Positions 1 to 64,000 of a stretch of DNA of 64,000 nt are shown here, in pieces. The stretch is from Candidatus Fermentibacterota bacterium (GTDB lineage Bacteria; Fermentibacterota; Fermentibacteria; Fermentibacterales; JCC-6). The notes beneath the pieces are model-generated. The model was not told the DNA's origin, made no database searches, and was given only the letters and a program-made list of their open reading frames with translations. Within the stretch, counting starts at the first letter, position 1; every line of letters begins with the position of its first letter. The stretch spans positions 835,232-899,231 of the forward strand of contig CAWJQI010000004.1 in the NCBI GenBank assembly GCA_963845085.1, given 5' to 3'. The position numbers and the translations under genes were made by a program.

Positions 1-578
1 ATCCCCCTGAGGTCTGCTGCCGGGAGGGAGAGCAGAAAATTCGACATGTCTTCATGAACCTGCGACACCTTCATTCCGTGCATGAAAAGAAACGAGGGGT
101 CTCCCGGGCGGGCGCCCAGCATGAGATCCCGGGTGTGCGTCTCCTCCGGATCGAACCTTCTGCGAAGCATGTTCAGGAAGGGCTTTCTGTCGATCCTGCG
201 GTAGTGCCCGCGGATGACCGCGTCAGCACCGGAAAGACCGGCCTTCTCGATCTCTGCAAGGGTTTCAAGGGTTCTGGTGATGGTTTCGTCATCACCGTGA
301 AAGGCTGCAGAAAGAAGGCCGAACACATCGTACCGGAAGGCCGACAGATGCTGCCCGGCGGAGAGGCCGAAGACCTCAACCGCGGCATCAGGGTTTGCGG
401 GGTCGCGTTCGTACTCATCGGTTCCCAGCGGTTCGTACCAGTATCCGTTTATCTCCCGAAGCCTCTGAAGGGCGATCCCGCCCTTCAACTCCCCGCGAAG
501 CGCCGCTGCGAACCGGGTTCTTTCGCCGGTGTCCGACAGATACTCCTGAAACCGCTGTTCACGGATTTGTTCGTTCAT
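1..578 (-). CDS. Partial CDS (runs off the window), possibly the N-terminus of a long M29/leucyl aminopeptidase-like protein
   Basis: Read by hand: ATG at 578 with GAGGGG RBS, open to base 1 (MNEQIREQRFQEYL...RDLMLGARPGDPSFLFMHGMKVSQVHEDMSNFLLSLP). The family call is a recalled resemblance only. Confidence 0.5.
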   Translation of the reverse strand, partial: MNEQIREQRFQEYLSDTGERTRFAAALRGELKGGIALQRLREINGYWYEPLGTDEYERDPANPDAAVEVFGLSAGQHLSAFRYDVFGLLSAAFHGDDETITRTLETLAEIEKAGLSGADAVIRGHYRRIDRKPFLNMLRRRFDPEETHTRDLMLGARPGDPSFLFMHGMKVSQVHEDMSNFLLSLPAADLRG

Positions 579-588
579 TTTGCACCCC

Positions 589-2334
589 TCAGCGCTCGAG
601 TATTTCCATGCCCCGGATCACCCCGGCGTACTCGGGATTGTTCGCCAGAAGCTCCCGGTGGGTTCCCGTTGCAACATGCCTTCCCCTGTGCAGGAAGATA
701 ACCGAATCGCTCTGCTTGACAGTAGCCTCGCGGTGGGTTACGACAAAGGCGAGAGCCTTGTTGCCGCTCTCCCTGAACCTGCTCCAGAATTCGGCCTCCT
801 TGCCCGCATCGAGGGCCGCCGTGCAGTCATCGAGAAGGAGCAGCGACGGCACCCCCGCAAGAGCCCTGGCGATGGCCACCCTCTGGCGCTGCCCGCCGCT
901 GGCGCCGGTACCGCGCTGCCCGAGCATCTTGTCCCCCTGGAACTCCTCGGGTCTCACTCCTGCATCGAGAAGTGCCCTCTCGACATCGCAGTCCCTGAGG
1001 CGTTCCCTTCCGAAACGGACGTTGTCGGTCACGCTTTCTCCGAGAAGCAGGGATTCCTGGGGGACAAAGCCGATAGTGTCCCTCAGATCGGCGAGCCCTC
1101 TTGGCACGCCGTTGATCCGCATCTCGCCCTCGCTCACGGGAAGAAGGCCCGCAAGCATTTTGATCAGCGTGCTTTTCCCGGCGCCCACCTCGCCCACCAC
1201 GGCGACAACTCCCGGGGAACTCGCACAGAAGGTGACTCCAGATACGCCGCCATTTCCGTCATACACGAAACCGGCGTCCCTCATGACCACATCCGTCACC
1301 TTCGGGATCAGCTCGATGTGTGCGGGCTCCACCTTTTCGGGGAAGTTCTGTATCTCCCGCTCCCGCTCCACCGAGACGAAGGCCTGCCGGCTTGCGACAA
1401 AGAGGTTGGGGATGTCCATCATGGGTGCAAGGAGCATGTCGAGATAGACGTAGAATGCGTAGAAATCGCCGAGGCCGATGCTTCCCCTGATCACCATGAG
1501 CCCGCCCGCAAGCATCACGGTGACCTTTCCGACCTGTCCGATCAGGCCGTAGACGCCGTGAATGACCATCTCGAGCTTCGTCAGGGAGAGATCGATCTCG
1601 AACCTCTGGTTCAGAAGCCTGTGAAGTCTGGCAGCCAGCGGTTTCTCCGCCCTGTAGGCCTTGACTATCGCGATCCCGTCGAAGGTGCTGTCAAGCAGGT
1701 CGTTCGTGTGGCTGGTTGCCTTGCGGCTTTCCTCAACCCGCCTGCCTATGCGGTGCTCGACTGTGTAGAAGATGAACAGCATCACGGGAAGGGGGGCCAG
1801 AGCCAGCAGTGACAGCTTCCAGCTCATGAAGATCATCACCCCGAGGCAGAAAAGCAGCCTCGAGCCCGATTCCAGTGCCCTGAAAAATGCGCTGCAGGCG
1901 AACCAGGCAATGCGCGGGTAGTCGGTTATGTCCTCGGTGAGCCTGGTCGTGAGGTCGCCGGGGCGGAACGTGTTGAAAAACCTCCAGTCCTTTCTCATTA
2001 TGGACCGGAACACGTCGTCCCTCACACCCAGACCGATAACGCTGTTGATTATGCCTCTGGCCCCCGGATAGAATCCCGCAAGCAGTCTCGCCACGGCAAG
2101 ACCTGCGAGGACCAGGATGATTTTGGTGAACTGCGAGCTTTCGGGTGTGCCCAGCACGACCTCGACATTGTCCAGCAGGTACCTGAAGACCAGGGGGAAC
2201 CCCAGGGCCACTGCGCTCGAAAGGAGAGTGAAGATAAACAGCAGAACGAGGTACTTCCTTACCGGCCTCCAGTAGCGGAAGATCCAGCCGCAGTTGTCCC
2301 GCCAGATCCGTATCCTGTCATGCACTTTCCTCAC
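589..2334 (-). CDS. ABC exporter, permease plus ATP-binding subunit (heterodimer partner)
   Basis: N-terminal TM domain, Walker A GEVGAGKS, signature ASGGQRQR, degenerate Walker B LLLDD. Confidence 0.92.
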   Translation of the reverse strand: MRKVHDRIRIWRDNCGWIFRYWRPVRKYLVLLFIFTLLSSAVALGFPLVFRYLLDNVEVVLGTPESSQFTKIILVLAGLAVARLLAGFYPGARGIINSVIGLGVRDDVFRSIMRKDWRFFNTFRPGDLTTRLTEDITDYPRIAWFACSAFFRALESGSRLLFCLGVMIFMSWKLSLLALAPLPVMLFIFYTVEHRIGRRVEESRKATSHTNDLLDSTFDGIAIVKAYRAEKPLAARLHRLLNQRFEIDLSLTKLEMVIHGVYGLIGQVGKVTVMLAGGLMVIRGSIGLGDFYAFYVYLDMLLAPMMDIPNLFVASRQAFVSVEREREIQNFPEKVEPAHIELIPKVTDVVMRDAGFVYDGNGGVSGVTFCASSPGVVAVVGEVGAGKSTLIKMLAGLLPVSEGEMRINGVPRGLADLRDTIGFVPQESLLLGESVTDNVRFGRERLRDCDVERALLDAGVRPEEFQGDKMLGQRGTGASGGQRQRVAIARALAGVPSLLLLDDCTAALDAGKEAEFWSRFRESGNKALAFVVTHREATVKQSDSVIFLHRGRHVATGTHRELLANNPEYAGVIRGMEILER

Positions 2335-4107
2335 CCCCGAACTGCAGGGTGAACAGTGATGCGTAGACCCCGCCCTTCCGCATCAGTTCGGCGTGCGTTC
2401 CCTGCTCGACCAGAAGGCCACCCCGTATCACCATGATCACATCGGCGTGTATGATCGTTGAAAGCCTGTGCGCGACAACGAGAGCCGTACGCCCGGAAAG
2501 GGCCAGGTCCGTGGCGCGCTGAAGCTTCTGCTCGGTGCCGGGGTCCACAGACGACGTGGCTTCGTCGAGTACGAGGATGTCGGGCTTTCTGAGCACCGCC
2601 CGGGCTATGTTGACGAGCTGCCTCTGACCCATGGAGAGGTTTGCCCCCCCTCGCTTATCTCGCCGTCGAGGCCGCCGGGGATCCGTTCGAGCAGCTCCTG
2701 CGCCTCAATCCTTGAAAGCGCCTCTTCCTGCTCCTCCCGGCCGACCGATGGATCAAACACGGTGAGGTTGCCGGAAAGCGTGCCCGAGAAAAGGTTGACC
2801 TCCTGCAGCACCAGACCGATCCTGCTCCGCCAGGCATCGAGGGTAAAATCCCTGATGTCGGTGCCATCGAGGGTTATCCTGCCGCGGACGGGGTGGTAGA
2901 ACCTGAGCAGCAGGGCGACAATGGTGCTCTTGCCTCCGCCCGAGTCACCGACAAGTGCGACTGTTTCACCCCTGCGGATCACAAAGGACAACCCCCGGAT
3001 GACCCACTCCTCCCCGCTGTAGCTGAACCAGACGTCCTCGAAGCGGATCTCCCCCCAGTCCTTCGAAAGCTCTTCAGAGCCGAGGTGCCCGTCCGGAGTG
3101 AGGGTTTCCGTGCGGATCAGTTCCATCAGGCGGTCGCCCGAGGCAAGGGCCCGCTGCATCTCGTTGAGGGTCTCGCCGAACATCACGAGGGGGCCGAAAA
3201 GCCGCCTCGTGTACTCCACGAAAAGCACGACCGTGCCGACTGTAACCGTCCCGGCAACAACGCCGGGGCGTCCTGCGGTTAGGATGACGGCGACAGCGCC
3301 GATCTCGAGCGCTCCAAGAAAGCTCCAGAAGCCGTAGTCCCACAGGGTGGCCCTGATCTCCCTTTTAACGTACTGCGCGCCCAGCCGGTGTATCCGGGTT
3401 CGGGCGTAGCCGGTTGCGCCGAAGACCTGCATGACGGGGACCGCTCTGACGAACTCCGCGACCGAGCCCGATATCGAGGCGTAGGACCTTCGCAGGTCGC
3501 CCCAGAGCACCCTCATCTTCTTCAGCACCGGGATGGAGAGCAATGCCGCCGGAAGGACAATGAGCATCACCTTCAGGGTGATTCCCGCATCGGCGGTCAG
3601 CATGACGCCGACCGTGCCGAAGACCATGGCCGAGTTGCGAAGAAGGGCCATGCTGGTTTCGCTGAAGAGCATCCTTACGCGTTCCGCGTCACTTTCGACC
3701 CTGGACATGAGCCTGCCGGACGGGTTCTTGTTGAAGTAGGCCATGGAGAGCGTGAGCACATGATCGAACAGCTGCCTTTTGAGGTCCCGCACGACCGACA
3801 AACCGATCTTCGCCGCTATCATCACCTGAAGGTACGCGAGCGCCATTGTCGCGCCGAACACTCCGGCGAACATCAGGGAGTACCGAATTATCGCCCCGGT
3901 GTCCTTCTGTGGAACGGCCACGTCTATCACCTGCCTGAGGATGAGCGGGCCGGCCAGTTCTCCCGCGATGGCAAGAAGCAAAAGAACCACCGCCAGGGTG
4001 AACTGGGGCCAGTGGGGAAGGATCAGAGGGGCGAATTTCCTGAGAAGCGCAACCGATCCCGTGCGGACCTGGCTCTCTTCTTCTATCTCTTCAATGTAGG
4101 GGGGCAT
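2318..4107 (-). CDS. ABC exporter, permease plus ATP-binding subunit; frameshifted at the G7 tract 2644-2650
   Basis: ORF 2605-4107 (TMD, GDSGGGKS) plus ORF 2318-2632 (MGQRQL, LVLDEATS, VAHR); adding one G restores EGGANLSMGQRQL. Confidence 0.9.
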
Positions 4108-4179
4108 GGGATAAAACTCCGTTCAAACAAGGCTTGGGGGCAACTGGTACATGAGGAGGTGGACCGGGGCGGAACCGCC

Positions 4180-4209
4180 CTAGGAAAAAGGGTATCCTCC
4201 AAAAATCAT
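4180..4209 (-). CDS. Candidate leader peptide MIFGGYPFS upstream of the ABC exporter operon
   Basis: Strong SD AGGGAGGT (4216-4223) 6 nt before the ATG; embedded in nested inverted repeats. Confidence 0.55.
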   Translation of the reverse strand: MIFGGYPFS

Positions 4210-4358
4210 GTATGTACCTCCCTGTTGAACGAACCCGACAAAAATAAGACCGCTTGCGGAATCGTCAAGTTCCCCTCGCTCCATGACGAATACACGGGTT
4301 TTTGTATAATTGCCCCCGTCAGGCGGGTACTCCGCCAAAAAAAGCCCGGGAGGCGGCA

Positions 4359-5387
4359 ATGCACAGGATTCACCAGAAGTGCATCATTCCCAGTGCGGCG
4401 TTCACGATCCCACACGCCCGCATTCGGAGTTATCACCGGTTCGAGAAAGCTCCGGAAGTGGGCGACCTTGTCTTTGGAGAGATCAACTGCCTCGGGCAGC
4501 ACAGGCTTCTTGAAAGCGTTTCGAGCAGGCTTCACGCCCTGAACGACAAGACGCACGCGATATTTGTCTTCGGCAACCGCTACGCACCGGATTACTACGA
4601 GGCCTTCATCCCCGGGGAGTGGCAGGACGAGGTCGATCTGATCGCCCAGAGCGGCATCGTGGGCAACGCGGTTCACAGGAACGACAGGATCGCCGACCCG
4701 ACCCGGGTCAGGCTGCAGGGGTACGTGTGCGACGGCAACGGCGAGATACTCAACACCCGCAGGGGCAATCTCCTGACTCCGAGGCGCACCGTCAGAGAGG
4801 GCGGCAAGAGGGCGAAGCTGATCCTCTGCGTTGGCACCAGCATGAACAGCGGCAAGAGCCACGCGGCCGCAGCCTGCTGCTACGCACTCACATCGGTAGG
4901 CAGGAAGGTGAGGGCCGCCAAGGTCACCGGCACGGCCTGTCAGAAGGACATCCTTCTAATGCAGGACAACGGGGCGGACCATGTTGCGGATTTCTCCTAT
5001 CTCGGGCATCCCACCACCTACATGCTGTCCGAGGCCGAGCTGATGAACATCTTCACCGTTATCGACCTCAAGTACGGGAACAACCCGGCCAACTACCTGG
5101 TGCTCGAATTCGCCGACGGAATACTTCAGCGCGAGACGGCAATGCTGCTTCATAACCCGCTTGTGCTCAGCAGGATACACAAGGTGGTGTTCTGTGCGCA
5201 GGATGCCTTCGGCGCCATCGGCGGGGTCAGGGTGCTCAAGGAGAGGTTCGGCCTTGTGCCGGCGGCCATCAGCGGTGTCTGTTCCAGCTCTCCCCTGGCG
5301 CTCCGCGAGCTTTCCGAATTCACTGAAATACCGATTCTTTTCAGCGCACAGCGCGACTACAAGGCTATCCATGAGTTGATAAGCTAG
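4359..5387 (+). CDS. DUF1611-family P-loop protein
   Basis: GNRYAPDYYEA, GTSMNSGKS, AKVTGTA..KD and LEFADGILQRET motifs; GGAGG RBS; TATAAT at about 4306. Confidence 0.75.
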   Translation: MHRIHQKCIIPSAAFTIPHARIRSYHRFEKAPEVGDLVFGEINCLGQHRLLESVSSRLHALNDKTHAIFVFGNRYAPDYYEAFIPGEWQDEVDLIAQSGIVGNAVHRNDRIADPTRVRLQGYVCDGNGEILNTRRGNLLTPRRTVREGGKRAKLILCVGTSMNSGKSHAAAACCYALTSVGRKVRAAKVTGTACQKDILLMQDNGADHVADFSYLGHPTTYMLSEAELMNIFTVIDLKYGNNPANYLVLEFADGILQRETAMLLHNPLVLSRIHKVVFCAQDAFGAIGGVRVLKERFGLVPAAISGVCSSSPLALRELSEFTEIPILFSAQRDYKAIHELIS

Positions 5388-5414
5388 GGGCGGAACCCTT
5401 TCGGATCCCGCCCC
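5387..5414. terminator. Hairpin between convergent genes
   Basis: GGGGCGG...CCGCCCC stem. Confidence 0.55.
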
Positions 5415-5432
5415 GCGTCAATGCTCTGAGAA

Positions 5433-7082
5433 CTACCCCAGAATCTCTTTCAGGTCTTCCTCCGGTGTCGTCACCGGAGCGATCCCGAAGGTGTTCACCA
5501 GAACGCCGAGGGTTGCAGGGGTGAGACATGCGGGAAGGCTTGGGCCAAGCTTGATGTTCGTGATGCCGAGGTGCAGAAGTGTCAGCAGTATTGCGACCGC
5601 CTTCTGTTCGTACCAGGAAAGTATCATGCTGAGCGGAAGGTCGTTGACCCCCACGCCGAATGCGTCGGCGAGGGCCGATGCTATCACGATGGCTGAGTAG
5701 GCGTCGTTGCACTGCCCCACGTCGAGAAGTCTGGGAATGCCGCCGATATCGCCGAAGTCGAGCTTGTTGAACCTGTATTTGCCGCATGCGAGCGTGAGGA
5801 TCACGCAATCCTGCGGTACGGCCTTTGCGAAATCGGTGTAGTAGTTCCTGCCGCTCTTGGCCCCGTCGCAGCCGCCGACAAGGAAGAAGTGACGGATGGC
5901 GCCCGCCTTTACGGCGTCTATCACCTTTCCGGCGACAGAGAGCACGGCGTTCCTGCCGAAGCCCACAGTGATGAACTTCTCAGGTTCGGTCTCGGCGAAG
6001 CCGGGGGCCGAAAGCGCCGCGTCGATCACGGGCTTGAAGTTCTTGTCGGCTATGTGCCTGACACCCGGGAACGCCACCAGTCCGGTGGTGAAGATGCGGT
6101 CGATGTACGTATCCCTCGGCTTCTGGATGCAGTTGGTGGTCATCAGAATTGCGCCCGGGAACTGGTCGAACTCCTTCTGCTGGTCCTGCCAGGCGCCGCC
6201 GTAGTTGCCGGCGAGGTGGGGGTATTTCTTCAGCCCCGGATATGCGTTGCAGGGCAGCATCTCGCCGTGGGTGTAGACATTTATGCCCTTGCCCTCGGTC
6301 TGCTTCAGGATCATCTCAAGGTCCTTGAGATCGTGCCCGGAAAGAAGGATGGCTTTCCCCTTGAGGGGTGTGATCCTGACCCGAGTCGGCTCGGGGTGGC
6401 CGTAGCTTCCGGTGTTTGCCTCGTCAAGAAGCTTCATCGCGCCCAGGTTTGCCTCGCCGCAGGAAAGGCAGAGCTGCGTCAGGGCGCCGGCGTCGCTTTC
6501 CTCGCGGGCCAGGGCTTCCAATGCCTTGTGGAAGAACCCCGAGACCTTGTCATCGTCCTTTCCCAGCACGTGAGCGTGGTCCATGTAGGCAGCCGCGCCC
6601 TTGAGACCGTATGTGAGCAGTTCCTGAAGACCGGCGGCATCGTCGCCGTACTTCTCCCGCCGCGACATGATCCCGATCGTCCTGCCCTGCGAAAGCATTC
6701 CCTGCATTTCGGGCGCAGGCATGAAAAGCGCATGCGGGGGAACCGCGGAGGGCTTCAGCCCGCTCTTCCCGCAGGCTGTTTCGTACATTTCGCGGGCCCT
6801 TTCCCTCGCGGTGACCACCTTCCCTATCACTTCCACCACCCGCTCGGGGTGGAAGTTGACGTTGGTGATGGTTGTGAAAAGGGCTTCAGAGGTTACGGAG
6901 TTCAGACCCGGGTCGGTTCTGCCCATCTCCCTCGCCCTGTGGGCGTAGACACCGAGCCCCTTCGTTACGTAGAGAAGAAGGTCCTGAAGGGTTGCCGTTG
7001 CGGAATCCTTTCCGCAGACCCCCTGCACGGTGCACCCGGTTCCCCTTGCCGTCTGTTCGCACTGGTAGCAGAACATGTCCAT
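5433..7082 (-). CDS. hcp: Hydroxylamine reductase (hybrid cluster protein)
   Basis: MFCYQCEQT..GCT..GVCGK, SGHDLKDL, YTHGEMLP, GGCDG, DVGQCND, SWYEQKAV. Confidence 0.97.
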   Translation of the reverse strand: MDMFCYQCEQTARGTGCTVQGVCGKDSATATLQDLLLYVTKGLGVYAHRAREMGRTDPGLNSVTSEALFTTITNVNFHPERVVEVIGKVVTARERAREMYETACGKSGLKPSAVPPHALFMPAPEMQGMLSQGRTIGIMSRREKYGDDAAGLQELLTYGLKGAAAYMDHAHVLGKDDDKVSGFFHKALEALAREESDAGALTQLCLSCGEANLGAMKLLDEANTGSYGHPEPTRVRITPLKGKAILLSGHDLKDLEMILKQTEGKGINVYTHGEMLPCNAYPGLKKYPHLAGNYGGAWQDQQKEFDQFPGAILMTTNCIQKPRDTYIDRIFTTGLVAFPGVRHIADKNFKPVIDAALSAPGFAETEPEKFITVGFGRNAVLSVAGKVIDAVKAGAIRHFFLVGGCDGAKSGRNYYTDFAKAVPQDCVILTLACGKYRFNKLDFGDIGGIPRLLDVGQCNDAYSAIVIASALADAFGVGVNDLPLSMILSWYEQKAVAILLTLLHLGITNIKLGPSLPACLTPATLGVLVNTFGIAPVTTPEEDLKEILG

Positions 7083-7096
7083 CTTCGGTTCCCCTT

Positions 7097-7741
7097 TCAT
7101 TTCAGGCGTCCGTCAACGCCTATGGTAATGATGCGCAATGGAATGCTTTTCCCCGACGCTTTCAGGGCCGCCTCGGCAAGCCGTGCCATCCCCGTGCAGC
7201 ACGGAACTTCCATGATCGCGACAGTAAGGCTTCTGATATCGTTGTTGCGAAGTATGCCGGTGAGCTTTTCAAGGTAGCCCGAGGTGTCATCGAGCTTGGG
7301 GCAGGCTATGATGAGCTTTCTGCCCCTTAGAAGGCTGTCGTGAAAGCCCGGAAAGGCCGGCGGTACGCAGTCCGCAGCGATCAGCAGTTCTGCGCCATCC
7401 CAGAATGGGGCGTTCACGGGAACCAGGTGGAGCTGGATGGGCCATTGCTCGAAATGCGAGCCTGAGCCACCGGCCTTCGAACGCACCATCGAACCGGGAC
7501 AACCCGATCCGTGCTTTGGCTGGGGCTCTTCAAGGCTGAAGGGATCGGCCTCCCTTTCCTCAATCGTGATGGCTCCCTGCGGGCACACTCCGAGGCAGGC
7601 CCCGAGGCCGTCGCAGTAGCTGTCCTTTACAAGCCTCGCCTTGCCGTCGATTACCCTGAGCGCGCCCTCAACGCACCCCGGAACACACTGACCGCAGCCG
7701 TCGCACTTTTCCTCGTCGATCTTCACTATGCTGCGCTTCAC
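7097..7741 (-). CDS. 4Fe-4S ferredoxin-domain protein associated with hcp
   Basis: CDGCGQCVPGC and CDGLGACLGVCP; QWPIQL, AADC, CPKLD, MEVPCC. Confidence 0.88.
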   Translation of the reverse strand: MKRSIVKIDEEKCDGCGQCVPGCVEGALRVIDGKARLVKDSYCDGLGACLGVCPQGAITIEEREADPFSLEEPQPKHGSGCPGSMVRSKAGGSGSHFEQWPIQLHLVPVNAPFWDGAELLIAADCVPPAFPGFHDSLLRGRKLIIACPKLDDTSGYLEKLTGILRNNDIRSLTVAIMEVPCCTGMARLAEAALKASGKSIPLRIITIGVDGRLK

Positions 7742-8163
7742 GCCCCCCTCCTTCCAGAGCCGGCTGCAAATCCGGAGATGGTCCTTCCGGAAAGGTGCCG
7801 TCTCACAACTTCGTCAACCTCCGAAAGCATTCCGCCGAGAAGGCACCCCTCAGGCGGACAGTGGCTTTTCTGGAAAAGGCATGTGTCGGTTCCCAGGGGT
7901 CCGTCCAGAGCCTCGTACACCGAAAGAAGGGTGATGAGGGCGGGGTCTCCGGCGATCCTGTGGCCGCCTCCGGGGCCACGCACCGACCTTACCAGACCTG
8001 TCTTCACAAGCCGCTGCATGACCTTGCGGGTGTGGTTCTCACTCACGCCGAAAGAATCGGCTATTTCTCTGCTGGTGACAGGAACGTCACCCGAACCCGC
8101 CATGAGGATCATTGCGTGAATGCCTATTGAGGCAGCCTCTGAGAATTTGAGTACACCAGCCAT
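7738..8163 (-). CDS. Rrf2 family transcriptional regulator
   Basis: SEAASIGIHAM, SVRGPGGG, C-terminal Cys triad (CLF..SHC...C). Confidence 0.9.
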   Translation of the reverse strand: MAGVLKFSEAASIGIHAMILMAGSGDVPVTSREIADSFGVSENHTRKVMQRLVKTGLVRSVRGPGGGHRIAGDPALITLLSVYEALDGPLGTDTCLFQKSHCPPEGCLLGGMLSEVDEVVRRHLSGRTISGFAAGSGRRGA

Positions 8164-8183
8164 GCCTCGCCCTTCATTGTTGT

Positions 8184-8207
8184 ATAGAGGTACCATAATA
8201 CCACTAT
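8184..8207. promoter_or_regulatory. Putative Rrf2 operator
   Basis: ATAGAGGTA-N6-TACCACTAT inverted repeat (8/9 match) just upstream of the Rrf2 start. Confidence 0.6.
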
Positions 8208-8241
8208 TCAGGCAACGTCAAGTCTGCTCCGAACCCGGAGT

Positions 8242-9201
8242 TCATGGGAGCCTGATGTTCATCCCGGCGGCTTCCTCGGGTGAGAGAGGCGAGGCTTCGA
8301 ACTCCTCCCCTGTATCGGAAACGACGGTGACGTTCATCCCGCCCTTCGTGTACAGGGCCATGAGTCGGGCAAGAGTTCTCATGTTCTCATCCCCGTGTGG
8401 GCCGATGAGAAGCCCAAGGGGACCCGGAATTTCCGAAAGCCTCATAAAGACACCGGAACGGCTTCCGAGAAGCCGCTGGTTGTCGGCGTCGGATCTTCCA
8501 ACAAGCGCAACCGCTCCTCCAAGGTCGAACATCCTTCCGGCCCTTATCGCACGGGCCGACTCGGGATCGAGCAGCCCGTGTCTTTTCAGCACAGCCAGCC
8601 GCATCGAGTAGCCGGGATCGGTCAGCAGGCATCCCCCGGCAGGAGCCGGGATCCTGGCCAAGCCGATGTCCCGGGCCATTGCCAACTGGGGTTTCCTGCT
8701 TCTGCCTTCAAGCCCCAGAAGACGCCGTCTGTCCACCATGCCGGTCTCCTCCATCATGGTGGGTTCCATGAGAAGCGCGGAGAGAGGCCTCAGGAGCCTG
8801 CCTTCGGAGCAGGAGAGGTTTTTTACACGGTTCAGGCTTCCCCGATTCTGACTCATCGGGCGCTGCCCCAGAACCTCCCCGGAGAAGATAAAGTCGAATT
8901 CCTCCTGCTCTGCAATCTTCCAGAGGAGTCTGAACATCGCGGCATGGCAGTCCACACAGGGGTTCATGTGGCTGCCGAAGCCGGAGGGGGGGTTGTCGAG
9001 CAAAGTCATGATCTCATTCGTGAAATCCACCCGCCGCCATGGTGCCCCGATGAGCGCTGCGCCTTCCCTGCCCTGCGCGGACGAGAAGAAGGGGCTGGCA
9101 AAGGTTGCGAGATGAACGTCGATCCCCTGGTCCATGAGCAGCCTCGCGGCCAGAAGGCCGTCCAGCCCGCCGCTGAACGCTCCGAGCGCTCTGGTCTTCA
9201 T
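8242..9201 (-). CDS. ThiI/MnmA-related tRNA sulfurtransferase-like PP-loop protein
   Basis: FSGGLD PP-loop, NPCVDCH, GEVLGQRPMSQ, LLRPLSA, PAPAGGCLLTDP. Confidence 0.85.
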   Translation of the reverse strand: MKTRALGAFSGGLDGLLAARLLMDQGIDVHLATFASPFFSSAQGREGAALIGAPWRRVDFTNEIMTLLDNPPSGFGSHMNPCVDCHAAMFRLLWKIAEQEEFDFIFSGEVLGQRPMSQNRGSLNRVKNLSCSEGRLLRPLSALLMEPTMMEETGMVDRRRLLGLEGRSRKPQLAMARDIGLARIPAPAGGCLLTDPGYSMRLAVLKRHGLLDPESARAIRAGRMFDLGGAVALVGRSDADNQRLLGSRSGVFMRLSEIPGPLGLLIGPHGDENMRTLARLMALYTKGGMNVTVVSDTGEEFEASPLSPEEAAGMNIRLP

Positions 9202-9839
9202 TCCAGAACTTTCCAGCCCTTTTTCGCGGCGAGAGATGCCATCCGCCTGCCCGGGCGAACCGCGACTGCCTGCCCGCAGAACTCAAGGAGCAGCCGGTCG
9301 GAGAATGAGTCGCCAAGAGCGAGGGTATCAGTTGGCGAAACACCCTCCCTGTCCATGATGATCCTGGCCAGGTCCACTTTGACACCGCCCCACGGGCGCG
9401 GGCCCACTGTGCGCCCCGTGCAGTACCCGTCGTCGACTTCCGGAATGCTCGCCGAGAAACCATGAAAGCCGTTGGCGACAGACATCTCCCTGACCAGCGG
9501 CTCGATGGATGCGGATACGAGATACAGCCTGGCGCCTTCGTCAAGGCAGCTTGTCAGATAGTTTTTCACTTCGGGGCGCACTGAAAGCTGCAGCCTTGCG
9601 GCGAGCCTGTTGCAGGCCTTGGCGACCAGTTCGGCCGAAAGTCCGCGAAGGTATGCACGGTTCCAGCCCCTTCCCTCGCGCAGGGTCCTGACGGGGTGAA
9701 GCAGGTACCCGCAGAGAAATGCAAAAAGACGCACAGGGGAAATGGACCTCTCGCGCAAAAGCATTCCCAGAAGCTCCCTCTCGCTGGAACAGCCGATAAG
9801 CGTCCAGTCGAGGTCGCAGATTACGAGGCGGATGCTCAA
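9198..9839 (-). CDS. HAD-IB family hydrolase
   Basis: CDLDWTL, LVSAS, K, GDSFSD motifs. Confidence 0.85.
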   Translation of the reverse strand: MSIRLVICDLDWTLIGCSSERELLGMLLRERSISPVRLFAFLCGYLLHPVRTLREGRGWNRAYLRGLSAELVAKACNRLAARLQLSVRPEVKNYLTSCLDEGARLYLVSASIEPLVREMSVANGFHGFSASIPEVDDGYCTGRTVGPRPWGGVKVDLARIIMDREGVSPTDTLALGDSFSDRLLLEFCGQAVAVRPGRRMASLAAKKGWKVLE

Positions 9840-10699
9840 ACGGTTGCCAGTACCCCTCTGCCGGTTCCGGGTGTGTTGTCGAACACCTCGACGACATGGA
9901 CCAGGATACCGGGAAACATTCTTGGGAAATCACCGTGGAAGTAGGTGTGGGCAATGTTGGTGTACTCCACGATGCTTCTGGCGTACTCGCCCGCCTCCTC
10001 GTCGTCGGGGTGAACGAGCTGCCCGATCCCGCGCACCTCGTAGGACATGCTGTCAAGGAAAACAAGGGATGTAGCGGGCTCGGACATGAGGTTGAGGAAC
10101 GTGTGCGTCTCGAACTCGGGTGTGCTGTAGAGCTCAAGGCTGATGAGCTTGGTCATGTCGAAGTTTGATGCGTTGCCGTACATCTCCTCAAGAAAGCCGA
10201 TCTTTTCCGGCATCGGTGCGCCCCTGGTTTCGGTCATCAGCCGTATCTTGTCGCGGATGATCTCCCTGGAGGGGCAAAGCCCCATTCCCTTGAATGCGTT
10301 GTTGATCTCGAGGATGCTGTCGGCACGCCTGTAGCCCAGGGTGGCCATGGCAGCGTTGTGGGGGCCAGCAAGCGAGGGTGGTGTGCCGCCGCGCCCCGCC
10401 ATGAGGTCACCCAGCCCGGAGAGCATTTCAAGCCTGGCGGAAAGGTTCCAGTCGACGAATCCCTGCGGAAGGGCGGACACGGAGAAATCCCTCCACTCGC
10501 CGTTCACCCTGGCCCGGACAAAGCCGGTCTGTTCACCCGAAGCATCGACACAGTCCTGGCGGAATGAACCTTCGTTCCAGAAAGTGTCCATTACAACGCC
10601 TTCAAGCTCGCGTGCCAACGCTTCTCCCCCTGCCACTGAAGAGACCAGAGCGGCGCCACCCAGTCTGCCTGCCTTCTCGAGGAACCTTCTGCGGGTCAT
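9836..10699 (-). CDS. Tat-exported protein, probable pyridoxamine-5'-phosphate-oxidase-like split barrel
   Basis: MTRRRFL twin-arginine signal; HTFLNL..EPATSLVF..SYEVRG. Confidence 0.6.
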   Translation of the reverse strand: MTRRRFLEKAGRLGGAALVSSVAGGEALARELEGVVMDTFWNEGSFRQDCVDASGEQTGFVRARVNGEWRDFSVSALPQGFVDWNLSARLEMLSGLGDLMAGRGGTPPSLAGPHNAAMATLGYRRADSILEINNAFKGMGLCPSREIIRDKIRLMTETRGAPMPEKIGFLEEMYGNASNFDMTKLISLELYSTPEFETHTFLNLMSEPATSLVFLDSMSYEVRGIGQLVHPDDEEAGEYARSIVEYTNIAHTYFHGDFPRMFPGILVHVVEVFDNTPGTGRGVLATV

Positions 10700-10774
10700 T
10701 TTTTTCCCTGACAAAGCCACTCCCTTCTGCACTGGCGGTGTTCGAAACATTTCGGTTATTTTCAGCGCAACCGT

Positions 10775-12886
10775 TTGAACTCTACCCGAAAGGAATACAG
10801 ATTGTCCAGGCTTGCGGAATCCGCCCGGCGGGGTGATTTGTCTGAACTGACCGATCAGTGGACCGATGCACTCATCAAGTCACCACCCGTCGGCGACATG
10901 ATCGAGGCGCTCGAAGTCCTCACAGCCTCCGGCAGGGCCGGAGATGCACTTCTGCTGGCCGAAACGGCCGCCGAGGAGATGGATGCCTCGGGCTCAGCCT
11001 GCACGCTGGATTTCGTCAGCGGCGCAGCAGCGCTTTTCGAGAGATCCCCGGTTCTGAGGCGGGTGCTGGTTGAAGCCCTGCGTGACCGTCACATTCTCTA
11101 CGAGCCCCTCGAGCGGTTCCTTGAAAAAAGCGGCCTTCTCACCGATGCCCGACCTCTGAATGCATCCTGGGGAAGAATGAACAACCTCCTCAGGCTTCAG
11201 CAGGGGGCCTACATGCTGCACCCCACATATGGCCCGGGCCAGATCCTCAGGATCACCCGCTCCGCGTTCACGGTGAACTTCCAGAAGTCCCGTGATCACG
11301 ACATGACACTTGATGCGGTGATCGAGACGACAAGGCCCGTTGATGAGAACTCGATTTTCGTTCTGACCTGGAAGGATCCCGATGCCCTCGAAAGACTTCT
11401 CTCGAACGGTGGGCCCTCCCTCCTCGAAAGGGCGATGAAGGATCTTTCCGCAGACGGCCGCCTCACCCGGACTTCCGTTTCCTCATCGCTTGCGGGAACC
11501 GGTCTTGGCGCCACTGCCTTCTGGAATGCATTCCGCACCGCCGCAAAGTCATCCCAGGGATATGCCCTGATCGGCGAGGAGATTTTCGTGCAGAAGGGCT
11601 CTTCAACGGTCGAAAGGGTGAAGGACCTGTTGGGCTCCCGCGGTATGCCGCTCTCGGAGAAGGCCCGTATACTCGAGGGGCTTCTTGTCTCCGATTCGCA
11701 TGCCTCCCGGGAGGAGCTTTCGTCACTCGTGCCGCTGGTATGTTCCGGGAAGTGCGTTGAAAGCGGAGCCGCATTCGAACTGGTATGGCTTCTGGGCGGC
11801 GGCGCGATCCCCGTTGATGCTGACCCGATTGCCGGAACGCTTCTTGAACCCACTGCATCGCGGGTGCTTCGAGCCCTCTCTGAAATGCACTCACAGGGGT
11901 GCAGAAAGGAATACCTCACCCGGTTCGTCCTGTCGGCCCCGGCTGCCGGGCAGCTCACCGAACTGCTTGACAGCCTCCCAAGAGGACCTCGCCAGATCTG
12001 CCGTGACATCCTCAAGGATTCCAACCCGGCCTTCCTTGCAGGCTACATCGCGGGGTGCCTGTCCGATCCCTCCCGGATGGAACTGCATCTCTGGGGGCTC
12101 GAGCAGGCTGCCGAAGCGGGCGACCTTCTCCCGCCCGAAGATGTCACCGCACAGATACTGAAGAACATCTCGAGGGCGAAGGCCGACACTCAGAAAAGGT
12201 TGTGCACCCTTTTGATGAACCGCCTGAGGCCGTCCTTCGAAAGCCACATCGCATGCCTCGACACGCGCAGACTTGAGCGGCTTGCGGAAGAACTCGACCT
12301 TCTGGGGAGCGCTCACGAGACCGCACTGCTTCTTCTTGTGAGAAGGCAGCTCAACAGCCGCAAGACGGGTGACATGTCGCGAAGAAAACACTTCTGGGAG
12401 ACCCAGGCCGTCTTCTCGAGCCCTTCACGGATCTCAGCGCTTCACGACGAGATGGACAGGCTGCAACAGAAGGACATACCAGCCGCTGCCGAGGCCATTG
12501 CCGAGGCTGCATCGCACGGCGACCTCTCCGAGAATGCCGAATACAAGGCCGCCATGGAAAGACGTGACCTGCTCCTCGACACCCTCGACCGCCGCAGCAA
12601 GCTTCTCGCGATCATGAGACCCTACCCGGAACAGGATCTCTCCGACCGCGTTGTGGCTCCGGGAACCCGTGTCATCATCGAGGCGCTGGATGATTCCGGA
12701 GACTCGAGGGTACTCGGCATCGTCGGTCCTCTCGACACCGACCCCGAGCGGGGATGGATAAACTACCAGGCACCCCTGGGCGCTGCGCTTCTGGGGCGCG
12801 CCACGGGAGATACCGTCACCCTTCCGGGGGAAGAGAGGTCATGGCGGGTCTCGGGGATCGAGATTCTCGCCGAGGTCCTTTCATGA
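10775..12886 (+). CDS. greA: Long transcription elongation factor GreA-like protein with a ~550-aa N-terminal extension
   Basis: C-terminal AASHGDLSENAEYKAA and INYQAPLGAALLG. Confidence 0.8.
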   Translation: MNSTRKEYRLSRLAESARRGDLSELTDQWTDALIKSPPVGDMIEALEVLTASGRAGDALLLAETAAEEMDASGSACTLDFVSGAAALFERSPVLRRVLVEALRDRHILYEPLERFLEKSGLLTDARPLNASWGRMNNLLRLQQGAYMLHPTYGPGQILRITRSAFTVNFQKSRDHDMTLDAVIETTRPVDENSIFVLTWKDPDALERLLSNGGPSLLERAMKDLSADGRLTRTSVSSSLAGTGLGATAFWNAFRTAAKSSQGYALIGEEIFVQKGSSTVERVKDLLGSRGMPLSEKARILEGLLVSDSHASREELSSLVPLVCSGKCVESGAAFELVWLLGGGAIPVDADPIAGTLLEPTASRVLRALSEMHSQGCRKEYLTRFVLSAPAAGQLTELLDSLPRGPRQICRDILKDSNPAFLAGYIAGCLSDPSRMELHLWGLEQAAEAGDLLPPEDVTAQILKNISRAKADTQKRLCTLLMNRLRPSFESHIACLDTRRLERLAEELDLLGSAHETALLLLVRRQLNSRKTGDMSRRKHFWETQAVFSSPSRISALHDEMDRLQQKDIPAAAEAIAEAASHGDLSENAEYKAAMERRDLLLDTLDRRSKLLAIMRPYPEQDLSDRVVAPGTRVIIEALDDSGDSRVLGIVGPLDTDPERGWINYQAPLGAALLGRATGDTVTLPGEERSWRVSGIEILAEVLS

Positions 12887-13158
12887 AGTGCCCGGAATGC
12901 GGTCATGAGAGCCAAGACAAGGTGATGTTCTCATCTGCGTGTGAAAAGTGTTTCACATGGCTGCACTGCTGTCGCTGCTGCTCGCTCTTTCAGGCCGCCA
13001 CGGGCCGTTGCCGCTCCCATACGACGGAGTATTCCGGCCCTCCCGAAGAAAGGAACTTCTGCGACGAGTTCGCTCCGGGCTCACCGGCTGCGCGGAGTTC
13101 GGACGATGGCTCCGCCAGAACGAAGTTCAACAGGCTGTTCGGCGAAGATGAAGGGTGA
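12883..13158 (+). CDS. Small Cys-rich zinc-binding protein
   Basis: CPEC, CEKC, HCCRCC, C, NFCDEF; ATGA overlap with greA. Confidence 0.7.
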   Translation: MKCPECGHESQDKVMFSSACEKCFTWLHCCRCCSLFQAATGRCRSHTTEYSGPPEERNFCDEFAPGSPAARSSDDGSARTKFNRLFGEDEG

Positions 13159-13161
13159 GCC

Positions 13162-14205
13162 GTGAGGATCCTGATAGCGTCCACCGCAACGATTCCCTGC
13201 TATTCAGGAGGCTGGTCGACCCCGCTTGACCTGTTTGGCAGCACGCACCAGGCGATGTATCTCATAACCGGCTTCCGGCTCGGTCTCTGGAGGATGGAAG
13301 GCGTTCCGATCCTGGGGCTCGGGATACCCGGACACAGGTTCAGGAACAAGTTCTCCGAGCGTGTCCGCTGCAAGGTGGAACGAGAGCTTGTGCCTCTCGG
13401 CATCAAGTTGTGCGCAGGTCGCTTCCGAGCCGATCTTGTCCTCTGTCTTGACGAACTGGCCGGCTTTGCGGCAATGAAGGCCGGCGTTCCGTTCGCCATG
13501 CGTTTTCACCAGAAGGTTCACCATGATACCGACCTCACCGCCCTCAAGACCCTCACCGACAGGGCGCTTTTCTCCACCGCATCACAGACTGCGGACGTTC
13601 CGGGAACCATTGTGCTGCAGCACTTCGAGGACATGTCCCGCTTTGCCTTTTCGGAAATGAAACGGCCTGAAAGGGCACTTCTGCTCTGTGTGCTCAACGA
13701 CGAGCACCGTCCCGAGGATTTTGTCGAAGGGATAATGCTTTCGCGCTCCATGAAGGGCGATATCATCGGTGCTGGCCCGCTCACGGACAAACTGCGCAGA
13801 CTCTGCTCCTCAACGGGTGGGAGGGTGAGGCTTCTGCCCCCGCTGCCCCGCCTCAGGCTCGGTGAGCTGTCGGGGAGGTATCAGGTGGGTGTCGCAACAC
13901 TTGCACCGAGACAGAGGCATGTGTACCAGATGAAGGTCGTGATGTACATGGCGTGCGGAATGCATGTGATTGCGAGCCCATGGACCGAGACCGTGCACAC
14001 AGCCCCTCATCTTCTGGATGTGTATGAGAGCCCCGTTGACCTTGCCCGGAAACTCGATGCTGTTCAGGAAGGCTGGCTGTCGCTCGAACAACGCAGGCTG
14101 CAAGCCCTGGAATGGGTGAGGGAGAATTACGACATCGAAACCCCGAGACGGCTTTTCAATGAACTGCTGAAGAAACACCTGCCGACGGGAAGAACTTCCC
14201 CCTGA
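13162..14205 (+). CDS. Glycosyltransferase (GT-B/GT4-like)
   Basis: MRILIAST, IIGAGP, MKVVMYMACG. Confidence 0.7.
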   Translation: MRILIASTATIPCYSGGWSTPLDLFGSTHQAMYLITGFRLGLWRMEGVPILGLGIPGHRFRNKFSERVRCKVERELVPLGIKLCAGRFRADLVLCLDELAGFAAMKAGVPFAMRFHQKVHHDTDLTALKTLTDRALFSTASQTADVPGTIVLQHFEDMSRFAFSEMKRPERALLLCVLNDEHRPEDFVEGIMLSRSMKGDIIGAGPLTDKLRRLCSSTGGRVRLLPPLPRLRLGELSGRYQVGVATLAPRQRHVYQMKVVMYMACGMHVIASPWTETVHTAPHLLDVYESPVDLARKLDAVQEGWLSLEQRRLQALEWVRENYDIETPRRLFNELLKKHLPTGRTSP

Positions 14206-15745
14206 TCCTGCCGGCGAGTGCTGACAGGGTTCGGCACCGCAAAACCACCAATGCCGTGATGTACGCAACCGACCCGGACAGGCAGTAGACCGAAAGCCTG
14301 AGCAGTCGGTCGAGGAACGGTTTCTCCGCCTCGAATGGGAACAGAAACCGCAGCAGGATCATTACCCCAACCATGACGACCACGGCTCCAAGCATTTTGA
14401 GCTGCTCCGGGACTATGCTTCTGAGGCCGAGACCCCCCAGTTTCCGGGAAAGTGCCCATGTCTGGTGGAATGCCTTGAACGTTGAAGAAAGCGTGGTGGC
14501 AAGAGCCAGCCCGCCGATGCCCAGTGGGCCGATGAGTATGAAATTCATTAAAACATTCATTACAAGCCCTATCACGCCGATCGCTACTGGCGTGGCAGAG
14601 TCTCTGAGGGCATAGAAGACTTTTGCTGTCAGAGTGAAAAGCCCGCTTCTCAAGAGCCAGGGAGCATAGAATGCCAGGGCGTAAGCCACATATCCTGCGT
14701 TATCAGGGGTGAAGCTGCCTCTCTGGAACAACACGCTCACGATGGGAAAAGCAGCCGTTGTGAGCAGAGCTGCCAATGGAAACATCACTATCGAGGTCTG
14801 ATTCAACCCGGACCTGAGGTTTTCAAGAAGAGGACCCTGTTCGCCCCTGGCCGCCTTGGCCGAATAGCTGATCTCGGCCATCACTGCAAAGGGGGCGAAG
14901 GCGACTGCAAAGACGATGTTCTTGATTCTGTCCGCGTAGTCCAGCGCTGTTATCGAACTTGCCATGAGGAACGAGGCAAGGATCTTGTCTGCGACCGGGC
15001 CGAGAAAGCCCGCCAGAGTGCCGATCATTACGGGTCCCGCCATCTTTACCAGCTGTGCGAGATGGGCATCTTTCTCGATCACGGGCTTCAGGTGATACCC
15101 GCTCCTCACTGCGCATGCAAAGAGGTAGACAAATGATACAGCGACTCCTGCAGTGATCGACCAGGGAAGGATCATAACTCCCCAGCGCGAGCCCACGGCG
15201 AAGAGCATTGCTGTCGAAACTGCAAGGTCGAGAACTCCGGCAAGCCCCAGGGTTGAAAAGCGCTTCTCGAACTGGATGAAATTGGTGAGTATCCCTCCCA
15301 GGGCCTTGAGAAGAACCATCGGAACGAGAAGCCTCAGCATGACCGAAGCCATCGCGAGCATGTCCGAAGAGCCTCCCGGGCTCACAGCGGTTACGGCATG
15401 TCTGGACCACGCAAAGAGCACGACCATGAGAACGGAGCCTGAAACCGCCACCCATGTCAGAACCAGGTTGACAAAGCGAATTGCTCCGGCCCGTCCCCTT
15501 TGTTCCATGACACGGGCGTAAATCGGCAGAAAGGTGGATCCGAAGGAATGGGTGATCAGATCCCGAACGAGAAAGGGCAGGACCAATGCAACGGCAAAGG
15601 CATCGGTTTTCCAGTCGGCGCCGAAGAGCCTTGCGATCCCGGCGAACCTCAGGTACGAAAGAACAGCCACGAGAAGGTTCGTCAGGGAGAGAACGGAAAA
15701 CCCGAAAACCGCACCCTGGGGTTTTGGTGCTTCCCTCGTTGTCAT
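14156..15745 (-). CDS. murJ: MurJ/MviN family flippase
   Basis: About 14 TM segments; LFGA..TDAF, DKILAS, FQRGSF, KVFYALRD..TP, GLALAT. Confidence 0.88.
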   Translation of the reverse strand: MTTREAPKPQGAVFGFSVLSLTNLLVAVLSYLRFAGIARLFGADWKTDAFAVALVLPFLVRDLITHSFGSTFLPIYARVMEQRGRAGAIRFVNLVLTWVAVSGSVLMVVLFAWSRHAVTAVSPGGSSDMLAMASVMLRLLVPMVLLKALGGILTNFIQFEKRFSTLGLAGVLDLAVSTAMLFAVGSRWGVMILPWSITAGVAVSFVYLFACAVRSGYHLKPVIEKDAHLAQLVKMAGPVMIGTLAGFLGPVADKILASFLMASSITALDYADRIKNIVFAVAFAPFAVMAEISYSAKAARGEQGPLLENLRSGLNQTSIVMFPLAALLTTAAFPIVSVLFQRGSFTPDNAGYVAYALAFYAPWLLRSGLFTLTAKVFYALRDSATPVAIGVIGLVMNVLMNFILIGPLGIGGLALATTLSSTFKAFHQTWALSRKLGGLGLRSIVPEQLKMLGAVVVMVGVMILLRFLFPFEAEKPFLDRLLRLSVYCLSGSVAYITALVVLRCRTLSALAGRIRGKFFPSAGVSSAVH

Positions 15746-15785
15746 CAGCTTGCCGGAAAGCGAATCGCGGGCACTGCGCCGGCCA

Positions 15786-17015
15786 CTATTTGCGCTTGCG
15801 TCGGAAATCCGACCTTACATCGTTGAACAGATCGTTCCAGGCATTCCAGGAATCGGGCTTTTCAACCCTCATCTCATTCCACTTTTCCCTTGCCAGCAGA
15901 TAGCAGCACAGGATGAAGACCGTGGCAAGGAACACCTCGATCCAGATGTAAAGCTTTTTTGGTCTGCTTTTCCACCCGGGATCGCCGGGAGCATCAAGGA
16001 TACGGAGCGTGGAATGAATGGACTCCTCCTGAGTGATGGCCTGTTGAAGGCTTATCGTGAGCATCGAGACCATTTTGATCTGAACCTCGTAGTCGGTTCT
16101 GAGCCTTGCATATTCGAGCATGGCGATCGGAAGCTGGTCCACCCGGATGCCGATGTCGATCCCGCCGGCGATGCTGCCCGACTCGATCTCGGAAATGGCC
16201 CTGCTTATGGCAGCAGCCTCTGCATCAAGCTCGGAAAGGCTCGCGCTGTTCCCGCCTCTGATGCCGCTTCGGGCTGCGTTGGCAGCGATGACCGCCTCGA
16301 GATACTGGGCCTTCATCTGGGAAAGAACATCCATGAGCTGTGACAGGATTGCATCGGGCGAGATGTAACCGTAGTTCTCCTCGAAGGCGATGAGCGAGGC
16401 TCCGGTGACGGCAAGTGCGCTGTCGGCGGAACTCAGCTGCCTTTGGAGAAGTTCGCGGTCCTCGATCTGCCGCTGGGTGAGTACGGAAATGTTCACGCTG
16501 TCGAGGGCGGCAATGACCGCCTCCGCCACAATGATCGAAAACTCTGGAGTGCCCGTCGTGACCTCTATCTGGATGAAACCCGAAGATGTTGTCGTGGCGC
16601 TGTAGTTTTTACGGAACTGCTTTCGGGCGAGGTAAAGGGCCGTGTAGGGCTGTCTTTCGTATCTCTGGTCAAGGTCAACGGTTTCGAGATAACCTGTCTT
16701 TATCATCACATGATCGATCAGGGAACGGCTGTTGAGAATTGTCACGTAAACGTCGCCCAGGGTGGTCATGAGGGGGAGTGAATAGCCCATGCCGCCGCTG
16801 AAGAAGCCCGCGAGTTCACCTAACGCAAGCCCGCCCATGTTCAGCCCGGAAAGGTTCTGTTCCTCGGGAGGGAGGATGACGGAAGTGACAGTGTACTTCT
16901 TTGGGAGAATGTACGTGATGCCGATCGTGAGTGCCATAACGATCAGGATGGTTCTGATCAGAAATTTCCGGTTTATCAAAAGAAGGTACATAAGTTTGGC
17001 CGGTGCGCTCTGCAT
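15786..17015 (-). CDS. Wzz/GumC-type chain length determinant
   Basis: Two terminal TM segments, PKKYT...ILPP, coiled coil, ILDAP...KSRPKK. Confidence 0.85.
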   Translation of the reverse strand: MQSAPAKLMYLLLINRKFLIRTILIVMALTIGITYILPKKYTVTSVILPPEEQNLSGLNMGGLALGELAGFFSGGMGYSLPLMTTLGDVYVTILNSRSLIDHVMIKTGYLETVDLDQRYERQPYTALYLARKQFRKNYSATTTSSGFIQIEVTTGTPEFSIIVAEAVIAALDSVNISVLTQRQIEDRELLQRQLSSADSALAVTGASLIAFEENYGYISPDAILSQLMDVLSQMKAQYLEAVIAANAARSGIRGGNSASLSELDAEAAAISRAISEIESGSIAGGIDIGIRVDQLPIAMLEYARLRTDYEVQIKMVSMLTISLQQAITQEESIHSTLRILDAPGDPGWKSRPKKLYIWIEVFLATVFILCCYLLAREKWNEMRVEKPDSWNAWNDLFNDVRSDFRRKRK

Positions 17016-17025
17016 GGTGATTTTC

Positions 17026-18499
17026 TCACTCCCTCAAGGATTCGGGCGATGGATCCGCCCATTCTTCGCTCACGCGGTCTTCTGCGGTAATATATGGATT
17101 ACCGGGCTGTTTCCGCCCGATTACGGCGAGCAGCCCCATCACTATCCAGAAGAAAGCACCGGTTTGCGGCCATTGCAGAAGATTGTCAACAAGCTGGTGT
17201 GCCGCGAAGGCTGTGAGTCCGGAAATCATGCCGACACATAGGTCACTTGCGCCCCTTGTCCGAAACGCCTTGACGGAGGCGAATGCTGCAGCGCCTGCAA
17301 TGAGCATCAGGGAGATGGCTGAGGCTATGCCCCCCTTCAGCACCATGTCGAAGATCAGGCTGTTCAATCCACCGAAGTGTTCGATATGATCCGTACTCCT
17401 CTCGTGCCTCGCCTCCCAGAAACTGTAAAGGCTCGATCCGCTGGAGAAGTACTCCCTGGCCCCCCATCCAACTCCGGTCAGGGGATGAGCGCTGATATCC
17501 ATGATGTATCTGCTGTAGGTGACATACCTGTGGATCAATGTTGCTTCGATGACTGTACTGGAAGGGTCGGTCAAAAGCACGAGCTGGCGGTTGAACATCT
17601 CTGCGTTGCTGAAAATGAAGGCTGAAAAGATGGAAATGGCAAGAATGGGCACCCATACCCGCTTTCTGAAGCGGAAGATGAGATACGCCAGACAGGCAAG
17701 GGTTATGGTTATGAACCCTCCCCTTGAGTAAGTGTAGAGGCCGTTCAGAACCCCCAGCCCTGCCGAAAGAAAGCCAAGGGCTTTCCATTTCTTGTTGCGG
17801 AAGAAGAAAGACGCTGCAAGGGTTGTGGGAACGGTCAGTTCCAGAAAGCCCGAGTAGCTGTTGGCTCCGCCCCTGATTGTAGCGAAGGCGCGGCCCTGGA
17901 TGTTGTAGCCTGAAGCCACCTCGCCCACCGACCATGCCGCCCCCGTGTGGAACTGGATGATGCCGTACACTGACAGAACAAAAAGGGTTACAACGACGGC
18001 CTTCAGCATCCTCTCGAACCAGGGCGGCCTGCCGTACCAGTCCATAATGATCAGTGCAAGCGGTGCGTGAATGAAGAACTTGTGAGATTCACGAAAGGCG
18101 TTGAGGAAGTGCTGGCCGTTGGCGTGAACTGATACAATCAGGGACACCATCTGGGCAAGGTAGGCGAACAGCACAAGCCATGAAAAGCCGCCGAACCTGC
18201 AGACAGCCGTACCGGTAGAAATCTTTGCGACAAGGTACACCAGATAACCCGAGCATCATGAACACCACGGAGAGAAAAACAGGGAACGGACCAAGGCTTA
18301 CCTCCTGATACCCAGCGCAATAAGAATGGAAGAATGAGAAGCCAGCTTTCTGGGATCGGGAACTGCGAAAAGCAGCGAGGGGAAAGCCGGGGAGAAGCAT
18401 GGCAGGGAAGGGCCGGCTGCCGGGCAGCATCATGATGCAGGCGATGAAGTAGAGGATGATGAAGCCTGCAACGGCCAGAGTTCTCTTAAGCTGAGACAT
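17026..18499 (-). CDS. O-antigen ligase/polymerase (Wzy_C/WaaL family); 5' part frameshifted, start approximate
   Basis: RAFAT..GAN, TYSRGG, HPLTGVGWG; N-terminal hydrophobic part lies in the frame of ORF 18089-18640. Confidence 0.78.
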
Positions 18500-18557
18500 G
18501 AGGGCTTTCGATGCGGTCGGGGCGGGGCTGAACTGCTGTTCTGGAAGGAACCCTACA

Positions 18558-19949
18558 TTACAGCACCTTTCGGAAACCATGAACCGGACCAGGACCCTCG
18601 AATATAGCGGCACTCGAAGGTGAAGCCCCGTCAGGGACATTAAAGAAGGCTCGAGGCTCGTTCACGGGTTCTCCGGATGGTATTCCTGAGCCTTTCGAAA
18701 CGCCCCGGCACGATGCGCAGCAAGGCACCACAACCCTTGCAGATGACAACTGCCAACTGCTTCTGACAGACATCGCAGAATCGGAGGGAAGCGCTTTTCT
18801 GTGTCCTGCATGCCTGAAGCCCTCGCCTTCGCCGATCAGGCGCAGGCGGCTGTCGATAAGGGCTCCGATGGCGGAAGCGCTGTGAAAACGAGCCATGTAC
18901 CGACTTGCACGCATACCGATTGAAGCAGCCAGCTCCCTGTCGGAGTAGACAAGCCTCATCTTGACTGCTGCGTCGTCAAGATCGGGCACTGCCCAGATCG
19001 ATCCTTTTTCATACGGTGGATCGGTTTCTTCCAGAGGCTCAAGGCTGAACCTGACTGGAAGGGAGTTGTCAACGTTCATGAAATCGGTGTTTCCACTCCA
19101 GCCGGTTGCGATTACCGGCTTGCCCATTGCCATTGCTTCAGCCATGCCCAGGCCAAAACCCTCCGCACGGTGGAGCGATACGAATGAGTCGCACGAGGCC
19201 ATGAGAACGGAACGTTCTCCGGGATCAAGCTGACGGTCTATGAAGGTGACCCTCAACCCCTCGGCGGATGACATGAGCGACGCCATCCGGTCCGGGCAGT
19301 CATTGCTCCGTTCAGCGATTTCAGCACGAGCCTGACTGGCTGGGAGGGATCGAATGCTTTTCTGAAATGCTTCGACCACGCCCATCGGGTTCTTTCTGGA
19401 GAAAGTGCTGTGAAAATCGAAGGAGAAAAGAAAAAGGAACTCGCCGGTGTCAAGCCCGAATCTTCGCCTGTCAGCAGCCGGTACAACGGGTTGCACCACA
19501 TGAGGCATGACAAGGACCGGTACCGGTGATGCCATGGAGATTCCCCGGGCCATGAAGCTGCCGCCCACCCAGATCTCGTCGACAAGCGCGAACCTGTCAC
19601 GCCATTTGGCGGGGAAGACCGGTGTTTCCCATGCCCAGATACCTATGGTGTAACGATTCGGAGAAGAAGGCTGACCCGATACGCTTCTGGAAAGGTTGAC
19701 AACAGATCAGGGTTGATATGCACGATGTTCAGCGGGTGAAGGTTTCGTTCCCCCCTGACCGTTCGCAGCAAAGGTGTATTTTCGGAATTGGTCCCGCGGC
19801 CGGGAAGCAGTTCGTCCGCATCGATGCGCAAAACACCATACCCCAGCCCTTCGAGAGCTTCGATGTAACCGCGGGCGGCCTCCCCAGCCCGAACCCGGCC
19901 TCAAGATAGCCCGCATAGTTGACACCCGTGACAGGGCCAGTGCATTCAC
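18558..19949 (-). CDS. GT4 glycosyltransferase broken by several frameshifts
   Basis: GVNYAGYL..GFGLG, NIVHINPD, IWAWET, RKNPMGVVEAF and SLHRAEGFGLGMAEAM are spread across different frames. Confidence 0.75.
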
Positions 19950-20113
19950 GAGCCGTCAGAGAAACCCCCTTAAACGCCGGTCGCACCGAATGTTCGGAGT
20001 ATTGCGCCGGGCATCGTTGCATGCCGGAACGACTGCAATCCTGGTCAGGCGATCCGTGTGCGGTCGATCCGAATTCCACAGGTCATGGAATGAATCGGTA
20101 ATATATTCCGACA

Positions 20114-21289
20114 ATGGAAAAAAACGCATATTCTGCAGCCCTGACTGTATTTCACATGCTCCCTTCCGGAGGGGGAGCCAGGCTTGCAGCCCAGAACATC
20201 AGGTTCCTCGCGCGCAGGTTTTCAGTCACCCTTCACAATGTTGAAGGTTCAGTCGATCTTCCGGTACCCGGTGAAGTTAAGGTCAGACGGTATCCCTTTC
20301 CGAAGGGAAGGCGTCTGGGGGGAGCCGCAAGAATGCTCGCCCCGCTGCTGCTCATGAAGAGGCTTGCATGCTTCCGCAAGCTGTGCCGTTCGATTGCGGA
20401 GGAGATCAACGACTCCGGAGCCCCCGCGCTTGTCCACAACAGCATGGTGATCGCCGCCCCTCCGCTCCTTGACCATCTCAGAGTGCGCTCGCTCTACTTC
20501 TGTTACGAATATCCCAGGCACCTCTATGAGAAGGGCTGCATCACGCGCACCGGCAGCCGTCTTGGTGACCTGCTGCTGGGCCCGTTGGAGAGGGAGGAGC
20601 GCCGCAGCGATTTCGCCTCCATGAAGTGTGCACAAAGGGTCGCAACCTTCTCCCCCTACATGCAGCGAAGACTCATGGAAATCTACGACGTAAACTCTGA
20701 TGCGGTCTTTCCCGGAGTGGATTCAACCTGTTTCACTCCTGAGGCCGAATGGTCGCCCGGGAAACATCTGCTATCCGTGGGTGCCCTGTGGCCATTCAAG
20801 GGACACGATACGGCGATCAGGGCGGCAGCCCTCTTGCCGGGGGCGGCAAGACAGCCTCTATGCATTGTGGCCGACAGGGAGTTCCCCGGGTACGGCGCCC
20901 GACTCGAGCGGCTTGCAGCAGGGCTGGGTGTCGAGATCAGGATCTGCAGGGGCGTGGACGATACCGAGCTGCTCCGGTTGTACCGTGAAGCCTCGGCTGT
21001 TCTCTGTCTTCAGAGGAATGAGCCGTACGGGCTCGTCCCACTTGAAGCCATGGCCTGCGCGAGGCCTGTCCTGGCCAGAAACTCCGGAGGGCTGCCCGAT
21101 AATGTCGCCCACGGAGAAAACGGCCTTCTTGTTGGTGATTCCGCACCGGAAGCTGCGGAGTCGCTTCTGTCGGTGCTTTCCAACCCGGCATTGGCGAAGG
21201 GGCTCGGGGCTGCCGGAAGGGCCTTCGTGCTCGCCCACAGGACAGTCGAGGGGTGTGCTGAAAGGCTGTCCGCGCTGCTGCCCATCTGA
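20114..21289 (+). CDS. GT4 glycosyltransferase
   Basis: SVGALWPFKG, EPYGLVPLEAMAC, ENGLL. Confidence 0.9.
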   Translation: MEKNAYSAALTVFHMLPSGGGARLAAQNIRFLARRFSVTLHNVEGSVDLPVPGEVKVRRYPFPKGRRLGGAARMLAPLLLMKRLACFRKLCRSIAEEINDSGAPALVHNSMVIAAPPLLDHLRVRSLYFCYEYPRHLYEKGCITRTGSRLGDLLLGPLEREERRSDFASMKCAQRVATFSPYMQRRLMEIYDVNSDAVFPGVDSTCFTPEAEWSPGKHLLSVGALWPFKGHDTAIRAAALLPGAARQPLCIVADREFPGYGARLERLAAGLGVEIRICRGVDDTELLRLYREASAVLCLQRNEPYGLVPLEAMACARPVLARNSGGLPDNVAHGENGLLVGDSAPEAAESLLSVLSNPALAKGLGAAGRAFVLAHRTVEGCAERLSALLPI

Positions 21290-21381
21290 AAGGCGCTGCA
21301 AGCTGTACACCCGGCCCGGGGTGTGGTATTTTTGCCGGTCAAGGCAATACTGTCGCTAGCGGATGGGAGATCCTCACCAAC

Positions 21382-22509
21382 ATGAGCAGACTTGCACTCA
21401 TAACCGGCGGCGCCGGTTTCATCGGATCACACCTTGCAGACCTGATGCTTTCCTCGGGCTACAGGGTCAGGGTGCTGGATTCACTTGATCCACAGGTTCA
21501 CGGCGAAGGCCGGTTGCGGCCCGCCTATCTGTCCCCCGACGCAGAGCTCCAGGTCGGTGATGTGAGGGACCACGATGCAGTCGGCAGGGCCCTTGAGGGG
21601 GTCGAGGTCCTTGTTCACTTTGCCGCCGCCGTCGGCGTTGGACAGTCGATGTACGAGATCGAAAGGTACACTTCCATCAACTCCCTCGGTGCCGCCGTCG
21701 TACTTGAAGAGGCACTGAAAAAACGTGACAGCCTTCAACGGATGCTGGTCGCCAGTTCGATGTCGATCTACGGCGAGGGCGCGTACCGCTGTGACGTGTG
21801 CGGACCGGTGAGTCCGGGCCTCAGGCGGCCTGAACAGCTTGCGCGACATGACTGGGAGATGCACTGCCCCCTTTGCGGCCTGACCTGCCATCCCATTCCC
21901 ACCCCGGAGAGCAAACCGCTTGCCCCTACAAGCGTTTATGCCGTTGGCAAACGCGATCATGAAGAGCTTTTCCTTTCAGTGGGCGATGCCTACGGAATTC
22001 CATCGACCGCAATGAGGTTCTTCAATGTTTACGGGGAGAGACAGGCGCTTTCGAACCCCTACACAGGGGTCGGCGCGATTTTTGCCTCGCGCCTTCTCAA
22101 CGGCAACTCCCCTGTTGTATTTGAGGACGGCGGTCAGAGCAGGGATTTCATCCATGTCAGTGACCTTGTGAAGGGCTGCCTTGCAGCGATCGAAAACCCG
22201 GGCGCTCATGGCAGGGTCTTCAACCTCGGAACCGGCAACCAGGTCTCCATCCTCCAGGTTGGACGCGCAATTGCATCCGAGTTGGGAAGGGACGACATTC
22301 CGTTCACCATCCGCAACCAGTTCAGAGCCGGAGACATCAGACACTGTTTCGGGGATGTGTCGCTTGCCGGATCAGTCCTTGGGTTCAAGGCCGCGATACC
22401 CTTCAGCGAGGGTGTTCGTGAACTTTGCAGGTGGGTTCGGGGGCAGACCGCAGTAGACATGGTCGACAAGGCCACCGAGGAGCTTTCCCGAAGGGGTCTT
22501 GCCCGGTGA
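21382..22509 (+). CDS. NAD-dependent epimerase/dehydratase
   Basis: ITGGAGFIGS, YAVGK, FFNVYG, RDFIHV. Confidence 0.93.
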   Translation: MSRLALITGGAGFIGSHLADLMLSSGYRVRVLDSLDPQVHGEGRLRPAYLSPDAELQVGDVRDHDAVGRALEGVEVLVHFAAAVGVGQSMYEIERYTSINSLGAAVVLEEALKKRDSLQRMLVASSMSIYGEGAYRCDVCGPVSPGLRRPEQLARHDWEMHCPLCGLTCHPIPTPESKPLAPTSVYAVGKRDHEELFLSVGDAYGIPSTAMRFFNVYGERQALSNPYTGVGAIFASRLLNGNSPVVFEDGGQSRDFIHVSDLVKGCLAAIENPGAHGRVFNLGTGNQVSILQVGRAIASELGRDDIPFTIRNQFRAGDIRHCFGDVSLAGSVLGFKAAIPFSEGVRELCRWVRGQTAVDMVDKATEELSRRGLAR

Positions 22510-23609
22510 GGAAAAGCATTCTGCTTGATGCCAGGGCCGCACAAAGCATCGCGGACGGTATCACCCGTTTCTCACAGAACCTTTCGACCGCCCTCGGGCT
22601 GCTCCGTCCGGACTGGAAGCTGTCAGTCCTTGTTCATCCCTCCGCCACCGGCCGTTTTGTGCTCCCCGGGCTGGATGTGATCGAATGCCCCGTGCCAAGG
22701 TTCAGGCCGGGGGAGAACGCCAGGATGGCACCCGTTATTCGAGGGTGCAATCCTGATGCCTTCGTGAACTTTTCCATGGCCGGACCAACACCCGGGGGTG
22801 TGCCCACGATCGTGACCATCCACGATCTGATGGTGCTCAGCGTACCATGCTACTTTGGAAACGGGATTATCCGCAACGCCCTCTATCGAAACATTTTCCG
22901 CAGGGTCATCCGCAGAAGCGCGATCCATGCATCCGCCATCGCCGTTCCCAGCCGGGTTACGGAACGCGACATTGGAAGAAGGTTCCCCGATACGGCGGAG
23001 AAGGTGTTCATAACGGGCGAGGGGCAGTCGTTGTTTTCCCCGGGCGAAGGCCGGTGCGAAGGCCGCGAGGATGGGCCGCTGCTCGTAGTGGGTAACGCCA
23101 GGGCGTATAAAAACCTGCCACGGCTTCTGACAGCGTACGGCAGGGTGTGGGCCATGAACAGGGCGATCCCGCCCCTGGTAATGGCCGTGAGAAAGGACAG
23201 GGCATTTCGCGATTTCGAGACCCACCTGTCCACAAATCCCGCAAGGGAGAGCATAACCGTTCGCACCGGGGTATCCGATGCCGAATTGAAGGAACTCTAC
23301 CTTTCGTGCCGTTGCCTTCTTATGCCGTCGGTTTACGAGGGTTTCGGTTTGCCGGCGCTCGAAGCCATGGCTTCCGGTGCGCCCGTCATGGCCTCGAAGG
23401 CCACCTCGCTCGAGGAGGTCGTCGGCGCTGCGGGGCTGCTCGTGAACCCCTATTCCGTAACAGACATCGCAAGGGGCATCGCTGTTGTCTCGAGTGCAAC
23501 GGGGAGCGAACTTGCATGCATGGGCGCGGATGGGATGGCACGGGCCTCGCTTTTCACATGGGAAAAGGCTGCGGCGCGGTATGCGGATGTGCTGGAGGGC
23601 CTCATATGA
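22506..23609 (+). CDS. GT4 (group 1) glycosyltransferase
   Basis: [22 protein letters not shown]. Confidence 0.9.
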
Positions 23610-25048
23610 GGGTTTCGGTTGTAAACCCGCCGTTCATGAACGGCAGGTTTTCAAGAACATCACGCTCCCCCGCCATCGTCAAGAGCGGAACGCTCTACTG
23701 GCCCTTCTGGCTTGCATATCTCGTCGGCGGGCTGGAAAGGGCCGGCCATGCCGTGCAGTTCCTGGACTGCCCGGCAGCGGGTGTTACAAGGGAAGCCCTC
23801 CCGAAGCTTATTGAAGGCTTCCACCCGGACATGGTCGTGATCGACACCTCCACCCCCTCCATCAACAGCGATCTCGAGGTGGCGGATGCGGTAAAACAAA
23901 CCCTTCCGGGGGCGAGGCTCATACTGGTGGGCACGCACGTGAGCGCGCTTCCCCTCGAAACGCTCGGACTTGCACCCTTCGTGGATGCGGTGGCGGTTGG
24001 CGAATACGATCTGTCTCTGGTCAGGGCAGCCGGCGGCGAAGACCTCTGCACCATTCCGGGCCTGGCGGTCAACACCGCAGACGGCGCCATTCTCACCGGA
24101 CCGCCTGAGCTTGTGAAAGACCTTGATTCACTGCCCTTTTTGGCTGACGTGTACCTGAGGCACCTGAAGCCCGAGGATTACTTTTTTGCCGCCGCCAGAT
24201 ACCCCAGTGTCATGACCATCACCAGCCGGGGCTGCCCTTTCAAGTGCTCGTTCTGTGTCTGGCCGCAGGTTCTTCACCCGGGCGGCTACAGGGCCAGAAG
24301 CCCCGAAAACGTGGCCCGGGAGTTCAAACTGATCGCCGAATACTTTCCGCAGGTCAGGGAGATCGTTGTGGAGGACGACACGTTCAGTGTCGACAGTGAA
24401 AGGGTTTCCAAAGTGGCCGCAGCCATTGCCGCGAGTGGAAACGCACTTCCCTGGACCGCCAACACCCGGGCCAACCTCTCACTCGAAGCCATGCGCACCA
24501 TGAAGGCTGCCGGTTGCAGAATGCTCATTGTCGGGTATGAATCGGGAAGCCAGGCGATACTCAACGGAGTATCCAAGGGAACCACCGTCGAGCAGAACCT
24601 CGAGTTCGCCGCCAGGGCAAGGAAGGCGGGTCTGCTCGTCCACGGCTGCTTCATGGTCGGAAATCCCGGGGAAACGCACGAGTCGATGGAACAGACCCTT
24701 CGGATGGCCATGAAACTCAGGCCGGACACCGCGCAGTTCTTCCCCATAATGGCCTACCCCGGTACAAGGTTGTTCGAGGAGTACTCCCGTCTCGGGCGGC
24801 TGCGAACTACCGACTACTCACAATGGCTGACCCCCGAGGGGTTGCATAACTGCGTGGTTGACCTTCCCGGTCTCTCCGCCGAAGATCTCGTTGGCTTCTG
24901 CGATCAGGCCAGGAAAAGGTTCTACCTCAGGCCATCCTACATTGGGAGGAAGGTTCTTCAGTCACTCCTTCACCCCGCTACCGAGGGGAAACGGAACCTG
25001 AAGGCGTTCGGTACCTTCCGCAAGCACCTGTTCAGAGGTTCCAGATGA
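23606..25048 (+). CDS. B12-binding radical SAM protein (HpnJ-like)
   Basis: N-terminal cobalamin-binding domain; SRGCPFKCSFC; EDDTF, GYESG, GNPGET. Confidence 0.9.
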   Translation: MRVSVVNPPFMNGRFSRTSRSPAIVKSGTLYWPFWLAYLVGGLERAGHAVQFLDCPAAGVTREALPKLIEGFHPDMVVIDTSTPSINSDLEVADAVKQTLPGARLILVGTHVSALPLETLGLAPFVDAVAVGEYDLSLVRAAGGEDLCTIPGLAVNTADGAILTGPPELVKDLDSLPFLADVYLRHLKPEDYFFAAARYPSVMTITSRGCPFKCSFCVWPQVLHPGGYRARSPENVAREFKLIAEYFPQVREIVVEDDTFSVDSERVSKVAAAIAASGNALPWTANTRANLSLEAMRTMKAAGCRMLIVGYESGSQAILNGVSKGTTVEQNLEFAARARKAGLLVHGCFMVGNPGETHESMEQTLRMAMKLRPDTAQFFPIMAYPGTRLFEEYSRLGRLRTTDYSQWLTPEGLHNCVVDLPGLSAEDLVGFCDQARKRFYLRPSYIGRKVLQSLLHPATEGKRNLKAFGTFRKHLFRGSR

Positions 25049-26439
25049 AGAAGCTTCTTGTGGCCCTCGCCGTGTGTTTCGACTCGACCGCCGTCTTCCT
25101 CGCGATGTTCGTTGCAGGCGTGATCAAATTCAACACCGGTCTCTTCCAGGACACCACGCCGATGGCCCCCCTCATCATCGCATCGGGAAGCATGGCTTCC
25201 GTTCCCTTCTGGATAGCCCTGTTTTTCATCACGGGCATCTACAGGATGAAATGGGATCTTGGCTGGGCGGACGAGATGAGCCAGGTGTTCAAGCAGATCA
25301 CAGGCGGGATTGTACTGCTTTCCCTTGGCGCTTTTCTTGTCAGCCCGACGATATCCGTCGGCAGGTGGGTTTTTTTCGTCTACTACGGGCTTCTGCTGGT
25401 TCTCGTGTTCATGGCGAGGGCGGCCGCGAGGCTTCTTGAAAGGCGCTGGGCAAAACAGGGGCTCATCCGCCGCAACGCCCTTGTCATCGGACTGGGAAAG
25501 AAGGCCGCGGAACTCGTGTCATTCATCGAGGCAAACCGGTCGCTCGGGTACAGCATCGTTGGTTTTGTTGCTCCGCCCGGAACCGACAACGACTCGGGAG
25601 AGGTGGACCGCATAGCAGGCCACATGAACGAACTCGAGAGCCTGATCGAGAAGCATGAGGTCGATGAAATACTGGTCACCATCGCCAGCAATTTTCACGA
25701 CGACATTCTCGGGCTCCTGCTCCCCGCTGCGGGAAGGGGCATCAGGGTGAAAGTGGTGCCGGACCTTTTCGATGTGATCGCGGGCAACGTCCATTCCACA
25801 CAGATACTCGGGCAGCCACTCATGGAACTTCTCCCCGAGCGGCTCAAGAACTGGGAAAAACTTGTAAAGACGGTGATGGATTTCATCATGTGCACGGTTG
25901 TTCTTGTTGCGGGAATGCCGATCTGGCTGCTGATCGCCCTTGCCATAAGGCTGGACAGCCCGGGTCCCGTGTTCTACCGGCAGACCCGCGTCGGCAAGGG
26001 AGGACGTGAGTTCGGCATAGTCAAGTTCCGCAGCATGGTAAGGGATGCCGAAACTGCATCGGGAGCCGTATGGGCCGGGAAAAATGATCCCAGAGTGACG
26101 AAGGTGGGCGCATGGCTCAGAAAGACGAGGCTGGACGAAGTGCCGCAGTTGCTCAACATTCTCGCAGGCAGTATGTCCCTTGTCGGCCCCAGACCGGAGC
26201 GTCCAGAAATAATAAGCAGGCTGAGGCTGGTCTTTCCGTTCTACAACAAGAGGCTGACGATCAAACCCGGTCTCACCGGCTGGGCCCAGGTCAAGCTGGA
26301 GTACGATTCATCCCTTGAGGATGTCGCGGAGAAACTCAAGTACGATTTTTTCTACATCGAAAACCAATCACTGTTTCTTGATATCGAGATCCTGATAAGA
26401 ACGGTGAAAGTCGTGCTCACGGGCGCGGGAGCCCACTGA
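25045..26439 (+). CDS. Undecaprenyl-phosphate sugar phosphotransferase (WcaJ/WbaP family)
   Basis: KFRSM, DPRVT.VG..LRKTRLDEVPQ, GPRPERP, KPGLTGWAQV. Confidence 0.93.
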   Translation: MKKLLVALAVCFDSTAVFLAMFVAGVIKFNTGLFQDTTPMAPLIIASGSMASVPFWIALFFITGIYRMKWDLGWADEMSQVFKQITGGIVLLSLGAFLVSPTISVGRWVFFVYYGLLLVLVFMARAAARLLERRWAKQGLIRRNALVIGLGKKAAELVSFIEANRSLGYSIVGFVAPPGTDNDSGEVDRIAGHMNELESLIEKHEVDEILVTIASNFHDDILGLLLPAAGRGIRVKVVPDLFDVIAGNVHSTQILGQPLMELLPERLKNWEKLVKTVMDFIMCTVVLVAGMPIWLLIALAIRLDSPGPVFYRQTRVGKGGREFGIVKFRSMVRDAETASGAVWAGKNDPRVTKVGAWLRKTRLDEVPQLLNILAGSMSLVGPRPERPEIISRLRLVFPFYNKRLTIKPGLTGWAQVKLEYDSSLEDVAEKLKYDFFYIENQSLFLDIEILIRTVKVVLTGAGAH

Positions 26440-26459
26440 GCCCTGGAAAGGAATCACCG

Positions 26460-27609
<1,150 letters not shown>

Positions 27610-27626
<17 letters not shown>

Positions 27627-27963
27627 CAGTTTTATTCACGCCGCCCGTGGGATCCGGGTGCTTTTTGGCTCACAGGCCAATGCCAGGATTCACGGGGTGG
27701 CACTTGTGCTTGTGGTGGCCGCCGGGTTTGCGGTCGGGCTGACTTTGATTGAATGGGGCATCCTTTCCGTTGCCTCGGCTCTGGTGCTCAGCGCCGAGGC
27801 CATGAACACCGCCCTTGAAAAACTCGCGGACCGGGTCTCCCCTGAAAGGCACCCTCTTGTCAGGGATGCCAAGGATGCCGCAGCTGCTGCGGTGCTGCTT
27901 GCGTCGGTCGGCGCAGCAGTGGTGGGAGCCCTGGTGTTCATTCCGGCGATTCTTCGCCGGTGA
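27610..27963 (+). CDS. dgkA: Diacylglycerol/undecaprenol kinase
   Basis: NARIH, EAMNTALEKLAD, AKDAAAAAV. Confidence 0.88.
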
Positions 27964-27973
27964 TGGGGGAAGA

Positions 27974-29218
27974 ATGATCGACAGAAACCTTCTCCGGAAC
28001 GAACCCGAAAGGGTCAGGCAGGCTGCAGCCGTGCGCAGATGTGCCTGCGGTATCGATGAATGGCTTGCGACCGACAGCAGGCTTCGCGGCCTCTCTTCGG
28101 AAGCCGACGGGCTCAGGGCCCTTCGGAACGAGATGAGCCACAGGGTATCGTCCCTGAAAAAGGCCGGAGAGTCTGCCGACGATGCGATGGAGGAAAGCAG
28201 AAAAGCCGGGGAACGCATCGGGGTCCTCGAGCGTGACATGAAGGCCCTCGAGACGCGTCTTAACGAGATCCTGCTCTCAATTCCGAACATCCCCGATCCC
28301 GACGTACCCATCGGCGGGGAAGACAAGAATCTCGAGGTGCGCCGCTGGGGAGCCCCACCGGTTTTCGATTTTGCCCCGAAACCCCACTGGGAGCTTTTAA
28401 AGGGTGTTTTCGACCCCGAAGCCGCAGGGGAGATAGCAGGGTCGAACTTCATCCTCTTCAGGGGCTGGGCTGCAAGGCTTCAAAGAAAACTGATAAACTG
28501 GATGCTCGACAACCACCATCTGGCAGGAATGGAGGAGGTTTGGCCCCCCTTCCTGGCCTCCAGGGCATCGGTCACGGCGACAGGGCAGCTTCCAAAGCTC
28601 GAAGATGACATGTACAGGCTGGAGAAGGACGATCTCTTCCTGATCCCCACCGGCGAGGTTCCGATAACGAACCTATACAGGGGTGCGCTGCTGTCCGAGT
28701 CTGACCTTCCGGTAAAGCTCTGCGGCTACACTCCCTGTTTCCGCAGGGAGGCGGGCAGCTACGGAAAGGACACACGGGGCCTCAACAGGGTGCACCAGTT
28801 CGAGAAAGTCGAGATGGTATGGATCACCCATCCCGACAAATCCCTGAACGCCCATGAAGAGATGCTTGCCCATGCGGCAAACCTTCTGGAGAGGCTGGGG
28901 CTTCACTACCGGGTTGTTCTGCTTGCATCGGGAGACCTCAGCTTCTCGGCGGCCCGCTGCTATGACCTTGAAATCTGGTCGCCCGGTCAGGAGAAGTGGC
29001 TCGAGGTCTCGTCCGTCTCCAACTTCCATGACTTCCAGGCAAGGAGGGGTGGGATCCGTTTCAGGCCAGGCGGTGGGGGGAAGCCGGGTTTCGTCCATAC
29101 CCTCAACGGCTCGGGTCTTGCCCTGCCAAGGCTGGTTGCCGCCCTCGTTGAGACCTTTCAGAAAGCCGACGGATCAGTTGATCTGGACGGGCTTATGGCG
29201 AGGCTCGTGATCCCATAG
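27974..29218 (+). CDS. serS: Serine--tRNA ligase
   Basis: IPNIPD, LIPTGEVP, FRREAG, RVHQFEKVE, EVSSVSN, HTLNGSGLA. Confidence 0.97.
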   Translation: MIDRNLLRNEPERVRQAAAVRRCACGIDEWLATDSRLRGLSSEADGLRALRNEMSHRVSSLKKAGESADDAMEESRKAGERIGVLERDMKALETRLNEILLSIPNIPDPDVPIGGEDKNLEVRRWGAPPVFDFAPKPHWELLKGVFDPEAAGEIAGSNFILFRGWAARLQRKLINWMLDNHHLAGMEEVWPPFLASRASVTATGQLPKLEDDMYRLEKDDLFLIPTGEVPITNLYRGALLSESDLPVKLCGYTPCFRREAGSYGKDTRGLNRVHQFEKVEMVWITHPDKSLNAHEEMLAHAANLLERLGLHYRVVLLASGDLSFSAARCYDLEIWSPGQEKWLEVSSVSNFHDFQARRGGIRFRPGGGGKPGFVHTLNGSGLALPRLVAALVETFQKADGSVDLDGLMARLVIP

Positions 29219-30328
29219 CAACGTGGGGCCCCTCAGCAACAGCTTCACCATCCCGTGTATCGCAGACGCGCCCATCAGCCAGAAATGGTATGGCATCAAA
29301 AGCGCGGAGGGGAGCCTGTCATGCAGGAAAGCCCCCGATATTGCAAGCAGGTTGAATGCAAGGTACAGCCAGAACAGGGTCTCGTAGAACACACCCGACA
29401 ACCTGAGGACGAACAGGGCGGAAAGAGCGGTCAGCGCAAAGACGCCGATCTGCCAGCGGAGTATCTTGTGCAGCAGAAGTTGAAGGGCCAGCCAGAACCT
29501 GCCGTGGAGCAGCGCCATGAAGAAAAAACGCACAGCCATTCCGAAATACTGCGCCACGATCCTCACCATGCGCCGGTACTGAGATGAATCGGCCTCGGAT
29601 GGTTCCATCGCGACCGCGTGCTCATTGAATACACATCTGTGCCCCTGCATCCTAACCATCACCCCGAGTTCGAAGTCGTCGGCCCTTTTTGGCCCGGCCG
29701 GGCGGTAAAGTTCCTTCCTCAGAGCGAAGACCGCACCCGTTGTTCCCAGCACTGAACCGAGCCGTCCGCAGAGCTTCTTGAGCCATGTTTCGTAGCGCCA
29801 GTAGGAACTCTCGCAGGTTTCCACGAGAAGGCTGTTCCGGCGTGATCCATCGACGCAGCCGACCGAAGGGTCGCAGAACGGTTCAACAAGCCTCGAGACT
29901 GTGTCACTTCTGAACACGGTGTTGGCATCCGTCATGACAAGTATTTCACCCCTGGCCATCTCCTTGAGACTGATCATTATATCTGACTTGCCGACCCTCT
30001 CGGGCGACCTGTGGAGCACTACACCCCTGTCGGCGTAGGCGCTGACGATCTCATCGGTCGCATCTGTGGAGGCATCGGAACCAACGATTATTTCAAGGCT
30101 GTGTGAGGGGTAGTCCTGCGCAAGCAGGTTATCAATCCGTGCCGCAATGCAGCCGGCCTCGTTTCTCGCCGCAATGAGACAGCTGACCTTTGGCGGTGAT
30201 GCGAAGGAACAGGGTTTTCGTTTTCTCACCAGCCCGCCCGCAAGCAGGAGAATGAAAGGGTAGCCCGCCAGGGGAAGGACTATCATTCCCAGGCTGATCC
30301 AGAACGCGTACTCGGCCAGCGTATGCAA
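29174..30328 (-). CDS. GT2 glycosyltransferase (PgaC-like)
   Basis: IAARNE, SDASTD, TDAN, ADDF, flanking TM segments. Confidence 0.88.
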   Translation of the reverse strand: MHTLAEYAFWISLGMIVLPLAGYPFILLLAGGLVRKRKPCSFASPPKVSCLIAARNEAGCIAARIDNLLAQDYPSHSLEIIVGSDASTDATDEIVSAYADRGVVLHRSPERVGKSDIMISLKEMARGEILVMTDANTVFRSDTVSRLVEPFCDPSVGCVDGSRRNSLLVETCESSYWRYETWLKKLCGRLGSVLGTTGAVFALRKELYRPAGPKRADDFELGVMVRMQGHRCVFNEHAVAMEPSEADSSQYRRMVRIVAQYFGMAVRFFFMALLHGRFWLALQLLLHKILRWQIGVFALTALSALFVLRLSGVFYETLFWLYLAFNLLAISGAFLHDRLPSALLMPYHFWLMGASAIHGMVKLLLRGPTLLWDHEPRHKPVQIN

Positions 30329-30424
30329 AAGATCCTTCCGACGGTATCGGCGAGTGTCCGGGTATCTTAATCACTTCACCGGCGCGTTACAACCACCCTT
30401 GAGGGTGGTGTGCAGCGGGTACAA

Positions 30425-31231
30425 TCAGAGCCTGTAGCTCCCCATCACGCCTTGCTGCATGTAGCTGCAGCTCTCGAAACCTGCGTTCGTGAGCATCCTG
30501 CGCCCCTCTTCCAGACCGTAGAACACCCACGGGTCTCCGTGTGTGTCTGAACCGAGGGTGACCAGCGATCCGCCGAGTGACCTGTAGAGCTCCAGAACGG
30601 CGACGGTGGGGTATGTCAGGTGCTCCTTCCGCCGGAGACCGGAGGTGTTCAACTCAAGAATCACTCCGTGCGCGATCAGTCTGCCGAGAACATCCTGAAC
30701 GAGACCAGGGCAGAACACGGTTTCATCGAACGAGGGGTCGAGCCCCGCCATGGCCATGCCCCGTCTGAACAGGCCGAGGTGTGCAAGCACATGAAAAGCC
30801 GGTTCGGAGAGCATTTCAAGCGTTGTGCGGTAGTACCGTTCCACCAGTGCCTGCACCGACGTCGTCCGGAAAGCCTCGGGCTCAAGAATCAGCGCCCCCT
30901 CGATCCAGTGAAGGGCTCCGGTTACGAAGTCGTAGCCTTTTCCGCCAATTGCATCAAGTGCTTTACGGCCGTACAGATGCGGTTCGCCAACCTCGACACC
31001 CCGCAGTATGGTCAGTTCAGGCGCAAGCCTTCTTGCTTCCTCGATCGAAGCGGTGTACCTGTCCCCATTGAAGAAACCGGTGCAGAAGTCATCGGGATGA
31101 AAATCAAGATGGGCGACGAACCCTATTCCACGCAGACCCGCTGCACTCGCACGGCTCGAAAGCTCGCACTCCGACAGGGATGCATCAGGTGAGTTCGTGG
31201 TGTGCACATGCATGTCGAGGAGGGGGGACAT
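30425..31231 (-). CDS. PHP-domain histidinol-phosphatase family protein
   Basis: DMHVHT, GVEVG, LAHL, ELNTSG, GSDTH. Confidence 0.88.
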   Translation of the reverse strand: MSPLLDMHVHTTNSPDASLSECELSSRASAAGLRGIGFVAHLDFHPDDFCTGFFNGDRYTASIEEARRLAPELTILRGVEVGEPHLYGRKALDAIGGKGYDFVTGALHWIEGALILEPEAFRTTSVQALVERYYRTTLEMLSEPAFHVLAHLGLFRRGMAMAGLDPSFDETVFCPGLVQDVLGRLIAHGVILELNTSGLRRKEHLTYPTVAVLELYRSLGGSLVTLGSDTHGDPWVFYGLEEGRRMLTNAGFESCSYMQQGVMGSYRL

Positions 31232-31233
31232 CC

Positions 31234-31896
31234 TCAGTAACTCACCCCGATGCCGACGAGGACCATGCTCCACCTCAGGTCGAGAGGTATGGCGAATTCA
31301 AATGTCAGCTTGTCAGGGATCCAGGTTTCCCTTGATGTTCCCGCCAGTGAATATGCGGCTCCGGCCCTGAGGCAGTGGTAGAAGCCGTCCTCCATCTCGG
31401 ACCAGTCCCAGTCGCCGGACTGATCCTCGGGAATGTTTATCACATCGGGTCCGTAACCGGCGTCCCAGGCGCCGTACACCTCGAGACCGGTGCCAAGGAG
31501 ATAGCTGGCCGCGATGGAACCCCTGCCGCCGATCACCTTCGCCGGGATGACATAGTTGGCGCCGGCAGTTACCGACACTGCCTCCCTGGTTTCCGTTCCA
31601 AGCAGCGCCACCCTCACCTGGGGGCCCACCCCGTAGCCGTAGGCTGACAACCCGAGGTCGATCCCCTTCGCAGCTCCGGTCATGAAGCAGAAGGAAGGGC
31701 TGATCGGGATGTCGTCCTCCCCCGATGCGTCGGCATTTCTGCGGTCGTCACTGCTGAGGTACGCAGGGAGCCCGACACCTCCGGAGATGGACATTTCGTT
31801 TTCACCGAGCGTGCGCGCTCCCTGCATGGAACCGTAGTAGCAGCCCGTGCACAACAAGGAAAGCACAATGGATGCGTTCAGAACCTTTGAAATCAC
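31234..31896 (-). CDS. Hypothetical lipoprotein (possible beta-barrel)
   Basis: LLCTGC lipobox-like motif; QGARTL; C-terminal GIGVSY. Confidence 0.6.
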   Translation of the reverse strand: MISKVLNASIVLSLLCTGCYYGSMQGARTLGENEMSISGGVGLPAYLSSDDRRNADASGEDDIPISPSFCFMTGAAKGIDLGLSAYGYGVGPQVRVALLGTETREAVSVTAGANYVIPAKVIGGRGSIAASYLLGTGLEVYGAWDAGYGPDVINIPEDQSGDWDWSEMEDGFYHCLRAGAAYSLAGTSRETWIPDKLTFEFAIPLDLRWSMVLVGIGVSY

Positions 31897-31973
31897 GTTT
31901 TCCCCCTCTCCCCACCCGTATATTATTCTGCATTGGGAAGGATCAGCCAATCCGGATGAAAAGGGGGCGGAAC

Positions 31974-32627
31974 ATGAATACGAAGTGTGCAGCCATGCTT
32001 CTTTCGGGGTGCGGTGTCAAGGATGGAACGGAGATCCATGAAGCGGTCTCTGCGTTGATCGCCCTTGAGCAGGGTGGCTTCCGGGTGGTTTTCATCGCCC
32101 CGGACGTACTCCAGGCCAGGTCACACAACCATCAGACCGGGACGAAGGAGCAGCCCAGGGCGGTTCTGGCCGAGGCGGCAAGGATAGCGAGGGGGGCTGT
32201 GACACCCGTCAGCGGTTTTGATATCAGTAAGATCGACGTTCTTGTCATTCCCGGTGGACTCGGCGCAGCAACAACACTGTGCGACTTCAGTGAAAAGGGT
32301 GCGCACTGCACGGTGCTTCCCGAGGTGGCAGGGCTTGTTTCTTCCGTCCATTCCAGGGGGATCCCCATCGCCGCCATGTGCATAGCGCCAGTGATCCTTG
32401 CACGCTGCATCCCGGGCGTGACCCTGACGGTCGGCAGCCGTTCCGATACCAGCAGGGCGCTCGAAGCCATGGGAGCCGTTCACGAGGAATGCGAAGTTGA
32501 CCAGGCCGTGGTCGATGTGGACAACAGGGTTGTCACCACGCCCGCCTACATGCTTGCGGACGGTCCGCTTCAGGTGTTCAGGGGAGCAGAGAGCATGGTG
32601 GAGGGGATCAATTCTCTGCTCGGTTGA
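31974..32627 (+). CDS. elbB: Isoprenoid biosynthesis glyoxalase ElbB (DJ-1 family)
   Basis: LSGCGVKDGTEIHEAV, EAARIARG, PGGLGA, CIAP, VTTPAYM. Confidence 0.93.
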   Translation: MNTKCAAMLLSGCGVKDGTEIHEAVSALIALEQGGFRVVFIAPDVLQARSHNHQTGTKEQPRAVLAEAARIARGAVTPVSGFDISKIDVLVIPGGLGAATTLCDFSEKGAHCTVLPEVAGLVSSVHSRGIPIAAMCIAPVILARCIPGVTLTVGSRSDTSRALEAMGAVHEECEVDQAVVDVDNRVVTTPAYMLADGPLQVFRGAESMVEGINSLLG

Positions 32628-33345
32628 CCTTTCCGACCGGAGCCATGTAAACAACGAATTCGTCAGTGCCGTCCAGCGAGCACATGGCGTCGGCCAGCTC
32701 CTGGTCGTAGGCGCCTATCGCACATGTTCCGGCATTCACTGCCTCCACGGCAAGGTACAGGTTTTCGCAGGCATGGCCGGCATCAAGTGCGACAAGCTTC
32801 GTTGAGACGGGGCCGTAGCGCCACTCCGTTCTGTATGGGATGGCTGTCCAGATGAAAACGACCGACGAATTCCCGCAGAACTCCTGACCCAGGCATGCAG
32901 CGGTCATTTCATCAGGCGTGGGCACTACCCCCTCGAAGGCCAGGGCATCATCAAGAGGCATGTACCTGTACAACCCGGGTGCCAAACCATTCACTCGGAA
33001 CACCGCCAGAAGGGTGTCGAGTGGATGACGGGCGCCAGCGGAGGGAACGGCCCTGAGGGTTACGGTGCCCCCTCCCTGCCGCTGAACCGTCTTCCTCACG
33101 CCTGCAACGGATCGGACGAGCCATGAAAGCTCCTCAAGCGAAAGCGGATCAGGCAGGAACGACCGGCGGCTTGCGCGGCCAGAAACTGCATCCTGAAGCG
33201 TAACGGCGTAGGTGCCGGATCGTGCCAGCGGGATGAGCTCTCCGCTGTGGCCGGGTTGTACGGGGGGCATGGGAATTCCCCGGCTCTGATCGCTGGTGAA
33301 GCTTTCAAGGGCCTTCCAGCCCGATCTGAGAATGTCCCTGTTCAC
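32608..33345 (-). CDS. SagB/ThcOx-type nitroreductase
   Basis: SDQSRG, RASRRSF, PSAGARHP, LDAGHACENL; GTG start with GGAG RBS. Confidence 0.88.
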   Translation of the reverse strand: MNRDILRSGWKALESFTSDQSRGIPMPPVQPGHSGELIPLARSGTYAVTLQDAVSGRASRRSFLPDPLSLEELSWLVRSVAGVRKTVQRQGGGTVTLRAVPSAGARHPLDTLLAVFRVNGLAPGLYRYMPLDDALAFEGVVPTPDEMTAACLGQEFCGNSSVVFIWTAIPYRTEWRYGPVSTKLVALDAGHACENLYLAVEAVNAGTCAIGAYDQELADAMCSLDGTDEFVVYMAPVGKVNRAEN

Positions 33346-33480
33346 GACTGCTCCAGACTGTTTGATGGTTGCCGACACTTCTACAGGGGTCAGGCCGATT
33401 GTGCGGCTCATTCCATTTGGTGTCAAGGCATTGTTTGCGTATATTTCATGAAACTTTTCCAATTCAGATCCGGGAGCACA

Positions 33481-34686
33481 ATGCACTGCAGTTTTGACGA
33501 AACAGTTGACAGGCGGAACACCAGCTGCCTGAAATGGGACTACCTCGGCGATAAGTTCGGCCGCGACGATTTGATCAGCATGTGGATAGCCGACATGGAT
33601 TTCAGGCTTCCCGACACGATTCTCGATGCGATTCATGACCGCGCCGCTCACGGGGTGTTCGGCTACACCGCAAGGCCCGAGTCGTTCTACAGGGCGGTCG
33701 AAGGCTGGTTTTCCCGGCGGTACGGGCTTGAGATCGAGCGGGACTGGATCGTCGTCACACCCGGCGTCGTTCCCGCTTTCAACTTCGCCCTGCAGGAATT
33801 CACATCACAGGGCGACGGGATCATCATTCAACCCCCCGTGTACTACCCCTTCGAGGAATCCATAAGGGCGAACCGGCGGAACACCGTTGAAAACCCGCTT
33901 GTATTCAGGGGCAGCCGTTACACCGTTGATTTTGACGACCTTGAAAAGAAGGCCGCAGAAGCCCGAATGCTTGTTCTGTGCAGCCCCCACAACCCGGTGG
34001 CCCGGGTATGGAGCGGGAAGGAGCTTCGAGGGGTCATGGATATTGCCAGGAAGCATGACCTCCTGGTATTCTCCGATGAAATCCATGCCGACATCGTCTA
34101 CAAGCCCCACCGACACATCCCCACGCTTTCGCTCGGGGGGGATGCCTCTGGGCGCACCATCGCTGCATACGCCACCAGCAAGTCCTTCAACCTTGCGGGC
34201 CTTCAGGTATCGATCATCATTATCCCCGACCCCGTGCTTCGAGCGCGCTACCGGAATTTCATCCAGAGGCTTCATCTTGACAGCTCGAACATCTTCGGCA
34301 TCGTGGCCACCCAAACCGCCTACGAACAGGGCGGTGAATGGCTCGACCAGCTCCTTCAGTACCTTTGGGGAAACTTCATTTTCGTGAGGGATTACGCGGA
34401 AGCCTTTCTTCCGGGCATAAGACCCATGGAGCCCGAAGGCACCTTCCTTCTCTGGCTTGACTGCAGGAACACCGGCCTGGATGATGAAGGACTGAAGGAT
34501 TTCTTCATCCAGAAAGCCAGGGTCTGCATGAACAACGGAGCCATGTTCGGAACGGGCGGTCACGGTTTCATGCGCATGAACATCGCAACACCGCGCAGCA
34601 ATCTCAAGGCAGCCCTCGACTGCATTCGCGATGCATTCGACCGCCGGGCCGCCGAAATGCTTCACGGGAAGGCCGTCAATTCCTGA
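33481..34686 (+). CDS. MalY/PatB PLP-dependent C-S lyase
   Basis: KWD, MWIADMDF, CSPHNP, SDEIHAD, SKSFNLAGL. Confidence 0.93.
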   Translation: MHCSFDETVDRRNTSCLKWDYLGDKFGRDDLISMWIADMDFRLPDTILDAIHDRAAHGVFGYTARPESFYRAVEGWFSRRYGLEIERDWIVVTPGVVPAFNFALQEFTSQGDGIIIQPPVYYPFEESIRANRRNTVENPLVFRGSRYTVDFDDLEKKAAEARMLVLCSPHNPVARVWSGKELRGVMDIARKHDLLVFSDEIHADIVYKPHRHIPTLSLGGDASGRTIAAYATSKSFNLAGLQVSIIIIPDPVLRARYRNFIQRLHLDSSNIFGIVATQTAYEQGGEWLDQLLQYLWGNFIFVRDYAEAFLPGIRPMEPEGTFLLWLDCRNTGLDDEGLKDFFIQKARVCMNNGAMFGTGGHGFMRMNIATPRSNLKAALDCIRDAFDRRAAEMLHGKAVNS

Positions 34687-34778
34687 GTGTCGGTGGAACT
34701 GCCTGGCTCTTGTCTTTACGATCAACGTCGGGATCGTTAAAGTACCAGTGAACCGGTAGTTTCACGCCATCGAAGGGG

Positions 34779-35333
34779 ATGGTCATGGATAGCGAGGTGC
34801 GCGTCTGCCTGGAATGCGGCAGAGACATCGGACCCGGGATGAACTTCTGTCCGGGCTGCGGGCGCCGTTCCAGCGCTGAGGGAACAGCCCGTACGGAGAA
34901 GGGGAGCAGTGTCGAGATACCCGGAAGGATACAAAGCCAGGTCCATGAGCTTCTCACCCGGAAGATGTACATCGAAGCAATAAGGCTTCTTCGGGAAGAC
35001 ACCGGGATGTCGCTGAAGGAAGCAAAGGTAGCCGTCGACGCCTATGCGGCGGAGAACAGCATTGACACGGGCGTTGGGCGAACGTCCGCCTGGAGTTGTC
35101 TGTTGCCCGTGCTCGGCTTTTTCCTTTGGATGGCATTTATCGGCGTGTTGCCGTTTGTCGCCCGGCGATTCGCGCCTGTTGTCTTCGGCCCCGGGATCTC
35201 GGAGGACTCCGTCGAGGCATGCATGGCGCTTCTGCCGATCCTGATGACGCTTGTTTCCCTGGCCCTGCTGTTCTTCTTCCTGTTGCGCAAAAAACGGCGA
35301 AGGAACGAGGGAATGGGCGGGGTTGATATCTGA
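34779..35333 (+). CDS. Zinc-ribbon plus L7/L12-CTD-like membrane protein
   Basis: CLEC..FCPGCG; IEAIRLLREDTGMSLKEAKVAVD; two TM segments. Confidence 0.7.
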   Translation: MVMDSEVRVCLECGRDIGPGMNFCPGCGRRSSAEGTARTEKGSSVEIPGRIQSQVHELLTRKMYIEAIRLLREDTGMSLKEAKVAVDAYAAENSIDTGVGRTSAWSCLLPVLGFFLWMAFIGVLPFVARRFAPVVFGPGISEDSVEACMALLPILMTLVSLALLFFFLLRKKRRRNEGMGGVDI

Positions 35334-35350
35334 CGGAGCTTTGATCCGGC

Positions 35351-36683
35351 TCATCCCAGTGTCGGGACCGAATCGGCGGCATCCTTCGAGTAGCTGGGGT
35401 TTTTCTCCCCCTTAACATTCCCTTCGCGAAGCAATACAAGGGCGGTCGTGCCTGAGACAGCAAGCGCCCAGAAGAAGGTAAGCCCGTACCTGGTCGTTGC
35501 CAGCGGTCCGTATATGAGCGCTGAAAACGTGAACCATCCCATGAACAGCATGAGCAGCGGAGCCATGAGCCTTCTTATCCTGCGGATCAGAAGGCCTGCA
35601 CAGGTTCCGGCCAGCAGTACGAGGTAAATGAGGGCAAGAATCACCTTCCATGACAGAAGGGGCAGGCCGGATTCATCCATCCTCATGCTTCTTAGGATCT
35701 TGTGGGCATACCCGACCGAGAAGAATTTCGGCCAGCTCGTGAAATGGGGAACCAGTACCCTGACGGGTTCAGCCCTCAGTATCTCGCGGGTCCTCGCACG
35801 GTAGATACTGTCGCGAATTCCGGGATGCACCCTGCCGTCGACCATGGCAAGCGAGTCCAGAGGGGCTGTGAACCTTCCGCTCCATACCGTCTGCTGGTCT
35901 GTCAGACCGGCAAGTATTGCGGCCCTGCCGAGGGGTTCGAAGGCATCCTGCGTGGAGTAGGCATCCAGCCCGAAAGCCGACCTGTTGTGGGCCCTCCAGC
36001 TGAGGGGGAGAATGAGAAATACCGCCGTCATGAGGGCCAGAGCCGTCAGTCTTGCGAGCGGTCGGGCCGCCCTGTCAAGGAATAGAAGGCCCGCGTACAC
36101 GACCGGGGAGTACAGAAGGACTTGTTTTGTGACGGCGCCTATGGAAAGGACGAAGCCGATGACCCCGTACAACGCGATGTAGGCAGGAATGGTGTTTTTG
36201 CGAAGGGTCAGCATCCAGATGTACCCGGAGAAGCAGACAGCGAGAAGCGCGAGTGTGTCGGGCATTATCCGGGTGGAATGCAGGATGTGCTGGGGAAGGA
36301 GCATCGCGACGGAAGCAGCCGGCAGGGCTGCCCTCCGGGAACAGCCTGCCGCGATGAAGTAGCAGAGAATTCCGATGGCCAGCCCCATCAGCTGCTGCAG
36401 CATGACTGTGAGCAGCCAGGGGCTTTCCTCGCTCCAGGTGGCTGCTAATGAATACGGGGTAGAGAGGCATCCGAACCTCCGCCTCCTCCTGTCTTCCGTC
36501 AAGCAGGTCCTCGGCGTAGTGAACGTACTGGTGGGAGTCGTCGTCCATGGGCCATGACCGGTACCCGGGCGTCATGTACGGCAGCCCCCAGACCACCACG
36601 AACAGGATCCTGAACACCATGAAGAGGAGAAGGAGGAGCAGATGAGAACCCGGCATGAATCGGGGCGCACCGGCGGATTTCAT
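35351..36683 (-). CDS. ArnT/PMT (GT-C)-like membrane glycosyltransferase; frameshift at about 36445
   Basis: DDDSHQY..RMPLYPVF in one frame continues as LQQLMG..IMPDT in ORF 35351-36502; multiple TM segments. Confidence 0.65.
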
Positions 36684-36739
36684 GGATATGCCTTCCACAC
36701 CATGTATCCCGTGCGCTTCCGGGGTGCTCATGGAATGTG

Positions 36740-37441
36740 TCAAAGAGTCCATCCGACCATCCGGTATGTCAGGTCCGGTCCCTCGAACCCGACGGACAGG
36801 CATTGGATTGCTGCGGCGAAAACTGTGTCGTCAAGACACCATACGTCCTCGATACCGTATCCGAACACCCAGTTCTCCAGACAGGCTGCCCGGCCGATGC
36901 CTCCTACCACCCGCGTTTCTCCGGAGCTGTTGTCTGTCAGCTCGACGGAGAGAGTCACGGGCGGAAAACCCCAGATGTCCTCCATCTCAGTCCCGGGAAT
37001 CTCTTCGGTTCTAAGCCCCAGTGTGAAATCTCCGATGTAATAGTAAGGCGAAAAATAGGTTGTGCAGAATGTCACGGAATCACCCATCGGAGTCATGTCG
37101 GTCGGTGGGTGGTGAACAAGCCTGCCGCCCTCAACCCAGCCTTCACTCGACAGCTCCCCGAGCAGCCCGACCGCCTGACTCATGCTGAGCTCCCTCGCAT
37201 CATCCCCACCGCAGAACTCGTCTTCCAGTACCACCGCAAATTCCCCGGCAATTGAGCTGTCGTGCGTGGACTGGATGCTCAGGGTGCTCCAGGGAAAGCC
37301 GCTTCCGTCATAGATCCCGTACTGCTCCCAGGCGAAGTATGCGCCGTCCGCAGAGAATCCGATGAAACGCAGTGAGGCAGCGGCCGCACCAAATGCTGAA
37401 CCGGTCATCGAAACAAGAAACAACATGATGCAGGGCCGCAT
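36740..37441 (-). CDS. DUF2259-like secreted protein
   Basis: Signal peptide followed by IGFSADGAYFAWEQYGIYDGSGFP. Confidence 0.75.
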   Translation of the reverse strand: MRPCIMLFLVSMTGSAFGAAAASLRFIGFSADGAYFAWEQYGIYDGSGFPWSTLSIQSTHDSSIAGEFAVVLEDEFCGGDDARELSMSQAVGLLGELSSEGWVEGGRLVHHPPTDMTPMGDSVTFCTTYFSPYYYIGDFTLGLRTEEIPGTEMEDIWGFPPVTLSVELTDNSSGETRVVGGIGRAACLENWVFGYGIEDVWCLDDTVFAAAIQCLSVGFEGPDLTYRMVGWTL

Positions 37442-37722
37442 GAAGTCCTCCCTGGAACGATGTACACTTGTCTGGCTCCAGTCGGCCGGCGCACCCGCCT
37501 TTCCGGCCGCCACCGTCAGACAGAAATCAACCTTACGCCCTGGTCCCCTTGAAGTCAACGAGCCGGAACGATGACAGGGATGCCATTGACACCGCTGGAA
37601 CCTTCATCTATCTCACCTGCACGGGAGAATATGGACTGACAGCGGTATCAACGGGGGGATGCCGGAATGCAGTACGGTTCAGGCTTGTCGCGCAATGCGG
37701 AACCTTTGACAGGGACAGCGCA

Positions 37723-39198
37723 ATGAACCAGATCCTCCTGTTCAATCTGGCGTTCTGTGCCATCATTTTTCTGCTCAGCATCTGGTGGTGCCTGAAAGCG
37801 GGCAGCAGCGTACCCTTGCTGATAGGGATCGCCTTCCTGCTGTTCGGGGTTTCACATGTTGCCACTGTTCTTGACCTGACAACGGAGTTCAGGGTCCATC
37901 TGATAGTCATCCGAAGCACCGCGTATGTACTTGTGGCAGTGGGGATGCTGCTCACCACTCTCGGGATCGTCAGGCGGAAAAAGGCTGAGGATGAGCTGAA
38001 AAGATCGCATGAAGAGCTCGAGCAGAGGGTGAAGGACAGAACAAGTGAACTGGCCGATGCAAACGAATCCCTGATCAGCGAGATAAACACGAGAAGACTC
38101 GCCGAGGAGGAAGTGCGTCTTTCCGAACGAAGGCTGCTCGACATCATCGATTTTCTGCCTGATCCAACCGTGTCGGTCGACTTGAACGGAGTCGTCATCG
38201 CCTGGAACAGGGCCATGGAGGAGATGACCGGTGTAAGGGCCGCTGACATGCTCGGAAAGGAGAACTGCGAGTACTCCGTCCCCTTTTACGGGGAGAGAAG
38301 GCCGATGCTGCTTGACTTCATCCTGAAACCGGATCCCGACATCGAGAAACTCTATCCCGGAATCATTCAGAGAACTGGAAGATCAATAATCGCCGAAGCT
38401 TCCCAGATTCACCTCCAGGGCAGGGATGTCAGCCTGTGGGCTAAGGCCGGGCCTCTGTTCGACATTCATGGAAACATTACGGGAGCCATTGAAACAATAC
38501 GCGACATCACGGACAGGAAAAAAGCCGAGGAAGCGCTAAGGCAGGCAAACAGAAAACTGAACCTCCTCTCCGACATCACCAGGCACGACATAAACAACCA
38601 GATTCATGCCCTGAAAGCCTACATGAGTCTTTCGACAGAGTCTCTTGAAGATGCTTCACGAATGCGCGAGTACATTGCCAAGGAAGAACAGGCCCTGAAC
38701 TCCATAGAACACCAGATCGGCTTCACGAAGGAGTACCGTGACCTTGGGCTGCACGCCCCGATATGGCAGCAGGTGGCGGCGTGCATCGAAAGTGCGGGGA
38801 ATGCACTCCCGTTGGGCGGTGTTCGTATCGAGCCGCATGTGGCGGGATTGGAGGTCTACGCGGATCCGATGCTGGAGAAGGTGTTCTACAGCCTCATTGA
38901 AAATGCGCTCAGGCACGGAGGGGAAAGGCTTTCGATCTTGTCGATCAACTTCTCGGATACGGAAACAGGGCTTGTTATTACGGTTGAGGATGACGGCATA
39001 GGGGTGCCGCCGGAAAACAAGCCGCTGATTTTCAACAGGGGTTTTGGCCACCGGACCGGCTTTGGTCTCTTCCTCTCCAGGGAGATACTGTCCATAACCG
39101 GCATCACCATTGCTGAAACTGGCAGGCCTCCATCAGGGGCCAGATTCGAGATATCCGTGCCAGGTGATGCCTGGAGATGGCATAAAAGCGGTCCGTGA
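37723..39198 (+). CDS. Membrane PAS-domain sensor histidine kinase (Methanomicrobiales-like)
   Basis: Three TM segments, PAS/PAC, ITRHDINNQ H-box, ENALRHG, EDDGIG, TGFGLF. Confidence 0.9.
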   Translation: MNQILLFNLAFCAIIFLLSIWWCLKAGSSVPLLIGIAFLLFGVSHVATVLDLTTEFRVHLIVIRSTAYVLVAVGMLLTTLGIVRRKKAEDELKRSHEELEQRVKDRTSELADANESLISEINTRRLAEEEVRLSERRLLDIIDFLPDPTVSVDLNGVVIAWNRAMEEMTGVRAADMLGKENCEYSVPFYGERRPMLLDFILKPDPDIEKLYPGIIQRTGRSIIAEASQIHLQGRDVSLWAKAGPLFDIHGNITGAIETIRDITDRKKAEEALRQANRKLNLLSDITRHDINNQIHALKAYMSLSTESLEDASRMREYIAKEEQALNSIEHQIGFTKEYRDLGLHAPIWQQVAACIESAGNALPLGGVRIEPHVAGLEVYADPMLEKVFYSLIENALRHGGERLSILSINFSDTETGLVITVEDDGIGVPPENKPLIFNRGFGHRTGFGLFLSREILSITGITIAETGRPPSGARFEISVPGDAWRWHKSGP

Positions 39199-39451
39199 AA
39201 CCACCCTGACCTGATTTCACCAAAGGCCACACATATGGATGGTGAGTGCGCCTGCGTTTTCGTTCCGATGATGGGATACGATGAACATGGCCGTTTCGTG
39301 AAGCAAAAGCCGCGATGACCCGACGGCAAAGCGCATGGAGTAAAGAGCCGCATTTTGACATCCTGCGAAGCCAGGCTTAGTTTTGGTCAGCGAACTCTCA
39401 CAGACCAAAATGGAAGCAGTTCCTTCCTCTTTCCGGCCCGGGAGGCGTTGA

Positions 39452-39817
39452 ATGAGAATCGGAGCAGTTCTTGCGGGTCTCGCATTATTCACTATTTCGC
39501 CTGGTATTGCGCAGGATGACGGGGAGTACTACTCCGGAGAACAGGAAATCCTGGATCAGATCGAGGCAGAGGATGACTCGCTGTCGGGCGGTGATGAAGA
39601 GGAGTATTACATTTACGTCACTCCCCTGACGACAGAGGATGTCACCGACGACTACTGGGATTCGCTTGAAACCGATACCGAAACGATGCGGGATGAGGGA
39701 GAACAAGGCTTCGACACCCCCGGAGCCTTAGAAATCCTTCAGGAAGACTTTGACGCTCTTCCTGTTGAAGTTCCTGTTGTTCCGGAACCCACCCCGGTTG
39801 ATGAGGAAGAGGAGTAG
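39452..39817 (+). CDS. Small, highly acidic secreted protein
   Basis: GGGAGG RBS, signal peptide, D/E-rich. Confidence 0.6.
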   Translation: MRIGAVLAGLALFTISPGIAQDDGEYYSGEQEILDQIEAEDDSLSGGDEEEYYIYVTPLTTEDVTDDYWDSLETDTETMRDEGEQGFDTPGALEILQEDFDALPVEVPVVPEPTPVDEEEE

Positions 39818-40177
39818 GGTCGGCTCCTGCTCGCGGGTGAAACGTGAGCTTTGCGTTTGGCCAACAGTTTAAGCGGCTCTGCAGGAGCTGTAACTTCCAA
39901 AGATTATTAACGGCATTCAGGTTAGGAACAGGGCGACCACCTGCTGTTTTCCGATCGGATTCCCCTGATTCCGCTCTACCACCATTGGGCTTTGGAAAGG
40001 GCACTCAGCCCTGATTCTCCTCCGGGATGATCACGTCCTCGAAGGAGTTCTAGTCCTGTTGATCCGGCTTGTTCTGTTTCAACCAGTATCACATCGATCG
40101 ACTCCAGCATGTCGCTCCAGAGCATCGGACACCCTCCCTTGCCCCTGACGGTCTGCACACTTCGCCTTAACAGCGCG

Positions 40178-40196
40178 ACACATATGTGTATACAAT
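40178..40196 (+). promoter_or_regulatory. Toxin-antitoxin promoter/operator
   Basis: Perfect palindrome ACACATATGTGT (40178-40189) next to TACAAT (40191-40196). Confidence 0.55.
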
Positions 40197-40216
40197 TGGT
40201 GACGATGGAGGTACAA

Positions 40217-40504
40217 ATGAGATTCATAAGCGTTCGCGACCTGCGGGGAAACTCCGGTGCCATTTGGCGTGACCTTCCCGATGAGGGTGAGATGGTAATC
40301 ACAAGCAACGGACGACCGGTTGCCATGCTTGCAGCGGTGGATGAAACTGACGTTGAGGAATCCATTGCTGCCTTCAGACGGGTAAGGGCGGAACGGGCGA
40401 TAGCCGACCTTCAGAGGGCTTCAATTGCCCAGGGTACGGATTCAATGTCCATGGAAGCCATTGACCAGGAGATAAGTGATTCAAGAAAAGCACGCCCCCG
40501 ATGA
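40217..40504 (+). CDS. Phd/YefM family antitoxin
   Basis: MRFISVRDLR..EMVITSNGRPVA. Confidence 0.85.
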   Translation: MRFISVRDLRGNSGAIWRDLPDEGEMVITSNGRPVAMLAAVDETDVEESIAAFRRVRAERAIADLQRASIAQGTDSMSMEAIDQEISDSRKARPR

Positions 40505-40911
40505 TGAGGATTGTCTTTGAAACCAATGTACTGGTGTCAGGGTTGCTGACCCCCTTTGGCATGTGTGCCGATCTGGTAAGGCTGTTTACAACCGATGAGG
40601 TAATCCTCTGTGTCGATTCCCGTATCCTGCTGGAGTATGAGGAAGTGCTGGGAAGAGAGCGCTTCCGTCTTGATCAAAAACTGGTATCGGTTCTTATGGA
40701 GTACATCAGAAGAACGGCGGAGCTTCACTCATGCATGCCTCTGAGCGAACCACTCCCCGATCCGGAAGACTGCTGCTTCCTCGAGGTGGCCATCGCCGCT
40801 CATGCCGATTGCCTGGTCACAGGAAACACGCGACATTTCCCCTCCGGTCTCCGATACGGAGTCAGGGTGCAAACCCCGTCAGAGTCTCTTGCAATGCTGA
40901 AAGAGCGTTGA
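40501..40911 (+). CDS. PIN-domain toxin (PIN_3 type)
   Basis: RIVFETNVLVS, EYEEV, PDPED..FLE, LVTGN.RHF; coupled to the antitoxin. Confidence 0.85.
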   Translation: MMRIVFETNVLVSGLLTPFGMCADLVRLFTTDEVILCVDSRILLEYEEVLGRERFRLDQKLVSVLMEYIRRTAELHSCMPLSEPLPDPEDCCFLEVAIAAHADCLVTGNTRHFPSGLRYGVRVQTPSESLAMLKER

Positions 40912-40992
40912 TTCCTGAATTAGAAAACTGCTCAGGAGTGAAACTGTGGCTCAGGCAGGGGGTGCTACCCTGATTTACATTGAGCCGAACAG

Positions 40993-41110
40993 TGGTACCT
41001 GACAGACCTTATCAAACCAGTATTACATTCATTGGCCTCGGGTGGTCTGGTTACTGGGACGGGCCGGTGGTGGTGGCACAAGGGTTGAGAAATCCCCGGA
41101 TGGCGCATCC
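40993..41110 (+). pseudogene. Degenerate relic of the cassette HTH element
   Basis: GYWDGPVVVAQGLR aligns with DHWERRVVTERGLR; downstream DNA is homologous to 44880-45060. Confidence 0.55.
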
Positions 41111-41235
41111 AGCCAGCTAGTCCGACTTATCGTCATGATCCTGAACAAGGTGTCTATTGACGCATTTCATATTCATCTGTATTTGATTCAGTAGTAGTAG
41201 AGCCTGCAGAGATGAGTGTCCCTGAAAGGGTAATT

Positions 41236-42677
41236 GTGAAGACTTTGCTGGCATTGGGTTTTCTAGTGAGCAGTACCCTGACGTTCGCTGAAGCAAATCC
41301 ATCCCTTGCCACCCTACTGACTCCCGACGGAGAGATTTCAGAAGGGCATGATACGGAAGGCACCTGGCATGCCCTGGGAAGTGGTATTGAAGGGATTGTA
41401 CCATCTGTCATTGACATCGCTGTGGGAGGCTCGGGTGTGTACGCAGGAGGTGATTTCACACTGGCTGGTGGCAACCCTGCCAATTACATCGCCCGCTGGG
41501 ACGGCAGTTCCTGGCATACCCTTGGAAGTGGATTGAACTACTTTGTTTATGCCATATCAGTGAGTGGTTCAGATGTTTATGCGGGGGGTACTTTTACTCA
41601 GGCTGGTGGTGTCTCGGCCAACTGTATCGCCCGCTGGGACGGCAGCTCCTGGCATACTCTGGGAAGTGGATTAAACCACTTTGTTTATGCCATCTCAGTG
41701 AGCGGCTCCGATGTGTACGCAGGAGGTGATTTCACCCTGGCTGGTGGCAATCCTGCCAATTACATCGCCCGCTGGGACGGTAGCTCCTGGCATGCCCTGG
41801 GAAGTGGGGTCGGAGGAGGCGCATACCCGTATGTCGTTGCCATTGCGGTGAGTGGCTCCGATGTGTATGTGGGAGGCCGCTTCACCCAGGCTGGCGGTAA
41901 CCCCGCCAACTACATCGCCCGTTGGGACGGCAGTTCCTGGCATGCGCTTGGAAGCGGTTTGAACGACATGGTAACCGCAATCGGAGTGAATGGTTCGGAT
42001 GTTTTTGTCGGGGGTGATTTCACCCAGGCTGGCGGTAACCCCGCCAACTACATCGCCCGTTGGGACGGCAGTGCCTGGCATGCACTTGGAAGTGGATTGA
42101 ACAGCTCTATTCGTCCCATCGCAGTGAGTGGTTCGGATGTGTATGCGGGGGGTACTTTCACCCAGGCTGGTGGCATCCCCGCCAACTGCATCGCCCGTTG
42201 GGACGGCAGTTCCTGGCATGCACTGGGAAGTGGCGTAGGAGGTGGTTCACTCCCATGTGTCATTACCCTCGCCATAAGCGGTTCCGATGTGTTTGCCGGG
42301 GGTGATTTCACCCAGGCTGGTGGCAACCCGCCAACAACATCGCCTGTTGGGTACCGGAGCCAACCGGAATCGAACCACCCATGGCTGAGGTGTTTCCTGG
42401 CGGCAGGTCTTCGCTCCAGGCTTCACCCAATCCCCTGACTGACGGAACGAACCTCTCCTTCCAGATCACTGGGGATTCCCCGCTGACACTTGAGATCTTC
42501 GACATTGCGGGACGCCTTGTGAGAGATCAGGAACTTGGAGCCCTGCTGGCCGGTTCACACACCCATTACTGGGACGGGCGTGACGAAAAAGGTTCCGCTT
42601 TGGCATCGGGTGTGTACTTCGTACGGCTTTCCAGCACGGAGTTCGAAGCTTCCACACGGGTGATTCTGATTAGGTAG
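41236..42677 (+). CDS. Secreted 7-repeat beta-propeller protein with FlgD/T9SS-type C-terminal domain; frameshift at about 42326
   Basis: Signal peptide; 7 repeats of WHxLGSG..VYAGGxFTxAGG..ANxIARWDGSS; one C is missing relative to sister repeats; CTD ASPNP..IFDIAGRLVR..WDGRD..LASGVYFVRL. Confidence 0.85.
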
Positions 42678-42696
42678 AACGGCCCATGAACGAATG

Positions 42697-42720
42697 AAGG
42701 GGAGTCGAAAGGCTCCCTTT
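42697..42720 (+). terminator. Intrinsic terminator (second copy at 44508-44531)
   Basis: GGGAGTC-GAAA-GGCTCCC-TTT. Confidence 0.7.
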
Positions 42721-42742
42721 CTCTGTTTCGCGTTAACTTGGT

Positions 42743-42756
42743 GTATTTGGTACGCC
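42743..42756 (+). repeat. att-like core copy 1
   Basis: GTATTTGGTACGCC, identical to 53714-53727. Confidence 0.85.
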
Positions 42757-42765
42757 AAAGCGCGG

Positions 42766-43101
42766 ATGGCTCAAACCGGATCCGGACCGACTTTCCCCCT
42801 CATAACCTTCCGTCCTGACATCCCCATACCCCGCAGAGGTCCATTACGCAACCCGCTCATCTTCGCTAGGGAACTCGATGATGAACTGCTCCGTGACAAC
42901 CTCACCCGGGTTCAGCTCGGGAAAAGGCACGGCGTCACTTCAGACCGGATCACCCAGTGGCTCTGCCTGATGAAGCTACCGGAGGAGAAGCAAAGAGAAA
43001 TCGAATCCCCGGGGGATACCGAAGGGTGGCGGGAAGAGAAAGCTGAAAAGACAGTATCGCATTCACACCAGAGAATCTGTCACATCTATAGCCAGCGATG
43101 A
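42766..43101 (+). CDS. Cassette HTH mini-protein copy 1 (C-terminus degenerate)
   Basis: RNPLIFARE..LTRVQLG.RHGVTSDRITQWLCLMKLP; diverges after IE. Confidence 0.6.
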   Translation: MAQTGSGPTFPLITFRPDIPIPRRGPLRNPLIFARELDDELLRDNLTRVQLGKRHGVTSDRITQWLCLMKLPEEKQREIESPGDTEGWREEKAEKTVSHSHQRICHIYSQR

Positions 43102-43171
43102 AAACACGATTTGATTCTGCCGTCAGACTCATTCCGGTTTTAGGGTCGTGACTTGACCGAGTAAGTCATAG

Positions 43172-44488
43172 GTGTATCTTCCTGCAGCTATACCAGCAGA
43201 TAGGTGGTACATTCTGAAAAACATCCTTGGTTCAGTGTCACTCGCATTTATTCTTCTGCTGGCCGTTTCTGGAACAGGGCTGGCGCAGTGGAACGGCCAG
43301 GTCGTGGCGTTTGGAGCTGGACAACCGGGTCAGACTGGATGGCCCCATTACGGCCAGTGCAGTGTGCCTTACCCGAACAGCGGTTTCGTGGCTGTAGCGG
43401 GGGGATTGTTTCATAGCCTCGGCTTGAAGGAAGACGGCACCATTGTGGCGTGGGGGGTTGATGACGGGGGTGAATACGACTTCGGACAAGTTACCAACAC
43501 CCCAACAGAGGGTGGATTCGTGGCCGTAGCGGGGGGATCGTATCACAGCCTCGGCCTGAAGGAAGACGGCACCATTGTGGCGTGGGGGGTTGATGACGGG
43601 GGTGAATCCGACTTCGGACAAGTTACCAACACCCCAATAGATGGTGGATTCGTGGTCGTAGCGGGGGGATCGTTTCATAGCCTCGGCTTGAAGGAAGACT
43701 GCACCATCGTGGCATGGGGGAGAAACAACGAAGGCCAGTGCAACACTCCTTCACCAAACAGTGGTTTCGTGGCTGTAGCGGGAGGGGCCCAGCACAGTCT
43801 TGGCTTGAAGGAGGATGGTTCCATTGTAGCGTGGGGGTTCAACCTTTATGGCCAATGCAATGTTCCTTCACCGAACAGCGGTTTCGTGGCGGTTGCAGGA
43901 GGAGCCCAGCACAGTCTTGGCTTGAAGGAAGATGGTTCCATTGTAGCGTGGGGGAATAACTATTTCGGCCAGTGCGATGTTCCTTCACCGAACAGTGGCT
44001 TCGTGGCTGTTGCGGGTGGCTCCCAGTTCAGCCTCGGGCTGAAGGAAGACGGTTCGATCGTGGCATGGGGGGACAACAACTACGGCCAGTGCGACATTCC
44101 TTCTCTCAATAGCGGCTTCGTGGGAGTAGCGGCTGGAAGGTGCCACAGCCTCGGGCTTCGGGAGATTAGCACCTCGGTCGAAGACTCAGAATACGCAGCC
44201 GTTAACCCTGCATCCCTGATGATTCATAGCATCTTTCCCAACCCCTTCGACAGCCATGTTACGCTCTGCTTCGAATCTCCCGGCCTTTCAACCGTTACCC
44301 TTACAGTACATGACACCTCGGGACGCGTGGTGAGATTGCTTGATCTGGGAGCACTGCCTATTGGTTCCCATATCCACTACTTGGACAGTTGTGACGAAAA
44401 CGGAGCCGCTCTGGCCTCGGGAGTGTACTTCGTGAGGCTTTCAAGCGAGGAACAACAGGCTTCCATAAAAGTGGTGCTGATAAGGTAG
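43172..44488 (+). CDS. Secreted RCC1/BLIP-II-like 7-repeat beta-propeller with FlgD/T9SS-type CTD (start uncertain)
   Basis: 7 repeats of FVAVAGG..HSLGLKEDG.IVAWG; CTD IFPNPF..DTSGRVVR..LASGVYFVRL. Confidence 0.88.
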   Translation: MYLPAAIPADRWYILKNILGSVSLAFILLLAVSGTGLAQWNGQVVAFGAGQPGQTGWPHYGQCSVPYPNSGFVAVAGGLFHSLGLKEDGTIVAWGVDDGGEYDFGQVTNTPTEGGFVAVAGGSYHSLGLKEDGTIVAWGVDDGGESDFGQVTNTPIDGGFVVVAGGSFHSLGLKEDCTIVAWGRNNEGQCNTPSPNSGFVAVAGGAQHSLGLKEDGSIVAWGFNLYGQCNVPSPNSGFVAVAGGAQHSLGLKEDGSIVAWGNNYFGQCDVPSPNSGFVAVAGGSQFSLGLKEDGSIVAWGDNNYGQCDIPSLNSGFVGVAAGRCHSLGLREISTSVEDSEYAAVNPASLMIHSIFPNPFDSHVTLCFESPGLSTVTLTVHDTSGRVVRLLDLGALPIGSHIHYLDSCDENGAALASGVYFVRLSSEEQQASIKVVLIR

Positions 44489-44553
44489 AACGGCCCACGG
44501 ACAAAGTAAGGAGAGTCGAAAGGCTCCCTTTCTCTGTTTCGCGTTCGATTGGT

Positions 44554-44567
44554 GTATTTGGTACGCC
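44554..44567 (+). repeat. att-like core copy 2
   Basis: GTATTTGGTACGCC, identical to 53714-53727. Confidence 0.85.
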
Positions 44568-44576
44568 AAACCGCGG

Positions 44577-44879
44577 ATGACTCGAACCAGATCAGGGGCT
44601 TCTTTCTCCCTGAAAACCCTGCGCCCGGACATTCCCATACCCCGCAGAGGTCCCTACAGGAATCCACTGATCTTCGCCCGGGAACTCCATGAGGAAATGC
44701 TCCGGCATAACCTTACCCGGGTTCAGCTCGGGCAGCGGCACGGCATTACTTCAGACCGGATCACACAGTGGCTCTGTCTGCTGAAGCTGCCGGAAGAAAA
44801 GCAACAGGAGATCGAGGACCTGGGGGACCACTGGGAACGGCGGGTGGTGACTGAGAGGGGACTGAGGAGAGAGAAGTAG
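44577..44879 (+). CDS. Cassette HTH mini-protein copy 2
   Basis: 100 aa; ParB-like HTH LTRVQLGQRHGITSDRITQWLCLLKLP..VTERGLR. Confidence 0.72.
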   Translation: MTRTRSGASFSLKTLRPDIPIPRRGPYRNPLIFARELHEEMLRHNLTRVQLGQRHGITSDRITQWLCLLKLPEEKQQEIEDLGDHWERRVVTERGLRREK

Positions 44880-45025
44880 TGTCACATTCAAGCCGGCAAT
44901 TACAGCGCATTGTTATATGTGGGGACAAGGTATCCATTGACGTATCACGTGTCCACAGGTATTTACATTCCGTTGTAGTACAGCCTGAAAGCTGAATCTC
45001 CCTGAAAGGGGGACACATTAAGGCT

Positions 45026-45265
45026 ATGTCGACATTGGGTCTTCTCGTGAGCAGTTCTTTGGAATGCTTTGAAACCCTTCCGGATAATGTCACGTCCTTC
45101 GGTGGTTTCAGCATAGCAGACATCGACAGGGATGGCGTTGTCGAGATGGTCTTCGGCACCAGCGACGGACGCCTTCACTGCTGGGAACTGGGTGCATGCA
45201 CATCCGGCTATGCCCCCTGGCCCCAGTTCCAGCATGATGAGGGAAGAACGGGTGTTCTGCAATGA
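45026..45265 (+). pseudogene. C-terminal fragment of an FG-GAP-repeat protein fused to a signal-peptide remnant
   Basis: IADIDRDGVVEMVFGTSDG..WPQFQHDEGRTG; ATGA overlap with the next gene. Confidence 0.65.
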
Positions 45266-46683
45266 CAGTTCTCGGGCTTCTCTGTCTCTGGCTCTCCGGG
45301 GTTACCCCGAGTCCGGGCTGGAGCACACCGGTTCTGGTGACTGATTCCTGCAATACTCAACGCCCGGTTGTTTTCGTCCATAGAGACGACCTTGGCAGAT
45401 TTCATCTTGTCTGGGCAGGATATAATGATAGCAACAGAATTGCATACAAGATGTTCTCTCTAGACGGAAGCACTTTATATCCTGAAACAATGATATCACG
45501 CGATGTAACGAGTGCGTACCTTTCAACCATGGTCACCGGTGATAGCCTTTACGTCTTCTGGAGAGAGACCAGTCCGGTTTACTACGCCGTCCGCAGTCTG
45601 ACTGACGGCAGCGAGATCGTGCCAGCCACCTACCTGTTCACGACCTACACTCTCTATCCCTACATCAGGGCATGCCCGGACAGCCTTGGCAGACTGCATG
45701 TGATCTACAACGACGGAAGCGATGTCAGGTATGCAGTATGGACGCCGGCACCCGGATCAGGCTTCACTGTCGAGCGTGACTGGAAGATTGAAGGGGCAGA
45801 CGCGGGTGGAGTTCTCCTTGTTGACGGGAACCGGGTTCATGTCGTGGTGCAGGATCCGGTGGATCACAATTATTCCTACCTCCAATACGACCTTAATGGG
45901 AATACGGTTGTACCAATCACTGACTTTACTCCAGACTACATTATTTGCAATCGGTTCCCGGAACTTGCCGTTGATGAGAACGGTAATCTTATAGTAGTTC
46001 ATTTGACTTCAGTTGATGCCTATTGCTATGTGCTGTGGAAGCTGGATAAGTACAGCGGATTCACCATGATAAACCAGAAGGTCATAGTTACATCTGAACC
46101 ACCGGAAATGTATGTCAGCCTGGAATTCATCCTTCGCAATATACATGGAACTGACCTTTTCTACCTTGTGTGGACAGACAACGGCCAGGACAATCAGATA
46201 CTTTTCCTCCTGATGAACGGTAATGGAGATGTGGTAGTTGACTGGGCGATTGCATACGACTATTCGGACGAGGACCCTGAAGGTCTGCCTTGCATAAGTG
46301 GAGAAGCCGATGCCGAGGGTAATCTGTACATCGCTTATGAACAGGCTGAGACCGAGCCGGTCTTGGGTAATTACCCCACCTTCGGCTGGTTCGACTACGA
46401 TTACGTCAGCACAGCCAGACAGCAGGTCGCTGCCGTTCCTGGCGATGGATTCAGTTTCTCATGCAATCCCGTGGCGGGTTCCGTCACCGTTCGCACCGGT
46501 TCAGAGACACAGACACTTCGCGTATACGACATCACCGGGAGAGAGGTTTCGAGTATTCCGGTTTCTGACGGAACAGGCATCTGGTATGGCAGGGATTTCT
46601 CGGGAGTCAGACTGCCCGCGGGGATCTACACCGTTGTCGGGCAGTCAGGTATTATACATCGATTGACATTACTAAATCATTAG
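45262..46683 (+). CDS. Secreted beta-rich protein with FlgD/T9SS-type CTD
   Basis: Signal peptide; repeats DDLGRFHLVW / DSLGRLHVIY / DENGNLIVV; CTD SCNP..VYDITGREV..W.GRD..LPAGIY. Confidence 0.82.
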   Translation: MTVLGLLCLWLSGVTPSPGWSTPVLVTDSCNTQRPVVFVHRDDLGRFHLVWAGYNDSNRIAYKMFSLDGSTLYPETMISRDVTSAYLSTMVTGDSLYVFWRETSPVYYAVRSLTDGSEIVPATYLFTTYTLYPYIRACPDSLGRLHVIYNDGSDVRYAVWTPAPGSGFTVERDWKIEGADAGGVLLVDGNRVHVVVQDPVDHNYSYLQYDLNGNTVVPITDFTPDYIICNRFPELAVDENGNLIVVHLTSVDAYCYVLWKLDKYSGFTMINQKVIVTSEPPEMYVSLEFILRNIHGTDLFYLVWTDNGQDNQILFLLMNGNGDVVVDWAIAYDYSDEDPEGLPCISGEADAEGNLYIAYEQAETEPVLGNYPTFGWFDYDYVSTARQQVAAVPGDGFSFSCNPVAGSVTVRTGSETQTLRVYDITGREVSSIPVSDGTGIWYGRDFSGVRLPAGIYTVVGQSGIIHRLTLLNH

Positions 46684-46688
46684 TAGTC

Positions 46689-46697
46689 TGGTACGCC
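46689..46697 (+). repeat. att-like core copy 3
   Basis: TGGTACGCC; left flank ACATTACTAAATCAtTAGTA matches the flank beside the tRNA (53697-53716). Confidence 0.8.
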
Positions 46698-46706
46698 AAA
46701 CCGCGG

Positions 46707-47009
46707 ATGACTCGAACCAGATCAGGGGCTTCTTTCTCCCTGAAAACCCTGCGCCCGGACATTCCCATACCCCGCAGAGGCCCCTACCGGAACCCTCTCC
46801 TATACGCCCGGGAACTCCAGTTGGAGATGATACGCCACAACCTTACCCGGGTTCAGCTCGGGCAAAGGCACGGCATTACTTCAGACCGGATCACCCAGTG
46901 GCTCTGTCTGCTGAAGCTACCGGAAGAGAAGCAGCGGGAGATTGAAGCCTTGGGAGACCACTGGGACCGGCGGGTGGTGACGGAGAGGGAACTGAGGCGG
47001 TGGCGGTAG
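46707..47009 (+). CDS. Cassette HTH mini-protein copy 3
   Basis: 100 aa; the 92 bp from the core are identical to copy 2, and the next differences are mostly synonymous. Confidence 0.72.
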   Translation: MTRTRSGASFSLKTLRPDIPIPRRGPYRNPLLYARELQLEMIRHNLTRVQLGQRHGITSDRITQWLCLLKLPEEKQREIEALGDHWDRRVVTERELRRWR

Positions 47010-47071
47010 TGCGCATTCAAACCGGCGAATCTGTCACATCTGTAACCGGTGTAATTTCAGTGTGATAGAGC

Positions 47072-48775
47072 TCAAGGGTCAACTATCATAATCCGACCGG
47101 TGGTGACATTCCCGGAACACTCGAAGTGGACAAGATAGATGCCATTTGGAGCAAGAGATCCAGTTTCAGTTCTTCCGTCCCAGAGTACATCAGAGCCATG
47201 CAAAGCATTTAAAGTCCAGACAACCCTTCCCGCAAGATCGAATAAAGTGAGAGTTCCCTCGAGTGATTCTGACCCAGACCCGGCAGCATCACAGAATGAA
47301 GCCCGATCGGACTGCGGTACGTTAATAATCCAATTGCCATCTCCACCTCGACGCGCTGTAACTCGCTGATGGTCTCTGATATCCTCTCTTCCAAACACAA
47401 GGATTTCGCTGGCACCCTCTACACAAGCAATTCTGAGAAACCTTGTTCTAAGGCTGTCTTCTCCGAGGTCCGTCCTTGATGAAAGAGAGCCTCTCTCAAC
47501 CATGTGCATAAGGGAGGCATCCGAGAGAGTGGACGAAGACTGGTCTTCTCTTTGCACAATGACTGAAGTGATGGTGTGAACAGCTCCCAGGTCGATTTCA
47601 ACTGAATGTGCCCCCGGGGAGGGTCGATAGTACCCATCAAGCCTTCCGTCAGTAAGACACCATGGGTTTCCTTGAGCTTCAGTTCTGAATCCAGCAGCAT
47701 CTCGGTTTGACACAAGTGATGCCATGTCAAAAAGCTCACAGACTGGTTTTCCCAAAGCAACATTTGATCCCTGAGGGATGTCAAACAGCAGCCTGACGCT
47801 AGGTTCGGACTCCTGCCCGCCATCAACTGCTGTGACCCAGTACTCGACGCTGGAGTGTTCTACTGCAGGAAACCGATCTGTGTAGATGCTGACACCAGGA
47901 TATGCAAGGCCCAACAACTCTATTTCACCACTTGCTGGGAAACACCTGAAAACCTGATGCAGTAGCTGTGAACCATCGCCCGCACAGAGCATACTAGAGC
48001 TCTCAAGTCCGCTCCACGAAAGATGAATCACTGCATTGCCTTCTTCGATATGTATATCACCTGTCAGGTCTGGCTGAAGTGGAGCTGAAGATTGGATCTC
48101 ATTGTTGTCTAGATCAAAGAACTGACTGACATGATAGGTCTGTTGAAATCCTCCACCGCCTTGCGAAGAAAGCTGCTCCCAATTCACGATTATCTCTTCG
48201 CCAGTGAGTCCGAGTTGTGGATTGAGTGAAGGTATATGGTTCGGGATTGAGATCTGATTGCTCGAGATGCCGAGGGGAACACCCGAAGCAGTCGGTAATG
48301 CACTGTAACAAACGAGATGCCCCGTACAGCTTTCAATTTCCGGCGGTTCCGCGACGACAACTTGATCATAATAGAACACGAATAGATATCGACCGGACTG
48401 AGTATTCACGGCATTATACCATATCATTTCATCAGATGTTGGAATACTCAGTTGAAACGAGTCCCATTCGTCCGGTCCAGTGGGTCTTGCTAGATAGACA
48501 AATGGGGGTTTCTCAAAATCGTACCAATGTTGCAGCCAGAAACCACCCCAGTCAGGACAAATCCCATGAATTTGATACTCACCATCAAAAGGGCCAGATG
48601 AAGGGTTCATATCCACACTTAATCCCAAGTCATCAATAAGGTGCACCTCTGTCACAAATGTGAGTGGTGGAAACCTGTAACCCCTAATTCGGTAGTCAGG
48701 AGGCCAAGTCGTTGGTTTACACCAAATGTCAATATCACCCCATGAATGGAGTGTGTCTGCGAAACCAACTTCATA
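47072..48775 (-). pseudogene. C-terminal half of a large secreted protein (FN3-like and discoidin-like segments plus CTD) separated by IS3
   Basis: No signal peptide; frame stays open upstream of the listed GTG to about 48775; YWVTAVD..ESEPS, NVALGKP..EIDLG, LFDLAGRVV..WDGR..APNGIY. Confidence 0.7.
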
Positions 48776-48825
48776 TTAGGTAGAATATAGAGTGAATTGG
48801 GTTTTTTAGATACATGTTGGTGGTA

Positions 48826-49915
48826 GCTTTTAAGGAGTCGTGGGGACGCTGCTCGTTGTACTCTCGATCCATTCTCCGTGATCTGACTGCTCCAGGTTCT
48901 CGAACAGGTAGCGTTGAGAACCTCGTTGCGGTAGGTTTGGTTGAAGCGCTCGATGAAGGCGTTCTGATTCGGCTTGCCGGGCTGGATGTGGCGCGCTCCA
49001 CGGCGTTCTCCTCGCACCAGGCACGAAGGCCTGGCTGAGAAGCTCGGGGCGTTGTCGCAACGGATCGCTGGCGGTGTGCCCCGCCAGTTCTTCAGGCGTT
49101 CGAGCACCTGCACGACGCGCTCGCCCGAGAGCGAGGTGTCTACCTCGATGTCGAAGATTCCCGGATCCCCTCGTCGAGCACGTTCAGCGTGCGGAAGCGG
49201 CGTCCGAGTAGAGAGCATGTGCATGAAGTCGAGAGACCAGATCGCGTTGGGTCTGTCGGCGCTTACATGGGCAACGGTCCGGGTGGGTATGCGCTTCTTT
49301 GTGTGCGTTGTCTGTTCAAGCCGAGCTCCGTGTAGACCCGGTGAACGCGTTTGTGATTCCAAGGATGGCCGTCGAGACGCAGCCGGTCGTAGGACTTCCA
49401 GAAACCCCAGCGGTTGTAAAGCACCAGCAACGCCTGCAGGGCCTCGATAAGCTGCTGTCGTACTCCCGCCAGTCCCGGAAGGGTTGTACCACGCCGAGCG
49501 CGACAGACCACAAGCTCGCGTGAGGACGCACCGACAGTGTCTGCTCGGCCACCAGATACGTCGCGGCTTCTCGGCGTTCTAGCGGTGTTGGAGTTTTTTT
49601 GAGAGAAGCTTCTTCAGGGCATGGTGCTCGAGGCTGGAGTCGGAGTACATGCGCTTGAATCGGGTGTTCTCTGTCTCGAGCTCCTTGATCCGCTTAAGCT
49701 CCGAGGCGTCCAGGCCGCTGTACTTCGTCTTCCAGTGGTAGAAGGTGTAGGCGCTGATGCCGTGCTGGCGGCAAATCGGTGACGCGACTCCGGCATCGGC
49801 TTCTCGCAGGATCGCCACCGTCTGCGTTACCGTGAACCTGGATTGTTTCATCTCGACCTCCTGGGTTGGCAGGAAGTCTCACTCTAACAAATGTCCACTA
49901 AACGGGGGAGCTCCC
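48826..49915 (-). mobile_element. Degenerate IS3-family (IS407-like) element
   Basis: OrfA 49579-49851 (MKQSRFT..CRQHGIS..FYHWKTKY); frameshifted OrfB (WNHKRVHRVY, WSLDFM, RCDN, PGKPNQNAFIERFN); left IR ..CCCCCGTTTAGTGGACA; right IR not found. Confidence 0.88.
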
Positions 49916-51708
49916 GCTGTTGTGTTCATCCAGATTGGGCTGGCAACCGTCTCAGGATCGGTGTCAATTGGATTGCCCGTAAGGTCTTTGGGTACACTAC
50001 TACCATCAGGGCTTCCAATGTGAACTCTAATCTGGCCAACATATCCGGGCCAGTTTGTTTCTGTTTCGTAGCAGACCCAGTAATGAGAACTAGTCGGGTT
50101 CAATTCTCCCAGTATTGTACGCCAAGGTGCTGGATATAGGATACCTTCCTCCCCCAGATACAGTGAGTTGAAGATAGGTTCTGCTGTAGTGCCGCCTCCA
50201 GTCAGCCAAACACATCCTAGGTCATCCTCATTCATCTTTTCCGAGTACTTCACGGCGACGCCGATAGTGCTTTGCCCACTATCAAACAAGCTCCAATTGT
50301 CAATAGCATTCTGCACTCTGAGTTCCGCTATTGGATCTGCAGAATCTGACGTTGTCCAACCGCCCCTGAATCTGACACTGAATGGAGACAATTGATAGAC
50401 AATTATCGAGTCCACATGCGGATAGAAGTTATCAATAAGAAAGCCCCTTGGATCCTTAATGATCGGATTTGCATAGCAATCAATGGCTGGCAGCGTTGCT
50501 GTTCGCCTACTGACTCCATCCTGAGTTGTTGCTGTAACATTTACCCAGTATCGACCGTCACAGAAAATCGAGTGCTCATTGACATATGCCGTTGGGGCTT
50601 GTTGTGAACCTCCACCCCCGAACATTTCTCTTAGCCTGGTATCCAATCCACCGATATTGTAGTGGCTCTCTTGCCAGTCATGGGAAACAACTGAAGGGTA
50701 GTCAACAATATTGTCAATACCGGTCTCGCCCGTCGGAAAATCACCGCTGTTTGTGATAATGTAGTTGTTGAAAAAGGGACCAACTATAGGTCCATCGGGT
50801 CCTTCGTCAGCAAATAAAGCCTGATACTCCAACATATCAGCAGAATTGTCATAAGGCAATGTGCCATTCATGGTGAACACAATACGATTACTTTGTATAG
50901 GGCAAATTAATTGAGGACTATATATATTCTGCCGAACAATATCGTATGCAATCTGTCTGACCCCGCACTTACCACCAACACCAAAAGAGGTCGCGGTCAC
51001 TGAAAGCGGGTTGACGACAAAGTCGACAGCACCATTAAATACCCTCTGGAACATAGTTCTGTCTTGGCTCGGGTCATCATTGAATGCTTCGTCACCGTCT
51101 GGAAGAACGATGATCCCTTTGCTAAGTGAGCTTGAACCAAAGATTTCTGTCTCCCAATCCCGCACTCGAGCAAACTGAACTACCTGGTATCCTGTTGGAA
51201 CGCTTTCAATCCAGTCGAAAGGATTGTGGTAAGTTAATTCAATATCTGGTATTTGATCGAACCATGCTGGAACCCAGGCAACATGTATGTGACGGTAAGT
51301 CAAGGATGTGGTCATGGCAAGAGTTTGCTTTGGTATTCCAGCACTAGTGTGATAGTCATGGTACCAAATCCTTGGATTTGGAAAATTGATATGCCCATAT
51401 GACCATCCCCAAGTATCCGCGTTGTCTGTTCCGAAGCAAACAATCTGGTTGTCAGGGCTAGAGGATTGTGCCCAGGGAATTCCAATTGCATACCATGGCT
51501 GATTAGCGGGAGACAGCACATAGCTTCCGGTTGTTTGGTTCGGGTCGGTGAAATCAAGCCCTGCATGGAAGCCCTGAACGGCTCTGTCACCATAGCCTAT
51601 GTCGCAGGTCTCAAGGGTTCCTGCTGGAGTTCCTCCGAAAATTGGCCCGGAGAAGTCCCAGTGGGGTGCCGGTACAAAGAGCAAAGTTACGAGGAGTGAA
51701 GCCAGCAT
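49879..51708 (-). CDS. N-terminal half of a large secreted protein with an M23 peptidase-like domain, truncated by IS3
   Basis: Signal peptide; FHAGLDF (HxxxD), YGHI, HIH, NPF; the last ~10 codons come from the IS end. Confidence 0.72.
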   Translation of the reverse strand: MLASLLVTLLFVPAPHWDFSGPIFGGTPAGTLETCDIGYGDRAVQGFHAGLDFTDPNQTTGSYVLSPANQPWYAIGIPWAQSSSPDNQIVCFGTDNADTWGWSYGHINFPNPRIWYHDYHTSAGIPKQTLAMTTSLTYRHIHVAWVPAWFDQIPDIELTYHNPFDWIESVPTGYQVVQFARVRDWETEIFGSSSLSKGIIVLPDGDEAFNDDPSQDRTMFQRVFNGAVDFVVNPLSVTATSFGVGGKCGVRQIAYDIVRQNIYSPQLICPIQSNRIVFTMNGTLPYDNSADMLEYQALFADEGPDGPIVGPFFNNYIITNSGDFPTGETGIDNIVDYPSVVSHDWQESHYNIGGLDTRLREMFGGGGSQQAPTAYVNEHSIFCDGRYWVNVTATTQDGVSRRTATLPAIDCYANPIIKDPRGFLIDNFYPHVDSIIVYQLSPFSVRFRGGWTTSDSADPIAELRVQNAIDNWSLFDSGQSTIGVAVKYSEKMNEDDLGCVWLTGGGTTAEPIFNSLYLGEEGILYPAPWRTILGELNPTSSHYWVCYETETNWPGYVGQIRVHIGSPDGSSVPKDLTGNPIDTDPETVASPIWMNTTAGAPPFSGHLLE

Positions 51709-53030
51709 TACTCCATCTCCTCTCTTCTGAGCGCAACAATGTACAGCTTGTATGACTCAACGAAGAAGGCAAGTACACTGCCGTCAGGCCTCGGAAGAAC
51801 CCAGTTGTTCGGACCAAGGTAATCCAGAGAATGGTTGAAAGAGTGAGTAACGCCATAACTGTCTGATACAGGAACGAGCAGTAAAGGTGTCATTGCAGGC
51901 GATACTACAGCTATCGCTTTTGACTCTGCTCTTTCTGAAACTGCTCCGATTGTCCAATAGTCGTCTGAGATTCCAAGCACCCAGAAGTAGAAATTGCTGA
52001 TTCCAATCCTCATGTTACTAAGCCCTTCCTCAAAGAGCTCATTAGGTGAATACGATCTTCTCTCCACAAATCTGGAAGCTACAGAACCGAGTGTAAAAAA
52101 ATGCGTAAGGTTGGTATCAGTGACCACACTTGCGTAACTGCAAGAGCCATTTGATACAGCCGTTACCATGGAATTCGAGGGCCATGAATACTCCGCTGAA
52201 TCAAGGATGCCACCGGTCCTTCCATCCAGCTTGTACATGGAACCGTTTCTTGTAAGGCAGAAAACAGTATTCCCATCCGGTGTGATTTGCACATCCACTG
52301 GAAAATCACCCTCCTCGATTCTGAAGACCCAGAGAAGGTTTCCGTCCCAGTCAAAGGCTCCCATCGCCGGAAACCCGTACCCCGGAAGACCGGCAACGAA
52401 AATGTCCTCCTCGCTTGCGACATCAAAGTATCTGAAACTGTGTTCAACCTCAACAAACTTCGGCGCAGCGGAAAGGTTCTCTCGGTCATACACGTTGAAC
52501 CCATGAAGCTGATCCTGGTTGCTGTCAGTCACGCCAATGACGCGTCCTGAACCTGATACGAGAAGACCTGCGGAGGCTCCACCCGGAGCGGGATCAAAGG
52601 TTTCTGCAGTCCAATTGTCGATATCGATGAGAACGGCAGTGTCCCCGTGATAAATGTAATCACTCGCGACGGTTCGTTCCGCTCCTTCCCTGAGGGATTG
52701 AACGGCGATGAAACGGCCGTTTGTAGAAGTGGCTACCCTTCTTGTTAGAGAGGTAAGGATGTACTCTCTAGGGGATGTCCAGTCTTCCTGCAGAACCACG
52801 ACTTTGTCATCCCCCACGATGACAACCCTCCAGACCTCTACATTACCGGATCTTACGATGAAGGCATCAGCGTAATAACCGTCGTACATTATTGGGGCTG
52901 CGTACTCTGCGGGATCGATTGTCACAAGGCTACTGATTGTCCATCCAGGCGCAACCCACCAGTCTTCAGGAACGGTGTTGGAGGAGAGTGATGACTGTGC
53001 GAGAAGGACAGAAACGATTAGTGGCAACAT
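51708..53030 (-). CDS. Secreted beta-propeller-like protein
   Basis: AGGAG RBS, signal peptide, DWDGNLLW / ITPDG / LDGRTG motifs; translationally coupled to the next gene. Confidence 0.7.
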   Translation of the reverse strand: MLPLIVSVLLAQSSLSSNTVPEDWWVAPGWTISSLVTIDPAEYAAPIMYDGYYADAFIVRSGNVEVWRVVIVGDDKVVVLQEDWTSPREYILTSLTRRVATSTNGRFIAVQSLREGAERTVASDYIYHGDTAVLIDIDNWTAETFDPAPGGASAGLLVSGSGRVIGVTDSNQDQLHGFNVYDRENLSAAPKFVEVEHSFRYFDVASEEDIFVAGLPGYGFPAMGAFDWDGNLLWVFRIEEGDFPVDVQITPDGNTVFCLTRNGSMYKLDGRTGGILDSAEYSWPSNSMVTAVSNGSCSYASVVTDTNLTHFFTLGSVASRFVERRSYSPNELFEEGLSNMRIGISNFYFWVLGISDDYWTIGAVSERAESKAIAVVSPAMTPLLLVPVSDSYGVTHSFNHSLDYLGPNNWVLPRPDGSVLAFFVESYKLYIVALRREEME

Positions 53031-53469
53031 TATCCTGCTCCTTTTCGGGCTAAAAAAACGATGTAATAACTAATACCGTAAGTTAGCATGACAGTAGTCA
53101 GTTATGCTTGCACACAGTGAAAATGACTGGCATTTCACTCCTATGTGTTACAACAACGACAATTTTATCTCCGTATAAACAATGCACTGGCAGGAAGTGT
53201 CATGTCAATCCCAGTTCAGGTGTACTGTGGTTTCTTATGTAGGTGCAACTTTACTTACATACGCTCTTATTGCCCTCATTACCCCAGAGATGGACTGTTG
53301 GTGTGCTGGCGATTTGACTTGCATCCATCGCAGGAATGGAGAACTGCTGTTGACAATTCTCTACGGTGATTGGGCAGCTAAACTCATAAGACACCCAGCC
53401 GGGATGATCATTGAGACCTCACTCGGAATTCGTCTCATGGCAAGGTGACAATGGGCTTCAGCCTTCCCG

Positions 53470-53625
53470 GGCAGGCTTGTTGATGATATTGCAGAAGAAG
53501 TGTTCCCGGCTGGAAAGCACATGCTGTGCTTGGAACGCCTTCCCTGCTCTTGCAGCGGGATGTTACCTTGTAAGGTTGCTTCCGAGAGTGTGATTGACAC
53601 AGAGACCTGTGTTTTGCTGCACTGA
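53470..53625 (+). pseudogene. Frameshifted relic of a FlgD/T9SS-type CTD
   Basis: GRLVDDIAEEVFPAGKH / WNAFPALAAGCYLVRL / SESVIDTETCVLLH* in three consecutive segments separated by two frameshifts. Confidence 0.6.
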
Positions 53626-53718
53626 AAGAGTGAATTGATAGAAGGGGGGTGCCCCTCTTAATGGTGAAAACCATGAATCGCTTTATGCGCTATATTACAT
53701 TACTAAATCAATAGTATT

Positions 53719-53795
53719 TGGTACGCCCGTAGGGAATCGAACCCCAAACCTTCTGGTCCGTAGCCAGATGCTCTATCCAATTGAGCTACGGGCGC
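53719..53795 (-). tRNA. tRNA-Arg(ACG)
   Basis: GCGCCCGTAGCTCAATTGGATAGAGCATCTGGCTACGGACCAGAAGGTTTGGGGTTCGATTCCCTACGGGCGTACCA: cloverleaf, anticodon ACG, encoded CCA. Confidence 0.97.
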
Positions 53796-53833
53796 ACCGG
53801 GAGGCGTAAACTACTAATTCATAAGGGGTCCGG

Positions 53834-54727
53834 TCAAGCTCCCCTTTGGTAGATCTCGCTGTAGCGAAGCTGCAGGGAGCCACCGGCGGGAAGCGTTAGG
53901 CTCGGAACAAAACCTTCCCCGGGCTGTGTAACGGCCCCTCTCGGAAGCCTCTCGGGGAGAACAACTCTCAGTCTGATGCTGCTGCCCGTAGTTGATCGGA
54001 TATCAAGGGTGCAGTTGTAGCCGTTGCTTCGCGTGGTCCAGGTCAGGTCTGTTCGGACCAGATGATCGGCCGGGAGCCAGAGCGTATCGTTCCTTATCAT
54101 GGCAGCATCTGTGCCTGGAAGTGGCGGAGGCTGGGTCAGCATGGGAATCGCGATTACTGCATTCCATCTGCCAAGCGTCGGGAAGCCGTAAACAAGAAGG
54201 GTTTCCGGGGGAGAGGCATCGATCTCCCACCATGGAATAACCGCGCCCTCGAAAGGTATGACAACCCCGCCGCTGCTGCGGGCGAGTATGCCGCCGCTTG
54301 CAGAGAGCTTCACACTGTCAGCGTTCCAGGTTTCACCGGTCCTGTTCGTTATCAGTGCGGTGCCGGTGGTCCGCTCACCGGGGTTTATCCGAAGTTCCCA
54401 GTTGAGCCCCTCGATGTGGAGTGCCACCCGCGGTTCTCCGCTGTGATAAAGTATTGGAAACGGGGAGTTTTCAAGAAGTGCTCCAATACCGGTTGTGTCC
54501 GCCGGATAGGACGTAAGTTCGAGAAGGGTCACGCCCGCAGTTGCCAGGTTGCCGGCAAACTCGACGGGTGAACCGCATGACGGTGTACCTGTTACAACGG
54601 CGTCACTCTCGGGGTCGAGAAGAATTGCCACACCGCGCAGATCTCTTGAAGCATACCCCGTGCAGCTTCTGTCGGCGCAGGCGCACAGGGCAAGCAGAGT
54701 CAGGACACTGGCCAAAACCGGTTTCAT
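53834..54727 (-). CDS. Hypothetical exported protein or lipoprotein
   Basis: Signal peptide LLALCAC; ITNRTGETW. Confidence 0.6.
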   Translation of the reverse strand: MKPVLASVLTLLALCACADRSCTGYASRDLRGVAILLDPESDAVVTGTPSCGSPVEFAGNLATAGVTLLELTSYPADTTGIGALLENSPFPILYHSGEPRVALHIEGLNWELRINPGERTTGTALITNRTGETWNADSVKLSASGGILARSSGGVVIPFEGAVIPWWEIDASPPETLLVYGFPTLGRWNAVIAIPMLTQPPPLPGTDAAMIRNDTLWLPADHLVRTDLTWTTRSNGYNCTLDIRSTTGSSIRLRVVLPERLPRGAVTQPGEGFVPSLTLPAGGSLQLRYSEIYQRGA

Positions 54728-54745
54728 GGGCTATCTATCCCCCCT

Positions 54746-55492
54746 ATGGAGGTCGGAATGGTTACATCAGCGCGTAATCTAAGCTTCAGTCGCTCCTTCC
54801 GCGAGGGCATGGCGGAATTCCTGGACCTTCGCAACCTTGTGATCCTCATAGCAGTTCCCGTAATAGTCGCCCTTGTATCACTTGTTGAGAACCAGTTGGA
54901 GATGCGGGGGCTGATTGGTCCCTACAGCCGTAACCAGACGCTCCGTATGCTTTTGTGGAATGTCACCGTGATCGTGTCACTGGTTGCCCTGGTCAGGGGA
55001 AGCCTCAGCTTCAGGAAGTTCTGGTCATATGAGAACCCCGTCCCCGGCAGGGCGTCCCGCTCTGAACTACCCGGTGCGCTGGCCGCCCTCTCGATCATGT
55101 ATCTCATCGTGCTGTGCATAATGGGTTCGGCGGTAATGCTGGCCACGCATGAACTGAACCTTTCCGGGCTGCTGTTCCTCGTCGGCTGGTGCACGCCTTT
55201 GCTTTTTTGGGCGGCCTGCCTTGCAGCATTGCTGTCAACCCTTGCAGACGGCCCCGGTGCGGCATGGCTTGGCGCAGGTGTGTTTCACCTCTCAGTTGCG
55301 CCTGGGTTGTTCGGAAGAGAGGTCCCCCAGTGGATCGTACCGTCAGCCGGAAAACTTATCGCTGCCACCGTCGAAGGTTACTTCCATCCTGAAAGCCTTT
55401 TGATCCTTCTGCTGCATTCGATAGTCTATATCATACTCGCACAGAGGATTCACGCTTTCAGAAGCCGGGAAGCATCCAGGCGTTGGCAATGA
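54746..55492 (+). CDS. Hypothetical multi-pass membrane protein (ABC-2 permease-like)
   Basis: About six hydrophobic segments. Confidence 0.6.
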   Translation: MEVGMVTSARNLSFSRSFREGMAEFLDLRNLVILIAVPVIVALVSLVENQLEMRGLIGPYSRNQTLRMLLWNVTVIVSLVALVRGSLSFRKFWSYENPVPGRASRSELPGALAALSIMYLIVLCIMGSAVMLATHELNLSGLLFLVGWCTPLLFWAACLAALLSTLADGPGAAWLGAGVFHLSVAPGLFGREVPQWIVPSAGKLIAATVEGYFHPESLLILLLHSIVYIILAQRIHAFRSREASRRWQ

Positions 55493-56009
55493 TGAACTCC
55501 ATGACTTCATCAATCGCAGGCACAGCCTCTCTGGGAGCCATTCCATAGATCAGAACTGCATACCCGTCCCTGAACACCCCGTATGCACAACCGCGGTACA
55601 TTACGTTCGAGCCGGAGAGCAGGTTGAAGTTCACCGAGGCGGTGAGACCGATTGAACGCACTCCAAGGTGGGATACGGCAGTGCTGCCCTCGGCCCAGTT
55701 CATGGAACCGAACACAACGCCCGTTGTAATGTCAGGTGGAAGAACAGCCTCAAGGTTCTGCCTGAGCCACTGACCCCTGTCAACGGAACTGAGTTCCTCC
55801 TCAAGCTGCCAGTAGTGAATACGATAATCGTAACCCTGAGAACCGGGACGGGAAGCTATCACGCCCGTTTCCGCATTGATCACACCCTCCGCAGGGGGGG
55901 TCAGCTCGCCGGGAAGCCATCCGAATGCAAGGCCCGGGTATTCGATCACATATGCCGGTTCGGCGGAAACCGTTGTTGCGAGCATTGTCAGAAGAATGAC
56001 GGGTATCAT
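55458..56009 (-). CDS. Hypothetical secreted protein
   Basis: AAGGGAG RBS, signal peptide. Confidence 0.65.
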   Translation of the reverse strand: MIPVILLTMLATTVSAEPAYVIEYPGLAFGWLPGELTPPAEGVINAETGVIASRPGSQGYDYRIHYWQLEEELSSVDRGQWLRQNLEAVLPPDITTGVVFGSMNWAEGSTAVSHLGVRSIGLTASVNFNLLSGSNVMYRGCAYGVFRDGYAVLIYGMAPREAVPAIDEVMEFIIANAWMLPGF

Positions 56010-56070
56010 TGTCTCCCTTTCGGATTGATGGCGGATTCACCGCACCATAGAATAGCACAATGGAGGTACT

Positions 56071-56580
56071 GTGAACGAAAAGATACTGCTTGTCGAGGAT
56101 GATGTCGCGCTTGCTGCACTGGTCTCCCGCTACCTGTCGGGGCACGGTCTGCTGCCCAAAAGTGAGCACGTAGATGTTGCAGCTGTTGCCGACGAGGTTG
56201 CAGCCTCTGAGACATGGGGCAGGGAGGGAATCGAGATTTCGCTGACCGGTGAGGCATCGGTTACCACTGACAGGGAGATGGTCGTAAGGGTGCTTTCCAA
56301 CCTTTTATCGAACGCAGTCAGACACGCTTCGACAAGGGTGGAGGTTGAGATCGCGGGAAGCGCCACTGCCGTTAAGATACAGGTGAGCGATGACGGACCG
56401 GGTTTTCCGCCGGGCATCCTTTCCGCAGGCTTCATCCCGTTCATGAAGGGAGGGAACAGCCAGGGTGTCGGCCTTGGAATGTCGATCGCAAAGCGTGCCG
56501 CATCGATCATCGGCGGAGAGATCCTTGCGGAGAACACCGCTCAAGGCGGAGCAAGGGTGACTCTGGTAATCCCCGTATAA
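56071..56580 (+). pseudogene. In-frame fusion of a response-regulator N-terminus to a histidine kinase HATPase_c domain
   Basis: KILLVEDD..LVSRYL (~27 aa) joined to NLLSNAVRHA..DDGPG..GVGLG. Confidence 0.7.
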
Positions 56581-56585
56581 GAGAA

Positions 56586-56607
56586 GGGGGCGGGTTTCCC
56601 CGCCCCC
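56586..56607. terminator. Hairpin between convergent genes
   Basis: GGGGGCGGG-TTTC-CCCGCCCCC. Confidence 0.6.
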
Positions 56608-56616
56608 GGCCATTCC

Positions 56617-59442
56617 CTACAGCTTGTGCTTGATCTTAACGTTCCAGTCGATAAGGATCGGGCTGGCAACGAAGATCGAGGAATAGGTTCCGACCAGCAC
56701 ACCGATCATGAGGGTGAAGGCGAAATCCCTGAGTGTGCCCGGCGCGAATATGAAGAGCATGAGGACCGCGGCGAAGGTTGTTGCCGATGTGATGATGGTC
56801 CGGCTGAAAGTCTCGTTTATGCCCTTGTTGACAACCTCTTCGAATGTGCGGCCCTTCCGGAGCCGTGCATCCTCCCTTATGCGGTCGAATACGACGATCG
56901 TATCGTTGATGGAGTAGCCCACGATCGTGAGGAGCGCTGCGACTATGGTCAGTGAGACCTCGATCCGGAAGATGGCCAGCAGTCCCACCGTAATAAGGAT
57001 GTCATGAAACAGCGCAGCCACTGCGGCAACGCCCCACTTGAACTGGAACCGGTACCAGATGTAAAGGATGATGAAGAACATGGCAATGAATATGGCATTG
57101 ACCGCCTGCGACCTCAGCTCGGTCCCCACCCTGGGGCCGATCTGTTTGATGAAGGCAGCGCCTTCCTCATCGGTGCTCTCGTCCATCAAGCGGCAGTCCA
57201 CCCGTCCCAGGACCTCGTAGACGCTGTCCTTGTCACTGCTTGAGGTCATGATGACGAATGCGTTGCCTTCGCCGGTCCAGTCGGAAAGAGCCTGCACCTG
57301 AACGCCCTGGAGGCCGTTCTGGGTAAGACTTTGAGCGAGGTCTTCACTGGAATCGAAGGCGGTGGTGATAACGTTCGTTTCCAAACCGCCGGTGAAGTCG
57401 ATGGACAGGTTCAGGCCACCCCCTGCGAAGTAACCGATCACACCGATTAGAATGGCCACAGCGGAGCCGATGTAGAACTTTTTCCTGTGTTTCGTAATCT
57501 CGTAGTGGGCATCACGGATCAGCGCAAGGCTTCCCATACCGATGCTCGTCCGCTCGGCGCGTCTGAGCAGCATGGCGAAGTATCCCCTTGAGAACACCAG
57601 GGCACAGAACATGGAAGCCAGGATGCCTATGGAAAGCGTGACGGCGAAGCCTCTGATTGGACCCGTACCAAAGCGGTACAGAACCATGGCTGTAATGAGG
57701 GTGGTGAGGTTGGCGTCGAGGATTGTGACGAACGCCCTGCTGTAACCTGCATCGACAACGGTTCTGATCCCCTTGCCGGCCCTTCTCTCCTCACGCATCC
57801 GCTCGTAGATGAGCACGCTTGCGTCAACCGCCATGCCGATGGTGAGGATGATGCCCGCGATGCCTGGCAATGTAAGGGTGGAGTTCATACCGCTCAACCC
57901 AAGCTGGGCCAGGGGACCCGGGAAGCACAAAAAGCCGAAAATGATCAGCATGTCGAACACAAGCGCAAGGATGGCGATGAATCCGCTGAGCCCGTAGTAG
58001 ATGATCATGAATACCGTGATCACAAGAAGCGCAATCATGCCTGCGAGAAGGCCGTTTGCGATGGATCTGCGACCAAGGCTCGGGCCTATCATCTGCTCCT
58101 CGGCGATTACGAGCCGCGCGGGAAGCGATCCGGCCTTGAGGACAAGCCTGAGATCACGCGCCTCGTCAACGGTGAAGCCGCCGGACAGACGCGTTCCACT
58201 GCCGGAGATCCTCTCCCTTATCGTGGCCACGGAATAGACGCTTCCATCAAGTATTATGGAAACGCGCTGCTCGACGTTCTCGCCAGTTATCGCTCCCAGT
58301 TCTCGGCTCCCTCGTCGTCGAACTCGAGTATGAGGCCAGGTTCGTTGGTGAGGGACTGGTCGTTGCCCATCTGGATCCGGACGTCGCTCAGGTTTGCTCC
58401 CGTAAGGCGGTAGTAGGACCTGTCTATGTCGGCCTGCCTGTCCCAGCCCCGCGTGGCATCGGTCGGAACGAGGAACACACCGACGCACATACCGATCTCC
58501 GGAACTTCCTCGGGGCGGGTGTAGGCGAAGGAAAGGTTGTCACGCTCAAGGATGGCTTTGGCTTCGGGAGAGTTCACGATGTCCTGGAACTCGTCGAAGT
58601 TCTCTCCCACAACGAGCACCCAGTCACCCGGTGAGATTCGAAGCGGCCTGAACCGGTCGTCGGCGATGGTGATCAGCGAGCCGAGCCTGCCCGAAGCCTC
58701 GAGAAGAAGGGGTTCGGTGGTGTCTTCCGTGACCGGCTCGGGAAGGGTCGCTTCCTGGGGGAAGCGAAAACCCCGTGCTGTCAGCGACCGATACGCTGTC
58801 GGGAGACGCCGTGGTGTCAACGACTGCAACTGTCTCTTCAACGGGCTGCGGAGCAACCCCCTCGAGAGCATCCTCTATGTCCCTGATGGTCTGAATTGAT
58901 GACGGAGATGTCTGGTTGTTCGTCTGGTTCGGGTATGCGACCATCTTGAATTCGAGAAGTGCCTGCCGCTCAACGATTGCACGGGCCCTCGCCGGATCCC
59001 TCACGCCGGGAAGCTGGACGACGATGCGGTCATCCCCCTGACGGGTGATCGAAGGCTCGGAAACACCGAATTCGTCGATTCGGTTTCTGATCACTTCGAG
59101 TGCCTGATCAAGGGCTTCTTCAGGGTTGAGGCCGGGAGTCGGTTCCACCGTGTAGGCAAGGTACATGCCCCCCTGCAGATCAAGCCCGAGCTTGATGGTG
59201 CCCTGGCTGAGGTCGTAGATGTCACGGTAGTGCTGTACTTCGCTTTCACCGCCATCGGCGAGCATCTGGTCGATCAGTGAGCGGAAGTATGGGTTGGTGG
59301 TTTCTGTCTGGACGCTCGCTTCAGCCTTGTCCCTCTCGAGTGACGGGATCGAATACCACCGAATGGTGGGCCATATCATGATAACCGCCACCGCGAAGAG
59401 TGCCACGGAACTCCAGATGCGCCATTTGTCGGCTCGCTTCAT
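56617..59442 (-). CDS. secDF: Fused SecD/SecF protein translocase subunit; frameshifts at about 58760 and 58290
   Basis: LGLDLQGG, RIDEFGVSEP, GPSLG, GMAVDA, IDFTGG, GYSINDTIVVFDRIRE across three ORFs. Confidence 0.92.
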
Positions 59443-59583
59443 ACATCATCCCTTTCAGAGGAGAATTGCTTTATGGAACAATGAAAATGAACACACCACA
59501 AACGACATTCACCGCCGGGGTGACTGCCGGTCGAATTATAAATCATTGAAAGATACGCAAAGGCAGTGTCTTTGACCACCTGC

Positions 59584-60027
59584 CTACAATGGTGCCTTCA
59601 ACTCCATCCGAAGTGGACTCCCGTCGGGCAGGGTGGCGATGAAAGTCAGCCCTCCTTCGGCTCTCTGCCTTGTTTCGATAAGTGTGATGCTGCAGTCGCG
59701 GAGAAGCCTTGTCATCCTCAGATTGGCCTGTGTGACTGTGTACGCGGCAATGTCGAGGTCCATTGTGAGTATGGTCGTGTCGCCTGAGAACGACTGTCTT
59801 GGGAGGTTGCCGTAAATAAGCGCCGAGCAGCCCTGTGCAAGCCGGTCGACCGGGTCCGAAGGGTTTTCAACCAGGTTCGTCTCCCCTCCGGCGCCGCTGC
59901 TTATCATCCCTGCGTTCAGCCCCGGCATGAACGCAGTCACAGCAATGCCGCCGGCGCAGATCAGCAACAGCATTATGACAAGAACCTCGCCGGGTTTCAT
60001 TGAGGGCCTTTCCACTTGTTGCACCAT
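59584..60027 (-). CDS. Hypothetical protein with N-terminal TM segment
   Basis: AGGAG RBS; VLVIMLLLICAGG hydrophobic stretch. Confidence 0.55.
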   Translation of the reverse strand: MVQQVERPSMKPGEVLVIMLLLICAGGIAVTAFMPGLNAGMISSGAGGETNLVENPSDPVDRLAQGCSALIYGNLPRQSFSGDTTILTMDLDIAAYTVTQANLRMTRLLRDCSITLIETRQRAEGGLTFIATLPDGSPLRMELKAPL

Positions 60028-60088
60028 TTGCATCTCCTGGCCTATCTTTCCGTCTGCGGAGGAAACTGTCAACCCTGCGGGAGGATGG

Positions 60089-60825
60089 ATGAAAACAGCC
60101 TGGTGCGCACCTGTTCTTGCCGCGGTATGTGCGGCGACCCCGGGGAACCTTGGTCCCGGAGCCTTGTCCGGGGTGCCTGGCCTCGGGTTGTCAGATGTTC
60201 TCCAGACAGGGCATCTCCGCTTCAGGACCGGGTTTGAATATACCGATATGCAGGACGACGGAAGCAGCAGGGCTGTTCCGGCAGCCGTCTGTTTCGGGAT
60301 ATCGGAGGGATTCGAAATCGGAGCCTCCCTTCCGCTGCGCCTATCCGATCCCGGCCATGACGGGATGAGCACCGGTGATCTCACACTGTCTGGAGCCATG
60401 CTGTATGAAACCGCCAGGGGCGGAACCGCGATCAAGTTTACCGGATCGGTGTTTCTCCCATCGGGGGAGGAACCCCGCGACCAGGGAGCCGGACTGGGAG
60501 CGGGTGCCGTCACCAGCACCACATTCCGACTGTTCCGTTTTTCTGCATCGGGAGCCTACCGGGTAATGGGCGGTCAGGATCCGGCACATGCCCGATGGAA
60601 TGATTCCGTGGCATTTTCCTTTGGAGGCATGAGTTTTCTGGGTGAAAGGGCAGCCGTGTTCGCATCCTTGTCGGGCGATACCGAAGGTGCTTTGCAGCTG
60701 CAGGCCGGAGCTTCCCTTGAACCGTGGAGGGAACTGGTGATCGATGGTTCGATAGTCACCGACATGGCCTCGCACGGGAATCACGGCATCCTGCTCGGGG
60801 CATCCTGGACAGTCGTTGAATCTGA
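60089..60825 (+). CDS. Hypothetical secreted beta-barrel-like protein (3' end uncertain)
   Basis: GGAGG RBS, signal peptide, alternating beta strands ending GILLGASW; the ORF track reads through into nifS. Confidence 0.55.
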
Positions 60826-60828
60826 TCC

Positions 60829-61958
60829 TCAGGTGTACGGGGAAATCGCCCTGAGTTTCATGACTATTCCGGCAAGAGCGTTCAGTGCGAAATCGATTTC
60901 CTCCCCGGTCGTGAACCTGCTCAGGCTGAAACGCACCGCGCTGTTCGCAAGGTTGTGGTCCAGACCCATCGCCATCAGCACATGGCTGGGATCCTTGCTT
61001 CCCGTGCTGCATGCCGAACCTGAGGATGCATAGATTCCCTGAAGGTCGAGAAGAGTTAGAACAGCCTCGCTCTCGATACCCCGGAAGATGACCGTGGAAG
61101 TATTGGGAAGCCTTGGAGATTCCTCCGCCATGATCAAAGCGCCGGGGCAGCCGGCCTTCACGCCTGACTCAAACCGCTGGAGCAGTTCCGCCACCACGCC
61201 TTCCTCCTGCAGATGCGCGAGCGCAAGTTCGGCGGCCTTGCCCAAACCAATGATTCCCGCTGCGTTGTAGGTTCCGGCTCGCATCCCCTTTTCCTGATGA
61301 CCGCCTGTCAGCAGGGGGGAAGCGGGATGCCCCTTCTCAGGTAGAGTGCACCCACTCCCTTGGGACCGTGAAACTTGTGGGCAGAGAGGCTGAGCATGTC
61401 GACTCCGAGTTCGGTCACGCTGACAGGGATCTTGCCCACAGCCTGAACTGCGTCGGTATGAAACGGCACACCGGCTGCGTGTGCAGCAGCAGCAGCTTCC
61501 TTCACCGGCATCAGTGTTCCGGTCTCGTTGTTTGCGAACATCACGCTTGCCACTGAAGCGCCTTCAACTGATGCTCTGAAGGTTTTCATATCAAGTTTTC
61601 CGGATGTGTCGACCCCAACGATTCTTGCCGGTCCGCCAAGCTGCATGGCTGTTTCAAGGACAGCGGGGTGTTCGACCGCAGTTGTCACCACTGGCCCGCC
61701 CCTGAGGGCAACACAGCCGCGAAGAGCCATGTTGTCACTTTCCGTGCCGCCCGACGTGAAAATGATCTCGTCGGGGTTCGCACCGATCAGTGCTGCCACC
61801 CGCTCCCTCGCCCATGCTATCCTCTCCATGACCGAGCTGCCGAAAGTGTGAAAACTCGAAGGATTTCCAAACTCGTTCCCAAGGAACGGCATCATCTCCG
61901 CAAGCACTTCTGCATCAACCGAAGTGGTGGCGTTGTTGTCGAGATAAACCCGTCTCAT
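60829..61958 (-). CDS. nifS: Cysteine desulfurase; frameshift at the G6 tract 61314-61319
   Basis: [34 protein letters not shown], then RAGT, SSGSAC. Confidence 0.93.
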
Positions 61959-62503
61959 TTCGGAGACCGCTTTACCAGAACGCCGTGGCCGAGTTTTTTC
62001 TCGAGGAGCAGCTGCAGTTTTGCGGCATCATCCTCCCCGCCCCTGACCATCACCCAGCGGGGGTGGACCTTCACAACCTCAAGCCCCTTCAGGCCGGGAA
62101 GGAGGTCATCAACAGCCGCCCTGACCTGTTCCCGTTTGTCCCTGAAATCCTTTACCGCCGCCTTCAGTGCCTGCTGGCCCATCACTGAACAGTGATACTT
62201 CTCCGGAGGCATCCCGCCCAGGAAATCCGCGATCTGGCTGTTCTTGACCTTCAGGGCCTCATCGATCGGAAGCCCCTTGACCATCTCAGTAAGCGCCGAT
62301 GCGCTGGCGATCGCTCCGGCACAGCCGAAGGTTCGGAAGCGGATCTCGCTTATGCGATCGTCCTGGTCTATCTCTATGTCCAGGTTCATCGCATCGCCGC
62401 ACTGCGGGGAACCAACCTCGGAGTGGCCGTCGGGGTTGTCAATCGTGCCAACGTTCCTCGGGTTCATGAAATGGTCCATCAGAACCTCTGTGTACTTCCA
62501 CAC
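61955..62503 (-). CDS. nifU: Fe-S scaffold NifU/IscU N-terminal-domain protein
   Basis: [22 protein letters not shown]. Confidence 0.9.
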
Positions 62504-62506
62504 GGA

Positions 62507-62953
62507 TCATTCCTCCAGCTTCTCGAGCCGACCGTAAAGCAGATCGGCTATGGTGTTCCTTTTCAGGTAATCCACGGTGAGCGCCCTGAGATTGGCCCAG
62601 AGCTGCCTGGTCCTGCATGTGCCGGTCATGTCGCAGTCCTTGTTTTCACACTGCTCTTCCTCAAAACCTGGCAGCACGCAGTTCGTGGGAAGAAAGTCAT
62701 TTTCAAGAAGGCTTACCACGGACAGGATTGAAATGGAATCAGAAGGCATGCCAAGGGAGTACCCTCCGCCAGGCCCCCTGAGTCCCTTGACTATGCCGCT
62801 GTCCCTGAGCTTGATGAAGATCTGCTCAAGATACCTGATGGGTATGTTCTCCTCTTCAGCGATCTTCGCGAGGGATACGGGGGTCTCACCCTCAAGGGAT
62901 GCGAGGCGTACCAGCGCCCTGAGGCCGTATCTGCTTCTTGTTGAGATCAGCAA
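62507..62953 (-). CDS. iscR: IscR-like Rrf2 regulator
   Basis: STRSRYGLRA, YLEQIF, RGPGGGY, Cys-rich C-terminus; heads the nifU-nifS operon. Confidence 0.82.
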   Translation of the reverse strand: MLISTRSRYGLRALVRLASLEGETPVSLAKIAEEENIPIRYLEQIFIKLRDSGIVKGLRGPGGGYSLGMPSDSISILSVVSLLENDFLPTNCVLPGFEEEQCENKDCDMTGTCRTRQLWANLRALTVDYLKRNTIADLLYGRLEKLEE

Positions 62954-63005
62954 TGCGCACCTCTTCCGAAAAACATGATCTCATCACAGCGGGAATCCCG
63001 GTCCG

Positions 63006-63514
63006 TCACTTTGCACCAAGCTTCCGGATCGCAAGCAGGACGGCTGCGATCACGGCTCCCACGGCCATGATGACAAGCATCAGCTTGAAGGCCATTGGCA
63101 GTGTCTGGTATCGAACGCCGTCTCCGCGAAAAATCAACTCCGCGTCGAGGGCAACCTGAACGGGATGATAGTTTCCCCGGTTGCTGACAAGAAGGACATG
63201 GTCGCCAAAGCCGGGTACACCGATCTCAAAATCACCCGTGGAAGCGGAAAGAAATCCGAGAGTGTCGGCTTCCCCCCCGAACTCCACCGCCTGAATCCGT
63301 CGGATGTAAGAAGGATGTACTCAACGCTTGCCGTATCGGGAGTCACGGTGATGGTGCCCGATATTCTGGCGTCGACCCCCTGGGCTTCCTGAACACGAAA
63401 GCTGATGTACCGGTACTGCCCGACTGAAATTCCAAGCGTGTCGTCAAGAAGAGGCACGCTCCCGGCGACAAGCATGGATGAGGCCAGACAGAGAGCTGCA
63501 AGTGCTTTGATCAT
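63006..63514 (-). CDS. Hypothetical membrane-anchored exported protein; frameshift at the C7 tract 63272-63278
   Basis: Signal-peptide ORF 63134-63514 joins ORF 63006-63287 (C-terminal TM) when one G is added. Confidence 0.6.
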
Positions 63515-63558
63515 GTGTGATTATACCTCAACTTCCAGACTTCTCACAATCCGCGTGG

Positions 63559-64000
63559 TCATCTCCCCCGCCTGCGCACCGCTTTTCCAGGTTTCGCGTG
63601 TGAGATTTCGGCCACCGGTGAACTGCCCGGTTCGGGTTCCCCGAGTTTCAATAGCAGGAACACCCCGGTCAGTACCATCAGGGCTGCCAGCAGAAGCGAA
63701 CCCCAGAGAAACACTGCGGTAACCCTGGAAGGGCTGAACGATCCTGAGAGCCTGCTCAAGGACTGGTCCGCCCTGCCGAGCGATGTTTCAAGCTCCGCGA
63801 CGTCTTCGTCCATGGCGGTGACATCCGCTGTCAGGGAGTCGAGCGATTCACCCACCGATACGACCCTGTCGGAGAGCACAACGATCTCCTCCTGAAGGTC
63901 TTCAGTTGTGTCGTGAAGTGTGTTCAGCTTATCTGAGGTTTCCCTGAGCCGGTTCCCCGGCAGCAGGGATCCCGCAACGCCAGCCATTCTTCTCAGATCG
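63559..64000 (-). CDS. Partial coiled-coil membrane protein
   Basis: Heptad-rich stretch followed by a TM segment; the start probably lies beyond the window. Confidence 0.55.
   Translation of the reverse strand, partial: DLRRMAGVAGSLLPGNRLRETSDKLNTLHDTTEDLQEEIVVLSDRVVSVGESLDSLTADVTAMDEDVAELETSLGRADQSLSRLSGSFSPSRVTAVFLWGSLLLAALMVLTGVFLLLKLGEPEPGSSPVAEISHAKPGKAVRRRGR

Follow-up and report, generated by a model that had tools for sequence, protein, structure and literature searches.

Integrons combine ordered short variable units with the integrase IntI and attC hairpins. Other tandem arrays are built at structural-RNA genes. In Dehalococcoides, islands lie in tandem at the 3′ end of ssrA, and a CcrB-like large serine recombinase (LSR), DsiB, is encoded beside the target; the integration module comprises six dsi genes, 15 of 31 islands had none, the crossover falls in the T-loop, and a 20-bp repeat is left (PMC3146451). 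The dsiB gene overlaps the att site, and the authors suggested that it may be complete only on the circle or beside an island with a 3′ fragment (PMC3146451). CIMEs arise by integration, decay, and entry of a new element at the regenerated target end, and cis-mobilization of older units has been documented (PMC5704250). SSV-type “suicidal” tyrosine integrases carry attP within the integrase gene and target a tRNA, so the gene is split, for which a role in directionality was proposed (PMC8371274); the integrase of phage Mx8 also extends across attP (PMC4383910). Finally, tycheposons are islands that grow beside tRNAs by repeated visits of integrase-bearing elements (bioRxiv 10.1101/2020.12.28.424599).

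We analyzed a window of 64,000 nucleotides (the whole stretch under study) from a Candidatus Fermentibacterota bacterium, in which repeats of a tRNA-Arg(ACG) end separate cargo units. In our best reading, this stack behaves as the ssrA islands of Dehalococcoides and the accretion of CIMEs do rather than as an integron, and each repeat would record an earlier insertion that has been lost except for the tail and a few cargo genes. At roughly three chances in four, the locus is a stack of attL-type scars from islands that used a tRNA-targeting LSR with attP in its own gene. As in Dehalococcoides, there are tandem islands at a structural-RNA 3′ end with, in relatives, an LSR beside the target. The target here was the acceptor end of tRNA-Arg(ACG), rather than ssrA with a T-loop crossover; the crossover is placed near the acceptor end, the units are ~2 kb, and several tRNAs are used in the family. 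Whereas the accessible Dehalococcoides text identifies no folded domain past att (PMC3146451), the putative 3′ fragment in the window encodes a conserved HTH domain. Similar to CIMEs, the window units have no integrase and stand in tandem at a recombinase target, and an LSR profile matched none of the 52 units examined; CIMEs, however, retain attL and attR (PMC5704250), whereas the window units keep the left element-side arm only. The SSV split separates the catalytic part of a tyrosine enzyme (PMC8371274), whereas the relatives’ LSR, a serine enzyme, parts with a terminal HTH and retains the catalytic, recombinase, and zinc domains. Tyrosine recombinases are used by 910 of 937 tycheposons, and the accessible text describes no split gene or repeated tag there (bioRxiv 10.1101/2020.12.28.424599). 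Like an integron, the stack lines up short variable units in order, and the most recent of them probably lies closest to the insertion point, but the recombinase would be a visiting serine enzyme. The integron analogy of the first-pass annotation is not favored in this reading. No IntI lies beside the array (the three PF00589 matches of the genome are far from the window), and the layout, of which that annotation knew no description, has precedents in the tandem ssrA serine-recombinase islands (PMC3146451) and in CIME accretion (PMC5704250).

The features of the locus are listed in Table 1. The 14-mer core recurs exactly at 42743, 44554, and 53714, as had been reported, with no further match in the 2.45-Mb assembly; just ~9 nt of the tRNA-Arg(ACG) end are repeated among the window cores. 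The core assigned to 46689 stands only in its longer form: the 9-mer by itself has 24 matches in the assembly, whereas its 21-nt extension occurs at 44559 and 46689 only. The three complete units, C, B, and A, measure 1811, 2130, and 7030 bp, in agreement with the lengths given before. In contrast, the “degenerate core” near 40993, formerly taken as the left core of unit D, is not an attachment core but a 14-nt piece from within another HTH-arm type, identical to the arm interior in L034, and is followed at ~41040-41100 by a degenerate HTH C-terminal peptide. No tyrosine or serine recombinase is encoded in the window, in line with what was first noticed; the PF00589, PF00239, and PF07508 matches of the genome all lie elsewhere. 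Overall, the earlier observation was partly confirmed and its interpretation partly supported.

Table 1. Features of the tRNA-Arg(ACG) stack and its left flank (positions within the window).
Feature	Position	Strand	Basis or remark
Phd/YefM antitoxin and PIN toxin pair	40217..40911	+	Pfam and NCBIfam; nucleotide identity to relatives’ pairs
Decayed HTH tag of another arm type, internally deleted, without attachment core; left end of unit D	40990..41105	+	L034 match
Unit D cargo: DUF5122-type beta-propeller repeats; FlgD_ig/T9SS-type tail in second frame	41212..42677	+	Frameshift ~42330
Tag 1: putative att core, element-side arm, HTH coding region (ATG 42766)	42748..43101	+	Frameshifted near end
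Unit C cargo: RCC1-repeat protein, FlgD_ig tail, hairpin, conserved right end	43172..44488	+	
Tag 2: putative att core, element-side arm, intact 100-aa ParB/Noc-like HTH (ATG 44577)	44559..44879	+	Arm complement, Pfam, fold
Unit B cargo: 79-aa gene fragment and 473-aa secreted protein with weak FlgD-type tail	45026..46683	+	
Tag 3: putative att core, element-side arm, intact 100-aa HTH (ATG 46707)	46689..47009	+	Arm complement, 21-nt match, dS, motif offset
Unit A cargo: protein of 527 aa that weakly matches discoidin and FlgD-type domains	47072..48655	-	
Unit A: decayed IS3-family element	48652..49911	-	Pfam HTH_Tnp_1 and rve_3; NF033516 below cut-off
Unit A cargo: 609-aa and 440-aa proteins, hydrophobic N-termini; no family match	49879..53030	-	
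ISL3-family inverted-repeat end, pointing at tRNA	53643..53673	+	Profile score 35; 45 nt before tRNA
Remnant like the last codons of the unit B gene	53690..53718	+	Match to 46666-46697; abuts tRNA core
tRNA-Arg(ACG)	53719-53795	-	Antisense 3′ end is the putative host-side arm of the attachment site

An HTH element follows each internal core, as previously stated; the copies are not one and the same ~330-bp element, being only 76-90% identical in pairs, with the 42748 copy frameshifted. Pairwise dS among the window tags was 0.56-0.89, and the copies are old. The tag 2 HTH scored 21.5 bits against Pfam HTH_ParB, just below the cut-off. In a Foldseek search, nothing reached E≤0.001 against the HTH, the top-ranked entries being the DNA-binding domains of Noc, ParB, and KorB, and an Atlas search returned only unnamed or ParB-HTH clusters (0.88-0.93). 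Purifying selection acts on the HTH (median dN/dS 0.11 over 55 pairs), a constraint that could stem from the autonomous phase.

The junctions in the window are explained, at the level of sequence, as putative serine att half-sites. The complement of the arm that ends the LSR gene of relative G005 agrees with the arms of tags 2 and 3 at 17 of 18 bases in the same frame, giving inverted-repeat attP arms around a central dinucleotide; at two mismatches or fewer, tags 2 and 3 were its only matches in the window’s own genome. The CG[AC]A motif lay at an offset of 24 in 56 of 63 tags and of 19 in 38 of 39 tRNAs of the window’s own genome. Serine integrases show a 5-bp outward shift of the distal motif in attP relative to attB (PMC3783163), and the tag motif, compared with that of the tRNAs, carries this signature. 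The frame also co-varied: the frame of a frame-shifted LSR (L060) was found in 8 of 11 matching arms versus 2 of 68 other arms, after 31 of 110 distinct HTH hits without a callable core had been dropped. A 29-kb island in genome G016 has ends that match at 14 of 18 positions (counted by hand), and at the junction between a second LSR there and its tag the arms do not match (6/18), which fits the accretion prediction. Locus L059 has an out-of-frame LSR-tag junction of the same kind. The earlier proposal that the repeats are attachment-site scars of tRNA-targeted integration was borne out by the relatives’ LSRs and the arm match.

LSR matches at E<1e-50 numbered ten in 41 genomes. Seven read into the antisense strand of a tRNA, two of them at tRNA-Arg(ACG) in the same genus as the window host; two others run into an HTH tag, and one is truncated. 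Similarly, among the 24 homologues closest to the G005 LSR, 22 carry a tRNA-antisense C-terminal peptide (two are truncated or partial). A cognate enzyme with resolvase, recombinase, and zinc-ribbon domains that ends at the target was found in relatives: the LSRs of G004 and G005 at tRNA-Arg(ACG) exceeded the cut-offs of PF00239 and PF07508, and PF13408 was above its cut-off in G004 and just below it in G005. An XRE regulator and restriction-type genes lie beside the LSR in the G005 island. Profile searches found no LSR of the tRNA-targeting family in the window’s own assembly, which is 88% complete and has no tRNA-Asn. Neither the HTH nor the LSR had a relative in viral contigs, and a metagenome scan with the LSR gave no match.

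Natural LSR-HTH fusions exist (P0001, P0152, and P0153), and together with the frame co-variation they place attP inside the integrase gene, as in the SSV type. The repeated small HTH gene is, on this comparison, the putative cut-off C-terminal domain, or 3′ end, of an LSR gene with an internal attP; the first-pass annotation had described it as an element encoding an HTH protein and missed this relationship, to which the arm match and the fusions point. No tyrosine recombinase split into int(N) and a catalytic int(C) is involved, the enzyme being of the serine family and the detached part being the HTH. The Mx8 integrase is reportedly a tyrosine recombinase, compared with the SSV type. We slightly favor a role of the HTH as a DNA-binding domain that the integrase would have only when encoded on the circle, switching it between integrated and free states. 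Less likely, the tag would give rise to a repressor or directionality factor acting on its own. When residues 165-554 of the G005 LSR and the HTH were modeled as a complex, the score was 0.00, which we count neither for nor against either role.

We propose the following course of events. The first two steps are supported by sequence: on the free circle, the LSR frame would pass through attP into a ~100-aa ParB/Noc-like HTH, and integration at the tRNA 3′ end, with a crossover presumed at tRNA nucleotides 71/72, would split the gene. The ~555-aa catalytic part would then end beside the tRNA, its short tail being encoded by the antisense strand, whereas the arm and HTH would be placed at the far end. 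Newer islands, as seen in relatives, would enter where the tRNA end has been regenerated, so that older ones are displaced outward. The recombinase-bearing side may subsequently be deleted, frequently up to an ISL3 end near the tRNA, and a tag with 1-3 kb of cargo would remain. Homologous recombination between tags, for which there is one clear case, may remove or swap units. Lastly, when a cognate LSR island comes in, its excision may start from an outer tag and take older units along.

Secreted proteins are overrepresented among the cargo, in agreement with the first-pass annotation. That every unit ends in a FlgD/T9SS-type sorting domain was true in part: the domain exceeded the Pfam cut-off in units D and C, the tail of D being frameshifted off its gene, but it was weak in B (23 bits) and in one of the three genes of A (17 bits). 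The unit D frameshift near 42330 may be a real change or an assembly error. The right end of unit C is conserved and has no recognizable P arm, the 473-aa gene of unit B stops 5 nt ahead of the next core, and the IS3-family element of unit A is 82% identical to copies in relatives. In G003, G004, G005, and G007, pairs that adjoin tags or stand between them are 83-89% identical in nucleotides to the Phd/PIN pair of the window, versus 67-71% for the genes right of the tRNA, and the window pair is probably cargo of the stack. Since such pairs adjoin or separate tags in four relatives, the stack probably extends left of 40993. Neither DNA matches nor protein synteny revealed a left boundary or an empty site in the relatives’ loci compared; positions 37400-40100 had no DNA match in seven same-genus genomes, and proteins from 14-40 kb of the window showed no synteny with those loci.

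Across the phylum, 55 of 70 genomes had a strong HTH match, and the tags frequently lay in ~2-kb tandem units. The 52 units had a median size of 2.3 kb, with 43 below 3.5 kb, and five of six units of array L158 measured 2.2-2.8 kb. Such regular sizes fit random deletion poorly. Unit number and content varied among relatives, as the earlier stacking proposal implied. Thirteen DNA datasets, and no RNA dataset, matched the stretch, with shares of 0.05-0.14. Four of them yielded short contigs of relatives; in these, the right end of unit D was joined once to a tag 3-type arm, another sequence followed tag 3, and no circular junction was seen.

The regular sizes are also what dedicated non-autonomous cassettes would show, each excising and inserting singly through an LSR made elsewhere, with its right end as a relaxed arm. 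Different cargo genes with common right ends, cargo stop codons 5-21 nt from the core in several genera, and cassettes shared between species at 90-97% identity are in line with this, as are the 2 of 52 units that keep matching arms at both ends. However, none of the three complete window units has both matching arms (arms of unsampled LSRs may escape detection), and because no window unit ends in a recognizable element-side P arm (best match, 9 of 19), free movement of minimal cassettes in trans, as first suggested, was not supported. The single mapped presence/absence breakpoint likewise lies within a tag HTH, not at a core: the Asn-type array of the window’s own genome has two cassettes in common with that of G005 at 93-94% identity (flanking genes, 70-77%), and G005 has one extra unit, with this breakpoint. 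Many cores, moreover, are preceded by LSR 3′ remnants and ISL3 ends, and the missing LSR of the assembly, which weighs against our best reading too, also speaks against such cassettes, which we consider improbable. Six of the 52 units share a conserved non-P right end, and in five the P arm is offset by exactly 10 nt; both could be working mini-sites. Compared by eye, the displaced arms did not fit core or arm duplications.

That same breakpoint, and paralogous units with shared right ends, would suit a history in which the tags go back to just one or two LSR insertions. The stack would then have expanded mainly through duplication and through homologous recombination involving tags and sorting-domain tails, or by ISL3-driven cargo delivery. 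Of the 52 units, 17 contain ISL3 ends, and each of the 19 hits faces the core; near tRNA-Arg(TCT) of G027, such ends lie 2.2 kb apart with no tag detected. Nevertheless, the dS values of the window tags and the alternation of arm types from different LSR lineages within single arrays argue against this history, to which we assign a low probability, ranking it after the cassettes. None of the 52 units showed an ISL3 end facing the other way; the units are therefore not composite ISL3 mini-transposons, and no ISL3 transposase was found in the window’s own assembly. In L145, a complete ISL3 terminates in the same motif as the ISL3-type end beside the tRNA. A MITE-like repeat of the ordinary kind, or a mis-assembly, is scarcely credible: several frameshifts in the region and a duplicated contig end in the assembly could suggest it, but the nine matches in the window’s own genome are confined to four loci, the copies are divergent and under coding constraint rather than dispersed and non-coding with terminal inverted repeats, and the same tRNA-Arg(ACG) layout recurs in the single-contig genome G027.

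We tentatively consider, at less than even odds, that the stack is a working gene-capture platform. An island that had entered at the tRNA could then exit at any of the outer tags, where its own gene would be completed, and bring the surface-protein units in between to a new host, and a tRNA-seeking ISL3 clade would trim each island down to its tag and cargo. If so, an intact tag would supply the missing LSR C-terminus and attP arm, and the result would be an integron-like array, phylum-wide, whose cassettes hold part of the recombinase gene. The largely open-access literature searched described no LSR with an HTH across attP, no such arrays in Fermentibacterota, and no tRNA-targeted ISL3. What emerges is a family of tRNA-targeting serine integrases defined by sequence, for which attB/attP pairs are predicted. 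It also proposes a natural domain-swap switch, in which an extra DNA-binding domain would be present only when the LSR is encoded across attP. The split LSR makes the idea put forward for DsiB directly testable and bears on the control of direction in serine integrases. For the organisms themselves, the tags would be countable records of past insertions, which may help explain the variation of secreted proteins in this uncultured phylum.

The 14-base core shared with the end of tRNA-Arg(ACG) was borne out, and 42743, 44554 and 53714 are its sole sites in the assembly of the source genome. For the variant core at 46689, the 21-nt extension was found in that assembly at 44559 and 46689 alone. 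The first-pass annotation had described the same repeated block after each internal core; all three blocks do encode a helix-turn-helix (HTH) protein, but they are only 76–90% identical. The secreted cargo was as described, except that unit D is frameshifted, B and A have weak sorting tails, and A includes a decayed IS3. The proposed left core at 40993 is not a core but an interior piece of a different arm type, behind which lies the end of a decayed HTH. Against Pfam HTH_ParB, the three HTHs scored just below the cut-off or weaker. The AlphaFold model (mean pLDDT 81) most closely resembled the DNA-binding domains of Noc, ParB and KorB (best E 0.008), and the role of the HTH is one that we infer. 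Median dN/dS of the HTH was 0.11 (11 of the 12 selected copies, giving 55 pairs), and dS among the window copies was 0.56–0.89.

The tag, comprising core, element-side arm and HTH coding region, corresponds to the 3′ end of a large serine recombinase (LSR) gene. The ATG of the window tags lies within the arm, and no ribosome-binding site for it was evident in their sequence. In the relative G016, a 654-aa LSR carries the HTH in frame at its C-terminus with the core at the joint, and two further natural LSR-HTH fusions were present in a protein collection. Seven of ten strong LSR matches in relatives read into the antisense strand of a tRNA, two into a tag, and one was truncated. Similarly, among the 24 closest homologues of the LSR of another relative, G005, 21 end in a tRNA-Arg antisense peptide and one in a tRNA-Asn antisense peptide. 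Of the 18 bases in the terminal arm of the G005 LSR, 17 are complementary to window tags 2 and 3, and with up to two mismatches allowed these were its only matches in 2.45 Mb. Compared with its place in tRNAs (38 of 39), the distal motif is shifted outward by 5 bp in tags (56 of 63), the same displacement that PMC3783163 describes in attP versus attB. Counting inward from the tRNA end, the crossover would by symmetry fall between bases 5 and 6. Frames were compared at 79 junctions, after 31 of the 110 HTH hits were dropped for want of a callable core: one frame accounted for 68, a second for 10 and the third for one, and the core-to-HTH reading was open in 71. The frame-shifted LSR at locus L060 pairs with frame-shifted arms (8 of 11 versus 2 of 68). 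For the remaining in-frame LSRs this test is weak, because their frame is also that of most tags. An exception is L059, whose LSR is joined out of frame to a non-matching arm.

The integron-like reading did not hold; judged from sequence, the window stack would behave like an accretion of LSR islands. An island of 29 kb in G016 is bounded by a tag and by an LSR at tRNA-Asn, and the arms at its two ends match at 14/18. A further LSR is joined to this island's tag, where the junction does not match (6/18; both values counted by hand). Here, accretion is seen in progress. Next to its LSR, the G005 island encodes an XRE regulator along with genes of restriction type; therefore, autonomous elements greatly exceed the units in size. 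The LSR profile matched none of 52 core-to-core units, and no LSR of the tag-cognate family was found in the source assembly (88% complete). No P arm (the element-side attP arm) was found in the window units, and thus the tRNA site now looks like an open attB.

Alternatively, the units may be dedicated cassettes that are excised and inserted singly by an LSR in trans, an explanation kept alive by three features. Unit size is regular: the 52 units had a median of 2.3 kb with 43 below 3.5 kb, and 23 of 24 in a second set were below 3.5 kb, a few being splitting errors and some units being bounded by a possibly unrelated tRNA. At the right ends of the 52 units, six had a shared non-P end and five a P arm displaced by 10 nt; four had a known P arm in register. 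Matching arms at both ends were observed in two of the 52.

HTH matches were obtained in 29 of 41 genomes searched, and across the phylum the HTH profile matched 66 of 70 genomes at E ≤ 1e-8 and 55 at E ≤ 1e-16, counts in which related genomes are non-independent samples. In the 11 weak-scoring genomes, the match may be chromosomal ParB. Where records with the HTH carry a name, it is Hyd24-12 or Fermentibacteraceae, and the copies are frequently tandem in genomes of the phylum. In G027, a genome assembled as one contig, three tags precede tRNA-Arg(ACG). At 23 tRNA-Arg(ACG) loci inspected in relatives, four break at the tRNA, two have an LSR, and the remaining flanks are highly variable. The second array of the source genome shares two cassettes with G005 at 93–94% identity, versus 70–77% for flanking genes, and the G005 counterpart has an additional 2.07-kb unit with its breakpoint within the tag. 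This Asn-type array points toward the end of a contig, and the assembly has no tRNA-Asn; therefore, an LSR could be unassembled there. Sorting-type tails were about five times denser in units (31 in 144 kb) than genome-wide (107 in 2.45 Mb), with profiles seeded from window cargo and a tail in only 26 of 52 units.

ISL3 ends were also observed at tRNAs and tags. In the window, the motif lies 45 nt before the tRNA, and in the relative G001 a complete ISL3 with a matching end interrupts an LSR 3′ end beside tRNA-Asn. Among the 52 units, 17 contained the motif, with 19 occurrences in total; every one was directed at the core, and 18 lay no more than 115 nt from it, although the profile was partly trained on those sites. 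The pattern had 29 hits across five whole genomes; a script placed 20 of them, and inspection by eye two more, ahead of a tRNA end or tag, versus none in controls. Such adjacency was found for 6/6 strong hits in the source genome and 6/8 transposase ends of the clade. Thus, it appears that elements of this ISL3 clade insert just past tRNA 3′ ends or tags, with their orientation fixed; no description of this was found in the literature searched.

Positions of features in the window, the source genome (G000) and relatives
Feature	Position	Remark
Tags 1–3	window 42748, 44559, 46689	starts
ISL3 ends	window 53643-53673; G000 C4:645198, C5:701112, C5:755, C5:2909, C1:45983; L145, L170-L198	beside tRNA-Arg-ACG, Arg-CCT, Arg-TCT, Asn, Glu, Ser-CGA, or tags; many 10–11 nt from a core
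ISL3 end pair	G027 C1:772300-774700 (L170, L175, L180)	2.2 kb apart near tRNA-Arg(TCT); flanks duplicated; no HTH tag detected
Displaced P arms	L039, L042, L051, L055 (junctions); L094, L095 (tRNA flanks)	from two different LSR lineages; exactly 10 nt too distant from core
Second tag array	G000 C5:400-2900	Asn-type cores
Satellite-like islands	G000 C1:1-46000; C5:306000-334000	common backbone genes (small serine resolvase, others); one has an HTH tag at its start, the other a tyrosine integrase, at tmRNA, at its end
Second, distant LSR family	L073, L074, L067	runs into tRNA-Glu antisense; also in one genome outside the order
PAS histidine kinase, acidic secreted protein	window 37468-39817	no DNA match in seven same-genus genomes; may be older island cargo
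Assembly overlap	window ~56100-64000	~8 kb, repeated at start of contig C2

Related systems are described in several sources. Tandem LSR islands occur at ssrA in Dehalococcoides, 15 of 31 without an integration module, where dsiB overlaps att and could be completed on the circle (PMC3146451); the accretion-decay model comes from PMC5704250, and a tycheposon preprint describes islands growing at tRNAs. Tyrosine integrases split by attP are stated to be exclusive to archaea (PMC8371274), whereas PMC4383910 names phage Mx8 as another such case and, as of 2015, gives tRNA targeting by serine recombinases as not known. The window stack is not a strict cis-mobilisable element (CIME). It counts as a new form of LSR-island accretion, set apart by an HTH domain that spans attP, by compact units bearing tags, and by ISL3 ends.

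Follow-up and report, generated by a model that had tools for sequence, protein, structure and literature searches.

What is the short open reading frame that recurs between the cargo genes of this 64,000-nt stretch of a Candidatus Fermentibacterota genome (the window): a small gene carried by every unit, or a piece of something larger? Two intact copies are present. Copy 2 (44559..44879, + strand) comprises an att core and what we read as an in-frame 3' fragment of a large serine integrase (large serine recombinase, LSR) gene, and copy 3 (46689..47009, +) is the same module, also intact. As the initial annotation reported, each holds an ORF of 100 aa (44577-44879 and 46707-47009), and the two are identical for exactly 92 nt (44559-44650 versus 46689-46780); directly upstream of the core they do not share a single base. 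The ATG annotated for copy 2 (44577) is internal to a longer frame of 106 codons that starts from TGG and encodes a linker of ~30 aa followed by a ParB/Noc-type helix-turn-helix (HTH). The notion of a constant gene in each cassette was not confirmed in that form. Copy 1 (42748..43017, +; core at 42748) is a decayed module with a mutated att motif, in which homology ends after codon 84 through a deletion of the last part of the HTH and the open frame extends as far as 43101. No copy precedes the leftmost cargo gene (41212), and four of the eight HTH copies in the window's genome are damaged.

We compared the copies for signs of selection. Thirty-one codons differ between copies 2 and 3, mostly synonymously as had been noticed (20 synonymous, 11 non-synonymous). 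The proposed purifying selection was confirmed by Nei-Gojobori estimates over codons 1-98 (dS 0.39, dN 0.047, binomial p 1.3e-7), which gave a ratio of 0.12 instead of the value near 1 set beforehand as the refuting outcome. Ten close pairs of HTH copies (5-10% distance) had a pN/pS of 0.05. A 68-residue core is free of indels in 81 of 83 copies, with dN/dS about 0.1, and several residues are 97-100% conserved across 137 copies. Low dN/dS is no proof of a separate gene, because copies that diverged inside full integrases are expected to show the same. The stretch of 92 identical bases that opens copies 2 and 3 takes in the att arm, whose sequence is under constraint at the DNA level.

The ParB-like character of the HTH was recovered with Pfam PF17762 (E 2.6e-4; 21.5 bits, slightly below the cut-off of 22.6), and a profile of 45 homologs matched Noc at 3.2e-7 and Spo0J at 9.2e-7. 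The best Foldseek hit had an E of 0.018 and a TM of 0.50, with nothing at E≤0.001. We are confident that the predicted fold of the tail is ParB/Noc-like. Like the DNA-binding domain of ParB, Spo0J, Noc and KorB (PF17762; PDB 6sdk, 7ng0 and 6y93), it is a helical HTH, with 33-37% identity over about 50-57 residues; unlike these proteins, it has no CTPase or dimerisation domain, no parS-like site was found for it and it is part of an integrase frame. Domain searches detected no N-terminal CTPase (ParBc) domain or partition context, PHROGs returned no match and NCBIfam only a weak one, and neither the regions upstream of 13 LSRs nor those downstream of 123 tails had a motif in common. The N-termini of the homologs are ragged. 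Within the phylum, 58 of 70 genomes hold the HTH and 12 of 70 hold an LSR body, and tails far outnumber bodies. A scan of genome contigs with P0137 yielded one weak, unrelated-looking locus.

The start of the ORF had been described as an ATG fixed 18 nt from the core without a clear SD. The lack of an SD-like sequence stands, as does the position of the ATG within the window, but among related copies with a core an ATG at +18 occurs in 7 of 75, and any in-frame ATG between core and HTH in 30 of 75. The homologous frame starts from the core TGG, and 66 of the 75 copies keep this phase; the remaining nine, which are one base off, include the class that matches a frame-shifted LSR. SD-like 4-mers precede an in-frame ATG in 2 of 129 copies, compared with 10 of 13 LSR starts, for which the rule was slightly looser. 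By its rarity among related copies the ATG at +18 is best taken as incidental. A terminator-like hairpin that closes the upstream cargo gene (42696..42721, +) ends 26 nt before the core of copy 1 and is repeated at the same distance before that of copy 2 (~44507-44532). Copy 3 lies 23 nt past the stop codon of a cargo gene; no hairpin was noted there, and the two could be transcribed together. A promoter scan returned six sites, fewer than in shuffles (11.2), and terminator-like sites were at chance level (14 versus 12.9). From sequence, the window copies are probably not translated where they sit, and the HTH is probably not a stand-alone gene. The proposal that each cassette carries a recombination directionality factor (RDF) or att-binding protein finds little support in view of these start and SD counts, the hairpins and the damaged copies, and we found no conserved start or SD that would mark a separately translated small protein.

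The same annotation had offered another possibility, the retained tail of an ancestral recombinase, and this one is strongly supported: the tail belongs to LSRs that are still present in relatives. It can also be made more precise, as the crossover site appears to lie inside the integrase gene, so that integration would cut the tail off. Among the seven longer matches in 8000 candidates scored, P0154 and P0156 carry Resolvase, Recombinase and HTH together, and P0151, P0152 and P0155 align with the C-terminal half of an LSR. Fused ORFs were also found in DNA, in L038 (654 aa) and in L124 (710 aa stop to stop), whose HTH type is that of the window. Their arms do not match (6/19 in L038; 1/13 variable positions in L124, counted by hand), so we regard them as tandem junctions, and L124 has no terminal repeat. 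The joint in L090 is out of frame. L089 and L147 hold both gene halves with matching arms.

All ten LSRs adjoining tRNA-Arg(ACG) or tRNA-Asn(GTT) read through the core, nine in the TGG frame and one (L087) one base off; the HTH arms that best match L087 are one base off as well. Three further distinct LSR junctions are in the TGG frame, and each of the 13 same-phylum LSR genes examined at tRNA-Arg/tRNA-Asn runs into the antisense tRNA and stops there. The catalytic serine motif and the full set of four standard domains are still present in the LSR body in this integrated state. The genes scanned next to the LSRs are chiefly genes for defence and regulation. The window's genome (88% complete) yielded no such LSR. 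Its two short resolvase-type genes (234 and 247 aa) have their own stops and were rejected as partners, and its three tyrosine recombinase matches lie on other stretches. Complex prediction for residues 185-553 of the L092 integrase with the HTH gave a median of 0.18 (runs 0.15, 0.39 and 0.18) against a mark of 0.32, which counts neither for nor against the pairing, and the single-sequence fold of the 654-aa fusion had a pLDDT of 35.7, too low to be used.

The att arms connect the tails to a tRNA gene. The putative target in the window is tRNA-Arg(ACG) at 53719..53795 (-), whose 3' end (53719-53742) forms an attB-type half site in which 12 nt separate the T-loop motif from the centre. The frame-opening TGG is the reverse complement of its CCA end (53719), and in relatives the antisense tRNA-Arg(ACG) provides resident LSRs with a 14-aa tail and a stop. 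The attP-type half site of copy 2 (44559..44587, +) has the core TGGTAC, with AC (44563-44564) as the likely central dinucleotide, and a TCGAAC motif 17 nt out (44582-44587); copy 3 has the same half site at 46689-46717. Of 75 HTH arms, 65 have a TCGAAC-like motif 17 nt from the centre; in 10 of 10 tRNAs the distance is 12 nt. A 5-bp shift of the ZD motif between attP and attB is described for large serine integrases (PMC3783163), and the two spacings, as read from sequence, correspond to this classic shift.

The window arm forms an inverted repeat (17/19) with the LSR end of L092, located like L093 at the orthologous tRNA, in the congeneric genome G062. At variable positions the agreement is 11/13 (P 1.1e-5), and nine other LSR ends matched the window arm at 6-11 of 19. 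The left arm beside the tRNA (53697..53718, +) is repeated before copy 3 (46665-46688) and is not an LSR end; left arms at array joints are P-type in 9 of 75. None of the six congeneric junctions read was an empty target site. A quick tree from 68 columns shows the central dinucleotide clustering with tail class; the tree is poorly resolved for the most part, and at least one of its labels is wrong. The LSR family appears to target tRNA ends via the T-loop, with a central dinucleotide that tracks the tRNA.

We interpret the 100-aa ORF as the C-terminal portion of a large serine integrase whose gene has its own attP inside it, and the window copies as the joints of stacked islands, a reading to which we assign a probability of about 85%. 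In the free circle the gene order would be catalytic domain, recombinase domain, zinc ribbon and coiled coil, attP, linker and HTH. Crossover would occur at the dinucleotide in the tRNA acceptor stem, with the tRNA T-loop used as zinc-ribbon motif. Sequences of relatives show the outcome of integration: the first ~550 codons read into the antisense tRNA and gain a 13-14-aa tail and a stop, and the HTH is stranded at the far end of the island. Islands would stack through repeated integration at the same tRNA, most of them having lost the integrase body, and recombination between neighbouring tails may reshuffle arms and cargo. In that way, the window copies are best described as attP-arm-plus-tail joints of integrase-less islands stacked at the tRNA.

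The tail may be an on/off part of the enzyme. Given the rest of the model, we see slightly less than an even chance that the HTH serves as an additional DNA-binding domain whose presence renders the attP-encoded enzyme competent for integration, the tRNA target having only one well-formed half site. Autoregulation or directionality are alternative roles. Several observations sit uneasily with the split-gene model. Among the contigs of relatives there was no excised circle whose cognate attP would restore the gene, and the arms of the L038 and L124 fusions do not match. Most stranded tails are intact (about 13 of 138 are broken, in loci chosen for similarity), including those of the single-contig genome G005, which holds seven HTH copies without any LSR match; to account for this the model requires rapid turnover or selection acting on the tail. 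The predominance of left arms that are not P-type leaves target regeneration unexplained, and the motif search turned up no binding motif for the HTH.

The tail could also act in trans. With the same origin, the stranded tail would also be made alone from attR-side copies and would serve as an RDF or repressor on related LSRs. The low pN/pS of close copies, the open frames of most copies and the possible co-transcription of copy 3 with cargo are consistent with this, and three of nine viral loci encode a distant relative of the HTH as an ORF of its own, which starts where an LSR gene ends. The rarity of the +18 ATG and of SD-like sequences, the hairpins before copies 1 and 2 and the damage in half of the genome's copies argue against it. 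Furthermore, SPbeta Int-RDF fusions (bioRxiv 10.1101/2025.01.03.631226) suggest that integration would be blocked if an RDF were fused to the integrase in the circle. We consider a trans-acting tail unlikely. Selection on the tail could be maintained by an integron-like platform, in which cassettes of arm, HTH and cargo are moved by a resident or visiting LSR and a unit landing beside an LSR body completes the gene. The in-frame chimeric fusions at tandem joints (L038 and L124), a unit backbone common to several genomes, the excess of tails over LSR bodies and, weakly, related-strain contigs with the same parts in other orders would fit. However, the left arms of integrase-less units mostly mismatch their own right arm, so a circularised unit would lack a normal attP, and the L090 joint is out of frame. 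Near-identical cargo also lies behind very different tails, with identity switching near the tail 3' end, which ordinary homologous recombination explains. We find this platform rather doubtful. A bolder version, speculative and somewhat improbable in our estimate, would make the LSR gene a built-in switch, in which attachment of the DNA-binding domain depends on the state of the DNA, with attP giving the long form and the antisense tRNA the short form in place of a directionality factor. The integrase-less units would be real cassettes from which a neighbouring integrase body acquires the domain. If so, secreted proteins across the phylum would form an integron-like library, operated by a serine recombinase that recognises the universal tRNA T-loop.

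The complete domain set and catalytic serine motif of the integrated LSR body could suggest that the tail is dispensable baggage, supplying the attP right arm and a stop only, with a protein domain irrelevant to recombination. The nearly indel-free core, the 97-100% conserved residues, the dN/dS of about 0.1 and the ParB/Noc-like fold make this very unlikely. The fold, together with the ATG assigned by ORF callers, would suit an independent small ParB/KorB-like regulator gene lying beside att sites by chance. The fused LSR forms contradict this, unless they are assembly chimeras, and so do the frame continuous with the core, the co-varying frame class, the inverted-repeat match to LSR ends and the ragged N-termini of the homologs; we give it almost no credence.

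A split gene of the kind we favour has a parallel in the ssrA islands of Dehalococcoides, where the DsiB LSR gene is described as overlapping attL and having no stop of its own (McMurdie et al. 2011, PMC3146451). Tandem islands there occupy a stable-RNA 3' end, many without an integration module, and the authors proposed that the gene is complete only on the circle or beside an island supplying a 3' fragment (PMC3146451). The overlap of integrase gene and att site and the stacking at an RNA gene are shared features. Compared with that description, the targets here are tRNA-Arg(ACG)/tRNA-Asn(GTT) and not ssrA, the 3' fragment is identified as a folded HTH of ~100 aa that is also seen fused, no six-gene DsiA module was noted beside the LSRs and the cargo is mostly secreted proteins. 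Archaeal suicidal integrases also target tRNAs. Those of SSV1, pTN3 and pT26-2 have the att site inside the gene, are split into N and C parts and can form chimeric genes; these tyrosine recombinases carry their catalytic domain in the C part and are described as exclusively archaeal (Badel et al. 2021, PMC8371274). The att site lies inside the integrase gene here too, but, set against that account, this is a bacterial serine integrase with the catalytic and att-binding domains all in the N part, and an accessory domain is shed.

Integrons are arrays of small cargo units at one site that rely on a tyrosine recombinase; the joints here carry serine-type arms, and no IntI or attC-type system was tied to the array. 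Integration of Myxococcus phage Mx8, again by a tyrosine recombinase, alters the integrase C-terminus. To our knowledge, integration leaves phage LSR genes whole, and they lack a ParB-like tail. The direction of phage LSRs is set by a separate RDF. The LSRs of LI/A118, phiC31, Bxb1 and SPbeta, as described, share with those studied here the domain order, a short core with a central dinucleotide and the 5-bp ZD shift (PMC3783163; bioRxiv 10.1101/2025.01.03.631226). In the literature searched we found no precedent for a whole folded domain as the severed part of an integrase.

Under the split-gene model, the 2011 remark that DsiB-like integrases are perhaps complete only on the circle becomes a concrete test, with both halves, the arms and natural fusions known, and self-splitting integrase genes would not be confined to the archaeal tyrosine family. 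In genome engineering, an LSR taken from an integrated island may be missing a genuine C-terminal domain. Many short 'HTH_ParB' ORFs annotated beside tRNAs would be island joints and not genes, and the arrays look like a main route by which this phylum varies its secreted proteins.

Units from different genomes have a common backbone, made up of a promoter region, a secreted protein, a sorting tail, a hairpin and an arm. In the window, the oldest unit cargo (41212..42677, +), with no HTH ahead, comprises a repeat (beta-propeller-like) protein (41212-42438) and its FlgD/sorting tail (42381-42677), the two separated by a frameshift. Unit 1 carries an RCC1-repeat protein with a FlgD/sorting tail (43172..44488, +), and unit 2 (45026..46683, +) a 79-aa remnant (45026-45265) and a 473-aa protein with a weak FlgD-like tail (45262-46683). 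Unit 3 (47072..53030, -) contains ORFs of 527, 609 and 440 aa and is interrupted by an IS remnant (48652-49851), which we take to be of the IS3 family. Contigs from four DNA sequencing runs, in small shares, come from related strains that join the parts otherwise (42734 to 46688; 46987 to 41237), and at 85% likeness these weak joints cannot serve as evidence of excision. Because no congeneric match was found for the gene to the left of the array, the left border is provisional. A Phd/YefM + PIN toxin-antitoxin pair (40217..40911, +) is probably cargo of an older unit, and a pair 89% identical to it lies inside a unit in G062.

Both helix-turn-helix (HTH) ORFs, following the cores at 44559 (copy 2) and 46689 (copy 3), are present as the initial annotation described them. 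The two match base for base over the first 92 nt of the core and beyond, after which 20 synonymous and 11 non-synonymous codon differences separate them. The proposed purifying selection is real (dS 0.39, dN 0.047, ratio 0.12, p 1.3e-7, copies 2 versus 3), as is the ParB-like assignment, with a sequence profile reaching Noc at 3.2e-7. Structure prediction based on an alignment of 45 rows gives five helices (pLDDT 88-94 across residues 31-80), and Foldseek ranks ParB and Noc at the top, with an E of only 0.018. A third, decayed copy (copy 1) begins at 42748. The idea that the gene is constant and its ATG fixed fails beyond the window: ATG at +18 occurs in 7 of 75 copies and any in-frame ATG ahead of the HTH in 30. 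An SD-like 4-mer was detected in 2 of 129 copies versus 10 of 13 integrase starts, the latter scored by a slightly looser rule. N-termini are ragged among the 150 homologs listed (50% library), and many of the 35 inspected run through a W-x7-RT-like motif. The 232-aa protein P0099 carries this HTH twice in tandem.

One option had been that the HTH is the tail of a recombinase, and this is strongly supported: relatives contain fused proteins and split gene halves in which it belongs to a large serine recombinase (LSR). Searching longer proteins for the HTH gave seven hits among 8000 candidates scored. P0154 and P0156 combine Resolvase, Recombinase, zinc ribbon and HTH, and P0151, P0152 and P0155 align to the C-terminal half of LSRs; P0153 showed no clear LSR relation, and P0157 was rejected as unrelated. 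DNA sequence at two loci likewise contains fused ORFs: L038 (654 aa) and L124 (710 aa between stops, with a tail of the window's type). Across the phylum genomes, ten LSR genes point straight at tRNA-Arg(ACG) or tRNA-Asn(GTT) and read into it. In nine of them an open frame of 469-578 codons continues into the TGG frame and stops after 13-14 residues encoded by the tRNA; the tenth, L087 (G064:C11), is one base off frame, and the same holds for the three tail arms that match it best. Three further distinct LSR/tRNA junctions agree, and at L089 and L147 the LSR body lies at the tRNA and the tail at the opposite end, with matching arms. These reading frames show an LSR gene that spans the crossover site, is cut by integration and, at tandem joints, can regain a continuous frame. 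The L087 sub-family crosses the core with a one-base frame offset in each half, and L090 contains an out-of-frame joint between the normal and shifted classes.

The window core, TGGTACGCC, is the reverse complement of the tRNA-Arg(ACG) 3' end at 53719, which is shared by two further, distant tRNAs of the same genome; its TGG codon falls within the HTH frame. Five additional tail copies occur in this genome, four starting at a TGGCGCCTC core and one without a core. The TGGCGCCTC core matches the ends of tRNA-Asn(GTT) in relatives, a tRNA absent from the window's genome assembly (88% complete). Decayed mimics of the tRNA-Arg 3' end with attB-type spacing lie at G000 (the window's genome) C5:76543, C5:249486 and C4 about 411,000, and ahead of them is the 3' end of a gene resembling the window's 473-aa cargo. 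One adjoins tRNA-Leu(CAA), where the congeneric G062 has an array (L043), and the unit at C4:413.6k is closed by a decayed tRNA-Asn-end mimic. Such mimics may be spare target sites.

With the dinucleotide following TGGT as the centre, 65 of 75 tail arms have a TCGAAC-like motif at a distance of 17 nt (nine are weak, one has it at 16), and so, by best match, do 9 of 10 LSR ends. In all ten tRNAs the motif lies at 12 nt, where it is the T-loop. PMC3783163 describes a 5-bp shift of the zinc-ribbon motif between attP and attB, and the 17 versus 12 nt spacing is this shift, giving the arms serine-integrase geometry. Copies 2 and 3 have an arm that matches the L092 integrase end as an inverted repeat at 17 of 19 positions, compared with 6-11 of 19 for the nine other LSRs; 11 of 13 variable positions agree (P 1.1e-5, equal base frequencies). 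L092 and L093 are located at the orthologous tRNA-Arg of two congeneric genomes, and the six congeneric junctions examined hold an LSR (two), an arm remnant (two), a 14-nt arm type (one) or another arrangement (one). Left arms lack the motif in 50 of 75 cases. Eight carry it 14 nt from the centre, one codon shorter than the attP-type (P) arm (window 44543-44564; joints in G062, G064 and G068), and others consist of the P arm plus a 10-nt insert; both forms may mark a route of target regeneration. Between L093 and L094 on one side and L091 and L095-L097 on the other, arm sequences are alike although both tRNA-Arg (centre AC) and tRNA-Asn (centre GC) serve as targets, which suggests target switching through the core alone.

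Judged from sequence, we conclude that the window copies are joints of stacked serine-integrase islands, each with the enzyme's severed DNA-binding tail. The circle would encode the long enzyme, islands would pile up at the tRNA, and LSR bodies would be lost while tails are reshuffled. We favour the HTH as an additional DNA grip for integration, the least certain part, because the tRNA supplies a single good half site and the left arms show no constraint. A recombination directionality factor fused in the circle would work against integration, as argued from the SPbeta fusions in bioRxiv 10.1101/2025.01.03.631226. Action in trans is possible in the wider family, as a distant HTH relative forms a separate ORF right behind an LSR in 3 of 9 viral loci. 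Counting against a split tail, most tails are intact, and this is so even in G005 (single contig, seven tail copies), which has no LSR match. Both fusions read from DNA have mismatched arms (hand counts), and no cognate circle was seen.

In tandem ssrA islands of Dehalococcoides, according to McMurdie et al. 2011 (PMC3146451), dsiB always overlaps attL and many islands are without integrase; the authors suggest that a whole dsiB exists only in the circular form or next to an island that supplies the 3' fragment. Self-splitting tyrosine integrases are called exclusively archaeal by Badel et al. 2021 (PMC8371274), and the word 'tRNA' is nowhere in the main text of Durrant et al. (PMC10083194). 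A full-text literature search, with most subscription papers outside its scope, found no description of a serine integrase from which a ParB-like domain is cut off. One Atlas row points to Ca. Fermentibacterota (score 0.88, a lead only), and other rows point to Omnitrophota and Planctomycetota.

Near-identical cargo can adjoin differing tails: 97.9% identity over 1140 nt accompanies 22 of 204 different tail bases, and 96.6% accompanies 84 of 204 (one self-overlapping row was left out). Towards the 3' end of the tail, identity climbs over the final ~55 nt in several of 11 aligned pairs, sharply in two and gradually in others, which we read as homologous recombination between neighbouring tails.

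The tail is present in 58 of 70 phylum genomes (at most 19 matches each, often spaced 1-3 kb), and the L092 query matches 12. The window's array contains no integrase, and L092 has no match anywhere in its genome. Of the eight tails there, four are damaged and the linker of a fifth is scrambled. Fetched loci gave 141 candidates, of which three were false hits and 114 satisfied a strict test; visual inspection shows 13 of the other 24 to be broken. Decay is understated because these loci were chosen for similarity.

The genome's serine recombinase hits are two short genes, each ending at a stop of its own (G000 C1:35.2-35.9k and C5:313.4-314.1k; open frames of 247 and 234 aa). The ORF directly ahead of both is presumably RadC/JAB-like, and a similar gene sits in the L098 island. 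Cargo between joints is chiefly repeat proteins with FlgD/sorting tails, at G+C 0.50-0.55 versus 0.58 in the flanks. At 41212-42677 a repeat protein is frameshifted from its own FlgD/sorting tail, with intact relatives in G062 and G005. The 79-aa remnant at 45026-45265 has an upstream region like the one ahead of the 41212 gene and appears to be a secreted protein with an internal deletion. Unlike these integrase-less units with secreted proteins, islands keeping an LSR (L092, L097, L100 and L087) have mostly defence genes as cargo, of the restriction-modification and helicase kinds. A conserved ~28-nt motif with a G6/C6 hairpin lies near island ends (window 53648-53675), ahead of three other cores and next to each of the two tRNA-Glu genes.
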